From a virus (lineage: Duplodnaviria; Caudoviricetes): a stretch of DNA of 64,000 nt. The stretch covers positions 1-64,000 of the IMG/VR virus record IMGVR_UViG_3300026549_000050. The stretch is one strand, 5' to 3'. Shown here in pieces: positions 1 to 64,000 of this stretch (the stretch's first letter is position 1; every line of letters begins with the position of its first letter). Below the pieces are notes generated by a model. It saw only the letters and a program-made list of their open reading frames with translations. It made no database searches and was not told the origin of the DNA. A program made the translations under genes and the position numbers.

Positions 1-1
1 A

Positions 2-1621
2 CCAAGAAATATTGCCAAAAGTAAAGACTATGGCACTTGTATCACTTTCCCTAATGTTATTGCTATGCGCTGTAAATTAATCGCAGAACCCGCTCAACAT
101 ATTTTAACTTCCTCCGGTTCAGACAATAATAATCAAAAAACTCTTGATAGCTTTTGGAATGGTTCTGTAAAAGCTATGAATAGTATTAATTCAAAATATT
201 GGAGAAGTGTAAAATATCCAAATAAAAACCTTAGCGCTTTAATTAAAGAAGGAAAGGTTATTCCTGGTGATATAATTGGTTTTATGGGACATACTACTAT
301 GTATGTTGGTAAAGATAGCAAAGGTAATTTACTATTTAACAACGCAGGACATGCCGCCGGTATTTATGGCGATAAGCCTGGCTCCAATAGACCTGTTATT
401 AATCAGAAAGTTAATGGATATGGTAAAAGACTTGTATATGGTGTATTTAGTGTAAATACTTTTGGTGTTATTACCTCTTGTAAAGATGGTAAAATCACTC
501 CTACCAATTTATATATGGCGGGACAAGATGTTAAGATTACCATTACACCAAATGCAAATAAAGTTGTTACAAGCATTAAAGTAGATGGAAAAGTTGTAAG
601 TAATACAAATACTTATACAATTTCTAAAATTGATGCAAACCATAAAATTGAAGTAGTTTGTGGCACCCCAAAGAAAAAAACTATTGAAGAATTAGCTTTA
701 GAAGTTTTAGATGGCAAATGGGGTAGCGGTAAAACACGTAAAGAAAGATTAATTGCAGCAGGTTATAACTATGAAGCAGTTCAAAAACGCGTTACTGAAA
801 TAGTTGCAGAAAGAGAAAAGAAAAAAGAAAAGGGTCAGTATAAAGGCCAATTACCCACATTAAGATTAACCAAAACCAACGCAGAAGTAATTGAAGATAC
901 AATTAAATGGGCAAAGTGGATTGCAGGCGACAATCGTTTTCATTATGGCTACGGCAATCATGCGCATCATAATGGATGCTATTTCTGTGGTACTCAAAGA
1001 ATGAAAAAAAATCGTACACCCGCAATACTCGATCCAGATTTTACATATTGTTGTAATCCATTCGTTGGCGCCGCTTGGGCGCATGGCGGATGCGTACCAA
1101 CAGCAATTACTCTTTGTAGAAATACAAATAGTTGGGATTTTAGCTTAAATGGCTGGAACACATATGAAAAATCTAAATTATTTACAAAACTTGGTAAACC
1201 TCCAGTTTCACAATTAAAACCAGGCGATGTTTTATGCTCCAGTGGTCATGTTGCATTATATATTGGTAATGGAAAAGTTATTCATGCATCTGGTGGAGAT
1301 GATAATGTTAGAAATAGTGCCAAGTGGAATAAATCGATTAGCACTGGAACATGGAATGGCTGGGAGCGCGCCTATCGTTTTAATAGCTCTGTAAATTCAG
1401 AAATAATAATGCGTCATGGAGAGGTTAGTAAGCGTGTAGCCCTATGGCAAGCTTTCCTTGACTGGTATTATGATGGTAAAGTTGGTTCGGCAGATGGATA
1501 TTTTGGAGATAATACATTAAAGTGGACAAAGAAGTTCCAAGAAGAAGTTATTGGTAAAGGACAGGGCGATGGGCTTTGTGGAAACAAAACATTTGAAGCT
1601 GCGAAAAAAGTTAAGAAATAA
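2..1621 (+). CDS. Multi-domain cell-wall hydrolase/endolysin, 5'-truncated (two NlpC/P60-like domains, Ig-like repeat, Cpl-7 repeat, C-terminal peptidoglycan-binding domain)
   Basis: Frame is open from position 2. Motifs: GHTTMYVG/NAGH and YCCNPFV...GHVALYIG...IHASG; Cpl-7 motif EELALEVLDGKWGSGKTRKERLIAAGYNYEAVQKRV; PG-binding ADGYFGDNT...KKFQ...DGLCG. Confidence 0.8.
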   Translation, partial: PRNIAKSKDYGTCITFPNVIAMRCKLIAEPAQHILTSSGSDNNNQKTLDSFWNGSVKAMNSINSKYWRSVKYPNKNLSALIKEGKVIPGDIIGFMGHTTMYVGKDSKGNLLFNNAGHAAGIYGDKPGSNRPVINQKVNGYGKRLVYGVFSVNTFGVITSCKDGKITPTNLYMAGQDVKITITPNANKVVTSIKVDGKVVSNTNTYTISKIDANHKIEVVCGTPKKKTIEELALEVLDGKWGSGKTRKERLIAAGYNYEAVQKRVTEIVAEREKKKEKGQYKGQLPTLRLTKTNAEVIEDTIKWAKWIAGDNRFHYGYGNHAHHNGCYFCGTQRMKKNRTPAILDPDFTYCCNPFVGAAWAHGGCVPTAITLCRNTNSWDFSLNGWNTYEKSKLFTKLGKPPVSQLKPGDVLCSSGHVALYIGNGKVIHASGGDDNVRNSAKWNKSISTGTWNGWERAYRFNSSVNSEIIMRHGEVSKRVALWQAFLDWYYDGKVGSADGYFGDNTLKWTKKFQEEVIGKGQGDGLCGNKTFEAAKKVKK

Positions 1622-1622
1622 A

Positions 1623-1653
1623 AGAAAACCACTACATAATGTAGTGGTTTTTT
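1623..1653. terminator. Bidirectional intrinsic terminator
   Basis: gaaaaccactacat-a-atgtagtggttttttc hairpin between convergent genes. Confidence 0.8.
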
Positions 1654-1678
1654 CGTACAATTTTTCGCTCGGCCGCCC

Positions 1679-1873
1679 TCAACGTTTATTTGTATTTTTC
1701 CCTAATATTACAAATGTGGCTGCCACCATAGCTATAATTAATAAAATCCATATCGGACTTAATACCCAGAGCCAAGACCAATCAATAAAGCCTGTTAATT
1801 TTAACACTATAAATGCGAGCGTAAGAAGATCGATAAAGCTAACTTGTCCCGTATATTTTACTTCTGTTTTCAT
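1679..1873 (-). CDS. Small two-TM membrane protein
   Basis: Hydrophobic, with IDWSWLWVLSPIWI motif; RBS aaggag. Confidence 0.7.
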   Translation of the reverse strand: MKTEVKYTGQVSFIDLLTLAFIVLKLTGFIDWSWLWVLSPIWILLIIAMVAATFVILGKNTNKR

Positions 1874-1875
1874 TA

Positions 1876-2115
1876 TTACTCCTTTATTATATATTCATCG
1901 CCTATATCAAGCCCTATATAATCCATTGAATCAACTTCAACAATAACTTCTACATAATACTTGCCATTATATTCATTTTTTCCTATTACTTGGTATGATG
2001 TTGGCTCTCGATGATAATAATTTAACACCAGCGCCGCAGCGAATAAATGATATACAATACATATACCAAGCATTATTTTTACCATTAAACCAATCTTTTT
2101 CTCATCCATAAGCAT
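1876..2115 (-). CDS. Hypothetical membrane protein
   Basis: N-terminal TM segment; part of a tightly packed operon. Confidence 0.6.
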   Translation of the reverse strand: MLMDEKKIGLMVKIMLGICIVYHLFAAALVLNYYHREPTSYQVIGKNEYNGKYYVEVIVEVDSMDYIGLDIGDEYIIKE

Positions 2116-2302
2116 ACCCTATCCAATCACAGTGTTGACAATAATACTCATATTGCGGCGGATAAGAAGTAAGAACTATAGTTGTATTTCTTACTACTTT
2201 ATGACCACATTTAGGACAATCCACATCAGTATATTCATACCCACGATATATTGACTCTGGTATTTGCAATTCTTTACTTATTTTATAATCGTCCCAGTTC
2301 AT
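2102..2302 (-). CDS. Zn-ribbon protein
   Basis: CPKC...CQHC; RBS ggagg. Confidence 0.7.
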   Translation of the reverse strand: MNWDDYKISKELQIPESIYRGYEYTDVDCPKCGHKVVRNTTIVLTSYPPQYEYYCQHCDWIGYAYG

Positions 2303-2458
2303 TTATAAATGGCCTCCCATTTTCCATTCTTCTTTTGTAAGTTCTTTAGGTGGTTTTAATGTATACCAACATGAAACTATTGTTATCAACCACAGCGGAA
2401 AAGTTGTGATTATATATATAATCGCTATTATTAGTATTCCCCATTCCATACTTTCCAT

Positions 2459-2647
2459 TTATTTTTCTCCTTTTTCATAAACATAAAATAGATAATAAGG
2501 CTGTGAAAACATATTCAAAACAGCATTTTTATTGCTAATTTTATTTATGTGGATAAGCTCGCTGTTAGTTCTGTCAAGTGCAAAAATTTGCTTGTTTTCT
2601 TTATATGCTCTTTCTGCATCAAAGATTTCTACAGGTTTCATTTTCAT
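2459..2647 (-). CDS. Hypothetical protein
   Basis: Overlapping start/stop with the upstream gene. Confidence 0.6.
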   Translation of the reverse strand: MKMKPVEIFDAERAYKENKQIFALDRTNSELIHINKISNKNAVLNMFSQPYYLFYVYEKGEK

Positions 2648-3141
2648 AGTTCTTCTCCTTCATTTAAATTATGATAAAAATATATTGTTTTACTATTATA
2701 TTTACCCCAATCATTTATGTCACATTCGTGAACTTCTAAACAACCATTCTTCTCCATCCATTTTCCATTTCTAAATACTCTGAAATGAAAGTCCCAATCT
2801 ATGTCATTAATATCATCCATATCAAAGCCACAATATCCCCTTAAAGCTACAAGCTCTCTATCCTCTAAAGCCACAGGTTCTCCAAAGGCATATTCGGCTT
2901 CTTCTATGTTAAATTCTTCTTGAACACTATCAAAAACAAATTCTACATATCTATCAGCTACATCAACTGGAAGTAATCCCTCTTCAGCCATTTCATATAG
3001 CCAATCATAAATATAATCATAGTCCGTTTGTTCGATTTCTGGTTCATACCATTCACATAGATTTAATGCGAAACTTCCACAATTGGTTTTCGCGCGGTGG
3101 TCGATGTATAATTGTGGGTCTGAATTGTGAGTATATATCAT
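2644..3141 (-). CDS. Acidic protein with a papain-like Cys-His signature
   Basis: TNCGSFAL...DFHFRV...GKWMEKNG; RBS aaaggaga and TTGATT/TATAAT promoter upstream. Confidence 0.55.
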   Translation of the reverse strand: MIYTHNSDPQLYIDHRAKTNCGSFALNLCEWYEPEIEQTDYDYIYDWLYEMAEEGLLPVDVADRYVEFVFDSVQEEFNIEEAEYAFGEPVALEDRELVALRGYCGFDMDDINDIDWDFHFRVFRNGKWMEKNGCLEVHECDINDWGKYNSKTIYFYHNLNEGEEL

Positions 3142-3299
3142 TCAATACTCTCCTTTCTATTTATTCTTATTTATATTATAGAAAAATTTTGAGAAAAAAT
3201 CAATTTTGTCCTTGTTAAAGCGCGAGGAAATTTGACGTTGAAGTTCATGACATGGTATAATTAAAGTAAGGAAATATTTTAATATAGGAGAGGATTTCG

Positions 3300-3821
3300 A
3301 TGAAGATTATTATTATCAATGGTATGCCCCAGTCTGGCAAAGATAGCTTTGTAGAGTTTGCTAAAGACGGAGATTATCCCGTATATAATTTTTCCACAGT
3401 AGACTTTGTAAAAGCTAAAGCTTTGGAATTAGGCTGGAACGGTACTAAAGACGAACGCGGTAGACGTTTTCTATCTGACCTTAAAGATGCTCTATCTTTA
3501 TATGATGACATTCCATTTAAAAAAGTATTAGAAGAAATTCAAAAAATTAAAGAGTCCAACGCGGTGGTCTTTGTACACTCACGCGAACCCAAAGATATCA
3601 GCCATTGGGTAGAACTCACCGGTGCTAAAACTCTACTCATACGACGCTCGGCCGCCGAAGACGTAGAACACGACAATCATGCAGATACAGAAGTCTTTGA
3701 TTATGATTATGATTATGTTTATTCTAACAGCGGGGATTTAGAACAGTTTCATAATGAAGCAATTAAGTTTGTCAATTGGATAGGTCAAAAAGACTGGGAA
3801 AGTAACATCAGTTTCATATAG
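3300..3821 (+). CDS. P-loop deoxynucleoside monophosphate kinase-like protein
   Basis: N-terminal Walker A IIIINGMPQSGKDS; GWNGTKDERGRRFL motif. Confidence 0.75.
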   Translation: MKIIIINGMPQSGKDSFVEFAKDGDYPVYNFSTVDFVKAKALELGWNGTKDERGRRFLSDLKDALSLYDDIPFKKVLEEIQKIKESNAVVFVHSREPKDISHWVELTGAKTLLIRRSAAEDVEHDNHADTEVFDYDYDYVYSNSGDLEQFHNEAIKFVNWIGQKDWESNISFI

Positions 3822-3896
3822 TCGCTTGAGACAAAGTTTACTTATTAATGTAGGATATAACACCAATGATATCACCAATTAAGAGGTATTTTAATA

Positions 3897-4250
3897 ATGA
3901 GTAGTTCTATAAGAAAAAATAAAATAACCTTAACTCGCGGTGATACTTTGAGAGTTAAGGTTAATATAATTAAAAATGGAGAACTCTATATTCCTGTAGA
4001 TGGAGATAGGGTTCGTTTTGCGTTAAAGCATCCAGAATTACTTCCAGACGGTTCAGACTATAAAGACCCAGAGCCTATTATTGAAAAAGATATACCTATA
4101 ACTAATATGGTATTAGAATTACAACCTACCGATACCAAACCTTTAGCTTTTGGCACATATGAATATGACGTCGAAATTACTTTTAAAGATGGCACAGTAG
4201 ACACATTTATTACTGCTGCTCCATTTGTATTAAGTAAGGAGGTGCATTAA
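3897..4250 (+). CDS. BppU-like baseplate/tail-fibre attachment protein
   Basis: ITLTRGDT...LQPTDTKPL..GTYEYDVEI motif. Confidence 0.65.
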   Translation: MSSSIRKNKITLTRGDTLRVKVNIIKNGELYIPVDGDRVRFALKHPELLPDGSDYKDPEPIIEKDIPITNMVLELQPTDTKPLAFGTYEYDVEITFKDGTVDTFITAAPFVLSKEVH

Positions 4251-4534
4251 TGGAAGGTTGCAAATGTTCAAGACGAGGTACTTATGGAGAATTAGAAGAT
4301 TTATTAGAACTTTCTGGTGAAACTGATGATTTATTACAGATTTATGGAGAATCTACAATACCAAAAGTTATTCAGCCGACAGATATAAGCTATAATGATA
4401 TAACTGATAAACCGTCTATTAATAATACGGTAGTTCAGGGGGATAAATTCGGTATTGATTATAACTTACAAGATAAAATGGATGTTTTAACACCACAAGA
4501 AATTGAAAAAATCCTATATGGATTTGATATTTAA
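4250..4534 (+). CDS. Tail-fibre-associated protein
   Basis: YNDITDKPSINN motif common in Bacillota phage fibre proteins; translationally coupled. Confidence 0.55.
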   Translation: MEGCKCSRRGTYGELEDLLELSGETDDLLQIYGESTIPKVIQPTDISYNDITDKPSINNTVVQGDKFGIDYNLQDKMDVLTPQEIEKILYGFDI

Positions 4535-4547
4535 GGAGGAGGAATTA

Positions 4548-5471
4548 ATGGCTGATAAATTTATAAATGATGTTGGTCTACAAGTCATTAAACAATGGAT
4601 AGAAGGGAAGTTCGCTTTAGACGCTGATTTAGATGCTTTAACAGCAAGGGTTGAAGAGATTATTGCAGAAGGCGGCGAGCCTAACGTAATTGAAACTGTT
4701 AAGGTAAATAACGTAGCACTTCCAGTTGCAGCTAAGGCAGTTAACGTTACTGTACCAGTAAATGCTAGTGACTTAAACAATGACGGAGATGGAGACAGTC
4801 CTTTCGCTACACAAGACTATGTAGATGAAAATGGCGGAAAGATTGACAAGATTAAAGTCAATGATGTAGAGCAGATAATTACTAATAAAACAGTAAATAT
4901 AACAATGCCTACAAAGGTATCCGAGCTCACGAACGATGGAGACGGAACTACTGGAAGCAAATTCGCCACAGAGGATTATGTTGATGAAAACGGTGGAAAG
5001 ATTGACGTAATCAAAGTCAATGGTACAGCGCAAACTATTACAAATAAGACTGTTGATTTAGCGGTACCTACTAAGGTAAGTGACTTAGAGAACGATGAGA
5101 AGTTCCAGACAGAAGACGAAGTAGAACAAGCTATAGCTGATGCTATCGTTGGCGCATTAAAGCCAAAGGGTTCTTGTCTGTTTGCAGAACTCCCTGCTCC
5201 ATCTGCAGCAGTACTCCATAATATGTACGATGTTGCCGATGCATTTACAACTACCGATGACTTTAGAGAAGGCGCAGGACACAGACATTCAGCAGGCACA
5301 AACGTAGCTGTAATTAATGTAGGTACTGATGCAGCGCCTGTTTATAAGTACGACGCAATGCCTGGACCAGTCGATCTTAGTGCATATTGGACAAGCACTG
5401 CTGGTGAAAATAATACGTTACTTGCTATGACAACTGCGGAGATTAATGCGATTCTTAATCCTACACCATAG
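4548..5471 (+). CDS. Repetitive tail/head fibre protein
   Basis: RBS aggagga before ATG 4548; internal ~52-aa repeats NDGDG..FAT.DYVDENGGKID.IKVN...ITNKTV...PTKVS.L. Confidence 0.65.
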   Translation: MADKFINDVGLQVIKQWIEGKFALDADLDALTARVEEIIAEGGEPNVIETVKVNNVALPVAAKAVNVTVPVNASDLNNDGDGDSPFATQDYVDENGGKIDKIKVNDVEQIITNKTVNITMPTKVSELTNDGDGTTGSKFATEDYVDENGGKIDVIKVNGTAQTITNKTVDLAVPTKVSDLENDEKFQTEDEVEQAIADAIVGALKPKGSCLFAELPAPSAAVLHNMYDVADAFTTTDDFREGAGHRHSAGTNVAVINVGTDAAPVYKYDAMPGPVDLSAYWTSTAGENNTLLAMTTAEINAILNPTP

Positions 5472-5481
5472 GAGGTAGAAT

Positions 5482-6684
5482 ATGAGTGATAATTTTTTAA
5501 ATGCGCGCGGGTTAGGTGAATTACGCACATGGATTTTAGGGAAATTAGATGATAAACAGGATACTTTAAATTCTGGTATAAATATAAAAACCATAAACAA
5601 TACATCACTCCTTGGAAGTGGTAATATTGATATAACCTCAGATATAACTGATGTTACTGTAGATGGTGTGTCGGTTGTATCAAGCGGTATAGCTGCAATT
5701 GATTTAACGGGTAAACAAGATTTGCTTTCAACAGCTACAGATTCAGTAGCAGGTATTGTAAAGACAAATTCTGCACAAAACATAACTCTGAATTCCAACG
5801 GGCAACTTGAAGTTGGTGGACGTATAGGACAGTTTGCAGGAACTACAGGATTGTTTGCGCCTAATAACAGAGATCCAAGAGCAGTAGGAGACTACTCTTT
5901 CCTGATTACTGACGCTATGGGTATGGCATTAGATACTAGTAGAGCGTTTGCGCTTGTTTCTGGACTTGGAGTTACCTGTAAAAGCGCAGCCGCAGGTAGT
6001 ACGGAATACAGGGTAACAAACAATTACACCAACAGAATAATCTGTAAAGCGGCAGAGGGTGGCTATATATCGTTAAGCGAGGCAAAATCAAACGTTGAAA
6101 GAATTGTGCCAGTAGTAAGCGTAACCATTAATGGTTCTTCATTTACTCCTGATAGCTCAGTAAATAGTTCAAACGATATAGTTATAAAGACCTCAGAAAC
6201 ACTTAACCCAGATGCCGCGACAACAAGTATAAGAATTTTCCCAGTAATGAAATCGTACTCAACGGCACATATCGGAAACGGTATAGCGTCATGGGGTGGA
6301 GGTAGAAACTTCTTGCTTGGCGGTGGCGTAACAAAAGACGGTAGCGGCAATGACAACTGCGTTGTGTCAAACGGTGCCTATGTTAACGGAAATGGTAACG
6401 GCGTGTTTGGTAGATACCACATTATCCGTAAAAACAGAGGCTTTTTCGCAGGACAGGGGCACGATAGTACCAACGCCACAGGCGAGGGTGTAAGCGCAAT
6501 AGGGCAGTATTCATACATAGACGCTAATACTATGTTCGCAGTCGGCAATGGCTCAAGCCACACAGCAAGACTAAACGCCTTTGAAGTATTAAAAGATAGC
6601 TCTATTGTTCTAAGAAGTCCAAATGGGTCAAGGTGGAAGATAGCAGTAGATAATAGTGGTAATGTTAATACTACTAAACTTTAA
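5482..6684 (+). CDS. Tail fibre / receptor-binding protein
   Basis: KQDTLNSGINIKTINNTSLLGSGNI motif; Gly/Asn-rich beta-roll-like C-terminus (FAVGNGSSHTARLNAFEV); terminal SPNGSRWKIAVDNSG. Confidence 0.65.
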   Translation: MSDNFLNARGLGELRTWILGKLDDKQDTLNSGINIKTINNTSLLGSGNIDITSDITDVTVDGVSVVSSGIAAIDLTGKQDLLSTATDSVAGIVKTNSAQNITLNSNGQLEVGGRIGQFAGTTGLFAPNNRDPRAVGDYSFLITDAMGMALDTSRAFALVSGLGVTCKSAAAGSTEYRVTNNYTNRIICKAAEGGYISLSEAKSNVERIVPVVSVTINGSSFTPDSSVNSSNDIVIKTSETLNPDAATTSIRIFPVMKSYSTAHIGNGIASWGGGRNFLLGGGVTKDGSGNDNCVVSNGAYVNGNGNGVFGRYHIIRKNRGFFAGQGHDSTNATGEGVSAIGQYSYIDANTMFAVGNGSSHTARLNAFEVLKDSSIVLRSPNGSRWKIAVDNSGNVNTTKL

Positions 6685-6687
6685 AAA

Positions 6688-6714
6688 AATAAAGAGCCAT
6701 ACGGCTCTTTTTTT
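6688..6714 (+). terminator. Intrinsic terminator
   Basis: aaagagcc-atac-ggctctttttt. Confidence 0.75.
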
Positions 6715-6924
6715 ATGGACGTATTTGGCGCGATGGCAGAAATTTTCGGACGGCCGCAGTATACGAACAAACAAAATTTTCTATATATAAATTCAGAAAT
6801 TCTACTATGTAGAATTTCTTCATTATTGATAATAATAAATTAATTTTATTTTAAATTCAAATTTTGTTTTTCTCTAAAAATCTTGATATAATAAATATAT
6901 AGGAATAAAAAGGAGATAAATTTT

Positions 6925-7296
6925 ATGGAAGAAAAATATAAACAGTATGATGAGTTATTAGCAACCCTATATCAAAACATACAAGTAGAACATGGACGTG
7001 ACGAAGGCATTTATATATATGGATATGAAAATACTCCAGAGTGTAATACATATATGAAATTAGCAGACGCTCATGCGGATTTAAACCATACGCGAATTGT
7101 GATGTTAATGCCATTATTACCGTACTTACGTTTTAAATTTAAGCGCTGGAAAGTTCGCAGACGCTACAAATGGAAAGCACCGCAAAAATTTTATAAGACG
7201 GTAACCCCAATTACAGAAATAACACGATTTGTAGCAGAGCACTATAATCAGCCATATTCGATTTATGAAGATATATATAAGGAGTATTACGCATAA
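6925..7296 (+). CDS. Hypothetical protein
   Basis: RBS aaggag; stop overlaps the ligase start. Confidence 0.65.
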   Translation: MEEKYKQYDELLATLYQNIQVEHGRDEGIYIYGYENTPECNTYMKLADAHADLNHTRIVMLMPLLPYLRFKFKRWKVRRRYKWKAPQKFYKTVTPITEITRFVAEHYNQPYSIYEDIYKEYYA

Positions 7297-8435
7297 TGAA
7301 TTGTATCATAGAAGGAACTGATTTTTATAACTTAGAGGCGCAAAAATATTATTCAACTCCTAACAGTTGGACCGCAGAAAAGAAAAAAGAAAATGCGATG
7401 AATAAAATTTTTAGCAATCAATGGTGGGGCGCATTAAAAAGAGATGGCGTGTTTGGTATGTGCGGTCGCAATATGGATGGAGAAATTTTCTGGCGTCCGC
7501 GCGCGAAGAATACGAAAGGCGAGTTCGTTAATAAGGTTGAATGGCTTCCACAGATTCACGATTTCTTAAACGACATAGACCCCGGTACCGTTTTTCTTGG
7601 AGAGGTCTATATCCCTGCTCATGAGTCTGCTAAGGAAACTACATCAGTATTAAACTGTTTACTTCCTAAGTCTTTAAAGAAACAGGAAGATGAAGAATAT
7701 AAATTACATTTTTATATATTCGATGTACTTGCAGAAAATGGTAGGTCATATCTCAATATGAAAGCAGAAGATAGGTTCGACTTACTCAATGCTTTCAGTC
7801 GTGCTTACCCGCACCAGTATGTAGAATGGGCTTGGTATAAAAACGGACAAGAGCTTTGGGACTTACTTCAAGAAACTCTTGCCGATGGAAAAGAAGGAGT
7901 TGTAATTACTAGCGGTGATGCTGTTTATACTCCTGGTTCTCGTAAATCAACCTGTACTTTAAAAATTAAAAAAGAACTTCAAGAAACGGTTGACTGTATT
8001 ATAATAGGAGCCAATTCTCCAAGCAAACAATATTCTGGAAAAGAAATGGAGTTCTGGCCTTACTGGTTTAATGAACTAACCAATGAACGAGTAATGGCTG
8101 GAGATTATCTCACAGAACATCATGAGTCTATCTATGGTTTCTACGTAGACGGCGGCCCAGTGATACCAGTTACGAAAAATTGGTATTTCGGATGGGCAGG
8201 CTCACTAAAGCTTGGACTCTACGATGGAGATAAACTAATCCATGTTGGAGATTTAAGTGGTGTAGTTGATGAGATGAAAGAAAATTGGAAAGACTATATA
8301 AACACCGTAGTTGAAATTAGCTGTATGGAAATAACTGAAAACCAACAAGGTGGATGGGGTTTCCGTCATCCTCGTATGCTACGCATTAGAAAAGATAAAA
8401 CCCCTCAAGAATGTACTGTGGAGCAAATACGATGA
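7296..8435 (+). CDS. ATP-dependent DNA ligase
   Basis: Motif I KRDG, III FLGEV, IIIa FYIFDVL, IV EGVVI, V LKIK, VI FRHPRMLRIRKDK. Confidence 0.9.
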   Translation: MNCIIEGTDFYNLEAQKYYSTPNSWTAEKKKENAMNKIFSNQWWGALKRDGVFGMCGRNMDGEIFWRPRAKNTKGEFVNKVEWLPQIHDFLNDIDPGTVFLGEVYIPAHESAKETTSVLNCLLPKSLKKQEDEEYKLHFYIFDVLAENGRSYLNMKAEDRFDLLNAFSRAYPHQYVEWAWYKNGQELWDLLQETLADGKEGVVITSGDAVYTPGSRKSTCTLKIKKELQETVDCIIIGANSPSKQYSGKEMEFWPYWFNELTNERVMAGDYLTEHHESIYGFYVDGGPVIPVTKNWYFGWAGSLKLGLYDGDKLIHVGDLSGVVDEMKENWKDYINTVVEISCMEITENQQGGWGFRHPRMLRIRKDKTPQECTVEQIR

Positions 8436-8554
8436 AAATATTCCTTATTCTAATTTGTTTCTTTATCGGCTTACTACTTTATGCCTGCATCCATGCCAGC
8501 GCGCGAGCCGACGAACAAGCGCAGCGATTATATCAAAGGTATAAAGAAGAAAAT

Positions 8555-8583
8555 TTGAAAAAGTTGTAAATTTCCTATATAAT
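8555..8583 (+). promoter_or_regulatory. Sigma70/SigA-type promoter (example of the recurrent TTGAnA-N17-TATAAT..ATATA phage promoter)
   Basis: TTGAAA-17-TATAAT; same design at about 8717, 13452, 15160, 17649, 20024, 20793 and 22369. Confidence 0.75.
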
Positions 8584-8589
8584 ATATAT

Positions 8590-8710
8590 AGAAGTTGAGA
8601 AAAGAAGAAATGTCAAGATAGAGTTCGAGGTCTAAAAACCTAATGGTACTAAAGAACTAAGCGGTTCAAATCCCACTAATTCGAGAGAGATATCGCTCTC
8701 CTCAACTTCT
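8590..8710 (+). ncRNA. Candidate ~120-nt small RNA closed by a terminal stem
   Basis: Starts just after the -10 box; agaagttgag (8590-8599) pairs with ctcaacttct (8701-8710); internal ggttcaaatcc T-loop-like motif; no ORF. Confidence 0.45.
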
Positions 8711-8716
8711 AAAAAT

Positions 8717-8745
8717 TTGACAAATTCTCAAAATTCTACTATAAT
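8717..8745 (+). promoter_or_regulatory. Consensus promoter upstream of the large ncRNA
   Basis: TTGACA-17-TATAAT. Confidence 0.8.
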
Positions 8746-8829
8746 AAATATATAATCAAGAGATTTTGATAACTTTATCGAAATGGGCGGTGGTCTCTTG
8801 TTCTTTCCTTTCTACCACCGCCCAACGTT

Positions 8830-9860
8830 GCTAACGTAATCGCGCCAGTTGTATTGCACCAACTGAGAGTCGCAAGCCTCTATAAAGCGAGAGCGAGTTA
8901 GTAAAATTGATGACGGTAGGAGCATTGCCACAGGCAATATGGAGCGCACGATACTGGCGGGTGCAATCGCGCAAGACAGGTGTGTGGAGGAAATAGAAAC
9001 GCGTTAAGAATACCTCCTTAATTCCGGCAGTTCCTTTTGAAAAGGCTGAACGCTCAATTTTACTGACAGGTCGTAAGAACACGTGACTTATTATTGAGAG
9101 ATTTGTGGACTTGTGCAGAAACCAATGTCGGCAATGGCAAACAGAAACTAGCGCCACACTTCTCGTTTACCAGGAAGCAAATGAGCTGGATAAGAATGTG
9201 CGGTTGGCTGACCTAAAGCATTTAATTTTGATGGCACCGATGTAGACTGCCTTCTCGCGGCGGTGCTGATTTCGACGGAATGTCTACAACAATTAAATAA
9301 CAATGAACTCAGTGCAGAAATGCTAAACCAGTATGCTGAGGTGCAATGAATAGGTCAGGTCGAACGAAACAAGGATACTTGTGGATAGATGGCTGTGGCG
9401 GCAGAGGCGACTCTTTCGCTTGAGAGGGTGGAACCCCAAACCTAAGTTGTAGCGCCTTTGCTGTCGGGAATAAAAGCAGTGTGCGGGTCGGGGAAGTAAT
9501 AGAAGCGGTTGTTAATAGCTTCCGCTGAATCGGAGTTAGGGTTTAACAGGTGGTGCTGAAGCCACTCCTCCGAAGTACCAATAATTCCTTTTGTCGTGAA
9601 GCAGATAACCCTGTGTATAAGACTTGTAAGTTGCGTTTGAGTAGCCCAAGACAAAACATTTGAGGACAAATAAGATGACAGCAAGCCATCTGTATTACCG
9701 TAAGGTGGGTGAAAGATTTGAGTAGTCAATCTCAAATAGGACTGTGGCGAAAGCTGGGGCATATGAGGTCAAGGTCGCTCCTTGGTCTGCGGATATGTCT
9801 CCCTATTGGCTGAAAATATTTCAAGACAGTTAGAGGTAGAGTGAAAGCTCCTGTTATTTA
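8830..9860 (+). ncRNA. Large ornate structured RNA, GOLLD-like (family uncertain)
   Basis: About 1 kb, GC-richer, no credible ORF; 14-bp helix 8897-8910/9054-9067; long-range agatggct/agccatct; several GNRA-capped stems (gcaa, gtaa, gaaa); lies near a phage tRNA cluster. Confidence 0.6.
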
Positions 9861-9972
9861 GTTCCGTGTGGGGACAATCCCACACATATATGGTATCATA
9901 AGGTTGCCTTCCCGTTGGCGATACCGTTTAAACTAAAACCTTGGATTTTGTTAATATTAAGAGGAGATAGCG

Positions 9973-10257
9973 ATGATTATATATAGTGAAATTCTTGATA
10001 AAACATTTGATAGCGTAAATGAGTGTTTAGACGCTGAAATCGCCTATAAGAAAGCCGAAGCCGAAAAGAAGGAGGCTGAAGAAGCACGTCAGGCAGAAAT
10101 TGATAAGGCTTATGAAGAAGCTATTGCTGCTTGTGATAAGTATCTTGAGCTTGTAGGCATTAAGAACGATGATGAAGATGAATATAGTTTTAAGATATAT
10201 AGCGACGATGCAGATGATAAGCTGTTTGAAACTATTTTAAACGTATTATTTAAATAA
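9973..10257 (+). CDS. Hypothetical coiled-coil protein
   Basis: RBS gaggag; YSEILDKTFDSVNECLDAE. Confidence 0.7.
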   Translation: MIIYSEILDKTFDSVNECLDAEIAYKKAEAEKKEAEEARQAEIDKAYEEAIAACDKYLELVGIKNDDEDEYSFKIYSDDADDKLFETILNVLFK

Positions 10258-10274
10258 AGAAAGGAAGGAATTAT

Positions 10275-10409
10275 ATGCTAAGTAAAGAGGCGAGACTCGC
10301 AAGAACAGAAGTAAGACTTCACAATCTGGAGAACAATGGAAAGAATTTTGACTCTCCTGGTGTTGTTAAAAAGCTGAGACGCAAGATTAAGCTGATGAAG
10401 AACAGATAA
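10275..10409 (+). CDS. Small basic 44-aa protein (not in ORF track)
   Basis: RBS aaggaagg; MLSKEARLARTEVRLHNLENNGKNFDSPGVVKKLRRKIKLMKNR; followed by a terminator hairpin. Confidence 0.6.
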   Translation: MLSKEARLARTEVRLHNLENNGKNFDSPGVVKKLRRKIKLMKNR

Positions 10410-10458
10410 TTAGTGGAGGGAGTATGTATTCCCTCCTTTTCTTTTAAGGAGGATATTT

Positions 10459-10677
10459 ATGACACTTATGGGAATTTATGAGACGGTTGAAAATACGTCG
10501 ACAGTGCCCGAGAGAAAAAATTACGGAACTGAACCAAGACTACAACAAGGATGGCAGTGTCCAAAGTGTGGACGTGTGCTCGCACCTTGGGCTAGCGTGT
10601 GTACGTGTTCGATATATGAGCGCACTCCGTGGAAATCGCCAATTATATGGTGTAAAACACCTTCTTCTTTCTGTTAG
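10459..10677 (+). CDS. Small Zn-finger protein
   Basis: GWQCPKCGRVLAPWASVCTC; RBS aaggagg. Confidence 0.65.
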   Translation: MTLMGIYETVENTSTVPERKNYGTEPRLQQGWQCPKCGRVLAPWASVCTCSIYERTPWKSPIIWCKTPSSFC

Positions 10678-10743
10678 AAAATTTTATTTTTTATTTATTT
10701 TTTGATATAATTATAATATAAAGAATAAGAAAGGAGAATAAAA

Positions 10744-10962
10744 ATGGCTGATAAAGTTCAAAAAATTGGAGAAATGAGATTTTGTCTCGACGATTGGAGA
10801 GAGACTAAATATAATGAAAGTACTGATACAACTTTTGCACTCTACGGAGCAGAGGACGATGAAGTAATGTCATTAGAAACTTACTATCTGTATTGTCGTC
10901 AGTTTGCCGCGGCGATGGGATTTTCAGAAAAATCTATCGAAGAACGGTTTGGTAAATATTAA
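10744..10962 (+). CDS. Hypothetical protein
   Basis: RBS aaggag; promoter upstream. Confidence 0.65.
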   Translation: MADKVQKIGEMRFCLDDWRETKYNESTDTTFALYGAEDDEVMSLETYYLYCRQFAAAMGFSEKSIEERFGKY

Positions 10963-11258
10963 TGGAAAATAAAGTATTGCTTAAAGTAGACGAATGGAAA
11001 GGTTCTTCCAAACACTGGTTTGTCGGCGACATCCATACTTGGACGGGCTGGCGTGCTATGGCGGAAGTTCTTGACGTAGGACAAGATATAGATGAGTTCA
11101 AAGAACTTCTTGCCAATAAATACAATGCAGTTGTTGAGTCTTATCGTGCTGATAAAGATTTCTTAATGTTCTATTGGCCTGAGTCAGATTATAAAAACGC
11201 TCATCAACTTAAGCTTGATGTTAATAGAATCGCCCGTAAGAAAAACTACTTAATATAA
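10962..11258 (+). CDS. Hypothetical protein
   Basis: Translationally coupled to the upstream gene. Confidence 0.65.
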   Translation: MENKVLLKVDEWKGSSKHWFVGDIHTWTGWRAMAEVLDVGQDIDEFKELLANKYNAVVESYRADKDFLMFYWPESDYKNAHQLKLDVNRIARKKNYLI

Positions 11259-11587
11259 GAGGGAATTAAAAACTTCAATAAGTAGGAGATATAGAAATGA
11301 AAAATTGTGAAAATTGCGAACACTATCAAAGTTGTTATCAATGGTGTAAAAAACAATCAATTGAAATAAAACAAGATACAACTACTCACAAGTGTTCCTC
11401 TTGGAAACAAAAAATAAGTCAATAACTGACAAGGAAAAGTCTTTAAAACCCGTGGGCCGGATGCACCGCCGCGCCATGAGAGCACGGTCACCAACGTTAA
11501 TGGTGTATAGAGGTCCCACCACCGAATTACGTTAAGACTAGGGAACTTGGGGTAGACCCCAACAAGAGAGGTTGTGCCTCTCACTAT

Positions 11588-11664
11588 GGCTTGGTAGTTC
11601 AGTTGGTTAGAATATCGGCCTGTCACGCCGAAGGTCACGGGTTCGAGTCCCGTTCAAGTCGCCA
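11588..11664 (+). tRNA. tRNA-Asp(GTC)
   Basis: Cloverleaf; anticodon arm tcggc-ctGTCac-gccga; T loop ttcgagt; encoded CCA. Confidence 0.95.
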
Positions 11665-11971
11665 GTTCTCTACGGGCCTCTCAACGATGCATAAAGATGT
11701 AGAGCCATTTGAAAGGCTTCGGCTAAAGACCTCGCATGAGCATACTATCGGTGTCATCCGTGATATGGATAGGCAATAGGGCGGGGCAACTTTTGTATTT
11801 GGAGAGGAGAAATGGACGAGAGGATAAAAAAGATTATAATTGACACTCCATATGATGATAGAGGTTGTTATAATTGTTACTACCATATGATTCTTAAAGA
11901 CAATAAAGATGACTGGTGTGAATTACATAAATACATTCTATCTATGTGGAAGTGGTGTGAAGGTTGGGAAC

Positions 11972-12664
11972 ATGAAAAATGATATAGTATATGTGTTAAA
12001 AGAAGGTGTAGACTCAGACGAATTACGCTATTCTTTGCGTTCAGTTTGTAAGAATTTTAACTTCAATGAAGTATGGTTTTATGGCGGTTGTCCAAAAGAT
12101 ATACAACCAGACCATTGGATACAATTTAGTCAGGTTGGATTAAATAAGTGGCATCGTACAAGAAGTATGTATCAAGCCATTTTTGAGAATGATGATATTA
12201 CTCCAGATTTCTTTTTGTTTAATGATGATTTTTTTATTATGCGCCATTATAGACAGGACTTAGCAATTTCTAATGGAACTTTAGATATGCAAGCCTATCG
12301 AATACAATGTGCTAATAGCGGTTTTTCAAGATACACAGAAAGACTTAAACATACTGCGACAGCTTTGCGTAAACGAGGATTTGATACAATTTCTTATGAG
12401 TGTCATGTGCCTATGCTGATTAATCGTGAGAAGGCGTTAAAACTTCTAACTGACTTTAAGAAAGACACGGCTTTTCGGTCTACTTATGGTAATTATTATA
12501 ACATAGGTGGAAGACTTATTGATGACTATAAGATAGTAAAATTAGACCAAGAACCAGACAGAGAAAAAGAAATTATATCTACTACTGAAGAATCTTTTGC
12601 AAAAGGAAAAGTAGGAGATTATATTAAGAAAAAATTTCCAAACAAAAGTAAATATGAGCTATAG
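11972..12664 (+). CDS. Stealth-family-like (hexose-1-phosphate transferase-like) protein
   Basis: ELRYSLRSV and FFLFNDDFFI match Stealth conserved region 2. Confidence 0.6.
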   Translation: MKNDIVYVLKEGVDSDELRYSLRSVCKNFNFNEVWFYGGCPKDIQPDHWIQFSQVGLNKWHRTRSMYQAIFENDDITPDFFLFNDDFFIMRHYRQDLAISNGTLDMQAYRIQCANSGFSRYTERLKHTATALRKRGFDTISYECHVPMLINREKALKLLTDFKKDTAFRSTYGNYYNIGGRLIDDYKIVKLDQEPDREKEIISTTEESFAKGKVGDYIKKKFPNKSKYEL

Positions 12665-12724
12665 CTTTGCGGGGCAGTCCACCCACCGCTGCATAGCGGA
12701 GGGCGCAGACTGATTCCCGCTTAT

Positions 12725-12813
12725 GGAAGTAGTTGCAACAAATACACAAACGACTCAGGGTAGGGAAGGACGGTTTAATCGTCTGCAAAGTGGTTCGACT
12801 CCACCTACTTCCA
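12725..12813 (+). ncRNA. tRNA-like element with an 8-bp acceptor stem and T arm, no canonical D/anticodon arms
   Basis: ggaagtag/ctacttcc; gtgg-ttcgact-ccac. Confidence 0.55.
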
Positions 12814-12948
12814 ATTGTCATTTTAACCTGTTAGACAATAAAAAACAAGTGTAGGAGAATATCCTTAGTATTGCTTGGCGCCGCTTTGTTAGGGGTCTGT
12901 ACGGGTAAACGTAAGGCAACGCTTAAATTATTTTTTTATGGAGGGTTT

Positions 12949-13203
12949 ATGGGAAAAAGATATATACCAAAACACTCTACACTTTGGTATCAAAAGTTGC
13001 ATCGTAGTTATATAGATTGGGAAAATGAACTATATGATAGCGTTACTGGCGTATTAAAAGTGTATTGGAATAAATTGATAGTATGGCTTCATAGTTTTAC
13101 GAATTTTCTTATTAGGTGTATAGATAAACACGATAAAATTTGGGATAAAATTGAAGAAAAAATTGAAGATTTCTATGAAGACTATATACTTAATAAGTTT
13201 TAG
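12949..13203 (+). CDS. Hypothetical protein
   Basis: RBS ggagg before ATG 12949. Confidence 0.55.
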   Translation: MGKRYIPKHSTLWYQKLHRSYIDWENELYDSVTGVLKVYWNKLIVWLHSFTNFLIRCIDKHDKIWDKIEEKIEDFYEDYILNKF

Positions 13204-13211
13204 GAGATTGT

Positions 13212-13439
13212 ATGTGGATTGAAACTGTAGATGGTTATGTAAAACAAGATGCAATTATTGACGTACATATAAATCACTGCTATCCAGGTGCGGTATATGT
13301 ATTGTTAACCTCTGGTGATTCAGTTAAGGTAGCAGATTTTGGAAACGACTCATTAAGTGCAGAAACTTATCTATCTGAATTAATGCGTATTTTAATTGGA
13401 AATAGATTTGAAAATGAGTTTGTAAGATTACTTCCATAG
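13212..13439 (+). CDS. Hypothetical protein
   Basis: RBS aggag. Confidence 0.65.
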   Translation: MWIETVDGYVKQDAIIDVHINHCYPGAVYVLLTSGDSVKVADFGNDSLSAETYLSELMRILIGNRFENEFVRLLP

Positions 13440-13511
13440 GATAATAGTAATTTGAATTTTCTTTATTTTTTTTATATAATATATATAGAAAGATTAAGAA
13501 AGGAGATTTCT

Positions 13512-13805
13512 ATGTTTACAGAAAAAGAACTTTATGAACATCTATTCGATGGCGCAGAAGGAAGTCTTCAATTGTCTTACGAAGATGCGTGTACGCTTCA
13601 GAAGATACTTATCTCTAACGGATATGCAGTTATGATGAGTACTGGTGATATCGGCGATGACTATAAAATAGAATGGATATATGCTGGAACTTCAGGTAAT
13701 CTGAACTATGCCGATTCTTCTAATGTGGTTTTCTCCCATAGAGACTATCTTGATATGCTCTATTGGAAAGATTACGAGGTTGAAGAGGAGGAACTCGACC
13801 AATGA
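13512..13805 (+). CDS. Hypothetical acidic protein
   Basis: Promoter plus RBS aaggag before ATG 13512. Confidence 0.65.
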   Translation: MFTEKELYEHLFDGAEGSLQLSYEDACTLQKILISNGYAVMMSTGDIGDDYKIEWIYAGTSGNLNYADSSNVVFSHRDYLDMLYWKDYEVEEEELDQ

Positions 13806-14095
13806 AAGCGATAATAACCGTTGGATATGGTGCTGGTTTTTCGGAGTGGAATGACCCGAATCTTGCAGTAGACCAGAGAATTGTAGAAACTTTCGAGAAA
13901 AACCCAGAGATGAGTCTTGATGAGTTCAAGGCGCTGTGTAAGTCTTGCGGTTATGATGATATATGTGTCATTAAGGAAGATTTGGAGACAATGGAAGTTG
14001 TTGAGATTCCAGATGATGTATACTTTCGCATTACTTCACACGGTGGTTGGGAGAGTGTAGAAGTGTTCGACCCAGAGAAATGGTTTCACTCATAG
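13802..14095 (+). CDS. Hypothetical protein
   Basis: GYGAGFSEWN...YFRITSHGGWESV; overlapping ATGA junction. Confidence 0.65.
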   Translation: MKAIITVGYGAGFSEWNDPNLAVDQRIVETFEKNPEMSLDEFKALCKSCGYDDICVIKEDLETMEVVEIPDDVYFRITSHGGWESVEVFDPEKWFHS

Positions 14096-14440
14096 GGTGT
14101 TAATCATATATATAAATCCTTTCAATAGAACGTAAGTAGTCTTATGTGGCGCGGCCGCAAAGCATATGTATGAAAGAAACGTATATGAGGAAAGGTTGAC
14201 TATTTGCTGGTGATGAGGCAGTTTCTGAATAGGAGAAATTGGTTAACCATCGTAGTAGTAGGGAATCTAAATGACTAACTGGTTGTACTAATTGTAAAAC
14301 CAGGAAAGCAAACACTTATGATGTTGTCCTACTAAGTTCGCAACTTTGATAGCGCGGCCGCCGAGTACGTATAGGTGGTCGTTATATTGGCTCTAACTTT
14401 CAAATGACTAGTAAACTCTTGGGTTAGAGCTAATCAATAT

Positions 14441-14517
14441 GCCTCTGTAATCCAATCGGTAGAGATAGTGGATTTAAAATCCATACAGTGCAGGTTCGAA
14501 TCCAGCCAGAGGTACCA
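14441..14517 (+). tRNA. tRNA-Leu(TAA), short variable arm
   Basis: gcctctg/cagaggt acceptor; gtgga-ttTAAaa-tccat; encoded CCA. Confidence 0.85.
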
Positions 14518-14565
14518 ACTAATTTTTCAAAAGATCAGTATAATTATTATTTTGGAGAAGAATAA

Positions 14566-15096
14566 ATGGGTTTAAATAAAGGATATTTAACTGCTAAAAC
14601 GGATAAGGCTTCTGATGAGGTTTTTACTCCAGCGTATGCAGTAAAACCGTTATTAAAATATTTGATTAATTTCAATGGAACTATATGGTGTCCCTTTGAT
14701 AAAGAAGATAGTGAATACGTTAAAATTTTTCGAGAAAATGGATATAATGTTATCTGCACTCATATAGATAATGAAGAAAATTTCTTTTACTACGAACCAG
14801 AAAACTATGATTTAATTATATCAAATCCTCCATTTTCTATTAAAGATGATATACTTAAACGCTTGTATGAGTTGGATAAACCATATGCAATTTTACTTCC
14901 AGTTCCTTCTTTACAAGGACAAAAGCGTTTTCCTTATATGAAAAATTGTCAAGCTTTAATTTTTGACAAGCGAATAAATTATTATATGACGCCAGATAAA
15001 ACACAAGTACAAAAGGGAGTAAGTTTTGGTAGTTTTTATTTATGTAAAGACTTTCTTCCTAAAGATTTGATTTTTGAAGAATTAAAAACCAAATAG
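14566..15096 (+). CDS. N6-adenine (amino) methyltransferase
   Basis: SDEVFTP, IWCPFD, catalytic DLIISNPPFS. Confidence 0.8.
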   Translation: MGLNKGYLTAKTDKASDEVFTPAYAVKPLLKYLINFNGTIWCPFDKEDSEYVKIFRENGYNVICTHIDNEENFFYYEPENYDLIISNPPFSIKDDILKRLYELDKPYAILLPVPSLQGQKRFPYMKNCQALIFDKRINYYMTPDKTQVQKGVSFGSFYLCKDFLPKDLIFEELKTK

Positions 15097-15270
15097 ACCG
15101 TCGATTCTGTATGTCGACGGCGGGCCGCCGTAAACGTATGGCACATAAGTAAAACTAATTTGAAAAATTAATAAAAATCCTATATAATATATATAGAAAG
15201 TGAGAAAAGAAATCTCACTTTTGGGTATCAATAACTGGGCCGACAACGGAATATGTGAGATACCCCTTAG

Positions 15271-15329
15271 GTCGTCGTAGTTCAAAATGGCAGAACGCTG
15301 AGTTGCGGGTTCGAATCCCGTCGATGACA
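15271..15329 (+). ncRNA. tRNA-like RNA lacking the anticodon arm
   Basis: Acceptor gtcgtcg/cgatgac; D arm gttc-aaaatggca-gaac; 8-nt linker gctgagtt; T arm gcggg-ttcgaat-cccgt. Confidence 0.7.
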
Positions 15330-16082
15330 AAGGTCAAATAGGTTAGGACACGGAACAACTTCTATTTGGCTCCGTAAAGTCGCTAAATAGCTGGCGCTGA
15401 GCGACGATAAACAATAGCGTGAGCGGGCGGAGGACAAGTTAATCCGCCGCAATAGAAATGCTTGTCCCGAGTAGGGTTAGAACTCCGCAGATTCTTCCTT
15501 CTGACGACAACAAAAATGAAGAATGGATAGACCATTTCAAAACGAGCAATCACATCGGCTTAGGAATAGACTGTGTGGGCGATGTTAGTTGAATATTTCT
15601 ACGCCCATATAAAGAAGTGAAACCTGCACCCACCACAGGGGCCGTATCGACGATGAAAGCGAGAAATGTGGTAGACACTAATAGCGAGTTGGAGCGTATA
15701 AGTCTATAAAAATTCTCAAGAACTCATCCGCGATGAAGGCGCGGAGGATATAAATGCAACCAATTCCGCAGATGTCCTCTGCGGCGTGAATCCACCGAGA
15801 TGAAATTAAAACGGACACATAAACAGAACATACTGTATAAAAGAAACGTACTTTGCGAATTTATTGGCGTTAAATGAATTCGTCGTTCTGCGGCGGCACC
15901 GTAGAGGTTTATTACACCGCTTACATAACGGGAAACGCACCATAGAGTAGTAAATATTATGTAATCGCGGTTGGCAGACCATCGCATATCCTAGGTTATA
16001 AACACGGTCTCTGCTCGTTTGGAAGTAGTATCGAGAAAACTTTCCGTATTTTGTAGGTTTTCACGAAGTAAAATCTACAAAC
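15330..16082 (+). ncRNA. Large structured RNA candidate with pseudoknots
   Basis: No credible ORF; H-type pseudoknots at 15379-15419 and 15423-15467; long-range helix aaacgagca (~15540) with tgctcgttt (~16012). Confidence 0.5.
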
Positions 16083-16089
16083 GCGTTGT

Positions 16090-16164
16090 CGGGGATTGGA
16101 GCAGTGGTAGCTTGTCAGCCTCATAAGCTGAAGGTCAGTAGTTCGAATCTACTATCCCCAACCA
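16090..16164 (+). tRNA. tRNA-Met(CAT), initiator-like C1xA72 mismatch
   Basis: tcagc-ctCATaa-gctga; encoded CCA. Confidence 0.9.
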
Positions 16165-16167
16165 TTT

Positions 16168-16243
16168 GGGACATTAGCTCAGTTGGCAGAGCAAACGGCC
16201 GTTAACCGTTAGGTCCTTCGTTCAAGTCGAAGATGTCCCGCCA
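16168..16243 (+). tRNA. tRNA-Asn(GTT)
   Basis: aacgg-ccGTTaa-ccgtt (C33); encoded CCA. Confidence 0.88.
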
Positions 16244-16247
16244 TTTT

Positions 16248-16340
16248 GGGAAAATAGTTTATAAGGTTAGAACGCAATATAGTTCCCTTCCGCGCGGAAT
16301 GGAAGGGACTGAAGTGTGGGTTCGAGTCCCACTTTTCCCC
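16248..16340 (+). ncRNA. tRNA-like RNA with an aberrant, extended anticodon arm
   Basis: gggaaaa/ttttccc acceptor; D arm gttt/gaac; ~10-bp stem agttcccttcc/ggaagggact with a 9-nt loop; T arm gtggg-ttcgagt-cccac. Confidence 0.65.
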
Positions 16341-16431
16341 TTAAAGTTGAAACTTCTCGGATAAGCACGCTACGGTGGGTTGCAGTCTGCGCGGGCCAGG
16401 CAGAGAGAAGAACTTACCCGCATTTTAATGA

Positions 16432-16509
16432 ACCCGAGTGGAGGAATTGGTAGACTCAACAGCCTTTGAAGTTGTAGTTTTGTGCGTTCAAGTCGCACCT
16501 CGGGTGCCA
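16432..16509 (+). tRNA. tRNA-Gln(TTG)
   Basis: acccgag/ctcgggt; acagc-ctTTGaa-gttgt; G73; encoded CCA. Confidence 0.85.
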
Positions 16510-16603
16510 ATTTTCGAACTAAAAATCCGAACCTTGACTTAATTTTGTATAAGTGCGTTATTGTTTTTCCACTTATAATTAGAAGAAATAAGGAGGAAAT
16601 AAT

Positions 16604-17575
16604 ATGGCAATAATTGATAATTTTACAAAAGAAGAGCTTGAAATTATAGCTAAAGAAAGTAAAAGTTATAAAGAAGTTCTTGTTAAGTTGGGGTATTGTG
16701 TAGGGGGTAATAATCATAAAACAGTTAAAAATCGTTTAGAAAAATATGGTATTACTACGGAACATTTTTCAATAGATACTGAAAACATTGTTGTTCGGAC
16801 AGAAGAAAATGTATTCTGCAAAAATTCTACTGCCTCTCAAGCAGTATTGCGTCGATGGTTTACAAAAGGTGAATATGTACCATATAAATGTGATTGCTGT
16901 GGCATTTCAGAGTGGCAAGGCAAAGATTTATCCCTACAATTAGACCATATCAATGGGGATAATCGCGATAATAGATTAGAAAATCTACGCTGGTTATGCC
17001 CTAATTGTCATTCACAAACAGATACTTTTTGCGGAAAACACTTAAAGAAAAAACACGCCACTTCTAAAGGCATTAAAATACCAAAACCAAAAATAAACCA
17101 TTGTGTTGATTGCGGTGTTGAAATTTCGTCGGCGGCCGAGCGATGTCTTGAATGTGCGATGAAGGCCCGTAGGTTTATTGACAGACCTGCCAAAGAAGAA
17201 CTTGAAAAGATTTTGTGGGAGTATAAAGGTAATTTTACCGCAGTAGGTAAATTATTTAATACATCTGATAATAATGTACGCAAATGGTGTAAATCTTATG
17301 GATTACCATTTCATTCTAAAGATTATAAGCCAAAAGTAGAAGTTAAACCAAGAGAAAAAACAGATGAAGGCTTGCCAAAACCTGTCGTTCAATTAGATAA
17401 AAAGACTTTAGAAGAATTAAACACTTTTGAGTCTTTACAGGGCGCGGCGAGATGGCTTCAAGAAAATAACCATACTACTGATAAAAGTGTAAGTGGTGTA
17501 GCAGCGCACATAGGACAAGTATGTAATGGTCAACGCAATACTGCTTATGGTTTTAAATGGGATTTTATAAGTTAA
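16604..17575 (+). CDS. HNH homing endonuclease with Zn-finger, HTH and NUMOD1-like DNA-binding domains
   Basis: CDCC...LQLDHINGDNRDNRLENLRWLCPNCH; C-terminal FESLQGAAR...CNGQRNTAYGFKW. Confidence 0.88.
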   Translation: MAIIDNFTKEELEIIAKESKSYKEVLVKLGYCVGGNNHKTVKNRLEKYGITTEHFSIDTENIVVRTEENVFCKNSTASQAVLRRWFTKGEYVPYKCDCCGISEWQGKDLSLQLDHINGDNRDNRLENLRWLCPNCHSQTDTFCGKHLKKKHATSKGIKIPKPKINHCVDCGVEISSAAERCLECAMKARRFIDRPAKEELEKILWEYKGNFTAVGKLFNTSDNNVRKWCKSYGLPFHSKDYKPKVEVKPREKTDEGLPKPVVQLDKKTLEELNTFESLQGAARWLQENNHTTDKSVSGVAAHIGQVCNGQRNTAYGFKWDFIS

Positions 17576-18155
17576 TTTCCGCAAACGGTTCCGTCGATTC
17601 CATACGTCGACGGCTGCGCGCTGAATACGTACAACATATACGTAAAACTTGAAATTTTATTATTTTTTTTATATAATATATATAGAAAGTGAGAGAGGGA
17701 GAAAATAATTGCTCCTTTATCCAACGAACGGACTCTTTTACACTTTCTACCATTTATACCTGCAGCAAAACGGGTTTACGCAGATGTGCGGTTGGCCGAC
17801 CTTAAGGCACGAACTTGCAAGTTCTATTAAAATCATCCAAGTCTGGTCTAGATGTAAAAAGGAAAAAATAAGGTGGCCTCTTAGCCAGATTGAGGGGCGA
17901 TATTTAGATATTACCAAAGTAATTTGTTAATATGCCAGGGCTGCGTAGAAGTCGCACTTCAAGGCAGAAGCCCGTTGTACTCACGGAATCAAAGCCGAGT
18001 CGCACTCGGCACTTACCGCGCCCACACGGTATATAAAACATTGAACCGAATTAACGGAAAAGTCTGCTGCGGTGGACCACGAATTGACGTGGCGTGTGTG
18101 GGATATATCAGGGCTGGGCCTCTGCCACTAAGGGCGGGGGTGCAACGCCCTGTAT

Positions 18156-18231
18156 GGCGCGGTAGAGCAGTTAGGTCAGCCCGCCGAGGAAGAAATCTCG
18201 GAAGTCGCAGGTTCAAATCCTGTCCGCGCCT
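18156..18231 (+). tRNA. tRNA-like/pseudo-tRNA with a purine-rich 8-nt anticodon loop (undetermined)
   Basis: ggcgcgg/ccgcgcc acceptor; ccgag-gaagaaat-ctcgg; T arm gcagg-ttcaaat-cctgt; no U33 and no CCA. Confidence 0.65.
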
Positions 18232-18428
18232 TAGATATGCTTTCATGGAACACCTCCTTTCAATGGTTCCGCTGCGGTAGTACTATCGTAGCGGAACAAT
18301 TTTGTAGAGTGGGTGTATTTTGGGTTTACTTATATATAGATAATTTAGTCAAGTCAAGCAATTGGCTTTTTATATATATCTCTGGGGCGGTAGATGGTAC
18401 TGCCCTTTCTTTTTAGGAGGAGTTATTT

Positions 18429-20021
18429 ATGGGTGGAGGATTTTATCCACATGGAAAGCCTGGATATTATGCCTATACAAGATATTTTGTAGATAACTAC
18501 GGTGGAAGTACTGGACATCTGGCAGAAACAAATACTCAATATCCAGGATTAAGTGGACCAAAAGGAAATGCGGTAGTAGAAAAAGCTTTAGCTAATTTAA
18601 AAGTATTAATTGATAGCGCAAGAGCAGCTGAACTCGCATTTATTCGCGATACCGGAATAGATATTAATGACCCGAATAATGCAGGAGATGTTTTTAGAGC
18701 CATGAATTTAATTTTTAACTCTAAGCAGACCTTTGAACGGGGCATACGTTACATGAAAGAATTATCAGGCGGTGGATTAAAAGAAAAAGAACAAATGTAC
18801 AGAGATGTTACGCGCTATTTTGGCTCATATTTAGAGGCAGCGGTTCGCGAGGGTATGAAAAATATTAGGGCCGCACAACTAATAAAAATGACTCCAGATG
18901 AAGTGAAAATAATTATAAATAATATTATTAGCGAAGCATTACGTTTGAGCTACATAAAGGTACAAGATTTTATTAAAGAAGATGGTATTAGAGGTAAATT
19001 TGGTAAAGCAAAATCCCGCGAAGGAGAAGAGGCAATTCAAGCTATTGCGGATATGATTGATGTTATTAATAAACTAAAAGAAATGAACGCTTTTAGTGAG
19101 TTTGGACATTTATTTAATTTAGATAAAGATACTTTATACAAATGGAGAAAACAAGAAATTACTTTTAAACAAAGAAAAGGTAATAAATATAATAATGCTG
19201 AGGTTGATAGCAACTATGGTGGTAATGCTTTAGAGCTTATTACAACTTTAGCTGCCACAGAGTTGGGGAAAATTAATATACAAAATCCTAATCTTACAAT
19301 AGTAGGTCATCATACTGGGCAATCAAATCAAATGAAGGCAGATACACTATTATTTGTGGGGCGCGGCAGTGTAAATCCAGATGAATATATAGACTATGTT
19401 GATAGAGATACTTTTGGTAATCGTGTAAGGATGCAAAACGTAGATGCATTAGATAGATATTTAGAGAAATTATCAAAAAACATAGACCATGTGATTGCTA
19501 TAAGTGATAAAAACTATAGTATTAAAGCTGGCTTTGAGGGTGTAAATGCTCAAGAGAAAATGAATTTACAAAATGCAGGATTATTATTAAGTCAGTTTGG
19601 CCTTAGCCAAATACCTGAATTAATTAGATACTTAGCTAACTGTGGACCATTAATGGTACAGGGAAATGTTGATGATGCTATACGCACTGAGTTACAAACT
19701 TACATAGCATATTTCTTATTTGACCATTTGGAATTTTCATTACAGGGTTCTACTTCGAAACCAAATGTGGTTAATTTATTGAATGTTAGTGGTTTATATA
19801 TACCTCTTTCTGTGTATTTAGAAGGGTTGTATAATAGTTTAATGGAGGCGGCCGCTAACCCGTCTAGTTTTGTAAGTGTGACCATATCTTTGGGTGGTCC
19901 CACCGAACAATCTCATTGGACCGCCGCAACCTGGGGACAATTCAGAGAAGAGCATGAAACAGAATCTTTCATTAGCTATAAAATATTAAGAGGTATCGCA
20001 GATTTTATTGCTGGCTTATAA
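18429..20021 (+). CDS. Hypothetical protein (530 aa)
   Basis: Long ORF with RBS aggagga; no recognised motif. Confidence 0.8.
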   Translation: MGGGFYPHGKPGYYAYTRYFVDNYGGSTGHLAETNTQYPGLSGPKGNAVVEKALANLKVLIDSARAAELAFIRDTGIDINDPNNAGDVFRAMNLIFNSKQTFERGIRYMKELSGGGLKEKEQMYRDVTRYFGSYLEAAVREGMKNIRAAQLIKMTPDEVKIIINNIISEALRLSYIKVQDFIKEDGIRGKFGKAKSREGEEAIQAIADMIDVINKLKEMNAFSEFGHLFNLDKDTLYKWRKQEITFKQRKGNKYNNAEVDSNYGGNALELITTLAATELGKINIQNPNLTIVGHHTGQSNQMKADTLLFVGRGSVNPDEYIDYVDRDTFGNRVRMQNVDALDRYLEKLSKNIDHVIAISDKNYSIKAGFEGVNAQEKMNLQNAGLLLSQFGLSQIPELIRYLANCGPLMVQGNVDDAIRTELQTYIAYFLFDHLEFSLQGSTSKPNVVNLLNVSGLYIPLSVYLEGLYNSLMEAAANPSSFVSVTISLGGPTEQSHWTAATWGQFREEHETESFISYKILRGIADFIAGL

Positions 20022-20249
20022 AATTTGAAAAATTCTTCTTTTTCTTATATAATTATTATATAAAGGAAAAGGAGATTTTTTATTATGGAAGAAAAACTAC
20101 GCACTATTCGTGTATACCTTGAAGACCGCGATGGTTTCATCGACGGCGACTTCTACATTGAACTCAATCAAGGCATGCTTAATGAAGATGATTTTTATCA
20201 CGCCGTATTAAACTACATAATGACAAACATTCAAATTGAGGTATTATAA

Positions 20250-20796
20250 ATGAACAAAGTGGAACAATTAATTGAATCATTTCGACGATTTAAACATTAT
20301 ATGGAAACTTTTGATGGGGTATATATTTATCCTGAATATCATAAAGATTTAAAAGTGATAATTAATTTTATTGGCACAGAATATTTTGATGCTGATGAGC
20401 TTTCTAATCAAATTCCAAACTCAATGATATAGGAGGAGAAAATGAAAACAGAAAAGATATTACAAATAATCGTATGGTGCTGGCTTATGCTTACTGCTGT
20501 CGCAGTTGGTTTTGGTCGTTTTACGGGTGATATTACCTCAGGTGAATTTTTTATCGCACTGATGGTATGGGTAAACCTTGGTTTTCATATGCTTGATAGG
20601 ACGTATATAGATGACAGAGAAAACAGTTTGTAAGAAATGCGGCACTGCTGGTGTGCGTTCGTTAATACCATATAAAATAATTGAAGATAAAGATGGAGAA
20701 TCGGTGCGTTTTGTCGGTCAAATATGTGAACGATGTTTTGAGGAAATGTTTGGACGGCCGCAGACTACGAAAGACTTCGACGAAAATAAAAATTGA
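20250..20796 (+). CDS. Three small hypothetical genes (20250-20432; 20442-20633 membrane; 20611-20796 CxxC Zn-ribbon)
   Basis: RBSs and tight packing. Confidence 0.55.
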
Positions 20797-20844
20797 AAAA
20801 TTTCTGAATTTCTTATATAATAATTATATAAGAAAGGAAGAAAA

Positions 20845-21495
20845 ATGGACAGAAGAATTGAAGCCTTCGAGGCAGCACAAAGAATAATAGATGAGTGTGT
20901 AGACTATGGATTTGACTTAACCGACCCAGAGAGTATTTTAAAACTGGGACGTAGAGGTCAATATCCTTGTGGTCTTTATATGAACTGGGGAGCAACTCGC
21001 CTTGTTATATGGGATGAGTATGAGGACTATGTTCTGAAAATAGCAATACAAGATTACTATGAGAAATACAACGCTCATGAAGCCGAAATATACTGGGCCG
21101 CCGAAGGCGAAGGCAACGGTGTCAGCGAGAGCTTTGCTTGGTGCGATTGCTATATAGAGCCGACCGTTGATGCTCCTGGCATCTATGTAATGGAATATGT
21201 GAATTGCGATGAGGATAGGGTTATTGATGACTCTTATACTTATGGCTATAAAAGGTTTTGTGAAGATAACGGATATGACCCAGACGATGAAGAAAGTGCC
21301 GACGCATATAGTGATTACTATTATGAAGATAGCGATGAAATTTTAGATTACTTTATGTCTGATATGAGCGATAAAGAGCGTCAGATATTTTGGACCTTTT
21401 TCAGTGAGTGGAGAATACACGATGTTCATTGTCAAAATATCGGTTTTAGAGGAAACAAACCTATCATTTGTGATTACGCAGGATGGGGTTGGTAA
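20845..21495 (+). CDS. Protein kinase-like fold protein
   Basis: WGATRLV loop, VLKIA lysine, NAHEAEIY helix C, YVMEYV hinge, HDVHCQNIG catalytic loop, ICDY metal-binding motif. Confidence 0.75.
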   Translation: MDRRIEAFEAAQRIIDECVDYGFDLTDPESILKLGRRGQYPCGLYMNWGATRLVIWDEYEDYVLKIAIQDYYEKYNAHEAEIYWAAEGEGNGVSESFAWCDCYIEPTVDAPGIYVMEYVNCDEDRVIDDSYTYGYKRFCEDNGYDPDDEESADAYSDYYYEDSDEILDYFMSDMSDKERQIFWTFFSEWRIHDVHCQNIGFRGNKPIICDYAGWGW

Positions 21496-21585
21496 AATTT
21501 GACTTACAATTTGTAAGTCATTTTTGTAAAGTGTAATATAAATAATCCTACTTTTATTTAGGAAATAAAAATGGAGGATTATATT

Positions 21586-22242
21586 ATGGCTTGTATTTAT
21601 AAAATTATCAATCAAATTAATAATAAAGTATATATAGGACAAACTATGTCTTCTTTAAATGTGCGTTGGAATGGACATAAAGCCTCTTGGAGACAAAGTG
21701 GCAATTGTAAAGCTTTATATAGCGCATTTGATAAATACGGTATTGAAAATTTTACTATCGAACCAATTGAAGAATGTGATTTGGATACTATTAATGAAAG
21801 GGAAAAATATTGGATAGAACTTTATGATAGTTATAATAATGGCTACAATATGACTTTAGGCGGAGATGGTAATCTTAAACTTGACTATGAATTAATTTAT
21901 AATTTATGGGATAGCGGTTTAACTACCACAGAAATAGGTGAGTTGATTGGTGCTACTAAGGAAGGGGTACGAAAAGCTTTAGCTGGATATCCTAACTATT
22001 CAGTCAAAGAGGCTAAACATCGTGGCGCCAAGAAAGGCGGCATAATTAAAGGCAAACCTATTCAACAATTTACAAAAGATGGAACATTAATAGATACATT
22101 TCCCAATGCCACAGTGGCGGCAGAATCTTTAGGTATGGGCAGGCCAGAGGGCAATAATATACGCGCTTGCGCCCATGGTCGTAGACAAACTGCTTATGGA
22201 TATGTGTGGAAATTTGTTAATAAAGAAGATTTGTATAATTAG
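21586..22242 (+). CDS. GIY-YIG homing endonuclease with HTH and NUMOD1-like domain
   Basis: CIYKIINQINNKVYIGQT...RWNGH...EREKYWI...GYNMTLGG; C-terminal TAYGYVWKF. Confidence 0.9.
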   Translation: MACIYKIINQINNKVYIGQTMSSLNVRWNGHKASWRQSGNCKALYSAFDKYGIENFTIEPIEECDLDTINEREKYWIELYDSYNNGYNMTLGGDGNLKLDYELIYNLWDSGLTTTEIGELIGATKEGVRKALAGYPNYSVKEAKHRGAKKGGIIKGKPIQQFTKDGTLIDTFPNATVAAESLGMGRPEGNNIRACAHGRRQTAYGYVWKFVNKEDLYN

Positions 22243-22979
22243 ATAGTTCTTAGAAGAACTATAAAGACGAACCTCCATTTAGAGATACGTCTATCTATCA
22301 TTTCTCTTCTATTTACATAATATAACGAGAAAGGTGAGCCACTTGGCTTGCTTTTTTCTTATGCAAATTTGAAAAAATTAAAAATTCTTGATATAATTAA
22401 TTATAAGGTAAATAGAGAAGAGAAAGGAAGAATAGAAATGATTAGCGTAATTTATATAATTGACGGATATACACCTGTTTTTATGTCTTATGAGGAGGCA
22501 TTGAAATTTATTAAATGGTACAACGTAGAATTTATTGACTGCGATTATATTGACCCAAGTGAAATTAAACAGCGTTATCTCTATGAAACTGCTGATGAGG
22601 CTATGAGAAAAGGTAGATAAGAAAGGAAAGGATAATGAATATGTGTTTTAATTGCGGATGTATGTATGCCGACTGCAATGAGAAAGGTGAACCCATAACA
22701 AGTGAGTATTGTCATTACAATGGTCCAGATGGGTGCGCGCCTTGTGATGATGAGTATGAAATAGAAGAATAATAATAATAAGAAAGGAGAGCTTTATGGA
22801 GAAATATTTTAAATATAGTAATTTTTGGATTTTAGATGACCATGCTTGGTGTGGCGATAGTGATAAGTGTGATATTACAGAATGTTTCAGACACCTTTCA
22901 AATAGAATTGCGAAAGGTCCATGCACGATGTGTAATTGCAAAGACACAGAGGTTTGTCCGTATAAAGAGGAGAAATAAT

Positions 22980-23411
22980 ATGGGACTTGATAATGGAATT
23001 ATACTAAAAGTTAAAAATGAACTTGACCTCGAAGATTGGGAAGTTAAACCTGACTATGTTCATATTTCTTTTGATAAGTGGAGCACTGACCATGAAGAAG
23101 GAAAGTGGTATGTCTATGACATTTGTTATTGGCGTAAATGTTGGGGACTTCGTGGAGATATTCTTGATATTCTTGGTGGAAATGATGAAGGTGGATATTA
23201 TGAAATAGACACTCCAGCTCAACTCGAACAAATCCAAGATACAATAATAGATTATCTTAAACACCCAGATATGTGGGAATGTGCTATTTGGAGTTTAGAA
23301 GATATGGCCGAATCTCTTGCTTTTGATATTATTCGACTTAGCTGGCTTATTAATTATATGTGGAAACATAAAGGTGAGCCTTTTGAGATAGAATTTTATG
23401 ACTCATATTAG
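22980..23411 (+). CDS. Hypothetical protein
   Basis: MGLDNG...CYWRK...FYDSY; RBS gaggag. Confidence 0.7.
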   Translation: MGLDNGIILKVKNELDLEDWEVKPDYVHISFDKWSTDHEEGKWYVYDICYWRKCWGLRGDILDILGGNDEGGYYEIDTPAQLEQIQDTIIDYLKHPDMWECAIWSLEDMAESLAFDIIRLSWLINYMWKHKGEPFEIEFYDSY

Positions 23412-23805
23412 GAGTAATTTATGTATGCAATAGAAGATAAAGATGGTATTCATTTCTTTCGAGGTCAAAAAGAGTTAACTCTTAAAGAAGGTTTTGAATA
23501 TCTAAACAAAATTTATTCAAACGAACCAGCCGAAACAAAACGTATTATAGATGAGTTAAAAAAGAAATATCTATTAAAGCCTATGAAATAAAATTACGGG
23601 CGGCCGCCCACTACGGAGAGATTATGCGTACCTATGAAATGATTTTTTTAACAAAATATGTAAATGAAGTTGCTAATAAATTGGAGGCAATATCTACAGC
23701 CACTCAACCCGTAAGTCGTCAAGAAATTGTTGAGTTAGTTGAAAAAGTAAAAATTATAAAACAAACTATACTTGAGTTAGAGTGGAATTTGAAGGGAGTA
23801 GAACT

Positions 23806-24126
23806 ATGAAACTAACAAAAGAACAATTCTGTAATGCAGTAGAAACCTACGAGAGAATGTTGAATGAGGAAGATGAGTTAGCTCAGATGTTGAACGTTAA
23901 TCCCGAATGGAAGATAATGGAGTGGATTGGTAATTATTATAATCTACTCTCAGACCTTTGTGAACTTGAAGAAAGTCCATACTATGGCACTGACCTTGAT
24001 TGGTTTTGTTATGAAACTGATTTTGGTAAAAGAAAAGATTTGAATAAAGTTGTTCTTGATAACGGTATTGTTTGGACGATAGAAAGCCCAGAGATATTAT
24101 ATGATTTTATTATGAGAGAGGAGTAA
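23806..24126 (+). CDS. Hypothetical protein
   Basis: LDWFCYETDFG...ILYDFI; RBS agggag. Confidence 0.7.
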   Translation: MKLTKEQFCNAVETYERMLNEEDELAQMLNVNPEWKIMEWIGNYYNLLSDLCELEESPYYGTDLDWFCYETDFGKRKDLNKVVLDNGIVWTIESPEILYDFIMREE

Positions 24127-24203
24127 GATAACTCCTCTTTTTTTGATTTTTTCTGAAAATTTTGATATAATTATAATATAAAATAGAAAGGAGAAAATTA
24201 AAT

Positions 24204-24461
24204 ATGACTTTTAGTTATGAACTTACTTGGTGGAATGAATTTGAGGGAGAACACGGAGCATCTGAAGATGTTAAGGGTTTTATTGTGGCGAAGAATTATT
24301 TGGAGGCTACTAAAAAACTATTACATTATTATGGTGAAACAGAAACAGAACGTTTTTCTCTTGGGTATTTTGCTCCTGATGATTTTATCGAGTTTAGCGG
24401 TAATAAAACTGAGCTTGCAGACTACGTTAAAAAAGAACTCAAAGAAAATATAGTGTGGTAA
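24204..24461 (+). CDS. Hypothetical protein
   Basis: Promoter plus RBS aaggag. Confidence 0.65.
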   Translation: MTFSYELTWWNEFEGEHGASEDVKGFIVAKNYLEATKKLLHYYGETETERFSLGYFAPDDFIEFSGNKTELADYVKKELKENIVW

Positions 24462-24465
24462 TATA

Positions 24466-25224
24466 ATGAATAGATATGCAGTATCCGATTTACACGGTCA
24501 GCTTGACCTATACAATCAAATAAAGGAGTATATAAATGATGACGACGTGGTGTACGCTCTGGGCGATTTTGGCGACCGCGGTCCTCACCCTTGGACCACC
24601 CTCAAAGCCGTCTTAGACGATAGACAGTTTATTTATCTGATGGGTAATCACGATTTTATGCTTATCGAGGCGATAAGTGAATATTTGAAGTTAGAAGGTA
24701 GGGACGGATATGTAGACCTAATAGGTCATATGTATTCTTCAGTTGGAAAAGTCGCGCGCCTGTGCGCCAATGGTGGTATACAGACGCTAGACGAATGGTC
24801 GCGCGAGCCCAAACGAATGGAGTATTATTTGAAACTCAAATATCTTCCATTAGAAGTACGGCTGGGCGCTCTCAGTGGAAAACACTTTATTTATCTTAAC
24901 CATGCAGGATATGCACCAGGAGTTTTTGAAGCACAAGATGTAGATGATTTTGTGTGGGATAGACATCATTTTTACGATGTTTGGGATAATCTACATAAAC
25001 ATTTAATGATACACGGTCACACACCATGCGACTATCTAATCAAACAGCTTGAGCTTTTTGATAAGTCTTACGATATGTCTAAAGGCTACTGCCGATATAG
25101 TAATGGTTCTAAAATCTGTATAGACCGTGGAGCGCACTATACCAATACAACAGTTTTACTGAATATAGACACTCTTGACGCAGTTGAATTTAAAACTAAG
25201 GAGACACCTAATGAGGAAAATTAA
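24466..25224 (+). CDS. Calcineurin-like metallophosphoesterase (lambda-type Ser/Thr phosphatase-like)
   Basis: SDLHG, LGDFGDRG, MGNHD, HAG, HGHTP, IDRG motifs. Confidence 0.9.
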   Translation: MNRYAVSDLHGQLDLYNQIKEYINDDDVVYALGDFGDRGPHPWTTLKAVLDDRQFIYLMGNHDFMLIEAISEYLKLEGRDGYVDLIGHMYSSVGKVARLCANGGIQTLDEWSREPKRMEYYLKLKYLPLEVRLGALSGKHFIYLNHAGYAPGVFEAQDVDDFVWDRHHFYDVWDNLHKHLMIHGHTPCDYLIKQLELFDKSYDMSKGYCRYSNGSKICIDRGAHYTNTTVLLNIDTLDAVEFKTKETPNEEN

Positions 25225-25955
25225 ACCCGATTATTTAGAAAACTACTACAAAGTCCAACTTATCCAACCAGTTAAAACTGGCGATATAATTGAGACTTAC
25301 GAAAATATAAATGGTGCGTGGATATTGATATATACAACAACAACTATTTATAGCATCTGTCCGTATGACGGACAGTTCAGAGATTGCAAGGTCTGTGGTA
25401 TTCACGAACCAGACTTTGACGAAGAGTTCTGTTTAGACAAACAGCAAATTCTTAGCTCGGGCGCCCTCTGCGGAAGAATTAATCAATGCCTCGAAGCAGG
25501 TTTAGAAGTTAAATTCTTTGAGGAGGGGCATTGATATGACAGATAATAGAGATTGTTATTGGGTGGATGAGTATATAGACTATAATACAGAACCGCCTAC
25601 GGTAAAGTATTTCTGTGATTTTCCAGAGGAACCACAATTTTGTGAGTTCAAACCTTGTCTGAAATATGTGGCTATAGATAAGGTTGATGAATATATTAAA
25701 AAGCTACTGGAAGAAAATAAAATGCTTGATGAAGCACTTACAAGATACGAGGAAGGTTTAATGTAAATGGGATTGTACTATAATGTCGGAGATATTATGG
25801 AAAGGTTCTATCTCGAAGATGTGATGGAAGAGATGAGGTTAGGAGATTTCCTAAAGATATTACAGGAGCTTCCAGTTTATGAGATAGAGGCATATTATAT
25901 AGATGATGATGACGATGGCGGCACTGAAGCCGTAGTAGAAAGCGAGGAATTATAA
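25211..25955 (+). CDS. Three small hypothetical genes (25211-25534; 25536-25766; 25767-25955)
   Basis: Contiguous operon packing. Confidence 0.55.
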
Positions 25956-26186
25956 ATGAGAAACGATGAGATTACTTTTGAAATTGTAGAACACTTGGGA
26001 GTATTGAGTGATACGGGAGATTGGGCTAAAGAGGTTAACTTGGTAGCTTGGAACGGTCAGCTGCCGAAGATAGACATCAGGTCGTGGAACGCAGACCATG
26101 AACGTATGACGAGAGGGGTTACACTAACTGAGGAAGAAGCGATTACACTTGCAGAAGCGTTGGTGCATTATTACGGGAATAATTGA
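25956..26186 (+). CDS. YdbC/PC4-family ssDNA-binding protein
   Basis: FEIVEHLGVLS..GDWAKEVNLVAWNG..PKIDIRSW..DHERMTRGVTLTEEE. Confidence 0.85.
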   Translation: MRNDEITFEIVEHLGVLSDTGDWAKEVNLVAWNGQLPKIDIRSWNADHERMTRGVTLTEEEAITLAEALVHYYGNN

Positions 26187-26187
26187 T

Positions 26188-27992
26188 ATGAAGATAGAGA
26201 TTAAAAAACAAGATAATTATGTAAAAGGAGCAGTTTTAACATTAAATCCAGCGGAGCTATTGCTGATTAATGCTGCTTTGGCGCGGACTGAGATTGGAAA
26301 CTTTCATAGGAAAGATGTTGAAGCGGCACATGAGATGAGTAGGCAGATTAGAAAAGCGATAGAGGTAGATAATGGATAGATTTATTAAAATAACGGATAT
26401 AAAAGATGCTTTTATTGAATCAATTGATGACGGTGTGTGGCTGGAGAAAGAGACTACTAAAAATATAATTGTTGCATTAGCAAAGCTACCACAGGTTTCA
26501 TTTGAAGCATCTACAACTACAACTTTTGTCAAATATGAGGACTTGCTTGAAAGTTCGTGGCCTTGGTGTGCAGGATATGGACACTGTGATAACTGTCCCT
26601 ATGGTGAGGACGACCATATATGTGGTATCTATGAGTGGATAAAGGAGTTGCCGAAGTATCAAATGGGTATGGAGAAGATAAAATGAAAACATATATAAGA
26701 ACTGAAGACGGCCGTATACAGGGTTGTAATTTAACATTAAACGTAGGTGAAACTTTAGTCTTACTTTCTGCGCTGAAAAATTTCGCAGAAACCTCCGAGT
26801 ATCATCAAGTTGATAAAGATACCGCGCGAGAGATGGTTAAGGATTTGTATGTGATGTATGGGATAGAGGAATAGAGGTAGAGGAATGAACAAGTACGTAA
26901 AGATAGATGACATTGAAAAGCTTATAACCGCTTGTGAATGGAGATTGACACTTGCGAAAGAGCGTAATGGAGAGGGTTTCGTTGATTATAGCAAACAAGT
27001 CCTTGATGTTGATGAATTAACTAAAAGGCTTTCCAACCTACCAACAATCGAAGTCAGCGAGGAGAATGAATTTAAATTCTATTATGTTGAAAGCATTGAT
27101 GATTATTGGATAGGGAAAAGATTAGACAACTTTTATTATGCAGAGTGGAGAGGAGATTATTTTATATGGACGCACTCACGCTATCTTCCTTGGGGAGAGC
27201 ATGTTGTCAATGATAACACTTTGTGGAAAGAACACACATATCCGTCAGAGCCGAGAGAAATACCGTTCACAGAATGGATAGTCGGATTTATGAAAAAATA
27301 TGGTTCTGAAGTCAGCGAGGATTGTATAAGCAGAGAGTGGATTTTAGAAGAGTTTTCAAAGGGTAGGGAAAATATTAGCAAATCAGAATATTTCGATGAA
27401 CTTGTGTGGCTTGTTATACACGCACCGAGTGTAGTGCTAGCATATCAGCCAATTACCATTAAGACTGACGAAAAAGATTCTAAATCTTTGAAAGAACAAT
27501 TAAAGGATATAAAAACACCAGGAATACTTATGACAGAGGAAGAGTATGGACTGTTCGGATGTCGAGTCAGAACTGTCGAACACGCACCGAGCATAGTGCC
27601 AAAAGAAAGGATAGAGGAATGAGTAAAAGTATGTATGAGTTAATAAACCAACAAGCAATAACAAAAGTTATTAAGTCTTGCCAATTATGCGGTTCAAAAT
27701 TTACTGTTGGATTGGAAAACAAGGAAGTTATTTGTTCAAAATGCAGAGAGATATGGAAAGAGATTATCGAGAGCAAAGAAAGGATAGAGAAATGCCAGCA
27801 ATAAAAATCTACGATATAGAACAACGACAATTCGTATCTGTTCTTAAAGACTGCCATTTATGTGATTCAAGTTTTGCTGTTCCTATAGAAAGCGACGAAA
27901 CAATTTGTCCTAAGTGCAAGGAACTATGGAAAAGGTTTGTTGCAGATAGAGAAATAAGCTTAAACATAAAAATAAACAAAGATATAGATTAG
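26188..27992 (+). CDS. Cluster of small paralogous genes (26188-26379, 26372-26686, 26683-26874, 26885-27622, 27619-27804, 27792-27992)
   Basis: Overlapping start/stop junctions; the last two share a CxxC-13-CxxC motif. Confidence 0.6.
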
Positions 27993-28196
27993 TCTATATC
28001 TTTTTTTATTGGGATAAATTGACCGTTTTGTTTTTTATCTACAGCGGCCGAGCGATAAATTTTCCAAAAACGCTATGTTTATGGTGGTAATTTACGGACG
28101 GCCGCCAAGTACGTACAAACAAATAAGATTTTAATTTTGCAATTTTCTAAAAATTTTTATATAATAATAATATAATAAAGAAAGGAAAGAAAAATT

Positions 28197-28466
28197 ATGA
28201 TAGTAAGTGCGGCGGTAAAATTGATATTAGATGATTATGTAGGAACAGAAGTATGTATACCCGTTCACAGGCACAAAGATGGAGTAATCATTGGTGAAAA
28301 GCTCTTGGGATATAAACCTTTTTCTTCTGCGGAAGGTTTCTTAACCGATGAGGGGGTTTTTCTTGACCGTCGTAGCGCGGCAGTCCACGCTTATGAGTGT
28401 GGGCAATTGGTAGAGGATGCCGAGTTAGATTATATTGAAGTTCTTTTCAGCGAAGACCTTTGGTAA
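28197..28466 (+). CDS. Conserved phage hypothetical protein
   Basis: SAAVK...HRH...EGFLTDEGVFLDR..A...GQL...LFSEDLW signature; own promoter and RBS. Confidence 0.75.
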   Translation: MIVSAAVKLILDDYVGTEVCIPVHRHKDGVIIGEKLLGYKPFSSAEGFLTDEGVFLDRRSAAVHAYECGQLVEDAELDYIEVLFSEDLW

Positions 28467-28479
28467 TATTTATAGGATA

Positions 28480-29600
28480 AAATTGGGAGCTATATATGGC
28501 TCTCTTTTTTATTGTCTAATAATTTTGCAGAAAATTATGGGACGGCCGCAGTCTAAGTACAACACCAACGAAAAACAATACGGGAAAATTGTAGGAAGTT
28601 GTATAATTTCTCTTTTTTATTGTCTAATAATTTTCTGAAAAAATCGCAGAAATTTTCGGACGGCCGCACTCTACGTAAAAACATTTTCCAAGAATTTTTT
28701 CTACAAATTATTTTCTGAAAATTCGAGGTCTCAAAAAAATTGTAGAAATAAAACTAAAAATCTACTTAAAATCATAAAAGAAAAACTTATACATATACTT
28801 ATACGTATACTTATACGTATTACTTATACGTAAATACACTCCAAATCCAAAAAGGTTGATGCGAGGGTGGGGCTCTTTCCCAGGCGCGAAGTCGCCGCAG
28901 TGAAAGAGTCCACCCGGAACCTCAAAGGCACTGCGAGTCGTATACATATATAGGGGCGGTAAGTGTGCGGAACAACGTACCTCGGTCTATTGTACGGAGG
29001 TCCACAACGGCGCTTATACGTAGGTCGTATAAGTATATATATACATATATAAAGCCCAACTCCAAAGACACTGCGAGTCGTACCTCGGTCGATTATACGG
29101 AGGACAGATAGGTAGAACTTAAATGGCACCGCGAGTCGTATAAGTAAAATGTATATGTATATAGGGCCATAAAGTAAAAGAGCTAAAAGATAAAAAGAAA
29201 AGGATAAGGTAAAAGGAATAGGGCAGAAGAATAGGGCAAGGGTAAAGGGAGCAAAAGGTAGGTGCGGAAAACGTATAGGTAAAACGTATACGTAAAGAAA
29301 GGGCTGGTGTAAGGCCAACGTATTCGTCCAACGTATACAAAAGGGGTGCCTCGCAGGGCCGACGTAAGACGTCCAGGTAAGGTTCGTAGGTGCACCGACA
29401 AGGGCTCAGCTGGTTCGCAGTATTCGAGAAAGAGGTAAGCGACGAGGGATAAAGGAAATAAGTGGCGAAAGGCAAAAACAAGTGGCTGGCCCAAACACCA
29501 CCAAAAGTCAAATTTTTACTTCTAAAAACCGTAATTTTCTGTTCAAAATTTTCAATTTACTCTCAAAATTTGTAATTTTTTGTCAAATTTCCATAAATAA
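28480..29600. repeat. Repeat-rich non-coding convergence region (candidate origin or genome terminus)
   Basis: 4x ACTTATAC(G/A)TA tandem at 28785-28832; CAC(T/C)GCGAGTCGTA at about 28929, 29069 and 29127; ~30-bp direct repeat at 28501/28610; purine-skewed tract 29160-29300. Confidence 0.6.
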
Positions 29601-29655
29601 ATCCACCAAATAAAAAACAGGGTTCAAAACCCCGTTTTTTATTGGCATTTCAGCT

Positions 29656-29994
29656 CTACGCGAGTGTGTAGCCCTTCTGAACTCCCTTGCCAGTGACTTT
29701 GATGTCAGTCTTAGCAACTGTTCCAGCCTCAACGAGCTGGCGCAGAAGTGCAGACGCTTTCTGAGTCGAGATGGAAACTTCCTCGCCGATAACAGTGGCT
29801 GTCTTAGGCTCGTCAGTAAGTACAGCTACGATTGCCTCTTTGATTGGCTCGTTCTCCAGAGCTTTCTTGGAAACGCGGTTCTTTCTCTTCTCGTTCTCCG
29901 CATCCATTTTCTCGATGAGCTCGTTAGCTTTCTCGATAACTTCGTCGTTGATTGTTCCGTTTGCTACTGATACATAGAAATCTCTCTTTGTCAT
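29656..29994 (-). CDS. Winged-helix protein, paralogue 1
   Basis: TATVIGEEVSISTQKASALLRQLV...KGVQKGYTL. Confidence 0.75.
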   Translation of the reverse strand: MTKRDFYVSVANGTINDEVIEKANELIEKMDAENEKRKNRVSKKALENEPIKEAIVAVLTDEPKTATVIGEEVSISTQKASALLRQLVEAGTVAKTDIKVTGKGVQKGYTLA

Positions 29995-30312
29995 GGTAAT
30001 TTTCTTTCTCCCCTGTAAGGCGTGGGGCGCCAGTTACGTTAGTTTGTTTTTAAGTGTTTCGAGAAGTTACTTTTCTCTCTCACTTTCTATATATATTATA
30101 GAGCTTTTTTAGAACTTTTTCAAATTTTTTCAGCTCTACTTTTCGGGAAGGAAGGAAGAAGTTTTTTCTTTCTTTTCTTACCTTGTATATATATTATAGA
30201 GCTTTTTTCAGAATTATTCAAATTTTATTTATCCGATGGTCGTACGGGTGCGCCTGAAAATTTGACTTTTTTTGTCAAATTTTAGAAGAAGAACATATGT
30301 TCGAATTTTGGG

Positions 30313-30460
30313 CACAGCTCCTCAAAATTTGACTTTAAATGTCAAATTTCCAGCGCAGCTCCCACGACAATGCAGCTCCGAAATCTGCGCGCAGCTCCGC
30401 CGACGTCCGGACGCCAGCTGCCCGGCCGCAGCTCCTCGGCACAGCTCCTTCGCAGCTCCC
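30313..30460 (+). repeat. Cluster of CAGCTCC direct repeats
   Basis: About 7-8 copies of (G/A)CAGCTCC within 150 bp. Confidence 0.7.
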
Positions 30461-31260
30461 TACGGCCGCGATTGTACGGACGACAAGAACGTTTGTTCGA
30501 TTTCACACGTTGGCTTCGTCGATATATGGGATTGGAGAACGTATGTTCGACTACGTAAAACGAACGTATGTTCGCAAACGTATGTTCGCTTCGTTAGTTA
30601 ATTAATTAACGAACTTTTTTATAAAAAAGGATTGACTTGCGTTGGGAAGTGTGGTATGATAGAATGGGGTAGTATACGATTTTTGGCCCGGACAGAAATG
30701 AACCGGGCGAAAAAGAACGTATGTTTGTCTTAGGAATAAAAAAAGAGGAATTAATCCTCTTCATTAGTTTCAAATTTAATAAATGGTAAATCGCTATAAA
30801 GACCAAACTCTATTGGTTCAATAAGATTGTTATTGGAGTCAACAAATTCTATAGTCTCGTCTGCCTCATATCTTAAAAGTTTATTAATTAGTTCTCTTAC
30901 TGTCATTTTATTTTCTCCTTTCTTACAATAGTATTATAACAAACATATCTTTGTCTGTCAATACTTTTTCTTGTACTTATTTAAGTACAAGATTATTTTC
31001 CCTTTCGTTTTTGCCAATCTCTTAACGATTTAAAAATAGAGTTGATTGTTTTCTCAACCTCGTCAATTCCATATTCGTTGCATAAGTCTTCAATCAGTTC
31101 AAACATTTCTCTTGGTGTTATCATTTCTATTTTCTCCTTTCTTACAATGTAAGTATAGCAAAATTATTTTAATCTGTCAAGTTTTTTTCTTGTACTAAAA
31201 TCCGTACAAGGCGCCCGGCCCGCGCGAACAAACGTTCGTTTAATGAGTATAAAAAAGGGA

Positions 31261-31620
31261 CTACTGTCCCTTTGCGTGAATTTCCGCTTTCTTTTTGCGA
31301 ATTTCCTTATCACGTTCGATTTTCTTCGCTTTCGCTTCGGCTTTCTCTTTTGCCTTGCGTTCTTTTTCAGCGAGATTATGGACGTAGTCCTGTGCGATTG
31401 CATATGCGTCATATGGTTCAAGACCTTTGTTCGCCCCTGTTGGTACTTTTACAGTAAATACAACGAATTTTTCCTCATCGTTGCAATCGACAACGGGGAT
31501 TGCGATTTCATTGGACTTGACTTGCAAGACTTCTTCGCCCAAGTCATACAGAAACTGTGCTACCTTTTCGAGATATTTTGCCCTAAGGCTTTCGTTTGCC
31601 ATTTTGTTAGAGATTGCCAT
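31261..31620 (-). CDS. Hypothetical protein with Lys/Glu-rich tail, paralogue 1
   Basis: EEVLQVKSNEIAIP...VKVPTGANKGLEPYD. Confidence 0.75.
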   Translation of the reverse strand: MAISNKMANESLRAKYLEKVAQFLYDLGEEVLQVKSNEIAIPVVDCNDEEKFVVFTVKVPTGANKGLEPYDAYAIAQDYVHNLAEKERKAKEKAEAKAKKIERDKEIRKKKAEIHAKGQ

Positions 31621-31818
31621 AGATTTGCCTACCTTTCTTTTAACTCTTTATCTTACAATAGAATTATAGCAAATTAAATTGAATGTGTCAAGCGAATTTT
31701 ATGAATTTATCTATGTATTTTTTTTCGTACAAGGCGGCCGGTCGAAAAATTATAAGAAAACATATGTTCGTTTTGTTTCGGCCGGGCGCAGTGTATAAAT
31801 ATTCAGAAAAAAGAGTGC

Positions 31819-32484
31819 CTATGCAAAGCACTCTTTTCTCATTGGTTTATGTTGTCTGATGCAGTGAGCGAAGATTTCTTTTTCTATCAGTACATCTTCA
31901 AGTCCTGTATGACTTTCAATAAAGTTATTATCGCCACTTATATATCTGTAAAGAATTTCTGCGGTTGCTCTGACTCTACCATTCTTTGTGAGATATCCGT
32001 TATTATATGCCCACTCTTTATAAGCCCACTGTTTACAGATTGTATCTTGTGCCATTTTGAGAGTATCCCAAAGTGGTATTCCATAAGGGAGGAAAAACCT
32101 ATATTTTGACTTTGTAAGATATCTTTGTGTGCAAGTGGTGGCACGATAGTCAAATCTTGCGTTGTGTGCGATGATTGCTTTGACTTTGTAAGTGTCGCAA
32201 AGTTCTTTAATTTTGTTTCTGATTGTAAAGTACTTTGCAATTGTGCGTTGTCCACTTGCTATCTGTTCTTCATACATTGGAATTTTCTTTGCATAGTAGG
32301 CAGTTTTCATTAAGTCTTTCATTCCGCAAAATGTTTCATAGACTATAAAGGAAAATGTTTCGTATATATTACCCTTTTTATCGTGTATACAACCGCCTAT
32401 ATCGTATACAATTGGATTATCAAGTCCGTTTGCGGTTTCTGTGTCGATTGTGAGATAGTAATTTTTTCTTCTGTCAATTTTCAT
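31819..32484 (-). CDS. DEDDh 3'-5' exonuclease (DnaQ-like), paralogue 1
   Basis: IDTET, AHNARFD, HTGLED. Confidence 0.85.
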   Translation of the reverse strand: MKIDRRKNYYLTIDTETANGLDNPIVYDIGGCIHDKKGNIYETFSFIVYETFCGMKDLMKTAYYAKKIPMYEEQIASGQRTIAKYFTIRNKIKELCDTYKVKAIIAHNARFDYRATTCTQRYLTKSKYRFFLPYGIPLWDTLKMAQDTICKQWAYKEWAYNNGYLTKNGRVRATAEILYRYISGDNNFIESHTGLEDVLIEKEIFAHCIRQHKPMRKECFA

Positions 32485-32634
32485 TTCTGTATTGACTCCT
32501 TTCTTTAATGTAACTAAAGTATACCATAGAATCAAACCAATTGCAACCCCTTTTAGAAAAATTTTTTATGTTTTTATTTTCGTACAAGATTGCGCCCGGG
32601 CGCGAAGAACGTATGTTCGATGAAGAGGGATTGC

Positions 32635-33090
32635 CTAAGCAACCCCTTTCAGAATTTCTATGATATTGTCAACATCGTATGCAGTACCAATCCAATTTGT
32701 TCTGTTTGGTTCTTCATCGTCAAAGAGTATTCCATTTGGGAAACGAACGACTGTTTCTTTCGGTGTGCCATATGGTACGATTTTAATTTCGTCAAACTTT
32801 ACATTTTTGAGATGTGTTTTCAACCAATTTATTTTGGCAACCTTTACTCTTTCATCATATTCTTCTGTGGAGTTTTTAGGCAACCAACTTACAATACCGA
32901 TTGTATATCCGTTTCTCTGTAACTTGTTGAGAAGTCTTGCAAGTACATTCATTTTTATCATTGGGATTGCGTTTGTATATGGTGTGGTTTCTCTTGCGAT
33001 AATCATATCCAACCAACCATTTACACCATAGAGATTTGCGATAGTACCGTCCATATCGAAATAAATTGCTTTGTTAGTAATCATCATCAT
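32635..33090 (-). CDS. HAD-family 5'-nucleotidase-like phosphatase, paralogue 1
   Basis: YFDMDGTIA, IVSW, K..WL, LFDDE. Confidence 0.85.
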   Translation of the reverse strand: MMMITNKAIYFDMDGTIANLYGVNGWLDMIIARETTPYTNAIPMIKMNVLARLLNKLQRNGYTIGIVSWLPKNSTEEYDERVKVAKINWLKTHLKNVKFDEIKIVPYGTPKETVVRFPNGILFDDEEPNRTNWIGTAYDVDNIIEILKGVA

Positions 33091-33327
33091 ATTTCTTACC
33101 TCTCTTTCTGTATTCATTATAGTCGATGAAGAGGGAAAAGTCAATACCCTTTTATGTTTTTTTATGTTTTTTTCGTTGGTGGCGCCCGGGCCATCCGAAC
33201 ATATGTTCTTTTTTAATTAAATGAAAAAGTCCACTGTAAGTGGACTTCTTCAATAAAGGAGGTAAACAATTTTCATAAAAGTGGGAAAAGGTTTTTTAAG
33301 GGATAAACCTTTTCAAAACCCTTGCGA

Positions 33328-33654
33328 CTACAGTGAGTAAGCCTTGCGAGTACCCTTACCCTTTACCTTTACATCGCTAACTGTCAGACCCTCAATCTGC
33401 TTGAGGAGAGCAGACGCTTTCTGTGTGGAGATTTCAACCTTTTCGGCAATCTCTGTGGCAGTCTGTGGCTCTTCTGTGAGAACGCCCTTGATTGCTTCTA
33501 TTATTGGGGCATTTTCGAGTGCCTTTTTCGATACTGTTTCTCTACGCTTTGCGTTACGAGCATCGAGTTTTTCGAGTTCCTCTCTTACCTTTGCGATAAC
33601 CTCATCAGTGATGTTGCCATTAACGATTTCTACGAACATTTCTCTGTTAGTCAT
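33328..33654 (-). CDS. Winged-helix protein, paralogue 2
   Basis: TATEIAEKVEISTQKASALLKQI...KVKGKGTRKAYSL. Confidence 0.75.
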   Translation of the reverse strand: MTNREMFVEIVNGNITDEVIAKVREELEKLDARNAKRRETVSKKALENAPIIEAIKGVLTEEPQTATEIAEKVEISTQKASALLKQIEGLTVSDVKVKGKGTRKAYSL

Positions 33655-33756
33655 AATTCTTTTTCCTTTCTACTGACTTAACTTTATCTTATGTTTGTAT
33701 TATATCAGACTTTGTGGTGTCTGTCAATACCTTTTTTATGTTTTTCTTTGTTTTTC

Positions 33757-34128
33757 TGTCAAGGGGAACTTTTGACGCGTCCGTCATGGGATTCGAACCC
33801 TTGGCAAGCATTGGGCAGCCCACTTGCACCTAATCCCCTTGACAATTATATTGTATCAGATTTTTATTAATCTGTCAATACCTTTTTTAGATTTTTTTAT
33901 TTTTTTGAGATTTTTTTCTCTCTTTACTGTATCTATATTATACTACAGATTTTTTATTTTGTCAAGTGTTTTTTCAAACTTTTTTAATTTTTTTGTCTAA
34001 AGGGAGAACTGTTTTTTAGTGTTGAGATAGACGCATCTACTTCCCACTCACGCTCAACTTTCTTGGGATAGTTTTTCGTGTTCTCCCTTTGACAATTATA
34101 GTATAGCAAAATTCTCAAATTAAGTCAA
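33757..34128 (-). ncRNA. Small-RNA cassette array 1 (units A 33757-33844 and B 33995-34093, plus an extra promoter at 33937-33965)
   Basis: Each unit is TTGAC(A/T)-17-TA(C/T)A(A/C)T followed by an ORF-less ~90-100 nt segment closed by an 11-bp terminal stem. Confidence 0.6.
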
Positions 34129-34215
34129 CTATTTTTCTTAAAAAATCTTGTACTAAAATCCGTACAAGGCGCCCGGTCCGTTTGAACGTATGTTCGTCAT
34201 TATAAAAGTGAGGAA

Positions 34216-34647
34216 TTAAACCTCACTTAGTTTACAAATAATATTATTACATTCTACTTCATGATTACGATAATAATTTATTGCCCATTCTGTTGCATGA
34301 TACTCCATTGGTATGTTAAAATATTCACGATTGAATTCTTCAAAATTATCTTCTTCATATTTCATTTGTAAAAGAAAATAAATTACATTTCTTTCTTCAT
34401 TTAATTCCTCTGTATATGTCATTATATGCCCTATTTCGTGTAATACTGACATTAAATAAGGATTAAAATCTACATTAAATTCTTGTTTAAGAAACTGCGA
34501 CCATATTCTATCTTCCTCTTCATTTAGTTCGTGTGGTATATAGATAATTTCTTCTTGTATATCTACACAAAATCTATTATCATTTTCAACTTCTATATAT
34601 TCATCAATTGTTTTTATAAAATCTCTTATTAAAGTAATTTTATTCAT
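34216..34647 (-). CDS. HEXXH zinc metallopeptidase-like protein (ImmA/IrrE-like)
   Basis: SVLHEIGHI...PMEYHATEWA. Confidence 0.65.
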   Translation of the reverse strand: MNKITLIRDFIKTIDEYIEVENDNRFCVDIQEEIIYIPHELNEEEDRIWSQFLKQEFNVDFNPYLMSVLHEIGHIMTYTEELNEERNVIYFLLQMKYEEDNFEEFNREYFNIPMEYHATEWAINYYRNHEVECNNIICKLSEV

Positions 34648-34814
34648 TTGTTTTTCTCCTTTCTATATTTTTAGTATAAACCAAATTTATAAAATTGTCA
34701 AGTATTTTTTAATAGTTATTTTTTTCACAAAGTGGCCCGGACCGACCGGCCGCGAACGTATGTTCGTTTTGTTCGTAAAAAAAGAACGCACGTTTCGTGC
34801 GTTCAATTTTTCGA

Positions 34815-35153
34815 CTATGCGAGTGAGTAAGACTTCTGTGTACCCTTACCCTTGACTTTTACGTCCTCGACAGTGAGAGTACCAACCTCTACCAACTGTC
34901 TGCAAAGGGCAGACGCTTTTGATGTGGAGATTTCGCAACCCTTTGCGATTTCACTTGCGAGATGTGAACCATCAGCGAGGAACTCAACGATTTTTGCCTT
35001 GATTGGCTCGTTCTCGACAGACTTCTTGGAAGGCATATTCTTTCTCTTTGCGTTCCTCTCATCGAGTTTTGCGATTTCCTCTGTTGCCTTTGCGATTACT
35101 TCGTCTGTGAGGTTTCCGTTAATTACTTCTGTAAGCATTTCTCTGAGTGTCAT
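34815..35153 (-). CDS. Winged-helix protein, paralogue 3
   Basis: LASEIAKGCEISTSKASALCRQLV...KVKGKGTQKSYSL. Confidence 0.75.
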   Translation of the reverse strand: MTLREMLTEVINGNLTDEVIAKATEEIAKLDERNAKRKNMPSKKSVENEPIKAKIVEFLADGSHLASEIAKGCEISTSKASALCRQLVEVGTLTVEDVKVKGKGTQKSYSLA

Positions 35154-35243
35154 AATTTTTTCCTTTCTACTGACATTTAACTTTATCTTATGTTTGTATT
35201 ATATCAGACTTTTTGGTGTCTGTCAATACCTTTTTTGAATTTT

Positions 35244-35853
35244 TCAAAGGGGAGAGGGCGCTTGACAGAAATTTATATAGCGCATCCGCGTCTTTCTCTG
35301 TAATGAGAATGTTCTTTCTTTGAACTATCCTCTCCCCTTGATAATTATATTGTATCAGATTTTTATTAATCTGTCAATACCTTTTTTAAATTTTTTTTAT
35401 TTTGTCAAGGGGAACTTTTGACGCGTCCGTCATGGGATTCGAACCCTTGGCAAGCATTGGGCACCCCACTTGCACCTAATCCCCTTGACAATTATATTGT
35501 ATCAGATTTCTCTGATTTTGTCAAGAGGGTTTTGAAAAGTTTTTCAATTTTTTTTCGATGTCCTCTTCCCACAAAACTCTGTTCGCTCAATGTGAGTGTG
35601 CAAGGGTAAGCCCTTAGCCCCAAAGAGATTTCTCTTAATGGTCGTCATCTCCCTCTTGACAATTATATTGTATCAGATTTCTTTTAATCTGTCAAGCCTT
35701 TTTTAGATTTTTTTTATTTTTTTTAGTCGACTTGGGGAGAGATTTTCATATCAGAGAGTCCATAAGGCGCATTATCTCTCGTTGACGCCAACTTCGGAAT
35801 TTTATCTCTCCCCTTGACAATTATAGTATAGCAAAATTTTTAAAATAAGTCAA
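35244..35853 (-). ncRNA. Small-RNA cassette array 2 (units C 35244-35342, D 35403-35490, E 35519-35661, F 35726-35818)
   Basis: Four consecutive promoter+hairpin units; D differs from A by one base. Confidence 0.6.
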
Positions 35854-35941
35854 CACTTTTCTTTGTATTTGTTTAGAAACAATCGCGTTAATTTTTTAAC
35901 AAAGTGCCGGGCGCGGTAGACAATAAAAATGTGATAGTAAA

Positions 35942-36583
35942 CTACCACATTTTTGTTTCATAATAGAAACCATCAATTTTTTCACAAGCGAGCAATATTT
36001 TATATTCAATCTCACAATCTGCGAGTGCAGTATGCTCTTCTGTGAAATTTTTATCAAACATATACTGTGCTACGATTTCTGCGGTATATCTGTTTGCGTT
36101 TCTCTTTGTCAGATAGTTATTATCTTTACAAAATGCTCTGTATTCTTTATCGTTTTTGAGGACGTGGCGAGAGAGTGCAAGAATGTCGTGGAATTCTGTA
36201 CCATAAGGGAAGAAATACCTCCACTTTGAACTTGTAATATATCTCTGTGTCGTTGCGAGTGAGCAATAATCAAAATTACAATTATAAGCAAATACTTTTT
36301 TGATGTTGTATTTTTTCATAATGTGGCGAAGTGTCCACTTAACATTATTAAATGATGTAAGAGTGCGTTTTCCGTCTTTAATCTCTTTCCAATACTGTGG
36401 AATTTTTTCATTGAAGTATGCAACACTCATTAATTCTTTATTAAGAAAAATATCTGCGATTACAAAACTGTCTTTGTGGTAAATTGTTCCGTTGAAGTCT
36501 GCGACTATATAACCTAAATCATAGACGAGTGCGTCATCAAGTGAGTTTGTTGTTTCTGTGTCGAGAATTAAAATCTTTTCCAT
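35942..36583 (-). CDS. DEDDh 3'-5' exonuclease, paralogue 2
   Basis: LDTET, AYNCNFD, HTALAD. Confidence 0.85.
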   Translation of the reverse strand: MEKILILDTETTNSLDDALVYDLGYIVADFNGTIYHKDSFVIADIFLNKELMSVAYFNEKIPQYWKEIKDGKRTLTSFNNVKWTLRHIMKKYNIKKVFAYNCNFDYCSLATTQRYITSSKWRYFFPYGTEFHDILALSRHVLKNDKEYRAFCKDNNYLTKRNANRYTAEIVAQYMFDKNFTEEHTALADCEIEYKILLACEKIDGFYYETKMW

Positions 36584-37175
36584 TGTTTTACTTCCTTTCT
36601 TTTGATATATTTATTATAAGCGATGAAGAGGATAAAGTCAAGTATAAATCTTGTTTTTTTATGTTTTTTTCGTCGAAGGCGGCCCGGTCAAAAAAAAGAA
36701 CAAGTGTTCTACAACCACTTGTCCAAATTGTTTTTATTTACTTTTTCTCTTTTCTTCCTTTTATCGGAATAAACACCTGTTCTAAATGGTATGTCCTGCA
36801 TACCTCTTGACTTTTTTATAAGGTCAAGTCCACTAATTGTGGATACATGAATTGTTTTCTTTTTCTTTCCCATTTTTCTACCTCACTCCGTTTTTCTTTC
36901 CTACTAAATATATGTAGAGTTTCAGCAAGTCTTGTGCATTTTTTCTCATCAAGAAATCTCTTGATTTTTCCGATACGCAACCCATAATTATTAGTCTGTT
37001 TGTCATTTCCATTTTACTCATTGTTTTTCTCTCCTTTCTTTTCCTATAATAATATTACCACAATTATAGGAAGTTGTCAAGCAAAAATTTCAATAAATAT
37101 TTTTTTAACAAACTTTTCGACCGGCCGCACTCGACGAACATCTGTTCGATGAAGAGGGATAAAAAAGAGCGCGCA

Positions 37176-37538
37176 TTACTGCGCGCCCTTTTCTGCAATC
37201 TCTTTTTTCTTCTCTCTGATTGCTTTATCTTTGGCAATCTTTTGTTTCTTTTTCTCTTCTCTTTCTTTTGCTTTCTCCTCTTTCTCTGCAAGTTTATGTT
37301 CGTAATCTTGCGCGAGTTCATAACCATCGTAGACCTCAAGACCTTTGTTTGCGCCTGTTGGAATTTTAACGGTTATGACTGCAAAGTCTTCGTTTCCCTC
37401 ACAACCAACGCAAGGAATTGCTATCTCATTCGACTTTACTCTTAAAACCTCTTCATTTTGGGAGAGAAAACAATCAATAATTCTCTGAAGAAACTCACCT
37501 CTCAAAATTTCACGCTCGACTTTTCTTGAAACTGCCAT
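37176..37538 (-). CDS. Hypothetical protein with Lys/Glu-rich tail, paralogue 2
   Basis: EEVLRVKSNEIAIP...VKIPTGANKGLEVYD. Confidence 0.75.
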   Translation of the reverse strand: MAVSRKVEREILRGEFLQRIIDCFLSQNEEVLRVKSNEIAIPCVGCEGNEDFAVITVKIPTGANKGLEVYDGYELAQDYEHKLAEKEEKAKEREEKKKQKIAKDKAIREKKKEIAEKGAQ

Positions 37539-37958
37539 ATTGTCAACTCCTTTCTTTTTTTTAAATTCTCTTTATTTTCTAAAATTATTATAACAAATTT
37601 TTACAAAAAAGTCAAATTATTTTTTGTTTTATTTTAGGAACAAAGGCACATAGAACATTATCGGAAGTGAAACCAAAAACAAAAATCCGAAAAAATCGTG
37701 GTTTGTTATTTCTGTAAGAATACCGCAGAACATAGCAAAGATTACCCATATTGTGAAAATTACCCAAATCATATTTCTATCTCCTTTCTTTTTACAAACT
37801 AATTCTACAATATTCGGATTGTAAAGTCAATAGTTTTCGGAAAAATTTTTTCAATAGTTATTTTTTTAACAATCGCGCCCGGGCAATTCGCACAAATGTT
37901 CGATTATGGGATAAAAAAGATTGTACGAATTTTAGAATAAATTCGTACAATCTTTTTT

Positions 37959-38348
37959 CTAACGAAGTCTTTTACAGTCAATTACTGCAACTACATCATC
38001 GCAATAATTTGTATATGGATTGTAAACAAAGTATGATATAACCTTTTTATCTTTCTTTACATATTTGTTATATCTTACATATTCGCCTTTCTTACTATAT
38101 CCATAGTAACCACGAGAGTAGGAAGTAAACTTTTCAACATAGACAAACTTTGTATTCTTTCTGTGTTCCATTTTCTTTGCGTTGTACTTTGTAAATACTC
38201 TGATTGTCTTTGTTGGATAATGTTTCTTACAATACTGTTTCATTATTGTATAGTCTGTTTTTGTCTGTGCATAACTTGGAGACACATAGACAGAACACAT
38301 AAGAATAGCAATAACGAGTAGTGGAATAATAAACGGATTTCTTTTCAT
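37959..38348 (-). CDS. Basic exported protein (signal peptide)
   Basis: MKRNPFIIPLLVIAILMCSVYVSPSYA; RBS aaaggag. Confidence 0.65.
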   Translation of the reverse strand: MKRNPFIIPLLVIAILMCSVYVSPSYAQTKTDYTIMKQYCKKHYPTKTIRVFTKYNAKKMEHRKNTKFVYVEKFTSYSRGYYGYSKKGEYVRYNKYVKKDKKVISYFVYNPYTNYCDDVVAVIDCKRLR

Positions 38349-38521
38349 AACTATGTCTCCTTTCTTTAGTCTAATTATACTCGATGAAGAGGGATAAGTC
38401 AATACCTTATTTTGTTTTTATTGACGTACAATCGCGCGACTGCATGGATAGTCTTGAACGTATGTTCGATGGACCGGCCGCCGAACACGTGTTCTTCTGC
38501 GTTCAATCTCAAAGGGATTGT

Positions 38522-38965
38522 CTATGCAATCCCTTTGAGTACCTCGATGATGTTGTCAACGTCGAACGCTGTACCCGTCCAAGCGTCTCTATTTGGTTTT
38601 TCATCATCGAACAGAATACCATTTTTATCGCTTACTATTTCGTGTTTTGGTGTTCCATATTCTACGATGTGAATTTCATCGAACTGTACGCTTTTCAGAT
38701 GTATTTTTAACCATTTGATTTTTGTGGTGCGTACTCTCTCGTTATATTCTTTTGTTCCGTTCTTTGCCGTCCACGAAACAATACCGACTTTAAAACCTTT
38801 TCTTTTCAGACCGTTCAGAAGTCTTGCGAGTGCGTTCATTCCTACCATCGGCTCTGCGAGTGCATAAGGTGTAGTTTCTTCTGCTCTCAACATTGGAAGC
38901 CAATTCTCTACTGCATAAAGGTTAGCGATTGTTCCGTCCATATCGAAGTAAATTGTTCTTGTCAT
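38522..38965 (-). CDS. HAD-family 5'-nucleotidase-like phosphatase, paralogue 2
   Basis: YFDMDGTIA, IVSW, LFDDE. Confidence 0.85.
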   Translation of the reverse strand: MTRTIYFDMDGTIANLYAVENWLPMLRAEETTPYALAEPMVGMNALARLLNGLKRKGFKVGIVSWTAKNGTKEYNERVRTTKIKWLKIHLKSVQFDEIHIVEYGTPKHEIVSDKNGILFDDEKPNRDAWTGTAFDVDNIIEVLKGIA

Positions 38966-39442
38966 TGTTTTATTCTCCTTTCCTTTCTGTATCTATACTA
39001 TACCATACATTTTACAATCTGTCAATCCCTTTTTTATGTTTTTCTTTGTTTTTTTATTGTTAAATAATTAACAAAGTCGCCCGGTCTATCGCACAAATGT
39101 TCGATGAAGAGGATAAAAAATAGACCTTTATTTTTAAGGTCTATTTTTATTTCTAATTTGTTTCAAACATTTCTACTTTTTCGATAGTGTATTTTGTTGT
39201 GTTGTGTTCTGTATTAAGTTCTTTTGCTGTTTCTTCAGCATTTTCTTTTGAGTAGCACCACATTACGAGTGAGGTTTCTCCGATTCTTACTGTTGATGGC
39301 TTTACTACAGCCCATGTTGTGTTAGTCTTCATTGTTCTTTCCTCCTTTGTTGTCTTTATTATAGCTCACTTAATCTCTTTTGTCAAGCTCTAATCTTGTA
39401 TTTCTTTGTTCTTTCTTCCGGCTGAGCCTGAGAGCTTGAGGC

Positions 39443-39910
39443 TTAGCCTCTTGCTCTCATTCTCATCATCTGTCCCTCTGTGATGAAGGTTGCCTTTTCA
39501 AACTTGAGCTGATAGGCTACTCCGTCAACTGTGAGGTCTCCGTCCTCTGTGAATGGTACATTGTCTTTTATCCATTCCTGTCCGTTCAGCTCGGTTATCA
39601 TCTTCTCAAATACCTCGCCTTTGTTGTACTTGCTCGTTTCCACCATTGCGTTGAAGTATTCAACGGAGCAGAGGAGCTGTGGGTTCAGGTCGAACATCAG
39701 GCTTTTCTGTGTGTGGTCTGGTTTGAATCTGAGGCTATAGCCAGCACCTCTTGAAGCCTTATCGAGCTTTGTGAGATGGTCGAGCATTGAGCCGTCAACG
39801 ATTACAAAGTACACGTTGCCTTTGTTTGTGAAGCCGAGAATATATCTGTGTGTGTACGCTTTGCGATTGTAAAAGTCTACTAACATTTTTTTAATCTCGT
39901 TGTTTTTCAT
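39443..39910 (-). CDS. Hypothetical protein, possible PD-(D/E)XK nuclease fold
   Basis: NKGEVFE...GDL...YQLK pattern. Confidence 0.55.
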   Translation of the reverse strand: MKNNEIKKMLVDFYNRKAYTHRYILGFTNKGNVYFVIVDGSMLDHLTKLDKASRGAGYSLRFKPDHTQKSLMFDLNPQLLCSVEYFNAMVETSKYNKGEVFEKMITELNGQEWIKDNVPFTEDGDLTVDGVAYQLKFEKATFITEGQMMRMRARG

Positions 39911-40273
39911 TTTGTTCACCTCATTTCGTTTGCTTTATCTTATGTCTTAATTATATTCATTTATAAAACAATGTCAATAACTTTTACATTAAAAATAGAT
40001 TAAAAATAAATTAATTTTTAGTTTCGGGAAGTGTACCCGCCACGTCAAAAAGTTAAGGAACTCTAACTATTTAGATTTTTCTCTGAAAATACACGCGCGC
40101 GATATAATACAGTTTAAAAAAGTTAGATATATCTAACTGCTATATAGGGGGTATGTTTGCGGAAAATTAAAAAAACGTTTGTTCGAATTTGACCGAGCCT
40201 GGAACACAAACCCCACGAAATAAAAAATCCATTTTATAATAAAAAAAGAGGGCCCAAACCCTCTCTTCTCTAC

Positions 40274-40621
40274 CTATACGTAATATGCTTTCCTTTTTCC
40301 TTTTCCTTTGACCTTAACGTCCGTCGAATTAATCCTCCCTGCCTTTATCAAATTCGTACATATGGCAGTTAATCTCTGTCTCGTCAACTCGACTCCTAAC
40401 TTCTCCATCAAGTCTTCAACCTGGATTGGTTCCTCCGTTAAAACCTCTACAATTTTTTCCTCTAATACCTTATTTTCGTTGTAGTGGTCCGTCGATCTTG
40501 CCTTCTCTAACGCCTTCGCGCTCGCAACATCCAACTTCTTCAATTCTTCCTTACATTCGGCGATTAACTCCTCTGTAATTTCTCCATTAATAACGGCTTC
40601 TAATCTTTGTCTACGTGTCAT
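40274..40621 (-). CDS. Winged-helix protein, paralogue 4 (divergent)
   Basis: INGEITEELIA...LTRQRLTAICTNLI...KVKGKGKRKAYYV. Confidence 0.7.
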   Translation of the reverse strand: MTRRQRLEAVINGEITEELIAECKEELKKLDVASAKALEKARSTDHYNENKVLEEKIVEVLTEEPIQVEDLMEKLGVELTRQRLTAICTNLIKAGRINSTDVKVKGKGKRKAYYV

Positions 40622-41030
40622 TTATTTGACCTCCTTAATTTTTAAAAGCTTTATGAATATTATTAACAGTAGTAACTGTTTTACTAATTGCGGTGTATGT
40701 GGTGGTTAATATGGTTATTAAAACATATCCAAAAAAACAAGTTCCAACAATAGTGCCTATGAACTCTGCCATTATTTTTTCTCCTTTCTTTTTTCTAATT
40801 ATAGTATAATTGATTTTTGAAAAAAAGTCAAATTTTTAAATTGAATAGGTTGGACTTATTCGTGCGGCCGGTTCGTTAGTGCGCAGACGATGGCTCACTC
40901 GATGGCTCGGCCGCCACCAACATAAAACCTCTACATACAATCCGTGAAATTTTTACTCAACTTTTTTAAGTCCCAAAATTTGACTTCACTCCAAACCCCG
41001 TGGTATAATTAAGTTGTAGGAGGAAAACTA

Positions 41031-42356
41031 ATGAAAAATAGATTGAAACTTGACTTTGGATTGGAAACTGCGCAAGAACGTGCCAGTTTCATTGAAACAT
41101 ATATAGTGCAATTTCCAGACTTGACTGCGGCTGAAGCCGAGACTATCGCGAACTATCTGCTCTGGGGAAAAACGAAAAGCGGCGAACCACTCGGCGCCGA
41201 TGTTGGATTGGAGACGAAATGGACGAAGAAGGACGATATAGATAGTTTGGATTCGCTTTTAGAGTCGCAGACTTTTAACGATTTACAGATACATGGACTG
41301 AATGATGCTCCGGTTTATAAGAAGCCGAGGAATGTATTTTCGAGAAGTAGAGTTAGAAAGAGTGCGCCGGAGCATTTGTTGAAGGTTTTTGAGGAACTGT
41401 GGAGAGTTATTGATGAGACGGATTTGGTTATTAATTATTATGAGTTGAAGATTGGGAAGAGGATAAATCCGCCAAGAGAGGAGTTGTTGGAGAGGTTTAC
41501 AGAAGAAGAACAAGAACAACTTAAAGAAAGAGCTAATCATTTGAATCAGTATAGTTATTTAAAACAGAGGCATTACTTGGTGGAGAAAAGGAAGGAACAA
41601 TTTACACTTCAGGACTCGTATATGCCGACAATTGGCGCTTTTGGTAAAGCGCCGTCGCATTATTCACCTATTTTACCGATTTTTGGAGAGAATATAGAGG
41701 TATTGCCGCTGGGGTTGAATGAAGGACCTACTGCAGGATTGATTTTTAGAGAAGATTTTGACCCGAAGAGGTTTAGCGAAAAGGATTTGCAAGCAATTTC
41801 AAAGTTAGTTAATCGGAAGATTGACGCGGAGAAGAAAGACGATAAGAAGAAGATTGATTTCAGAGATGCAGAGACAATTTATCAGTTGTATTTGTTTGAG
41901 GATGAATTGGAAAATCAGATTGAGGAAGAGAAAGAAGCACATTATGGAGAGAGCAATCTGCCGGGATTGTTAGCGACTCTGAAGTTTTACGAGAGAATTG
42001 CAGATTTGACGGATATACAACGCGAGATTTTGAAGATGAAGGAAGAACATATGAAGAATCAGGACATAGCGGGGTATATTAATAAGAAATATGGAAAGAG
42101 TTATACAGCGAACTATATAAGTACTATATTTAAGCAAAAGATTATTGTGAAAATTGTCGAGGCTGCGGCGCTTCATAGAGATACGATTGAGAACTGTTTC
42201 TTTGAAGAGAACTTTAAGGCTTGTAGTTGCTGTGGTAAGATTTTACTTTTAGATAGTAGAAATTGGATTAGAAAGGCTAGAAGTAAAGATGGTTTTCAAA
42301 ATAGATGTAAAATTTGTGAAAGGGAAATGAGAAAGAAAAAGAAGGAGGGTAATTAG
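41031..42356 (+). CDS. Hypothetical protein with C-terminal HTH and Zn finger (possible late regulator)
   Basis: LTDIQREILKMK...NQDIAGYINKKYG...ANYISTI; CSCC...CKIC; promoter 40980-41009. Confidence 0.6.
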   Translation: MKNRLKLDFGLETAQERASFIETYIVQFPDLTAAEAETIANYLLWGKTKSGEPLGADVGLETKWTKKDDIDSLDSLLESQTFNDLQIHGLNDAPVYKKPRNVFSRSRVRKSAPEHLLKVFEELWRVIDETDLVINYYELKIGKRINPPREELLERFTEEEQEQLKERANHLNQYSYLKQRHYLVEKRKEQFTLQDSYMPTIGAFGKAPSHYSPILPIFGENIEVLPLGLNEGPTAGLIFREDFDPKRFSEKDLQAISKLVNRKIDAEKKDDKKKIDFRDAETIYQLYLFEDELENQIEEEKEAHYGESNLPGLLATLKFYERIADLTDIQREILKMKEEHMKNQDIAGYINKKYGKSYTANYISTIFKQKIIVKIVEAAALHRDTIENCFFEENFKACSCCGKILLLDSRNWIRKARSKDGFQNRCKICEREMRKKKKEGN

Positions 42357-42357
42357 A

Positions 42358-42657
42358 ATGGCCTTAAGAGAAGATAAAGCGGTTCGACTTATTAGAAAAG
42401 TTTTAGAGTTAGACCCGATTGAATTTTTAGGAATTTGTAAGATTTTAGGGGTTTCTATTTATGATACTGTTGTAGAGAATGGAGCAGTAGAATCCGTCGA
42501 GGGCGGCCGAGCGAAAGGAGTAGTCAACGCCTCTGTAACGGTAAGAAAATTTACTGATATTTGGAGTGATGTTTGCGACGCAATTGACGGATTAAATAGA
42601 GTACAAAAAAGAAATTTAGATAAATTGCTTAAGGCAGCAATAAAGAAGGAGAATTAA
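42358..42657 (+). CDS. Hypothetical protein
   Basis: Operon position; RBS ggagg. Confidence 0.65.
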   Translation: MALREDKAVRLIRKVLELDPIEFLGICKILGVSIYDTVVENGAVESVEGGRAKGVVNASVTVRKFTDIWSDVCDAIDGLNRVQKRNLDKLLKAAIKKEN

Positions 42658-42658
42658 T

Positions 42659-43657
42659 ATGGCACTTAATCCACAATTAGACATAGAATTAGATTTGAAG
42701 AAATGTAAATGTTGTGGGAGAAGTAGGACTAAATTAGAATTTCTGAAAAGTAAATCATTTATGTTTCCAAGTGGTGAAGTTGATGTATGCGCCAGATGCT
42801 TGGGAGAACGGATTAGTAATACGGATGAACAAGAACAATGGAATGTTATGAATAAGATATGTCAGTATTTGGATATTCCGTTTGAACCAAAACGTTTTGA
42901 AGAGTTGAGAGAAACTTCGCATACTGCGGCCGATTTATTAAAAGGTTATAATATGATTTACTTTTCAGAAGAATATGAAAGTGTTGATTGGACCGATTAT
43001 AATGAGGCTTATAAGGAGTTGTCCGCACTCGGCGGCCTAGCAGATGTGGTGCCAGGATTGGCGGATGAGGAGCGTAGAAAACTTCAAGAGAAATGGGGTT
43101 TTAACTATGATGAAGAAGCTTTGAATTATTTGGAAAAGCTTTATGATGGGTTGCTTTTAACTCAGAATATTAATGGCGCGCTACAGGGCGACCAAGCCTT
43201 AAAGATTTGTAAGATTTCTTATGAGATTGATAATAGAATTAGAGCTGGCGAAGATTTTGATAAGTTGTTGGCCTCTTATGATAAGCTGGTTAAAACTGGA
43301 GAGTTCACTCCGAAAAACGTAAAGAACGCAAGCGATTTTGAGTCGATGGGTGAATTATGTAGGTGGCTTGAAAAACGCGGTTTTGTTAATCAGTTTTATG
43401 ATGGAGAAACTCGCGATGTAGTTGATGAGACTATTAAGAATATTCAAAGCTGGAATCAACGCTTATATACTAATGAATCCAGTATTGGCGATGAGATTAC
43501 TCAACGTATTCAGGCTTTAAAGACTGCGGCAGAATTAGAAAATTATTATGACATTGACCCAGAGGTAGATGATTATGATAATTATGAAAACGAAGGCTTT
43601 GAAGAACTATTTAAAGATGAAGAGTTTTCTGCTGACTTGCCGGAAGGAGGTGAGTAA
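42659..43657 (+). CDS. Putative terminase small subunit (N-terminal Zn finger)
   Basis: CKCC...CARC; coupled directly to the large terminase. Confidence 0.5.
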   Translation: MALNPQLDIELDLKKCKCCGRSRTKLEFLKSKSFMFPSGEVDVCARCLGERISNTDEQEQWNVMNKICQYLDIPFEPKRFEELRETSHTAADLLKGYNMIYFSEEYESVDWTDYNEAYKELSALGGLADVVPGLADEERRKLQEKWGFNYDEEALNYLEKLYDGLLLTQNINGALQGDQALKICKISYEIDNRIRAGEDFDKLLASYDKLVKTGEFTPKNVKNASDFESMGELCRWLEKRGFVNQFYDGETRDVVDETIKNIQSWNQRLYTNESSIGDEITQRIQALKTAAELENYYDIDPEVDDYDNYENEGFEELFKDEEFSADLPEGGE

Positions 43658-45468
43658 TGCAAGAAAAACGAAAGAAAGTAATTCTTAGCAATCGTCAAGA
43701 ATTAATGAATGACGACTTCATTGAACGTGCAGAGCGCGCGGGCATAGAATTGGAGAAAGGCGCGGTTATTACTACTGAATATCTGGAAAGAAATTATGAA
43801 GACCTGTGTAAGTGGGTAAATTTATTCACTGCTTATCCAGATTACTATTTAGATATAATTAGACCAGCAGATTCTGAATTTAGTTTATTTTTCTATCAGA
43901 GATTTACACTGCGCGCGTTGATGAGATTTAAGGATGTATTTATTACTGCGCCGCGTGCGTTTTCAAAATCGTTCATTACAATATTAGCTCTTTTCTTACA
44001 ATGTGTATTTATTCCTGGTCGCAAAGTATTCATGTGTGCGAACACAAAACAACAGGCGGCGCAAATTACAAAAGAAAAGATTTATGAAATATACGACCAT
44101 TGGCCGCTTTTGAAGAAAGAAATAATCGGTTGGGAGTTAAGCGATTATCCGGGTAATTTTGGCAAAGATTACGTAACGCTTAAATTTAGAAATGGTTCGG
44201 TTTTTGACGTAGTGCTTGCTGGCGATGCTGCCCGTGGAGGGCGCCGGCACGGCGGAGAGATTGATGAGATAAGAGATGGCGATGAAGAATCTATTAACTC
44301 TGTAGTTATTCCTCTTGTAAACGTATCTCGTCGTTTACCAAACAATACCGTAAATGAAAAGGAACCAAACCAACAAATTATTGCTACAACTTCTGCAGGC
44401 AGTAAAACTTCTTTTGCATATGACCGTTTAATTGACACATTTGAAAATGCAATTATTGACCCACAACATTCTTTTATGTTTGGATGCGATTGGCGGCTGC
44501 CCGCCATGCATGGTTTGATTGATAAACAATATATTAATAAATTAAAAATGAGTCCGTCATATAATGCGGAGTCATTTGCTACTGAGTATTTATCTCTTTG
44601 GCAAGGTTCGAGCGAGGATGCATGGTTCTCATATGAGAAATTATCGAAATATAGAAAAATAAAGAATCCAGAAACGCACGCAATTAATAGACCCGATTCC
44701 GAACAATTCTACTTAATATCAGTAGACGTTGGCCGAATTTCGGACCAAACCGCAGTTAGCGTTTTTAGAGTTAATGTGGTTAAGAATAAATTTTATTCAA
44801 CTTTAGTAAATTTAATAGTGTTAGGCAGAACTCCACAAACCAAGCCATTTGCGGTTCAGGCGGTTGATTTGAAGAAAATAATTCAACAATTCAATCCGCG
44901 TGAGGTGGTAATAGATACGAATGGTTTGGGTGTAGGCTTGGCTGATGAAATGATTAAGCCACAATACGATGAGATGGGAAATGTACTGCCTGCCTATGGA
45001 TTTATCAATGATGATAACTATAAAAAAATTCAACCTAAAGATGCACCACAAATTCTTTATGGAATTAAAGCAAATGGACCATTGAATTCAAAAATTCACG
45101 GTAATTGCTATTCTCGTTTAACAAGCGGAATGGCGCGTTTTCTTATAAAAGAGCAAGAAGCAAAAAGTGCTTTATTGTCTACTAAAAAAGGTCAAAAAAT
45201 GACTGTGGAACAACGAGTTATACGTTTAATGCCACATGAGATGACCACTAAGTTATTTGAAGAGATGGCTAATTTACGTTTAAAGCGCACTGGCGCAAGT
45301 CTAGATATAGTTCTCGAACGAATTAATAGTCGTTTTCCAAAGGATAAATATTCAAGTTTTTCTTATGGATTGTGGCGCATTAAAGAGTTGGAAGAAGAAT
45401 ATTATAAAACTAGTCACCGTCGTCGCGCGGCCGGTCGTAAATTAGTATTTTTCTCAGGAGGAAGGTAA
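43657..45468 (+). CDS. Terminase large subunit
   Basis: APRAFSKS Walker A, GEIDE Walker B, TTSAG motif III, nuclease SVDVGR...IDTNGLG...KDKYSS. Confidence 0.9.
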   Translation: MQEKRKKVILSNRQELMNDDFIERAERAGIELEKGAVITTEYLERNYEDLCKWVNLFTAYPDYYLDIIRPADSEFSLFFYQRFTLRALMRFKDVFITAPRAFSKSFITILALFLQCVFIPGRKVFMCANTKQQAAQITKEKIYEIYDHWPLLKKEIIGWELSDYPGNFGKDYVTLKFRNGSVFDVVLAGDAARGGRRHGGEIDEIRDGDEESINSVVIPLVNVSRRLPNNTVNEKEPNQQIIATTSAGSKTSFAYDRLIDTFENAIIDPQHSFMFGCDWRLPAMHGLIDKQYINKLKMSPSYNAESFATEYLSLWQGSSEDAWFSYEKLSKYRKIKNPETHAINRPDSEQFYLISVDVGRISDQTAVSVFRVNVVKNKFYSTLVNLIVLGRTPQTKPFAVQAVDLKKIIQQFNPREVVIDTNGLGVGLADEMIKPQYDEMGNVLPAYGFINDDNYKKIQPKDAPQILYGIKANGPLNSKIHGNCYSRLTSGMARFLIKEQEAKSALLSTKKGQKMTVEQRVIRLMPHEMTTKLFEEMANLRLKRTGASLDIVLERINSRFPKDKYSSFSYGLWRIKELEEEYYKTSHRRRAAGRKLVFFSGGR

Positions 45469-46964
45469 TGAGTGAACAAGTTGTCAAAGAGCCAATTAAG
45501 ACTTTAGATTTGGTCTCTTTTACCAAAGCCATTAATGGGATGATTGCGAAGAATGATAAGTCTTATTCTTCCAGTACACGCTATGGCTATGATAGATATG
45601 AAAGGACAAAAGATTACACCTTAGAGGATGTAGAAAAAATAATTGATTCTGGTTCGCTCAGAGCACAGATAGTCCTTTCTCGATATTACTTTGATAGAGG
45701 CGGTTTTTATCAACGTTTGTTAATGCATTACGCCACTTTATTGAAATATACGGGTATACTAATTCCTAATCCAAGTTTTGGTAAAAATCTCTCCGAATCG
45801 TATATTTCAAAAAAGTATTACTATGCAACCGCTTTTATAGATGGCGCTAAGTTGCCAAAAGTATTTAACCATATAATGCTTCGTGCGCTACGCGACGGGT
45901 GCTATTATGGGGCGATACAATCAATTACTGATAAATCTATTTCAATTTTGGATTTGCCTGTGTATTTTTGTCGTTCACGCTTCAAAGATACAGAAGGTAA
46001 TGAAATAGTAGAGTTTAATGTTAAATATTTTGATACGATTGCTGAAGATGAGTATCGAAAGAAGGCATTAAATGCTTATCCAAAAGAGATTGCTAATTGG
46101 TACAAGAGATATCGCAATCGTACTGTTAAAAGCCCTTGGTGTTATTTATCACCTAATATTGGAATCTGTATTTCACTATTAGATGATGGTAGACCAATGT
46201 TTTTAAACATTATTCCTGCGGCGCTGGAATATGAAGATGCGAAAGATATTAACAGAGAGCGTGATTTAGAAGAAATTCGTAAGATTTTGGTTCAGAAAAT
46301 CCCACATCTATCCGATGGCGGATTATTATTTGAACCAGATGAAGCCCTTGAAATGCATAAGGGCGCAGTTGATATGATGAAAAAGAATGAAAACTTAAGC
46401 GTATTAACCACCTATGCTGACATTGACGCTGTAGTTTCAAAAACTTCTAATGACAATTCGTTAAACTCTGTAGACAAAGCATTGACGAATATTTATGCCG
46501 AGGCTGGTTCGAGTAGCCAATTGTTTGGTACAGATTCTAATCTGTCACTAAGCACTTCTATCACCAATGACATGGCGTTAGTTATGGTTATTGCGAAAAA
46601 GTTAGATAGCGTTATTACTTTTATCATTAATGAGCGTTTTGGTAATGCAAATATTAGTTTTAACTATAAAACTTTACCAATTTCTTACTACAATCAAAAA
46701 GAGTATGTAGAAACGAGTTTAAAAATGGCAAATTCTGGTTATAGTTTCTTATTACCTGCACTTGCCATGGATATATCTCAACGTGAATTAAACAATCTTA
46801 AAGATTTAGAAAATGATGTGTTAAAACTTAAGGAAAAACTTTTACCTTTGAGTACTTCCTATACAGAATCAGGAAACGTAGGACGTCCACAAAAGGACGC
46901 ACAGGATAAAAGTGCGAAAACAATAGCTAATGAAGAATCATTAGATAGAGGAGGTTCTCAATAA
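45468..46964 (+). CDS. Portal protein
   Basis: 498 aa directly after the terminase; C-terminal PLSTSYTESG..GRP. Confidence 0.75.
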   Translation: MSEQVVKEPIKTLDLVSFTKAINGMIAKNDKSYSSSTRYGYDRYERTKDYTLEDVEKIIDSGSLRAQIVLSRYYFDRGGFYQRLLMHYATLLKYTGILIPNPSFGKNLSESYISKKYYYATAFIDGAKLPKVFNHIMLRALRDGCYYGAIQSITDKSISILDLPVYFCRSRFKDTEGNEIVEFNVKYFDTIAEDEYRKKALNAYPKEIANWYKRYRNRTVKSPWCYLSPNIGICISLLDDGRPMFLNIIPAALEYEDAKDINRERDLEEIRKILVQKIPHLSDGGLLFEPDEALEMHKGAVDMMKKNENLSVLTTYADIDAVVSKTSNDNSLNSVDKALTNIYAEAGSSSQLFGTDSNLSLSTSITNDMALVMVIAKKLDSVITFIINERFGNANISFNYKTLPISYYNQKEYVETSLKMANSGYSFLLPALAMDISQRELNNLKDLENDVLKLKEKLLPLSTSYTESGNVGRPQKDAQDKSAKTIANEESLDRGGSQ

Positions 46965-48361
46965 TGGATAAAGAGAAAGATAATTTAGCTAAATTTTCTC
47001 TTTCTATTTATGGTGATATTACTAGCTATAACGAAGTTTTATCAAAAGCTAGATGTAGAATTTTTTATACTGGTGCTAACCGAAATGGTACTTACATTAC
47101 GGATGATTTCGCCACAAAGTTGGTTTCAACTTTACCATATGTTCCGGTTAAAGGAATTTATGACACAATGAAAGACGATTTCACCGACCATGGAAGAGAA
47201 CGATATGAAGGACGTATCTATGGTATTGTTCCAGAAAATCCAAATTTTGCATGGGAAAAACACCTTGACATAGATGGGGTAGAGAGGACTTACGCTTGCG
47301 CGGATGTCTTGCTCTTTACTGGTATTTATAAACAAGAAGCTTTTGATATAGTTCAGAAGGCCCAATCTATGGAACTGTTTGCTGACTCTATCGAGGGAGA
47401 ATGGCAGTTTATCAATGGAAAAAGATTTTTTGTTTTCACAGAAGGTCGTTTCCTTGGTCTACAAGCCTTAGGCGAGGACTATGAGCCTTGCTTTGAGGGC
47501 GCCGCCTTCTACACTCTTGTAGATTCAATTAAAACATTAGTAACAGATTTAGAAAATTCTGAAATTTTTCAAAAGCAAAACTTGGGAGGAGAAAAACATA
47601 TGAATTTTAAACTTTCTGATAATCAGAAGTATAATATGCTTTGGACTCTTTTAAATCCAAGATTTAATGAGGAAAATGAGTTTGTTATGGATTACGCTGT
47701 ATGCGATGTTTATGACGGCTATGCAGTTGTTTTTGGTTTTGAAAACGCTGCTTATGAAAGAGCATATTATACTAAAGATGACGAAACAGATTCTCTCTCC
47801 ATTGATAAGATGGAAGTATGCTATATCGTAGATGTAAATGACGAGGAAAAGCGTGCGCTTGAAGTTCTTCATGCTATGAATAGCAATACATATGAGAAAA
47901 TCGACGAAGTTGTAATTGGACTCCAAAATAATGTTAATGAATTTAGCACGAAAATTGAAGAGAACGAAGCTACAATTACGACTTTAGAACAGGATAAAGA
48001 AGCACTTACTGCTGAATTAACCGAAGCTACTAATAATTATACAACTGCTTTAGATACTATTAATACTTTAACCGCTGAAAACGAAGAGCTTCAAAACTTT
48101 AAGGCTGCATCTGAACTTCAAGAGAAAGAGGCAGTAATTGAGAAGTATACTTCTCTTCTTGAAGCAGGGGAACTTGAAACTTTCAAAGAGAATATTGATA
48201 ACTATACTAAAGAAGAGTTAGATAAGGAATTAGCTTTCGTCTTAGTTCAGACTAAGTCAACTATTTTTACCAATAATACAGATGGATTTGTTCCAAAAGA
48301 CGAGCCTAAACTTACTGGTTTAGAAATCGCTTTAGAGAAACAGAAAAATAAAAAGAAGTAA
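46964..48361 (+). CDS. Prohead protease / scaffold protein
   Basis: GANRNGTYI...AQSMEL...LGEDYEPCFEGA plus an acidic coiled-coil C-terminus. Confidence 0.7.
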   Translation: MDKEKDNLAKFSLSIYGDITSYNEVLSKARCRIFYTGANRNGTYITDDFATKLVSTLPYVPVKGIYDTMKDDFTDHGRERYEGRIYGIVPENPNFAWEKHLDIDGVERTYACADVLLFTGIYKQEAFDIVQKAQSMELFADSIEGEWQFINGKRFFVFTEGRFLGLQALGEDYEPCFEGAAFYTLVDSIKTLVTDLENSEIFQKQNLGGEKHMNFKLSDNQKYNMLWTLLNPRFNEENEFVMDYAVCDVYDGYAVVFGFENAAYERAYYTKDDETDSLSIDKMEVCYIVDVNDEEKRALEVLHAMNSNTYEKIDEVVIGLQNNVNEFSTKIEENEATITTLEQDKEALTAELTEATNNYTTALDTINTLTAENEELQNFKAASELQEKEAVIEKYTSLLEAGELETFKENIDNYTKEELDKELAFVLVQTKSTIFTNNTDGFVPKDEPKLTGLEIALEKQKNKKK

Positions 48362-48379
48362 TAAAACGGAGGATTTATT

Positions 48380-48922
48380 ATGGCTTTCAAAAGATTTGTA
48401 ATTGACGGCTATGGTCAATTAGAACTTAACCAAGTTGCCTTCCGTAGAAATGGTAGGGTAGAAGCTCAGTGCGCACTTGATGACACTGATTTTGCTAGTG
48501 TTCCTGCCGAGAACGGAATGTTACTTGCGGTAGATAGAGTCAATAGAAAGATTAAGTTCGCTACAGATGACTCTCTGCCAATCGCTCTGAATTATACAAC
48601 TGAGCATATGTATGATGAGAGAGCAAACGCTCTGAAAGATTTCAAGCTTGAACTCGGTGAGTTCTACCCAAGACTTGGATTCCTTTCCGTTGGAGAATTA
48701 TTTACAACAAATTGTATCGGCTATGATGCTGATTTTGCTGATGATGATGCAGTAAAGGAAGTAGACCTGACAACTACTGACGTATTTGGCGGCATTAGTG
48801 AGGAAGGCGCTATTCTTCTTACTAAGACTGCTCCAGAGGCTGGTCCGGTTCTCAAGGCTGTTGAGAAGACAACTATGCCAGATGGTCAGTTTGCATTTAA
48901 GTTCCAGGTATTAACTGCGTAA
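48380..48922 (+). CDS. Capsid-associated (decoration/cement-like) protein
   Basis: Between scaffold and major capsid protein; AENGMLL motif. Confidence 0.55.
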   Translation: MAFKRFVIDGYGQLELNQVAFRRNGRVEAQCALDDTDFASVPAENGMLLAVDRVNRKIKFATDDSLPIALNYTTEHMYDERANALKDFKLELGEFYPRLGFLSVGELFTTNCIGYDADFADDDAVKEVDLTTTDVFGGISEEGAILLTKTAPEAGPVLKAVEKTTMPDGQFAFKFQVLTA

Positions 48923-48939
48923 TTAGGGGGTAATGAATA

Positions 48940-49986
48940 ATGACTATTAAAGAAATGAAAGAATTAGCCCTTTGCGCGGCTAAGAATGAAGCTCCAGCTA
49001 ATTATTCTGTAGAGAACGTAAACGATGCGCTCGCTGAGGCTCTCCAGGAAATGGCTGGTTCTATCAATCAGTTCATGAAGAACAGATATGATATTTATGA
49101 GATTATCATCCAGACCGCTGATGAAATCGTTCCTAACAAGGTAATCGATGCAGTAGGTATCTTCGCAGACGTACAGCAAGTAGGTCAGGGACAGAAGGCT
49201 CTTTTCAGAACTTCTCTTGGAAAGAGTAGAGCTAAGAAGTTCCTCACTCAAGTAGGTCTGTCTGGAGTATATGAGTCATTCAGACTCGATAATGGTAGAT
49301 TCGAAGTTAGCGCTCATGCAATCGGTGGAGCTTGCTCTATTGATTTCGAGAGAATGCTTGATGGAGCAGAGACTATGTCTGATTACGTTGCTGTTCTTAC
49401 AGAGGCTCAGACAGATGCTGTATATCAAGAAGTTCAGAAGGCTCTTCGCGCTGCCGTTTCTAAGACTGGTGTTCCAGCTAACAACAGAGAGATTGCTAAC
49501 AACTTCGATGGTAATGCTATGATGAGACTTATCAGCACAGTTAGAGCTTATGGTTCAGCTGCTGTAATCTTTGCACCACCTGAGTTCGTTGCTGCTATGG
49601 GCGCTGATGCTATCGTTCCAGTTAGCGTTGGTACAGGCCAGGGTATCTATCACCCACAAGATATTGATGCTATTCACAACACTGGATACATCAATCTGTT
49701 CAGAGGAACTCCAATCGTTCAGATTCCTCAATCATTCATTGATGAGAACAACGTTGAGACTTGGATTGATCCACAACTCGCTTACATTCTGCCAACTGGT
49801 GGAGAGAAGGTTGTTAAGGTTGTATTCGAAGGTAACACACAAATGTGGGATTTCGTTAATGCAGACCAGTCCATGGAGATTCACACTTATAGAAAGCTCG
49901 GTACTGCTATTCTTACATATCATAACTGGGCTATCTATCAGAACACAGGAATTACACAGACTTATAAAGAAGTCTATAATGTTTAA
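48940..49986 (+). CDS. Major capsid protein
   Basis: 348 aa; position; strongly biased codons; followed by terminator-like hairpin 49995-50022. Confidence 0.8.
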   Translation: MTIKEMKELALCAAKNEAPANYSVENVNDALAEALQEMAGSINQFMKNRYDIYEIIIQTADEIVPNKVIDAVGIFADVQQVGQGQKALFRTSLGKSRAKKFLTQVGLSGVYESFRLDNGRFEVSAHAIGGACSIDFERMLDGAETMSDYVAVLTEAQTDAVYQEVQKALRAAVSKTGVPANNREIANNFDGNAMMRLISTVRAYGSAAVIFAPPEFVAAMGADAIVPVSVGTGQGIYHPQDIDAIHNTGYINLFRGTPIVQIPQSFIDENNVETWIDPQLAYILPTGGEKVVKVVFEGNTQMWDFVNADQSMEIHTYRKLGTAILTYHNWAIYQNTGITQTYKEVYNV

Positions 49987-50050
49987 TTTTTATAAGGGGA
50001 GGGGTATATCCCCTCCCTTATTTGCTTAAGGAGTTAAAAGGAGTAAAATT

Positions 50051-50539
50051 ATGGAAGACAAAGTTAAAGTTGTAAATTTAGTTTCTAGCAGAGTTAGTAT
50101 TAATGTACCGGATGTTAGACTCAGTAGAGTATGGGAAAAGAAAGGAGCAGTTAAAACTATTCCTTTTGATCAGCTTGAAGAAGCTATGTATGACCCTGGC
50201 GTAGAAGCTATGTTTAGAGATGGAATATTGGGTATTGAGGATATTAAGATTAAGCAAAAGCTGGGTCTTGAACCAGAAGATGTAACAGAGCCAGTTAATA
50301 TTATTATTCTTAATGACCAGCAAAGAAGACGTTATTTAACCGTTATGCCTTTCCCAGAGTTTAAGGCTAAAGTACAAGAGTTACCAGTTGAACAAATTAA
50401 GGAGCTGGCTTATTTTGCGATTCAAAACGAACTTATTGATTTTGAAAAGGATGAGCTTCTTAAGAAGATGGTAAATATTGATGTAGTTAAGTCTATTGAA
50501 CTGGAGAGAGCAGACAAAGAAGAAACTACTGATAAGTAA
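50051..50539 (+). CDS. Hypothetical virion morphogenesis protein
   Basis: Operon position. Confidence 0.6.
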   Translation: MEDKVKVVNLVSSRVSINVPDVRLSRVWEKKGAVKTIPFDQLEEAMYDPGVEAMFRDGILGIEDIKIKQKLGLEPEDVTEPVNIIILNDQQRRRYLTVMPFPEFKAKVQELPVEQIKELAYFAIQNELIDFEKDELLKKMVNIDVVKSIELERADKEETTDK

Positions 50540-50549
50540 GGAGTGACAC

Positions 50550-50981
50550 ATGGCTTCAGTTTATGATGTATATGATGCTTTTTTAGCTAAAATGCTAGAA
50601 GATGAATGGCTAAACTGGACAGATGAAGAAAGAGAAGAAGATTGGCGAGCCTTGTTAGATGCCGCCATTCCTTATTTTAAGTTTCCAAGAGTTAGCTTAA
50701 AAATTAATAGAAATGACGACTTCTGTGACCCAAATGTTTCTAATGAAGAAATTCAAATTCTTGCAACTTATATGAAATGTGAGTGGTTAAATAGAACCAT
50801 TCTTACTTGGGAAAACGTTAAACCGTTATATATAGAAAGAGATTTTTCTCAAGCTAATTTAATAGATAAGTTAAGGAAACTTTTAGAAAGTGAGGAATAT
50901 AAGGCTTTAAAACTGGAACGTGTTTATTATCGCTCAAGAAAAGGCTTGCCATTTAAATATAGACAATTGGCAGGAGAATAA
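50550..50981 (+). CDS. Putative head-tail adaptor
   Basis: Size and position; DFSQANLI motif. Confidence 0.55.
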   Translation: MASVYDVYDAFLAKMLEDEWLNWTDEEREEDWRALLDAAIPYFKFPRVSLKINRNDDFCDPNVSNEEIQILATYMKCEWLNRTILTWENVKPLYIERDFSQANLIDKLRKLLESEEYKALKLERVYYRSRKGLPFKYRQLAGE

Positions 50982-50983
50982 CA

Positions 50984-51271
50984 ATGAAATATGTTCCTGG
51001 TATGGATGAAGGATATGCAAATAGTTTAAAAAATAAATTATTTGGCTTACTTTGCGAATACGAGAAGGGAAGAGAATGGGAGAAGTTTTTAGACTCAATT
51101 TTAATTGAATTATTGGGTTTTGATTTGGACGAGCGTACCATTAATTATTATTGTCTGTTTCATAAAATTTCTTCTTTAAGATATTTACGATATGAATATT
51201 TCAGAAGTACAGTTTTCGATTGTATGTCTTTACTTTCGAAACAATCGGAGGTAAAAGATGGGATATTATGA
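50984..51271 (+). CDS. Hypothetical protein
   Basis: Operon position; RBS aggag. Confidence 0.6.
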   Translation: MKYVPGMDEGYANSLKNKLFGLLCEYEKGREWEKFLDSILIELLGFDLDERTINYYCLFHKISSLRYLRYEYFRSTVFDCMSLLSKQSEVKDGIL

Positions 51272-51983
51272 AGAAATATATTTAAAAAGATTAAATAGAT
51301 ATGGAACGGATTTTCAAACTCGTATGCAAAATCAAAGAGAAGAAAATTTCCGGCGCCAGATGTTAAAATCAGTTTATTATGTTCGCTTTGAATATGATGG
51401 GGAAAAACGTGAGGGAGAGTTAACCCCAATGCGCCAGAATGAAACAAAAACTATGCAATATCTATTAACAGATGTGCATTTAGATATTCCGCACGGTACT
51501 ATATTATTTATACCAGATAAAGATATGGAGCCGCGCCCTTGGCTTGTTTATTACTTAGAAAGTATGAAAGCAAGTGGTTATAATCGTTATATTATGTTAA
51601 AGATGACGCATGAACTTACTTGGAAAGACAGAGAAGATAATATACAAACTTCTTGGGCATATTTTTATGGACAAGAAGATAATATGTTAAAGGATGAATT
51701 AAAATCGCGCAGTAGAAGTAGAGTTCTTTATACAGAGAATTTAAAATTAAGTTTCTTTATTTTACCAACTAATGTAAACTTAAGAAAAGATGATTATATG
51801 GAAGTTGCAGTAGATGGTTTGACAGAGGCTTATGTAGTTACTGGTTATGATATTCATTCTAATCCTGGTGTTGAATTTGTTTCTGTCGATCCGCAATATA
51901 TTAGAGATTTAACTCCACCGCCAGAACAGCAACCGGGTGATGACCCAGATGATTTCTTTTGGATTAATAAGGGGGTGGAATAA
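51258..51983 (+). CDS. Putative head-closure/neck protein
   Basis: Position; beta-rich sequence. Confidence 0.5.
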   Translation: MGYYEEIYLKRLNRYGTDFQTRMQNQREENFRRQMLKSVYYVRFEYDGEKREGELTPMRQNETKTMQYLLTDVHLDIPHGTILFIPDKDMEPRPWLVYYLESMKASGYNRYIMLKMTHELTWKDREDNIQTSWAYFYGQEDNMLKDELKSRSRSRVLYTENLKLSFFILPTNVNLRKDDYMEVAVDGLTEAYVVTGYDIHSNPGVEFVSVDPQYIRDLTPPPEQQPGDDPDDFFWINKGVE

Positions 51984-52477
51984 TGACAAAAGTAAGGGAT
52001 TGTAGTGATATTGGTGTTAATGCACAATATATTATAAAACGACTTTTAGCAAATCAGAATTTGTTAAAATTACTTTATTATACTGATAAAGACCCACTTA
52101 ATCATCCAGATTTGACTCAAGAACAAATACAAAAAGAAGTTTTTGAAAAATTAATTAAAATGGTGCCACGTGTTGGCCCTAAAGAGACAGCAAACTCATT
52201 AGTTGTACTTAGAATCGCGCGCGGGCGTGGTTTAGCGCAAAATAATGAGTTTAAAAATGTTTCTATTAGTTTAGAAGTATTTGTTCCTATGACTCAATGG
52301 ATTATTAAGGATACTAATTTAAGACCTTTTGCTATCATGGGAGAAATTCAAAAATCTTTAAATGGAAAAAAGATTGATGGTTTGGGCAAAATGACTGGTG
52401 GAGATTTTGATTTAAACTTTTTAACTGAAGAAATTTCCGCTTATGAGCAAACCTTTATTTTAACTTCGTATGATTGA
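51983..52477 (+). CDS. Putative tail terminator/completion protein
   Basis: Position; LRPFAIMGEIQKSLNG..I.GLG motif. Confidence 0.5.
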   Translation: MTKVRDCSDIGVNAQYIIKRLLANQNLLKLLYYTDKDPLNHPDLTQEQIQKEVFEKLIKMVPRVGPKETANSLVVLRIARGRGLAQNNEFKNVSISLEVFVPMTQWIIKDTNLRPFAIMGEIQKSLNGKKIDGLGKMTGGDFDLNFLTEEISAYEQTFILTSYD

Positions 52478-53204
52478 TGATAGGGTTTTTCTTGGATTTC
52501 CGCTAGAGTTTAAAGATATATGTAAGGTATATCCCCCTACTGTAAATGATGTAAGTGGGAATAATCATTTTTATATATATCAATCGCTTTTCACTATGAC
52601 ACAAGAAGAATTGGAAGATGCGTATTTAAAAGATGAAGTTTCTTACGTACCAACTCCATTTGAATATTTATTAATAAATTATCATCAAGATGAAGAAGTT
52701 AGAAGTTATATTTTAGAAGGCTTTCAAAAATTTCTTCGTGAACCAGTAACAATTGAACCTGAGATTAATATGATATTAATTGGTGTTGATGAAGAGCATT
52801 TGGATATAGAAAAAGATTTGGATAATCCAAGACTAATTACAGCAGAAAATTATTTTGAATTTCAAAATCTAATTCGGGCGGTTATGGGTGAAAGGCCAGT
52901 AGAGCCACCCGACCCCGACGAAGACCCGCGCATAAAACGCATCAAAGCAAAAGGACGTTATAGGGATAAATTAAAAGCAAAAAGACAACAAGGACCAAAA
53001 TTTGGAACTTTACTTGCTGCAATTTGCTGTATGGGAATAGGATTAACTCCACTTAATATTGGAGAGATGAGCTATGCCTGTGTTCAGTGGTTAATTGCTA
53101 TGGAACAACAACGTGAGTCTTATGATGTTGATATCCGTGCTTTACTTGCGGGCGCAGACAGTAAAAAAGTTAAACCAAAATATTGGATTAAAAATATAAG
53201 TTAA
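52470..53204 (+). CDS. Hypothetical tail assembly protein
   Basis: Position; ALLAGADSKKVKPKYW C-terminus. Confidence 0.5.
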   Translation: MIDDRVFLGFPLEFKDICKVYPPTVNDVSGNNHFYIYQSLFTMTQEELEDAYLKDEVSYVPTPFEYLLINYHQDEEVRSYILEGFQKFLREPVTIEPEINMILIGVDEEHLDIEKDLDNPRLITAENYFEFQNLIRAVMGERPVEPPDPDEDPRIKRIKAKGRYRDKLKAKRQQGPKFGTLLAAICCMGIGLTPLNIGEMSYACVQWLIAMEQQRESYDVDIRALLAGADSKKVKPKYWIKNIS

Positions 53205-53234
53205 ATTTTTAAAAAAATTAGGAGGCTATTTAAT

Positions 53235-54134
53235 ATGGCAAGTATTCTTGATAAATATGGTATTAAAGAAGTTGCTGACGTAGTGTTCTATGAGTTAGAC
53301 TCAAAGGGCGCACCTTCTGCTCCAGTACTTTATCTCGACACTCTTAAGGTTTCTACAATCGAGCAGAGTGCTGAGGTAGTTGATGCTACTGGTGGTAAAG
53401 GTAACGTTAAATTGATTTCTTGGGATACAAACAAGGAAGTTACAGCTACATTCGAAGATGCTCTGTTCAGCGTTAAGTCTCTCGCTATCATGTTTGGTGG
53501 AGAGGTTACAGACAATGCAGGCAATCAAGAAGTTCTTAAGACTGTTCCTTATAAGAGTGTAACAGCTGGAACCGGTGAATTTACTGTTGTAGTAAATGGT
53601 ACTGAGCTTCATATTGCTGATAATAAGGCTACTTATTTCAAGTATGTTGATGATAAGGTAGTTCCTCAAGAGGCTGCTGACCAAGATACAGAGTTTGTTA
53701 CATTTGACATTCTCGATGCTACTACAAGCGCAGGTGGAAAGGCTATGGCTAATGGTCTTGAGATTAGAATCGACGCTTCGAAGTTCGGTGGAACTTATTA
53801 TATTACTGGCGATACATATGCTAGAAATTATCAGTCTGGTAAGGACGAGTTCCTTCAGTTCATTATTCCTAAGGGCAAGGTTAGCTCCGAGGACCTCAGC
53901 TTAACAATGGAGGCCGATGGTGACCCAGCTACATTCACAATGAACGTAAATGTATTAAAGGCTGCTGATGGTTCAATGTTTAAGCTTGTTAAGTACACTC
54001 TCGCTGGTGGAGATACTAGTGATAAGAATAAGGGTGTTGCATCTGTTCTGAAGAACTATGATGATGAAGGCGTTGAAAATGCTGGATATGAAAGCGATGC
54101 TTATCCTGTAAGCGGAAGTCTTCCAACAGTATAA
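53235..54134 (+). CDS. Major tail tube protein
   Basis: YLDTLKVST...ATGGKGN..LISWD...IPKGKV...LTMEADGDPATF; biased codons; terminator 54154-54183. Confidence 0.75.
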   Translation: MASILDKYGIKEVADVVFYELDSKGAPSAPVLYLDTLKVSTIEQSAEVVDATGGKGNVKLISWDTNKEVTATFEDALFSVKSLAIMFGGEVTDNAGNQEVLKTVPYKSVTAGTGEFTVVVNGTELHIADNKATYFKYVDDKVVPQEAADQDTEFVTFDILDATTSAGGKAMANGLEIRIDASKFGGTYYITGDTYARNYQSGKDEFLQFIIPKGKVSSEDLSLTMEADGDPATFTMNVNVLKAADGSMFKLVKYTLAGGDTSDKNKGVASVLKNYDDEGVENAGYESDAYPVSGSLPTV

Positions 54135-54243
54135 TTAATACGATGATTAATTGGTGGGAAGGTGGAAACACCTTCCCATTTTACTTAGAAGTTATACGCA
54201 CTCGGCGGCCGGCCGTATTTGTGTGTGAAACGGAGATATATGT

Positions 54244-55044
54244 ATGGATAACGAATTTGGTATGCAAGAACTGTACTTCGTGCAGTTAAAATCCACTTAT
54301 CCTATAGAGGTAAAAGGAAAAGAAATTGCGACTGGAGAAGTGGTCGCAGCATTTGATAAAATTCAAATTGCTAACTTTCAAGAAATACATAAAGAGATTG
54401 CCGCACAAGGCGGTTATCAAAATAGAAAGTTAATAATTTGGAATAGGACTGAGGGCGTAAATTTAGTTTTTACACAGGGTATCTTTTCTAAAACGCAATT
54501 GGCGCTTATGAATAATACTCGATTAGTAAATATTGGTGAAAGTCAAATTATAAGAATAGCAGAAAGAGAAGAACTTGAAACCAATAGTGAAGGGATAATT
54601 ACACTAACCCACGCACCTATAGATTCGTGGATTTTTGTTTATAATAAAGAAACTGGTGAGAAACTGACGAACCTTCGTATGGTAGGAGAAAAAGAAATTC
54701 AAACCCCTCTGGTCTATAAAGAAGTCATTGTTGATTATGAATATGGATATGATAATGGCGTAGATGTGAGTATTGTGGGTGAAGAAATTTTTGATGGATT
54801 TCTTACACTGGAAGGTAGGTCAAGAATTAAAGATGACGTGACTGGAGAAACTCATACGGCTATTATACGTATTCCTAAATTAAAAATTACGTCAGATTTT
54901 AATCTCACTTTAGGAACAAACGCGCAGCCAGTGGTTGGAAAGTTTAGAGGAACTGCGATGCCGATAGGGCCCGCGCGTGATACGAAAGCCTTAGAGATAT
55001 ATTTTTTGGAAGATGATATAGATAAGGATTCCGAATGGCGTTAA
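54244..55044 (+). CDS. Tail-tube paralogue (minor tail protein)
   Basis: Aligns to the upstream tube protein: AQGGYQNRKLIIWN vs ATGGKGNVKLISWD; IRIPKLKI vs FIIPKGKV. Confidence 0.6.
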   Translation: MDNEFGMQELYFVQLKSTYPIEVKGKEIATGEVVAAFDKIQIANFQEIHKEIAAQGGYQNRKLIIWNRTEGVNLVFTQGIFSKTQLALMNNTRLVNIGESQIIRIAEREELETNSEGIITLTHAPIDSWIFVYNKETGEKLTNLRMVGEKEIQTPLVYKEVIVDYEYGYDNGVDVSIVGEEIFDGFLTLEGRSRIKDDVTGETHTAIIRIPKLKITSDFNLTLGTNAQPVVGKFRGTAMPIGPARDTKALEIYFLEDDIDKDSEWR

Positions 55045-55082
55045 TTTTTAATTAACGTCATTTTTATTTGGAGGAGAAGATA

Positions 55083-58000
55083 ATGGCAGAAACTGTTGAT
55101 ATTCTATTACGAGCGCGAATGGAAGCCAACGAAGTTACGTCTAGTATTGGCCAAATTCAAAAGTCATTACAAAGCTTAACTTTACCTAAAGGACTTTCCA
55201 ATGATTTAGAAAAAGAATTTAGTAAAATAGGTCCATTATTAAAAGATTATCAAAAGCAATTAAACAAGGGGTTTTCTAATAAAAAAGACCTCCAAACTTT
55301 TAGTGCCTTAAAAGAGCAAATTGGAGATACTTTAGGAACTATAAAAACACTTGTTAATCAAGCCAATTCGCAACAAATTAGATTAAAAGTAGATACACAG
55401 GCTATCGACCAGTTACAAAATAAAATTGTTTCTAAAACCGAAGCTTTACAAAAAGCATTAAGTCAAGTATTTACTAAATCTGTTAATGCGGATAATATAG
55501 CTACTCAGTTTGATAAAGTATTACAATCTACTTCTAGGTCTACCTCAGTTAAAGGAATGATTGGTAATGCTGGTAAATTATTTAATGCTCAAGAATATGC
55601 AGCATATAATGCAGAATTAGATAAAATTAAAAATAAGATTTTAAGTCTAAGTACAAGCAAAGTTAATTTTGCTAAATCATTAGGTGTTAAAGACGCTGAA
55701 AAAGATATTGCTGCAGTTGAGGCAAAAATTACTTCTTTTTTCAATAAATTAAAGGTTAATGAAGGTAAAGTTCAATCTATCGAATTACTTAAAAAAGAAC
55801 TGCGTGAAATGGGTGTTGAACTTGAACAATTAGATATATCTTCTAAACTAAAAGGTGCTGAAGAAGTTAATAGTTTACATGCCGGATTACAACAGATAGA
55901 GCAAGATTTTCATAATACTGGCAACGCGGCGAATGATGCTGCTTCTGGTATTCTTTCTATGAAAGATCAGGTGGGCCAGTTAAGACAATCGACTCAATAT
56001 TTCTTTAGTTTAAGAAATATGATAAATCTCTTTAAGAGAGGAATAGATGATGCGGTTAAGTCGGTTAAAGAATTAGATGCCGCCATGACGGAAACCGCAG
56101 TAGTTACCACCAATACTGTTGGTGATATGTGGAATATGCTTCCAGAATATACCAAAAATGCTAATGCATTGGGAGCAACTGTTTTAGATATGTATAAGGC
56201 AACAACTTTATACTATCAACAGGGTTTAAATGCAGAGCAGTCCATGTCAATTGCTGCTGAAACCATGAAGATGGCTAGAATTGGTGGATTAGAGGCTGCC
56301 GATGCTACCGATAAGATGACTGCTGCACTTCGTGGATTTAATATGGAAATTAATGAGTTGTCGGCACAACGCATTAATGACGTATATTCTAATTTAGCTG
56401 CTAAAACCGCATCTAATACTGAAGAATTAGGTAGTGCTATGCAACGTACCGCCTCTATTGCTCATTCCGCAGGCATGAGTTTTGAAGGTACGGCGGCATT
56501 TCTAGCACAGGCAATAGAAACTACCAGAGAACCAGCCGAAAACTTGGGTACGGCGATGAAAACAATTGTTGCCCGTTTCCAAGAATTAAAAGAAAATCCA
56601 TTAGAAATTGTTGAAGTAGATGGAGAGGAAGTTAGTTATAATAAAGTAGATACTGCATTACAATCTATTGGAGTTTCTTTAAAGGATGCTAATGGTCAGT
56701 TTAGAAATTTAGACAAAGTATTTTTAGAAATAGCCCAAAGATGGGATAGTTTAACACAAACTCAACAGCGTTATATAGCCACAACCGCGGCGGGTTCTCG
56801 TCAACAATCACGTTTTATCGCGATGATGAGTAACTATGAACGTACTATGCAGTTGATGAGCTATGCCAATGATAGCGCTGGAGCTTCTAATGAACAGTTT
56901 AATAAAACTATGGATTCATTAGAGGCTAAATTAAATAAATTACACAATGCTTGGCAAGCCTTTATGATGGGTATTGCAAATAATACTTTTGTTAAAGGCG
57001 CGGTTGATGGTTTAACTTTTGTTATAAGTCAAACAAATACATTAATTAATACTTTAAGTGGTGGTCGTGGTGTAATAAAATCTTTTCTTTCTTTATTTAC
57101 TGCCTTTACCGCTTTAAAAGGATTAGGTCGCTTCGCTAATGCTGCCATTGGTGGTTTGGGCGGTATGCTTGATCCACAATCTAGTTTTAAACAAGGGTTT
57201 TTTGGTGGCGGTATTATTGGCAATAAAGCTAATGCTAATGCGACTCAAGCAAGAATGATTTCTGACCCTATTGTTAATGCTATCAATAGATTATATCAGG
57301 CTCAAACAGGAAAGACGGTTACTAAAGATAGTCAAACTAGCGCCAAAGCAGATTATAAAGCTTTTACAGAAGCTAATACTGGTTTACGAGGAACAATTAA
57401 TCAGTTAAAACCTGGAGAACAATTTTCTATTGGCGAAGCCTATAGTAAGATTGATAAATTAGATACTCGTCAACAAAAAGCTGTATTACAACAATTGCCT
57501 GGGCTTACACTAAGTTTACAGAAAAATGGTATTAAATTTAATACAAAAGATATAAGCAGAAGTTCACAAGAACTTTTAAAAGTCTTTAATAAAGAAATAA
57601 ATGATGGTCTTAAAAATGGTAATATAGATTCTCAAACAGCATTAAAAATGTTTGGCTCTCCTCAAGAATTTGCTAAAGCCATGTCAGCCAGAGGAGATGA
57701 TTATGCTAGAGCCGCACAAGAAGTTCTTGGAAATAGTTTCGATAGGTCTACCTATAGAGAAGATTTAGCTAACAAATTATTACAAGTTGAAAAATTTAAA
57801 AATATGGATAAGGATAGTTTTAATAACTATCTAGACAAGGCTGTAGCAAAAAGAAATGAGAGAGATCAACAGGAATTTGCAGGATTCGCTACAAGTCAAA
57901 TAAGCAATGGTGCAAAATTAGCAAATAATATTGCTTCAGTTGGACAGGCCGCTACAATGGCGGGCCAAGGTGTAGCCCAGCTTGGTATGCAATTATCCAA

Positions 58001-61000
58001 TGCTGGATTTAAAACTGCGGGCGCAGCAGTTACCGACTTAGGATATAAAATTTCTTCTTTAGGTATGATTGCCTCAAGTGTAGGTTCAGTTTTTGGTAAG
58101 ATTTTTGCCAATGATGGTCCTATGGCATTAATTAATGCTCATCCAGTTATGGCAATGGTTACTGCAATTGCCGCGATTGCTGGTACTGTGGCATTTATTA
58201 ATAAACAAATAAAAGAAAATGCAAAAAATTCTGCCCAAGAAATTCAACAAGCTTATAGTGAGAGTGTTAAAGAAGCTTCTGATAAAATAGATTCACTTAA
58301 AGCTAATGTAAGCACTTTTAAACAACTATCTAAAGGCGTAGATAAGTACGGACATAATCTTAGTTTAACTGAAGAAGAATATGACCAATTCTTATCTACT
58401 TCTAAGGCTTTGGCAGAAACTTCTCCAAGTTTAATTAAAGGCTATGATGCTCAAGGAAGAGCAATTATAGCAACTGGAGATGCGGTTGACCAATTAATTA
58501 AAAAGCAAGAGGACTTACGTAATACAGCTAGAGATAATTATATTACCGGCGAAGCCTTTAGTACAAATATAGCTGGTATTCGTGCGGGAGAAAATTATGA
58601 ATCTATAGTTAGTTCCGAGTCTTATATAGACGAATATGGAACTACACAGTTTAAGCAAGTTTTCATGGGAAAACAAATTGCTACTTTTAATAAAGCTGTT
58701 AAAAAAATAGATAATAAAAAATTAAAAAATCTCAACGCAGAAATTACTAAATTAACAGGCCATGAAATTGATTTGGCCAATATAAATGACCAAAGTGTTA
58801 AAGTTATTGCCAGCCGATATCAAGACATTAATCGCTTAGTAGAAGAAAACTCTCAAAAATTAGATGATAAAACTCGCGAAGGATTACAAAAAGCTTTCTC
58901 CGGCATAGGAGAAGATTATAATTCTTTCTTATCAGATTTACAACCATTAACTGAACAACTTGGTTTATTTTTAGATTCTAAGGGATTGAGTGTTTTAGGA
59001 TTAGGCATTAGTGAAGAATTTGTTGCTGGTTTTAATAAGGGATTAGAAGATTTAGCCTTAACTTCAGTAACTGAAAACTGGGGAGGCAGTCGACTCCAGC
59101 GCGAGGCCGAAAATTATGCTAAAGGATTTAGAAATTTAACAAAAGAGGGCAGTGCTTATTCTAGAACTTTAGAGCAAATTGATAGAATACAGCAAGATTA
59201 TCTTAAAAATGCTGGTGAAACCGGAGCAATTGAAGATTATAATAAAAATATTCAAGAACAAATAAATCATTTAAATTCTTTAGCTAATCAATATGATGGC
59301 ACAAGCGCGGCTGGTACAGCTTTCGCCGAGATGTGTCGTAGCGCCGCAGCTGATGCGCAGATGTTCACAGAGTACGGCGTTGCTTTGTTGGGTGAGGGTT
59401 TAAATACTCTTGCTTCAGAATTTTCTCAGGCTCGTGAAGCCCAAAAACGTTTTGAAGAAGCCACTGCGGGCGGAGATTACTATACTGCCGCGGAAGGATA
59501 CAAGTCCATTATGGACACCGTAATGAACGAAAAGAATGATGCAGGGCAGGGATCTCTTACGGCTTGGCGCGGCGCAACGGAATTATTAGGAGCTTCTGTA
59601 GTTGATAATGCAAAAAGTTGGGATGAAGTAGCAAGTAAAATACAAAAAATCGCTCCTATGTTTGAGGATGGAGCCGAAGGAGTATTAGCCTTTAATGATT
59701 TCTTAGTTGAAGCTTGGCACAATGCCGGTGGGGCCTCTGGAGAACTTGCAAAACTTGGCTCAGTTATTGATGGTGAATTTCATTTTGATTTTGATACACA
59801 AAATGAAAGTTTAGAAAAGTTTGCAAAACTATTAGGCATATCTGAAGGAGCTCTCGCGGCATTAATAGATAAGAGTAGACAATGGGTACCTTGGGATATA
59901 AGTGACCCAGATATGATTATGTCTGCTCTACGTAATAGTGAAACGACTATTCAAGGAAGTAATGGTACATTATATACTGCTGAATCAGCCTTCCGTGACG
60001 AGGCTTATCGTAATGAAATTGTTGGTGATAATTATAAGGAAACTCGAAAAACGGTAGAGGATCGAGGGGTTAAACTTTTAACTGTTGATGAATTAACTGC
60101 CAAAAGTCAAAGTGGAATTGTTGCTAATGATATTTTAAAAGATTTAAATATTAGCAGTCAACAACAAAACAATACATTAGACAATGCTGTAAGAGTATTT
60201 TCTGGATTAGGATTTGGATTAGAAGATATAACCACGGTTTTAACTAAACAAGGTATGTCTTTACAAGAGGGTCCAGTTACGGCAGAGCAAATAGCCGAGG
60301 TTTATGACCAGCAAGCTTTTGCAGCAGAAAATCCAACTGTTGCTGGAATCGCTAGTGATACTGGAATAATTGCCAGCAATACATCCGCTTTATTAACCTC
60401 TATGGGTATTTTAGATAAAAATACAAAAGAAAAGGTTGATGAAGTTACTAGTGATAAATATGTTGATAATGCCTTTTTAGACTATAAACGCGAAAGAAAG
60501 GGCGCAACCAATCAAGCAGAACGTGAGCAAGCTCTTAATAATGTTCAAGCTAAAATTGATAAGTATGATAGCGACATTGAGCGTTTAAAACAGGGGCAAT
60601 CAACCCACAAGGAAGATACTGCAACCTGGAAAGAGTATCAAGAAACCATTGATAAATTAGAAAAAGCTAGAAATAATTTATCTGGTATGGTGGAAAAAGA
60701 TCAACAATTATTAATTGATACCGCTGAACAAGCTCAAACAATTATTCAAGACATTGGTATTTCTAATGAAAATACGGATTTTCTCAATGCAAATGCATTA
60801 GATGTCTCTAATGCTCTTAATAACACTGATATTAATGCAGGAATTGCATCTTTGGCAGCCCTTAGACAAGAAGGTAGTCTAACTAAAGATACAATGTTTG
60901 CTTTGGCTAGTGAATTTCAGAAAATACATAATACAGATTTATCACAATTAACTTATGGAGAACTTGCTAATCTCTATACTCAACTTGGTTTAGGTAAAGA

Positions 61001-64000
61001 ACAATGTACGGAACTTTACGCATCTTTGAATGGTTTATCAGAAGATGAGATTGAAATATTAATAAATCCTGAGGTTGAGGGTAAGGAGAAAGTTGATCAA
61101 TTCTTAGATGAATTAGCAAAAACTCCAAAACAAAAAGAAATTTTCATAGAAGCCGCCGCAAAAATCGCGGGTGGAAATGCTGCCAGTGCTAAAGATACTA
61201 TAATGCAGCAATTAGGCTTTTCTTCTGAACAAGCAGAAATAATTACTCAAAAAATTGAAGTAGCTCTTGAAACAGAAAGTCTTGATACTGCAAGCGTAAT
61301 TGACGCAGTAGATAGCATACCTTCATATAAAGGAATAAATGTCAATGCTAATATTGCAAATGCAATGAGCGGAATTGATCAAACTAAGGGCAATATTAGT
61401 TCCATACCAGATGAGCATGGTACTAATATTACGGCAGATAACTCTGATTTAAATAGTAAATCTGCCCAAGCCACCAGTAACATTAATAGTATTCCAGATA
61501 GTCATGGTACTAATATTACTGCTACAGATAGTGCTACTTCAGTAATAAGTAGAGTTAGAACTGCTTTATCAAGAATACCTAGTGTTGTTAGATCTATTAT
61601 TAAGGTCGATAAAGAGGCCGCGAGGGGTTTAAATTATTCAATTCCTGCTCATCAAACGCCTAGTTTTGGTTCGGCCGCGAATGGATTTAATACTACAGGT
61701 TCTTCCAAACGTTCAATGACTGCTTTGGTAGGCGAAGAAGGATTTGAAATCGCATATATACCATCTCAAGCGCGTTCAATGATATTGGGTGCAAATGGAC
61801 CAGAAATTACTTCTTTCCCAAGTGATACAGTTATTTATCCACATAAGCAGTCTTTAGATATTATTAGACGTGGAAAGCAAAAAAATAGTTTTGATTCATT
61901 TGCACAAGGTAGAAGCGGTGGTTTAAGATCATCAGTCATTAAATATGTTGAATCAAACAATGCACGTAAGTCGGGTGGTAGTAGTAGCAATAACAAAAGT
62001 AATAATAAATCCAATGCAGGTAATAAAGCCGCGAAAGCAGTTGAAGATACTGCAAAACGTATCGGTGGTGTATCTGTATGGTGGGAAAATATTGCTCGTA
62101 AAACTGAGGCAACTCAACGTAAAGCAGATAATAACCAGAAAAACTTTGATAAATATATCAAAGATATGCGTGCCACTCTTAAAAAGACCGGTACTGTTGG
62201 TCAAGGTGATGCTTATATATCAAATTTAAAGAACGTTATTTCTTTGAATCAACAACAGGTTAAAAAAGCAACACAACAATTATTAACTCTTGACATAGGA
62301 ACCGATGCATATAGAAAAGCTAAAAATGCCGAAGAAAGAGCCAAAGCTAATGAAAGAGCTTTTAATGGAGCTACTCCTGGAGTAGCACAGGTATCTTATT
62401 CTACTGGTTCTGGTGACAACAAAAAAACCGTTGATGAATTAGTTAATCTAGCTCCTTTTATAAAGAAAGATAAAACCGGCGCTTATGTTGTAGATCAGGG
62501 CGTACTTAATAGCGTTAAAAACCAAGAAAGACGTAAAGGTATCGCTGATGCTGCAAATAAAGAAGTTAATGATTTAACTAACAAAAGAAATAAAGCCGAA
62601 GATGAGATAAAAAAAGCTCAAGAAGCTTTGGAAAAGATGGGCGAAGAATTATATAATACATTCTTTGCTTGGGAAACTGAATTAACAAAAATTTGGAATA
62701 TTACTCAAAAAATAGAAAGAGCAGAAGAAAAATTATCTCGTCAAAAAGCTTATAGCGAATTATTGACTGCGCAATTAAATTCTGGACTGCAAAAAGCCAC
62801 AAAAGAATTTAACAAAAAGAGTGTGGCCGCATTTAAAACTGAAATAAAGCAAGAAACGAAAATATTGCGCTCTAGAGTCAATTCAATTTCAGTTTTACGC
62901 GATAATGTAACAAAAGCTTTAAGTACTGCGGATGAAAAAGCTACTTTAAAATCAATTAAAGCTAAGCTGGCGAGTGATAAAAAATATGATGCTGCTAGGG
63001 CAAACCTGCAGAAAAAAGCAGAAGCCAAAACTAAGGCTCGGAATAGAGTTAAAAAAGCTAAGGCAGGGGTTTCTTCAGCTCAAGCGCAATTAAAGGCCGC
63101 GAAAAAAACTGGTAATGCAAAACAAATAGCCGCAGCGCAAACAAAGCTTAATAATGCAAATAGGGAATTAGCTAATGCCAATAAAGCATTAACTAATGCT
63201 ACTAAAGCTTATAATACAGCTAGCAAAAGTTTATCACAATATAAAAACTTAAATGCAACTGAAAAATTAGGTTATGAGACTTATGCAAAAAAACTGCAAG
63301 AGGATATAGATATTCAAAATGCAGCGAGCAAGTATTTAACTGCGACAAGGCTCGCAGATGGCACAGTTGATTTTAATTTTAACAGTAGTAGATTTGAACA
63401 AGATAAATTAGCTGGTAACATAAGCGCAGATAAGGCTAAAAAAATTGAAGAATATGTTGAGAAAGTTCAAAAGGCAGTTGAAGAATTAAATACTACTTAT
63501 AAGGAAATAACTGATGTTTTAACAGATATGCATGATAGGTTGGCTGATTTAAAAGATCAATGGGCCAACTACGCAAGAGATTTATGGGAATATGTCGAAG
63601 AAAAGAAAAAAGATGATGTAGAAAACTTAAAAAAGCTTAGTTCTTCAATTAGCAATGCTTTAAAGAAGTTATTAGATGAAGTAAAACGTAAACTTGATGA
63701 GCGTAGACGCGTAGAAGATAATGCAAAAACTGAGTCCGATATCTCTAGAAAACAGCAGCGTTTAGCTATGTTACGTGCTGATACTTCTGGCGGAAACCTT
63801 GTAGAGATTGCTCAATTAGAACAAGAATTAGCCACAGCACAACAAAATTATCAGCGTTCTTTAGAAGATCAGCTATTAGATAAATTACAACAACAAGCAG
63901 ATCTTGCAGCTCAGCAACGTGAAAGACTTATTGAACTAAGTGAGGCTCAACTTGAAGCAACTAACAATGCTGCCTTGGTTGATATGTGGATGGCTAATCC
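55083..64000 (+). CDS. Tape measure protein, >2970 aa, 3'-truncated by the window (missing from ORF track)
   Basis: RBS ggagga, ATG 55083; frame consistent at the window end (NNAALVDMWMAN); TMP core motifs AGSRQQSRFIAMM and LEAKLNKLHNAW; ALVGEEGFE motif; long coiled coils. Confidence 0.88.
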   Translation, partial: MAETVDILLRARMEANEVTSSIGQIQKSLQSLTLPKGLSNDLEKEFSKIGPLLKDYQKQLNKGFSNKKDLQTFSALKEQIGDTLGTIKTLVNQANSQQIRLKVDTQAIDQLQNKIVSKTEALQKALSQVFTKSVNADNIATQFDKVLQSTSRSTSVKGMIGNAGKLFNAQEYAAYNAELDKIKNKILSLSTSKVNFAKSLGVKDAEKDIAAVEAKITSFFNKLKVNEGKVQSIELLKKELREMGVELEQLDISSKLKGAEEVNSLHAGLQQIEQDFHNTGNAANDAASGILSMKDQVGQLRQSTQYFFSLRNMINLFKRGIDDAVKSVKELDAAMTETAVVTTNTVGDMWNMLPEYTKNANALGATVLDMYKATTLYYQQGLNAEQSMSIAAETMKMARIGGLEAADATDKMTAALRGFNMEINELSAQRINDVYSNLAAKTASNTEELGSAMQRTASIAHSAGMSFEGTAAFLAQAIETTREPAENLGTAMKTIVARFQELKENPLEIVEVDGEEVSYNKVDTALQSIGVSLKDANGQFRNLDKVFLEIAQRWDSLTQTQQRYIATTAAGSRQQSRFIAMMSNYERTMQLMSYANDSAGASNEQFNKTMDSLEAKLNKLHNAWQAFMMGIANNTFVKGAVDGLTFVISQTNTLINTLSGGRGVIKSFLSLFTAFTALKGLGRFANAAIGGLGGMLDPQSSFKQGFFGGGIIGNKANANATQARMISDPIVNAINRLYQAQTGKTVTKDSQTSAKADYKAFTEANTGLRGTINQLKPGEQFSIGEAYSKIDKLDTRQQKAVLQQLPGLTLSLQKNGIKFNTKDISRSSQELLKVFNKEINDGLKNGNIDSQTALKMFGSPQEFAKAMSARGDDYARAAQEVLGNSFDRSTYREDLANKLLQVEKFKNMDKDSFNNYLDKAVAKRNERDQQEFAGFATSQISNGAKLANNIASVGQAATMAGQGVAQLGMQLSNAGFKTAGAAVTDLGYKISSLGMIASSVGSVFGKIFANDGPMALINAHPVMAMVTAIAAIAGTVAFINKQIKENAKNSAQEIQQAYSESVKEASDKIDSLKANVSTFKQLSKGVDKYGHNLSLTEEEYDQFLSTSKALAETSPSLIKGYDAQGRAIIATGDAVDQLIKKQEDLRNTARDNYITGEAFSTNIAGIRAGENYESIVSSESYIDEYGTTQFKQVFMGKQIATFNKAVKKIDNKKLKNLNAEITKLTGHEIDLANINDQSVKVIASRYQDINRLVEENSQKLDDKTREGLQKAFSGIGEDYNSFLSDLQPLTEQLGLFLDSKGLSVLGLGISEEFVAGFNKGLEDLALTSVTENWGGSRLQREAENYAKGFRNLTKEGSAYSRTLEQIDRIQQDYLKNAGETGAIEDYNKNIQEQINHLNSLANQYDGTSAAGTAFAEMCRSAAADAQMFTEYGVALLGEGLNTLASEFSQAREAQKRFEEATAGGDYYTAAEGYKSIMDTVMNEKNDAGQGSLTAWRGATELLGASVVDNAKSWDEVASKIQKIAPMFEDGAEGVLAFNDFLVEAWHNAGGASGELAKLGSVIDGEFHFDFDTQNESLEKFAKLLGISEGALAALIDKSRQWVPWDISDPDMIMSALRNSETTIQGSNGTLYTAESAFRDEAYRNEIVGDNYKETRKTVEDRGVKLLTVDELTAKSQSGIVANDILKDLNISSQQQNNTLDNAVRVFSGLGFGLEDITTVLTKQGMSLQEGPVTAEQIAEVYDQQAFAAENPTVAGIASDTGIIASNTSALLTSMGILDKNTKEKVDEVTSDKYVDNAFLDYKRERKGATNQAEREQALNNVQAKIDKYDSDIERLKQGQSTHKEDTATWKEYQETIDKLEKARNNLSGMVEKDQQLLIDTAEQAQTIIQDIGISNENTDFLNANALDVSNALNNTDINAGIASLAALRQEGSLTKDTMFALASEFQKIHNTDLSQLTYGELANLYTQLGLGKEQCTELYASLNGLSEDEIEILINPEVEGKEKVDQFLDELAKTPKQKEIFIEAAAKIAGGNAASAKDTIMQQLGFSSEQAEIITQKIEVALETESLDTASVIDAVDSIPSYKGINVNANIANAMSGIDQTKGNISSIPDEHGTNITADNSDLNSKSAQATSNINSIPDSHGTNITATDSATSVISRVRTALSRIPSVVRSIIKVDKEAARGLNYSIPAHQTPSFGSAANGFNTTGSSKRSMTALVGEEGFEIAYIPSQARSMILGANGPEITSFPSDTVIYPHKQSLDIIRRGKQKNSFDSFAQGRSGGLRSSVIKYVESNNARKSGGSSSNNKSNNKSNAGNKAAKAVEDTAKRIGGVSVWWENIARKTEATQRKADNNQKNFDKYIKDMRATLKKTGTVGQGDAYISNLKNVISLNQQQVKKATQQLLTLDIGTDAYRKAKNAEERAKANERAFNGATPGVAQVSYSTGSGDNKKTVDELVNLAPFIKKDKTGAYVVDQGVLNSVKNQERRKGIADAANKEVNDLTNKRNKAEDEIKKAQEALEKMGEELYNTFFAWETELTKIWNITQKIERAEEKLSRQKAYSELLTAQLNSGLQKATKEFNKKSVAAFKTEIKQETKILRSRVNSISVLRDNVTKALSTADEKATLKSIKAKLASDKKYDAARANLQKKAEAKTKARNRVKKAKAGVSSAQAQLKAAKKTGNAKQIAAAQTKLNNANRELANANKALTNATKAYNTASKSLSQYKNLNATEKLGYETYAKKLQEDIDIQNAASKYLTATRLADGTVDFNFNSSRFEQDKLAGNISADKAKKIEEYVEKVQKAVEELNTTYKEITDVLTDMHDRLADLKDQWANYARDLWEYVEEKKKDDVENLKKLSSSISNALKKLLDEVKRKLDERRRVEDNAKTESDISRKQQRLAMLRADTSGGNLVEIAQLEQELATAQQNYQRSLEDQLLDKLQQQADLAAQQRERLIELSEAQLEATNNAALVDMWMAN

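What the first reader, a model, noticed from the sequence alone, without database searches (positions are those of the whole stretch)
33757..35853. Arrays of individually promoted hairpin small RNAs with constant stems and variable interiors, upstream of winged-helix genes (top candidate new system)
Six ORF-less minus-strand units (A 33757-33844, B 33995-34093, C 35244-35342, D 35403-35490, E 35519-35661, F 35726-35818) each follow a near-consensus promoter with an exact 17-bp spacer. Each starts with (G/A)TCAA(G/A)(G/A)GG and folds back through a 10-11-bp terminal stem whose sequence differs between units while pairing is kept (ggggagagat/atctctcccc, aaagggagaac/gttctcccttt, tgtcaagggga/tccccttgaca). 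Interiors of about 60-120 nt are unrelated except A=D (one mismatch), which contain a tRNA T-arm GGGTTCGAATCCC; A-D and F share a RAYGCG hexamer. In E the 3' stem arm doubles as the -35 of the next unit. Both arrays sit immediately upstream of a wHTH paralogue. I infer a diversifying library of decoy/guide RNAs (anti-CRISPR RNA, antitoxin mimic, protein sponge) possibly loaded on the wHTH proteins.
Basis: partly seen in the sequence, partly recalled or inferred. Interest (0 to 1): 0.85.

Follow-up and report, generated by a model that had tools for sequence, protein, structure and literature searches.

The report
Stem-clamped phage early RNA modules
A rumen phage, and dozens of its relatives, place short gene-less units behind very strong promoters; in each unit the first bases of the RNA pair with the last bases to close a variable middle part, usually just upstream of a small DNA-binding-type gene, and no described RNA family matches them.

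Summary
All six minus-strand units are real. Each has a near-consensus promoter with a 17-bp spacer, a predicted start at the G of GTCAARRGG, and a 9-13 bp closing stem. No unit carries a tRNA call, an Rfam match or a conserved ORF.

The same build recurs in 76 non-redundant units in 46 sources (the window plus 45 related viral loci), and in independent ENA/Logan contigs.

- **Stem:** the variable stem position covaries (A:T 29, G:C 25, mismatched 10).
- **Next promoter:** in 34 of 49 representative units the 3' arm is also the -35 of the next promoter.
- **Neighbour gene:** a winged-helix (wHTH) homologue is the first gene downstream in 39% of units found without using that gene.
- **Unit E:** it belongs to an 8-member family with strong covariation and invariant single-stranded motifs.
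- **Units A and D:** they belong to a family with a tRNA-type T-loop.

Against a library of free small RNAs, no terminator follows any unit and interiors are only weakly structured on average. Metatranscriptome contigs run through array and gene, and nothing supports anti-CRISPR or antitoxin mimicry.

Best reading: promoter-coupled, end-clamped RNA modules inside the multi-promoter leader of early wHTH genes. Whether they act in trans is open.

The parts
35825..35853 (-). Promoter of unit F (TTGACT-17-TATACT, TG extension)
   Evidence: sequence
35726..35818 (-). Unit F: starts GUCAAGGGGAGAGAU; closes through the 10-bp inner stem GGGGAGAGAU/AUCUCUCCCC; the outer TTGAC arm is lost
   Evidence: z -2.0
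35667..35695 (-). Promoter of unit E (TTGACA-17-TACAAT)
35520..35660 (-). Unit E: member of an 8-sequence structured RNA family with a 10-bp clamp, several covarying hairpins and the invariant motifs UGACGACCAU and GRAGAGGACA. Its 3' arm is the -35 of D's promoter.
35496..35524 (-). Promoter of unit D; its -35 hexamer lies in E's 3' arm
35404..35489 (-). Unit D: 10-bp clamp, T-loop hairpin GGGUUCGAAUCCC and a hairpin with a GACG loop; copy of A with one loop difference
35349..35377 (-). Promoter of unit C
35244..35342 (-). Unit C: starts AUCAAGGGGAGAGG; 13-bp clamp with one bulge
   Evidence: z -4.7
35198..35226 (-). Gene-proximal promoter of wHTH paralogue 2 (12/12 consensus); no clamp behind it
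34815..35153 (-). wHTH paralogue 2 (112 aa)
34784..34804 (-). First intrinsic terminator downstream of array F-E-D-C (9-bp stem followed by a T run)
34100..34128 (-). Promoter of unit B
33995..34093 (-). Unit B: starts GUCAAAGGGAGAAC; about 15-bp clamp; position 6 is A:U instead of G:C
   Evidence: z -4.5
33937..33965 (-). Extra 12/12 consensus promoter between B and A, followed by a short A-rich leader without a clamp
33850..33878 (-). Promoter of unit A
33758..33843 (-). Unit A: same as D except for one base in a hairpin loop
33699..33727 (-). Gene-proximal promoter of wHTH paralogue 1
33328..33654 (-). wHTH paralogue 1 (108 aa)
33222..33252 (-). Terminator after wHTH paralogue 1

Best explanation
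The units are RNA-level modules: promoter-coupled, end-clamped structured RNAs built into the multi-promoter leaders of early genes, most often wHTH genes, in a clade of rumen and gut phages that probably infect Bacillota.

Proposed mechanism:
1. Host sigma-70/sigma-A-type RNA polymerase starts at the G of GUCAAGRGG. This is inferred from the -10 spacing.
2. The polymerase transcribes a family-specific interior.
3. When the 3' arm CCYCUUGAC emerges it pairs with the 5' end, so the triphosphate end is buried in a 9-14 bp helix that encloses the whole interval between promoters.
4. No terminator follows, so the polymerase runs on into the next unit and the wHTH gene.
5. Inferred from known Bacillota RNA decay: a 5'-terminal helix blocks RppH and RNase J1, and a 3' helix stops 3' exonucleases. 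The module should therefore persist, either as the protected 5' domain of the long wHTH mRNA or, after cleavage in the A-rich linker, as a stable 70-140 nt RNA.

The interior is not only spacer in every case. The E family and the T-loop family carry invariant single-stranded motifs and covarying helices, which implies specific partners that remain unknown.

Shown here: the anatomy, the conservation, the covariation and the gene linkage. Inferred: the start sites, the end protection, any release as free RNA and any action in trans.
For: - **Site specificity:** six exact promoter-plus-arm sites against 0.23 expected, and no others in the genome.
- **Folding:** folds with z of -2.0 to -4.7.
- **Recurrence:** the same build in 76 non-redundant units from 46 sources. 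It also occurs upstream of wHTH orthologues in independent ENA/Logan contigs, in arrays of 2-4 units.
- **Pairing selected within units:** with the other eight stem pairs fixed, position 7 is A:T 29, G:C 25, A:C 4, G:T 4, other 2 (Fisher p 3.5e-9). Both variants sit side by side in one array (E next to D). That argues for pairing inside each unit rather than one protein reading both arms.
- **Inner stems:** the inner stem extensions use unrelated sequences (B, C, F).
- **E family:** 91.9% of cells are paired against 38-56% when partners are slid; 14 of 28 pairs show compensatory changes; 0 of 500 shuffles reach this. The start codon is not conserved, and the family lies upstream of different genes in different phages.
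- **T-loop family:** the hairpin with the GACG loop keeps its loop while its stem changes.
- **No terminator:** none lies between the units and the gene.
- **Weak RNA hint:** in two RNA libraries of one sample, contigs cover 35177-35849 and 35480-35853 at word depth 59 and 32. The neighbouring gene contigs have depth 3-7, while a DNA library is flat at 55-70. The RNA contigs stop at F's promoter where the DNA contig continues.
Against: - No read-level data exist, so starts, ends and discrete species are unproven. The RNA-library evidence is contigs only, from one sample.
- Stem mismatches show no G:U over A:C excess in the unbiased sample (4 against 4; 10 against 6). The clamp alone therefore does not prove the RNA strand.
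- Interiors are weakly structured on average (mean z -0.8; 10 of 52 below -2) and show no sense/antisense difference.
- Gene-proximal promoters lack clamps, which is odd if 5' protection were essential.
- GUCAA/UUGAC is nearly invariant. This could reflect promoter constraints (initial transcribed sequence, and the -35 of the next promoter) rather than RNA function.
Confidence: 0.45

Rival explanations
1. Purely cis-acting leaders. The arrays are tandem early promoters, as in T7 A1-A3, that boost wHTH expression. Each clamp only protects and compacts the 5' end of its own long mRNA isoform, and the interiors are spacer that sets the distance between polymerases.
For: - No terminators follow the units.
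- The link to a downstream gene is tight.
- The 3' arm is the next promoter's -35 in 34 of 49 units.
- Interiors are weakly structured and turn over fast.
- RNA contigs are continuous from array to gene at similar depth.
- Each promoter in an array carries its own clamp at +1.
- The 5' arm is polypurine and Shine-Dalgarno-like (GGAG/GAGG). This resembles the Bacillus 5' stabilisers listed in PMC3997798.
Against: - The E family keeps two invariant single-stranded motifs (10 and 9-10 nt) while all its helices have diverged, and it sits upstream of different genes.
- T-loop and tRNA-like interiors exist.
- A local 5' hairpin would be enough for protection.
- The gene-proximal promoters have no clamp.
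Confidence: 0.3
2. One reading: a diversifying library of trans-acting decoy or guide RNAs (anti-CRISPR, antitoxin mimic, protein sponge) that are loaded onto the wHTH proteins.
For: - Units are individually promoted, with many unrelated interiors in one array and rapid turnover.
- Units and wHTH genes are adjacent.
- tRNA-like and T-loop interiors could titrate tRNA-binding factors.
- The wHTH has a very basic linker and wing.
Against: - The wHTH models as an ordinary DNA-binding MarR/ArsR/PadR-like fold.
- Two of the four wHTH paralogues in this phage have no such units.
- About half of all units precede other genes.
- No repeats like ToxI and no toxin gene are present, and nothing shows free RNAs.
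Confidence: 0.12
3. DNA-level element. The two arms are operator half-sites for a phage regulator, possibly the wHTH itself. One half-site sits over the start of the upstream promoter and the other over the -35 of the downstream promoter, giving looped autorepression.
For: - The arms coincide with +1 of one promoter and the -35 of the next.
- The adjacent gene encodes a DNA-binding-type protein.
- The clamp shows no G:U over A:C bias.
Against: - Arms match within a unit but differ between neighbouring units upstream of the same gene (E against D, and B, C, F).
- The inner stem extensions are unrelated in sequence.
- Each arm is a single non-palindromic half-site, and the two arms lie 50-120 bp apart.
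- Interior hairpins covary.
Confidence: 0.07
4. Functionless by-product. The units are spacer left by duplication and shuffling of promoter cassettes, or they encode small peptides.
For: - The early region is segmentally duplicated: A equals D, the two wHTH leaders are nearly identical, and the exonuclease-like and 119/120-aa genes are paired.
- Some units contain short ORFs.
Against: - Complementarity is kept through compensatory change.
- The build is conserved across 46 sources.
- No ORF or start codon is conserved in the E family.
Confidence: 0.04

Closest known systems
Tandem early promoters of coliphage T7 (A1, A2, A3) with their gene-less leader (from my own knowledge)
   Same: Several strong host-type promoters in tandem, about 100 bp apart, with no genes between them, upstream of the first early gene; transcripts read through.
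   Different: Here every promoter is coupled to a clamp that begins at +1. The 3' arm lies in the next promoter's -35, and the interiors fall into conserved RNA families.
5' mRNA stabilisers of Bacillota: the aprE leader stem-loop, STAB-SD, and the SP82 polypurine element (references listed in PMC3997798)
   Same: A helix starting at the very 5' end and/or a 5' polypurine Shine-Dalgarno-like run, co-transcribed with the stabilised gene; phage SP82 early RNA is a precedent.
   Different: Known stabilisers are local hairpins or ribosome-binding sites. They are not long-range clamps around 50-120 nt, and they are not repeated as arrays with varied content.
Bacterial Y RNA / YrlA (from my own knowledge)
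   Same: The 5' and 3' ends pair in a terminal stem that closes a domain with a tRNA-type T-loop; some are phage-encoded.
   Different: No Rfam match, no Ro/Rsr (TROVE) gene in the phage, and most units have no T-loop.
P1/P7 c4 antisense RNA, cut from the leader of the operon that it controls (from my own knowledge)
   Same: A small structured RNA encoded in the leader upstream of its gene, with variable loops on a constant scaffold.
   Different: Unit interiors show no cognate complementarity to the downstream translation start: cognate mean -13.5 against non-cognate -14.1 kcal/mol.
phi29 pRNA (from my own knowledge)
   Same: An early-promoter-driven phage RNA whose 5' and 3' ends form a helix, with a scaffold conserved despite sequence divergence.
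   Different: No Rfam pRNA match, a different phage type (115 kb), and many different units per genome.
Phage RNA mimics of defence RNAs: pseudo-ToxI repeats and RNA anti-CRISPRs (from my own knowledge)
   Same: Small non-coding phage RNAs made early, in some cases each with its own promoter.
   Different: Those copy a host repeat. These units are mutually unrelated, are not tandem repeats, and no host counterpart was found or could be searched for, because the host is unknown.

Membership tests
tRNA | Cloverleaf with a 7-nt anticodon loop, detected by ARAGORN or Rfam RF00005 | tested here: not met
   No call at any unit. The 77-nt tRNA-like unit L168:1207-1283 is not called either. By my own reading it has a 7-bp acceptor-like stem, U8, a GG-containing D-like loop and a T-loop, but only a 5-nt loop where the anticodon loop should be.
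tmRNA | A match to the tmRNA model at or above its gathering score, with a tag reading frame | tested here: not met
   Only the 13-nt T-arm matches, at 9.7 bits against the 47-bit gathering score. ARAGORN finds no tmRNA.
Y RNA / YrlA | A match to the Rfam models and a Ro/Rsr (TROVE) partner gene | tested here: not met
   No Rfam match at E up to 10. No TROVE domain in the 115-kb genome, although the controls were positive.
Stand-alone sRNA gene | Own promoter and own intrinsic terminator | tested here: not met
   A promoter is present, but no terminator lies between any unit and the wHTH gene.
Type III toxin-antitoxin antitoxin RNA (ToxI-like) | Tandem near-identical repeats next to a ToxN/AbiE-type toxin gene | tested here: not met
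   The units are mutually unrelated except for A and D. The neighbouring proteins are wHTH, an exonuclease-like protein and a HAD-like protein.
Retron ncRNA | Terminal inverted repeats and an adjacent reverse transcriptase | tested here: not met
   Terminal pairing is present, but the genome has no RVT_1 domain.
Known riboswitches, ribozymes and phage RNAs in Rfam 15 | A covariance-model match | tested here: not met
   No relevant match at E up to 10 in 33300-36300 or in L168:780-1510.
5' mRNA stabiliser (Bacillota type) | A helix within a few nucleotides of the 5' end, co-transcribed with the gene | tested here: inconclusive
   The stem starts at the predicted +1 in all six units and no terminator precedes the gene. 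The start site is predicted, not mapped.
5' mRNA stabiliser (Bacillota type) | Lengthens the half-life of the downstream mRNA | not testable with these tools
   Needs rifampicin chase or reporter assays.
Tandem early promoter array (T7 A1-A3 type) | Several consensus host-type promoters in tandem without intervening genes, upstream of an early gene | tested here: met
   Five promoters lie in 35198-35853 and four in 33699-34128, scoring 10-12 of 12 and all with 17-bp spacers. The only ORFs between them are short, unconserved ones listed mechanically.
RNA anti-CRISPR / CRISPR-repeat mimic | Sequence and structure likeness to a host CRISPR repeat | not testable with these tools
   The host is unknown. 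The single genome-contig scan found only phage-like contigs in Bacillota or rumen assemblies.

The most novel reading that the evidence does not exclude
A modular phage 'RNA cassette' system. A universal promoter-coupled clamp, acting like an acceptor stem whose 3' strand is written into the next promoter, would serve as a common scaffold for expression, stability and processing. It would carry a shufflable repertoire of small structured RNAs, including tRNA-like and E-type RNAs. These would be made within the first minutes of infection and would work with the abundant wHTH proteins, as ribonucleoprotein particles or as decoys, in host takeover or counter-defence.
Probability: 0.2. Interest if true: 0.85.

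Novelty: new variant of a known kind. Interest (0 to 1): 0.62.

Why it matters
If the modules are what they appear to be, they define a widespread and undescribed RNA architecture in gut and rumen phages. It has a constant clamp tied to the transcription start and to the next promoter, and a fast-changing interior. At least two interior families, E-type and T-loop/tRNA-like, bear the marks of specific function. The partner protein family is very large: more than 5,400 clusters matched at E up to 1e-5 among the candidates scored, and none has an informative name.

The promoters are near-consensus, so the system should be testable in laboratory hosts such as E. coli or Bacillus subtilis. It could show how phages stabilise or deploy early RNAs in Bacillota. 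The clamp could also be useful as a portable RNA-stabilising scaffold.

Tried and rejected
- **Known families:** Rfam at gathering score and at E up to 10 gave nothing relevant. ARAGORN gave no call at any unit. The phage genome has no TROVE, reverse transcriptase or RNase III domain.
- **Annotated phage records:** only two short, irrelevant blastn matches.
- **c4-like antisense control of the downstream gene:** no cognate complementarity.
- **Target for the E motif inside the phage:** none; the reverse complement of UGACGACCAU occurs only at the unit itself.
- **Shared interior motif:** k-mer enrichment showed only A/T runs, pyrimidine runs and GC-rich stem pieces. GGAC/GGACA, which I suspected, did not appear among the enriched words. 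RAYGCG is only mildly enriched. A GCGCGC / Z-RNA idea, prompted by a Z-alpha fold hit at rank 27, rests on a handful of units and was dropped.
- **Strand test by G:U against A:C mismatches in the clamp:** inconclusive. The sense against antisense folding energy of interiors shows no difference.
- **G1 family:** the sequences are too similar to test covariation.
- **RNA libraries:** only contigs were available, so no starts, ends or strand could be read. Units A and B had no contig cover in the RNA runs, probably because of the A/D repeat, and this is not evidence of silence.
- **Inverton idea:** I considered an invertible promoter flanked by the arms and rejected it. The segment between the arms of adjacent units is only about 25-30 bp.
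- **Literature:** two full-text searches found no description of such units. One old paper (PMC177050) is not held.
- **Earlier findings of this scan:** the sequence look-up returned only first-reader notes on this same stretch and unrelated tRNA notes from other genomes. The scan therefore has no earlier record of this build on other DNA.
- **Genome-contig scan:** three hits. One is a chance palindromic terminator in a Lachnospiraceae assembly, and two are phage-like contigs.
Full report
**Setting.** The window is the first 64 kb of a 115,301-bp virus record with direct terminal repeats. Sequencing runs that hold it come from bovine gut samples. The plus strand carries an endolysin, a ligase, a ROOL RNA, a tRNA array and, from about 41 kb, the packaging and structural genes. 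Between them, at about 29-41 kb, lies a minus-strand block of small genes. Each gene has its own near-consensus sigma-70-type promoter and terminator. The finding lies inside this block.

**The observation.**
- The pattern TAYAMTWTAATTRTCAARRGG occurs exactly six times, all on the minus strand at the stated places, against 0.23 expected. The arm motif occurs nowhere else in the genome apart from two chance sites.
- Each unit follows TTGAC(A/T), a 17-bp spacer, a TG extension and TA(T/C)A(A/C)T.
- With that -10 element, the seventh base downstream is the G of GTCAA, so the predicted RNA begins exactly where the closing stem begins. A second TATAAT five bases further on would need a 22-bp spacer, so I discount it.
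- All six units fold with the 5' and 3' ends paired. z is -3.4 to -4.7 for A-E and -2.0 for F.
- A and D differ by one loop base.
- No unit is called by ARAGORN or matches Rfam. Only the 13-nt T-arm scores, at 9.7 bits.
- No terminator-like site lies between any unit and the next wHTH gene. The first terminators are at 34784-34804 and 33222-33252.
- A seventh, perfect promoter at 33937-33965 has no clamp behind it.

**Relatives.**
- A search with the wHTH protein gave 18 viral loci, and a DNA pattern scan gave over a hundred more stretches, many of them chance hits.
- A filter was then applied: promoter, then RTCAARRG, then at least 8 closing pairs. It found 76 non-redundant units in 46 sources, with a median length of 97 nt.
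- Independent ENA and Logan contigs that encode 56-62% identical wHTH orthologues carry arrays of 2-4 units in the gene-less 350-700 bp upstream.
- Related complete genomes of 115-126 kb hold 0-2 units, so this phage's six are an expansion.
- One real unit lies on a contig binned into a Bacillota assembly. The region also carries 13 GAAC-N4-GTTC boxes against 0.57 expected. By my own knowledge this is the core of the Gram-positive LexA (Cheo) box, and together these points hint at a Bacillota host.

**What is constant and what varies.**
- The outer nine pairs are nearly invariant: positions 1-5 are GUCAA/UUGAC in 69-79 of 79 units.
- Position 7 varies. When candidates are chosen on the other eight pairs only, position 7 is A:T 29, G:C 25, A:C 4, G:T 4 and other 2 (Fisher p 3.5e-9).
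- Both variants occur in one array upstream of one gene (E next to D). B, C and F extend the stem inward with unrelated sequences. This fits base pairing within each unit, not one protein reading two half-sites.
- The 5' sequence often continues as GGGGAGAGA even where it is unpaired. So part of the constancy belongs to the promoter's initial transcribed region.
- In 34 of 49 representative units the 3' arm TTGAC(A) is the -35 of a downstream promoter, 29 of them with a TG extension. The A/T-rich stretch before the arm lies where that promoter's UP element would be. In the E family that stretch is nevertheless a hairpin whose central pair changes C:G, G:C, U:A without ever mismatching.
- In this window only E shares its arm with the next promoter. 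The other units are followed by about 25 nt of A-rich linker and then a separate promoter, yet they keep the TTGAC arm.
- As a consequence, in read-through RNA the 3' arm of one unit could pair instead with the 5' arm of the next unit, around the promoter core. I note this alternative register but could not test it.

**Interiors.**
- Clustering gives several families and about 40 singletons.
- On average the interiors are only slightly more stable than shuffles (mean z -0.8; 10 of 52 below -2), with no sense/antisense difference.
- No motif is common to all interiors.
- Some families are clearly constrained. Unit E belongs to a family of eight sequences (108-137 bits with a model built from them, against at most 31.5 bits for any other unit). 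These come from contigs of 18 to 180 kb.
- The E family has a clamp, several hairpins, and the invariant single-stranded motifs UGACGACCAU and GRAGAGGACA.
- On the model-fitted alignment, 91.9% of cells pair against 38-56% when partners are slid by one to three columns. 14 of 28 pairs show compensatory changes, and no shuffle in 500 reaches the observed values. That alignment is fitted to the structure, which favours it somewhat.
- A further hairpin after UGACGACCAU is predicted in most of the eight single-sequence folds, with different stems such as AAGAG/CUCUU, CCUAAG/CUUAGG and CCCAAG/CUUGGG.
- The AUG seen in the window's copy is CUG or is followed at once by a stop in others, so no peptide is conserved. 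The family precedes different genes in different phages.
- Units A and D share their T-loop hairpin with units in L020 and L094. The following hairpin keeps its GACG loop while the stem changes, for example GACG/CGUC against GUGUG/CACAC.
- One relative carries a 77-nt unit that I read as a degenerate tRNA: a 7-bp acceptor-like clamp, U8, a D-like loop with GG and a T-loop, but a 5-nt loop in place of the anticodon loop. Neither ARAGORN nor Rfam calls it.

**Link to the wHTH gene.**
- The first ORF downstream is a wHTH homologue for 37 of the 76 units. This includes 21 of 54 units in 18 of 36 loci that were found by DNA pattern alone.
- Other recurrent neighbours are the 119/120-aa family and the exonuclease-like family, which are also neighbours in this window.
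- The wHTH models with confidence (pLDDT 88) as two long helices followed by a winged helix. It matches many MarR/ArsR/PadR/TFE-type DNA binders at similar weak scores.
- The family is very large and has no informative name.
- Two further paralogues in the window lack GTCAA-type units. One of them has two tandem promoters, each followed by a polypurine/polypyrimidine hairpin.

**Expression.** Only assembled contigs could be laid, so the following is a weak hint.
- In two RNA libraries of one sample, contigs cover 35177-35849 (word depth 59) and 35480-35853 (depth 32). The wHTH genes have depth 43-57, while contigs of the flanking genes have depth 3-7.
- A DNA library is flat at 55-70 across the region.
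- The RNA contigs stop at F's promoter where the DNA contig runs on.
- This agrees with a transcription unit running from F's promoter to the terminator at 34790. It does not show discrete small RNAs.

**Interpretation.**
- The anatomy and covariation establish a selected nucleic-acid structure tied to transcription starts. I therefore read the units as RNA modules.
- In Bacillota, a helix at the very 5' end and 5' polypurine ribosome-binding-like runs are known mRNA stabilisers. The primary papers (aprE leader, SP82 polypurine element) are listed in PMC3997798; the rest is my own knowledge.
- A clamp that buries the 5' triphosphate end and ends in a 3' helix should make the module long-lived. 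It would persist as the head of the long wHTH mRNA or, after a cut in the A-rich linker, as a free 70-140 nt RNA. That step is inference.
- The cis-only reading (tandem promoters plus stabiliser) explains the missing terminators, the shared -35 and the weak average structure.
- It does not explain the invariant single-stranded motifs of the E family, their occurrence before unrelated genes, or the tRNA-like interiors.
- A DNA operator model fits poorly with arms that match within units but differ between neighbouring units.

**Verdict.** The finding is a real, conserved and undescribed class of promoter-coupled, stem-clamped RNA modules. Their function is unresolved. I rate them a new variant of known kinds (phage early leaders, stabilisers and small RNAs) and of moderately high interest.

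Noticed in passing
window 9284-9867 (+): Full-length ROOL RNA (261 bits against a gathering score of 99), just upstream of the tRNA array.
   Followed up: no
window 11588-18231 (+): tRNA array with calls by ARAGORN and/or Rfam. It includes a tRNA at 18156-18231 with a four-base anticodon call (agaa), a possible frameshift-suppressor-like tRNA, and two Rfam-only tRNA hits at 15271-15329 and 16248-16340.
   Followed up: no
window 30291-38494: 13 GAAC-N4-GTTC boxes (by my own knowledge the core of the Gram-positive LexA/Cheo box) against 0.57 expected. All lie in the minus-strand early block, mostly at cassette junctions, and none lies inside the unit arrays. One (34184-34195) sits about 56 bp upstream of unit B's promoter.
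   Followed up: partly
window 31261-32535 and 35942-37538: Segmental duplication of early cassettes: two exonuclease-like genes (phrog_20187; 238 and 213 aa), two 119/120-aa genes, and two wHTH genes with near-identical leaders.
   Followed up: partly
window promoter spacers, e.g. 35361-35378, 35505-35520, 33862-33879: The spacer between -35 and -10 of many of these promoters is itself a small palindrome (CAGAT-N8-ATCTG; in relatives ATCACA-N-TGTGAT or CCAC-N-GTGG). It is anchored on the CA of the -35 and the TG of the extended -10. It could be an operator, or a hairpin in read-through RNA.
   Followed up: no
window 30040-30225 (-): Upstream of the wHTH paralogue at 29656-29997 there are two tandem promoters, each followed by a polypurine run and a matching pyrimidine run (a local 5' hairpin). 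This looks like a simpler version of the clamp.
   Followed up: no
L168:1207-1283 (+): A 77-nt promoter-driven tRNA-like unit with a 7-bp acceptor-like stem, U8, a D-like loop with GG and a T-loop UUCGAAU, but a 5-nt loop in place of the anticodon loop. It shares the motif GAGGACACCGA with the E family. No tRNA tool calls it.
   Followed up: partly
L103:4460-4566: One unit is detected in both orientations, with a promoter-like site on each side. It may be a symmetric or bidirectional case.
   Followed up: no
window 37612-37772 (-) and L021:1325-1519: In a relative, a unit-like leader (GUCAAGAGGGG...CCCUCUU) directly precedes a small hydrophobic ORF that is similar to the 47/51-aa ORF in the window. 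So clamps can also head ordinary mRNAs.
   Followed up: no
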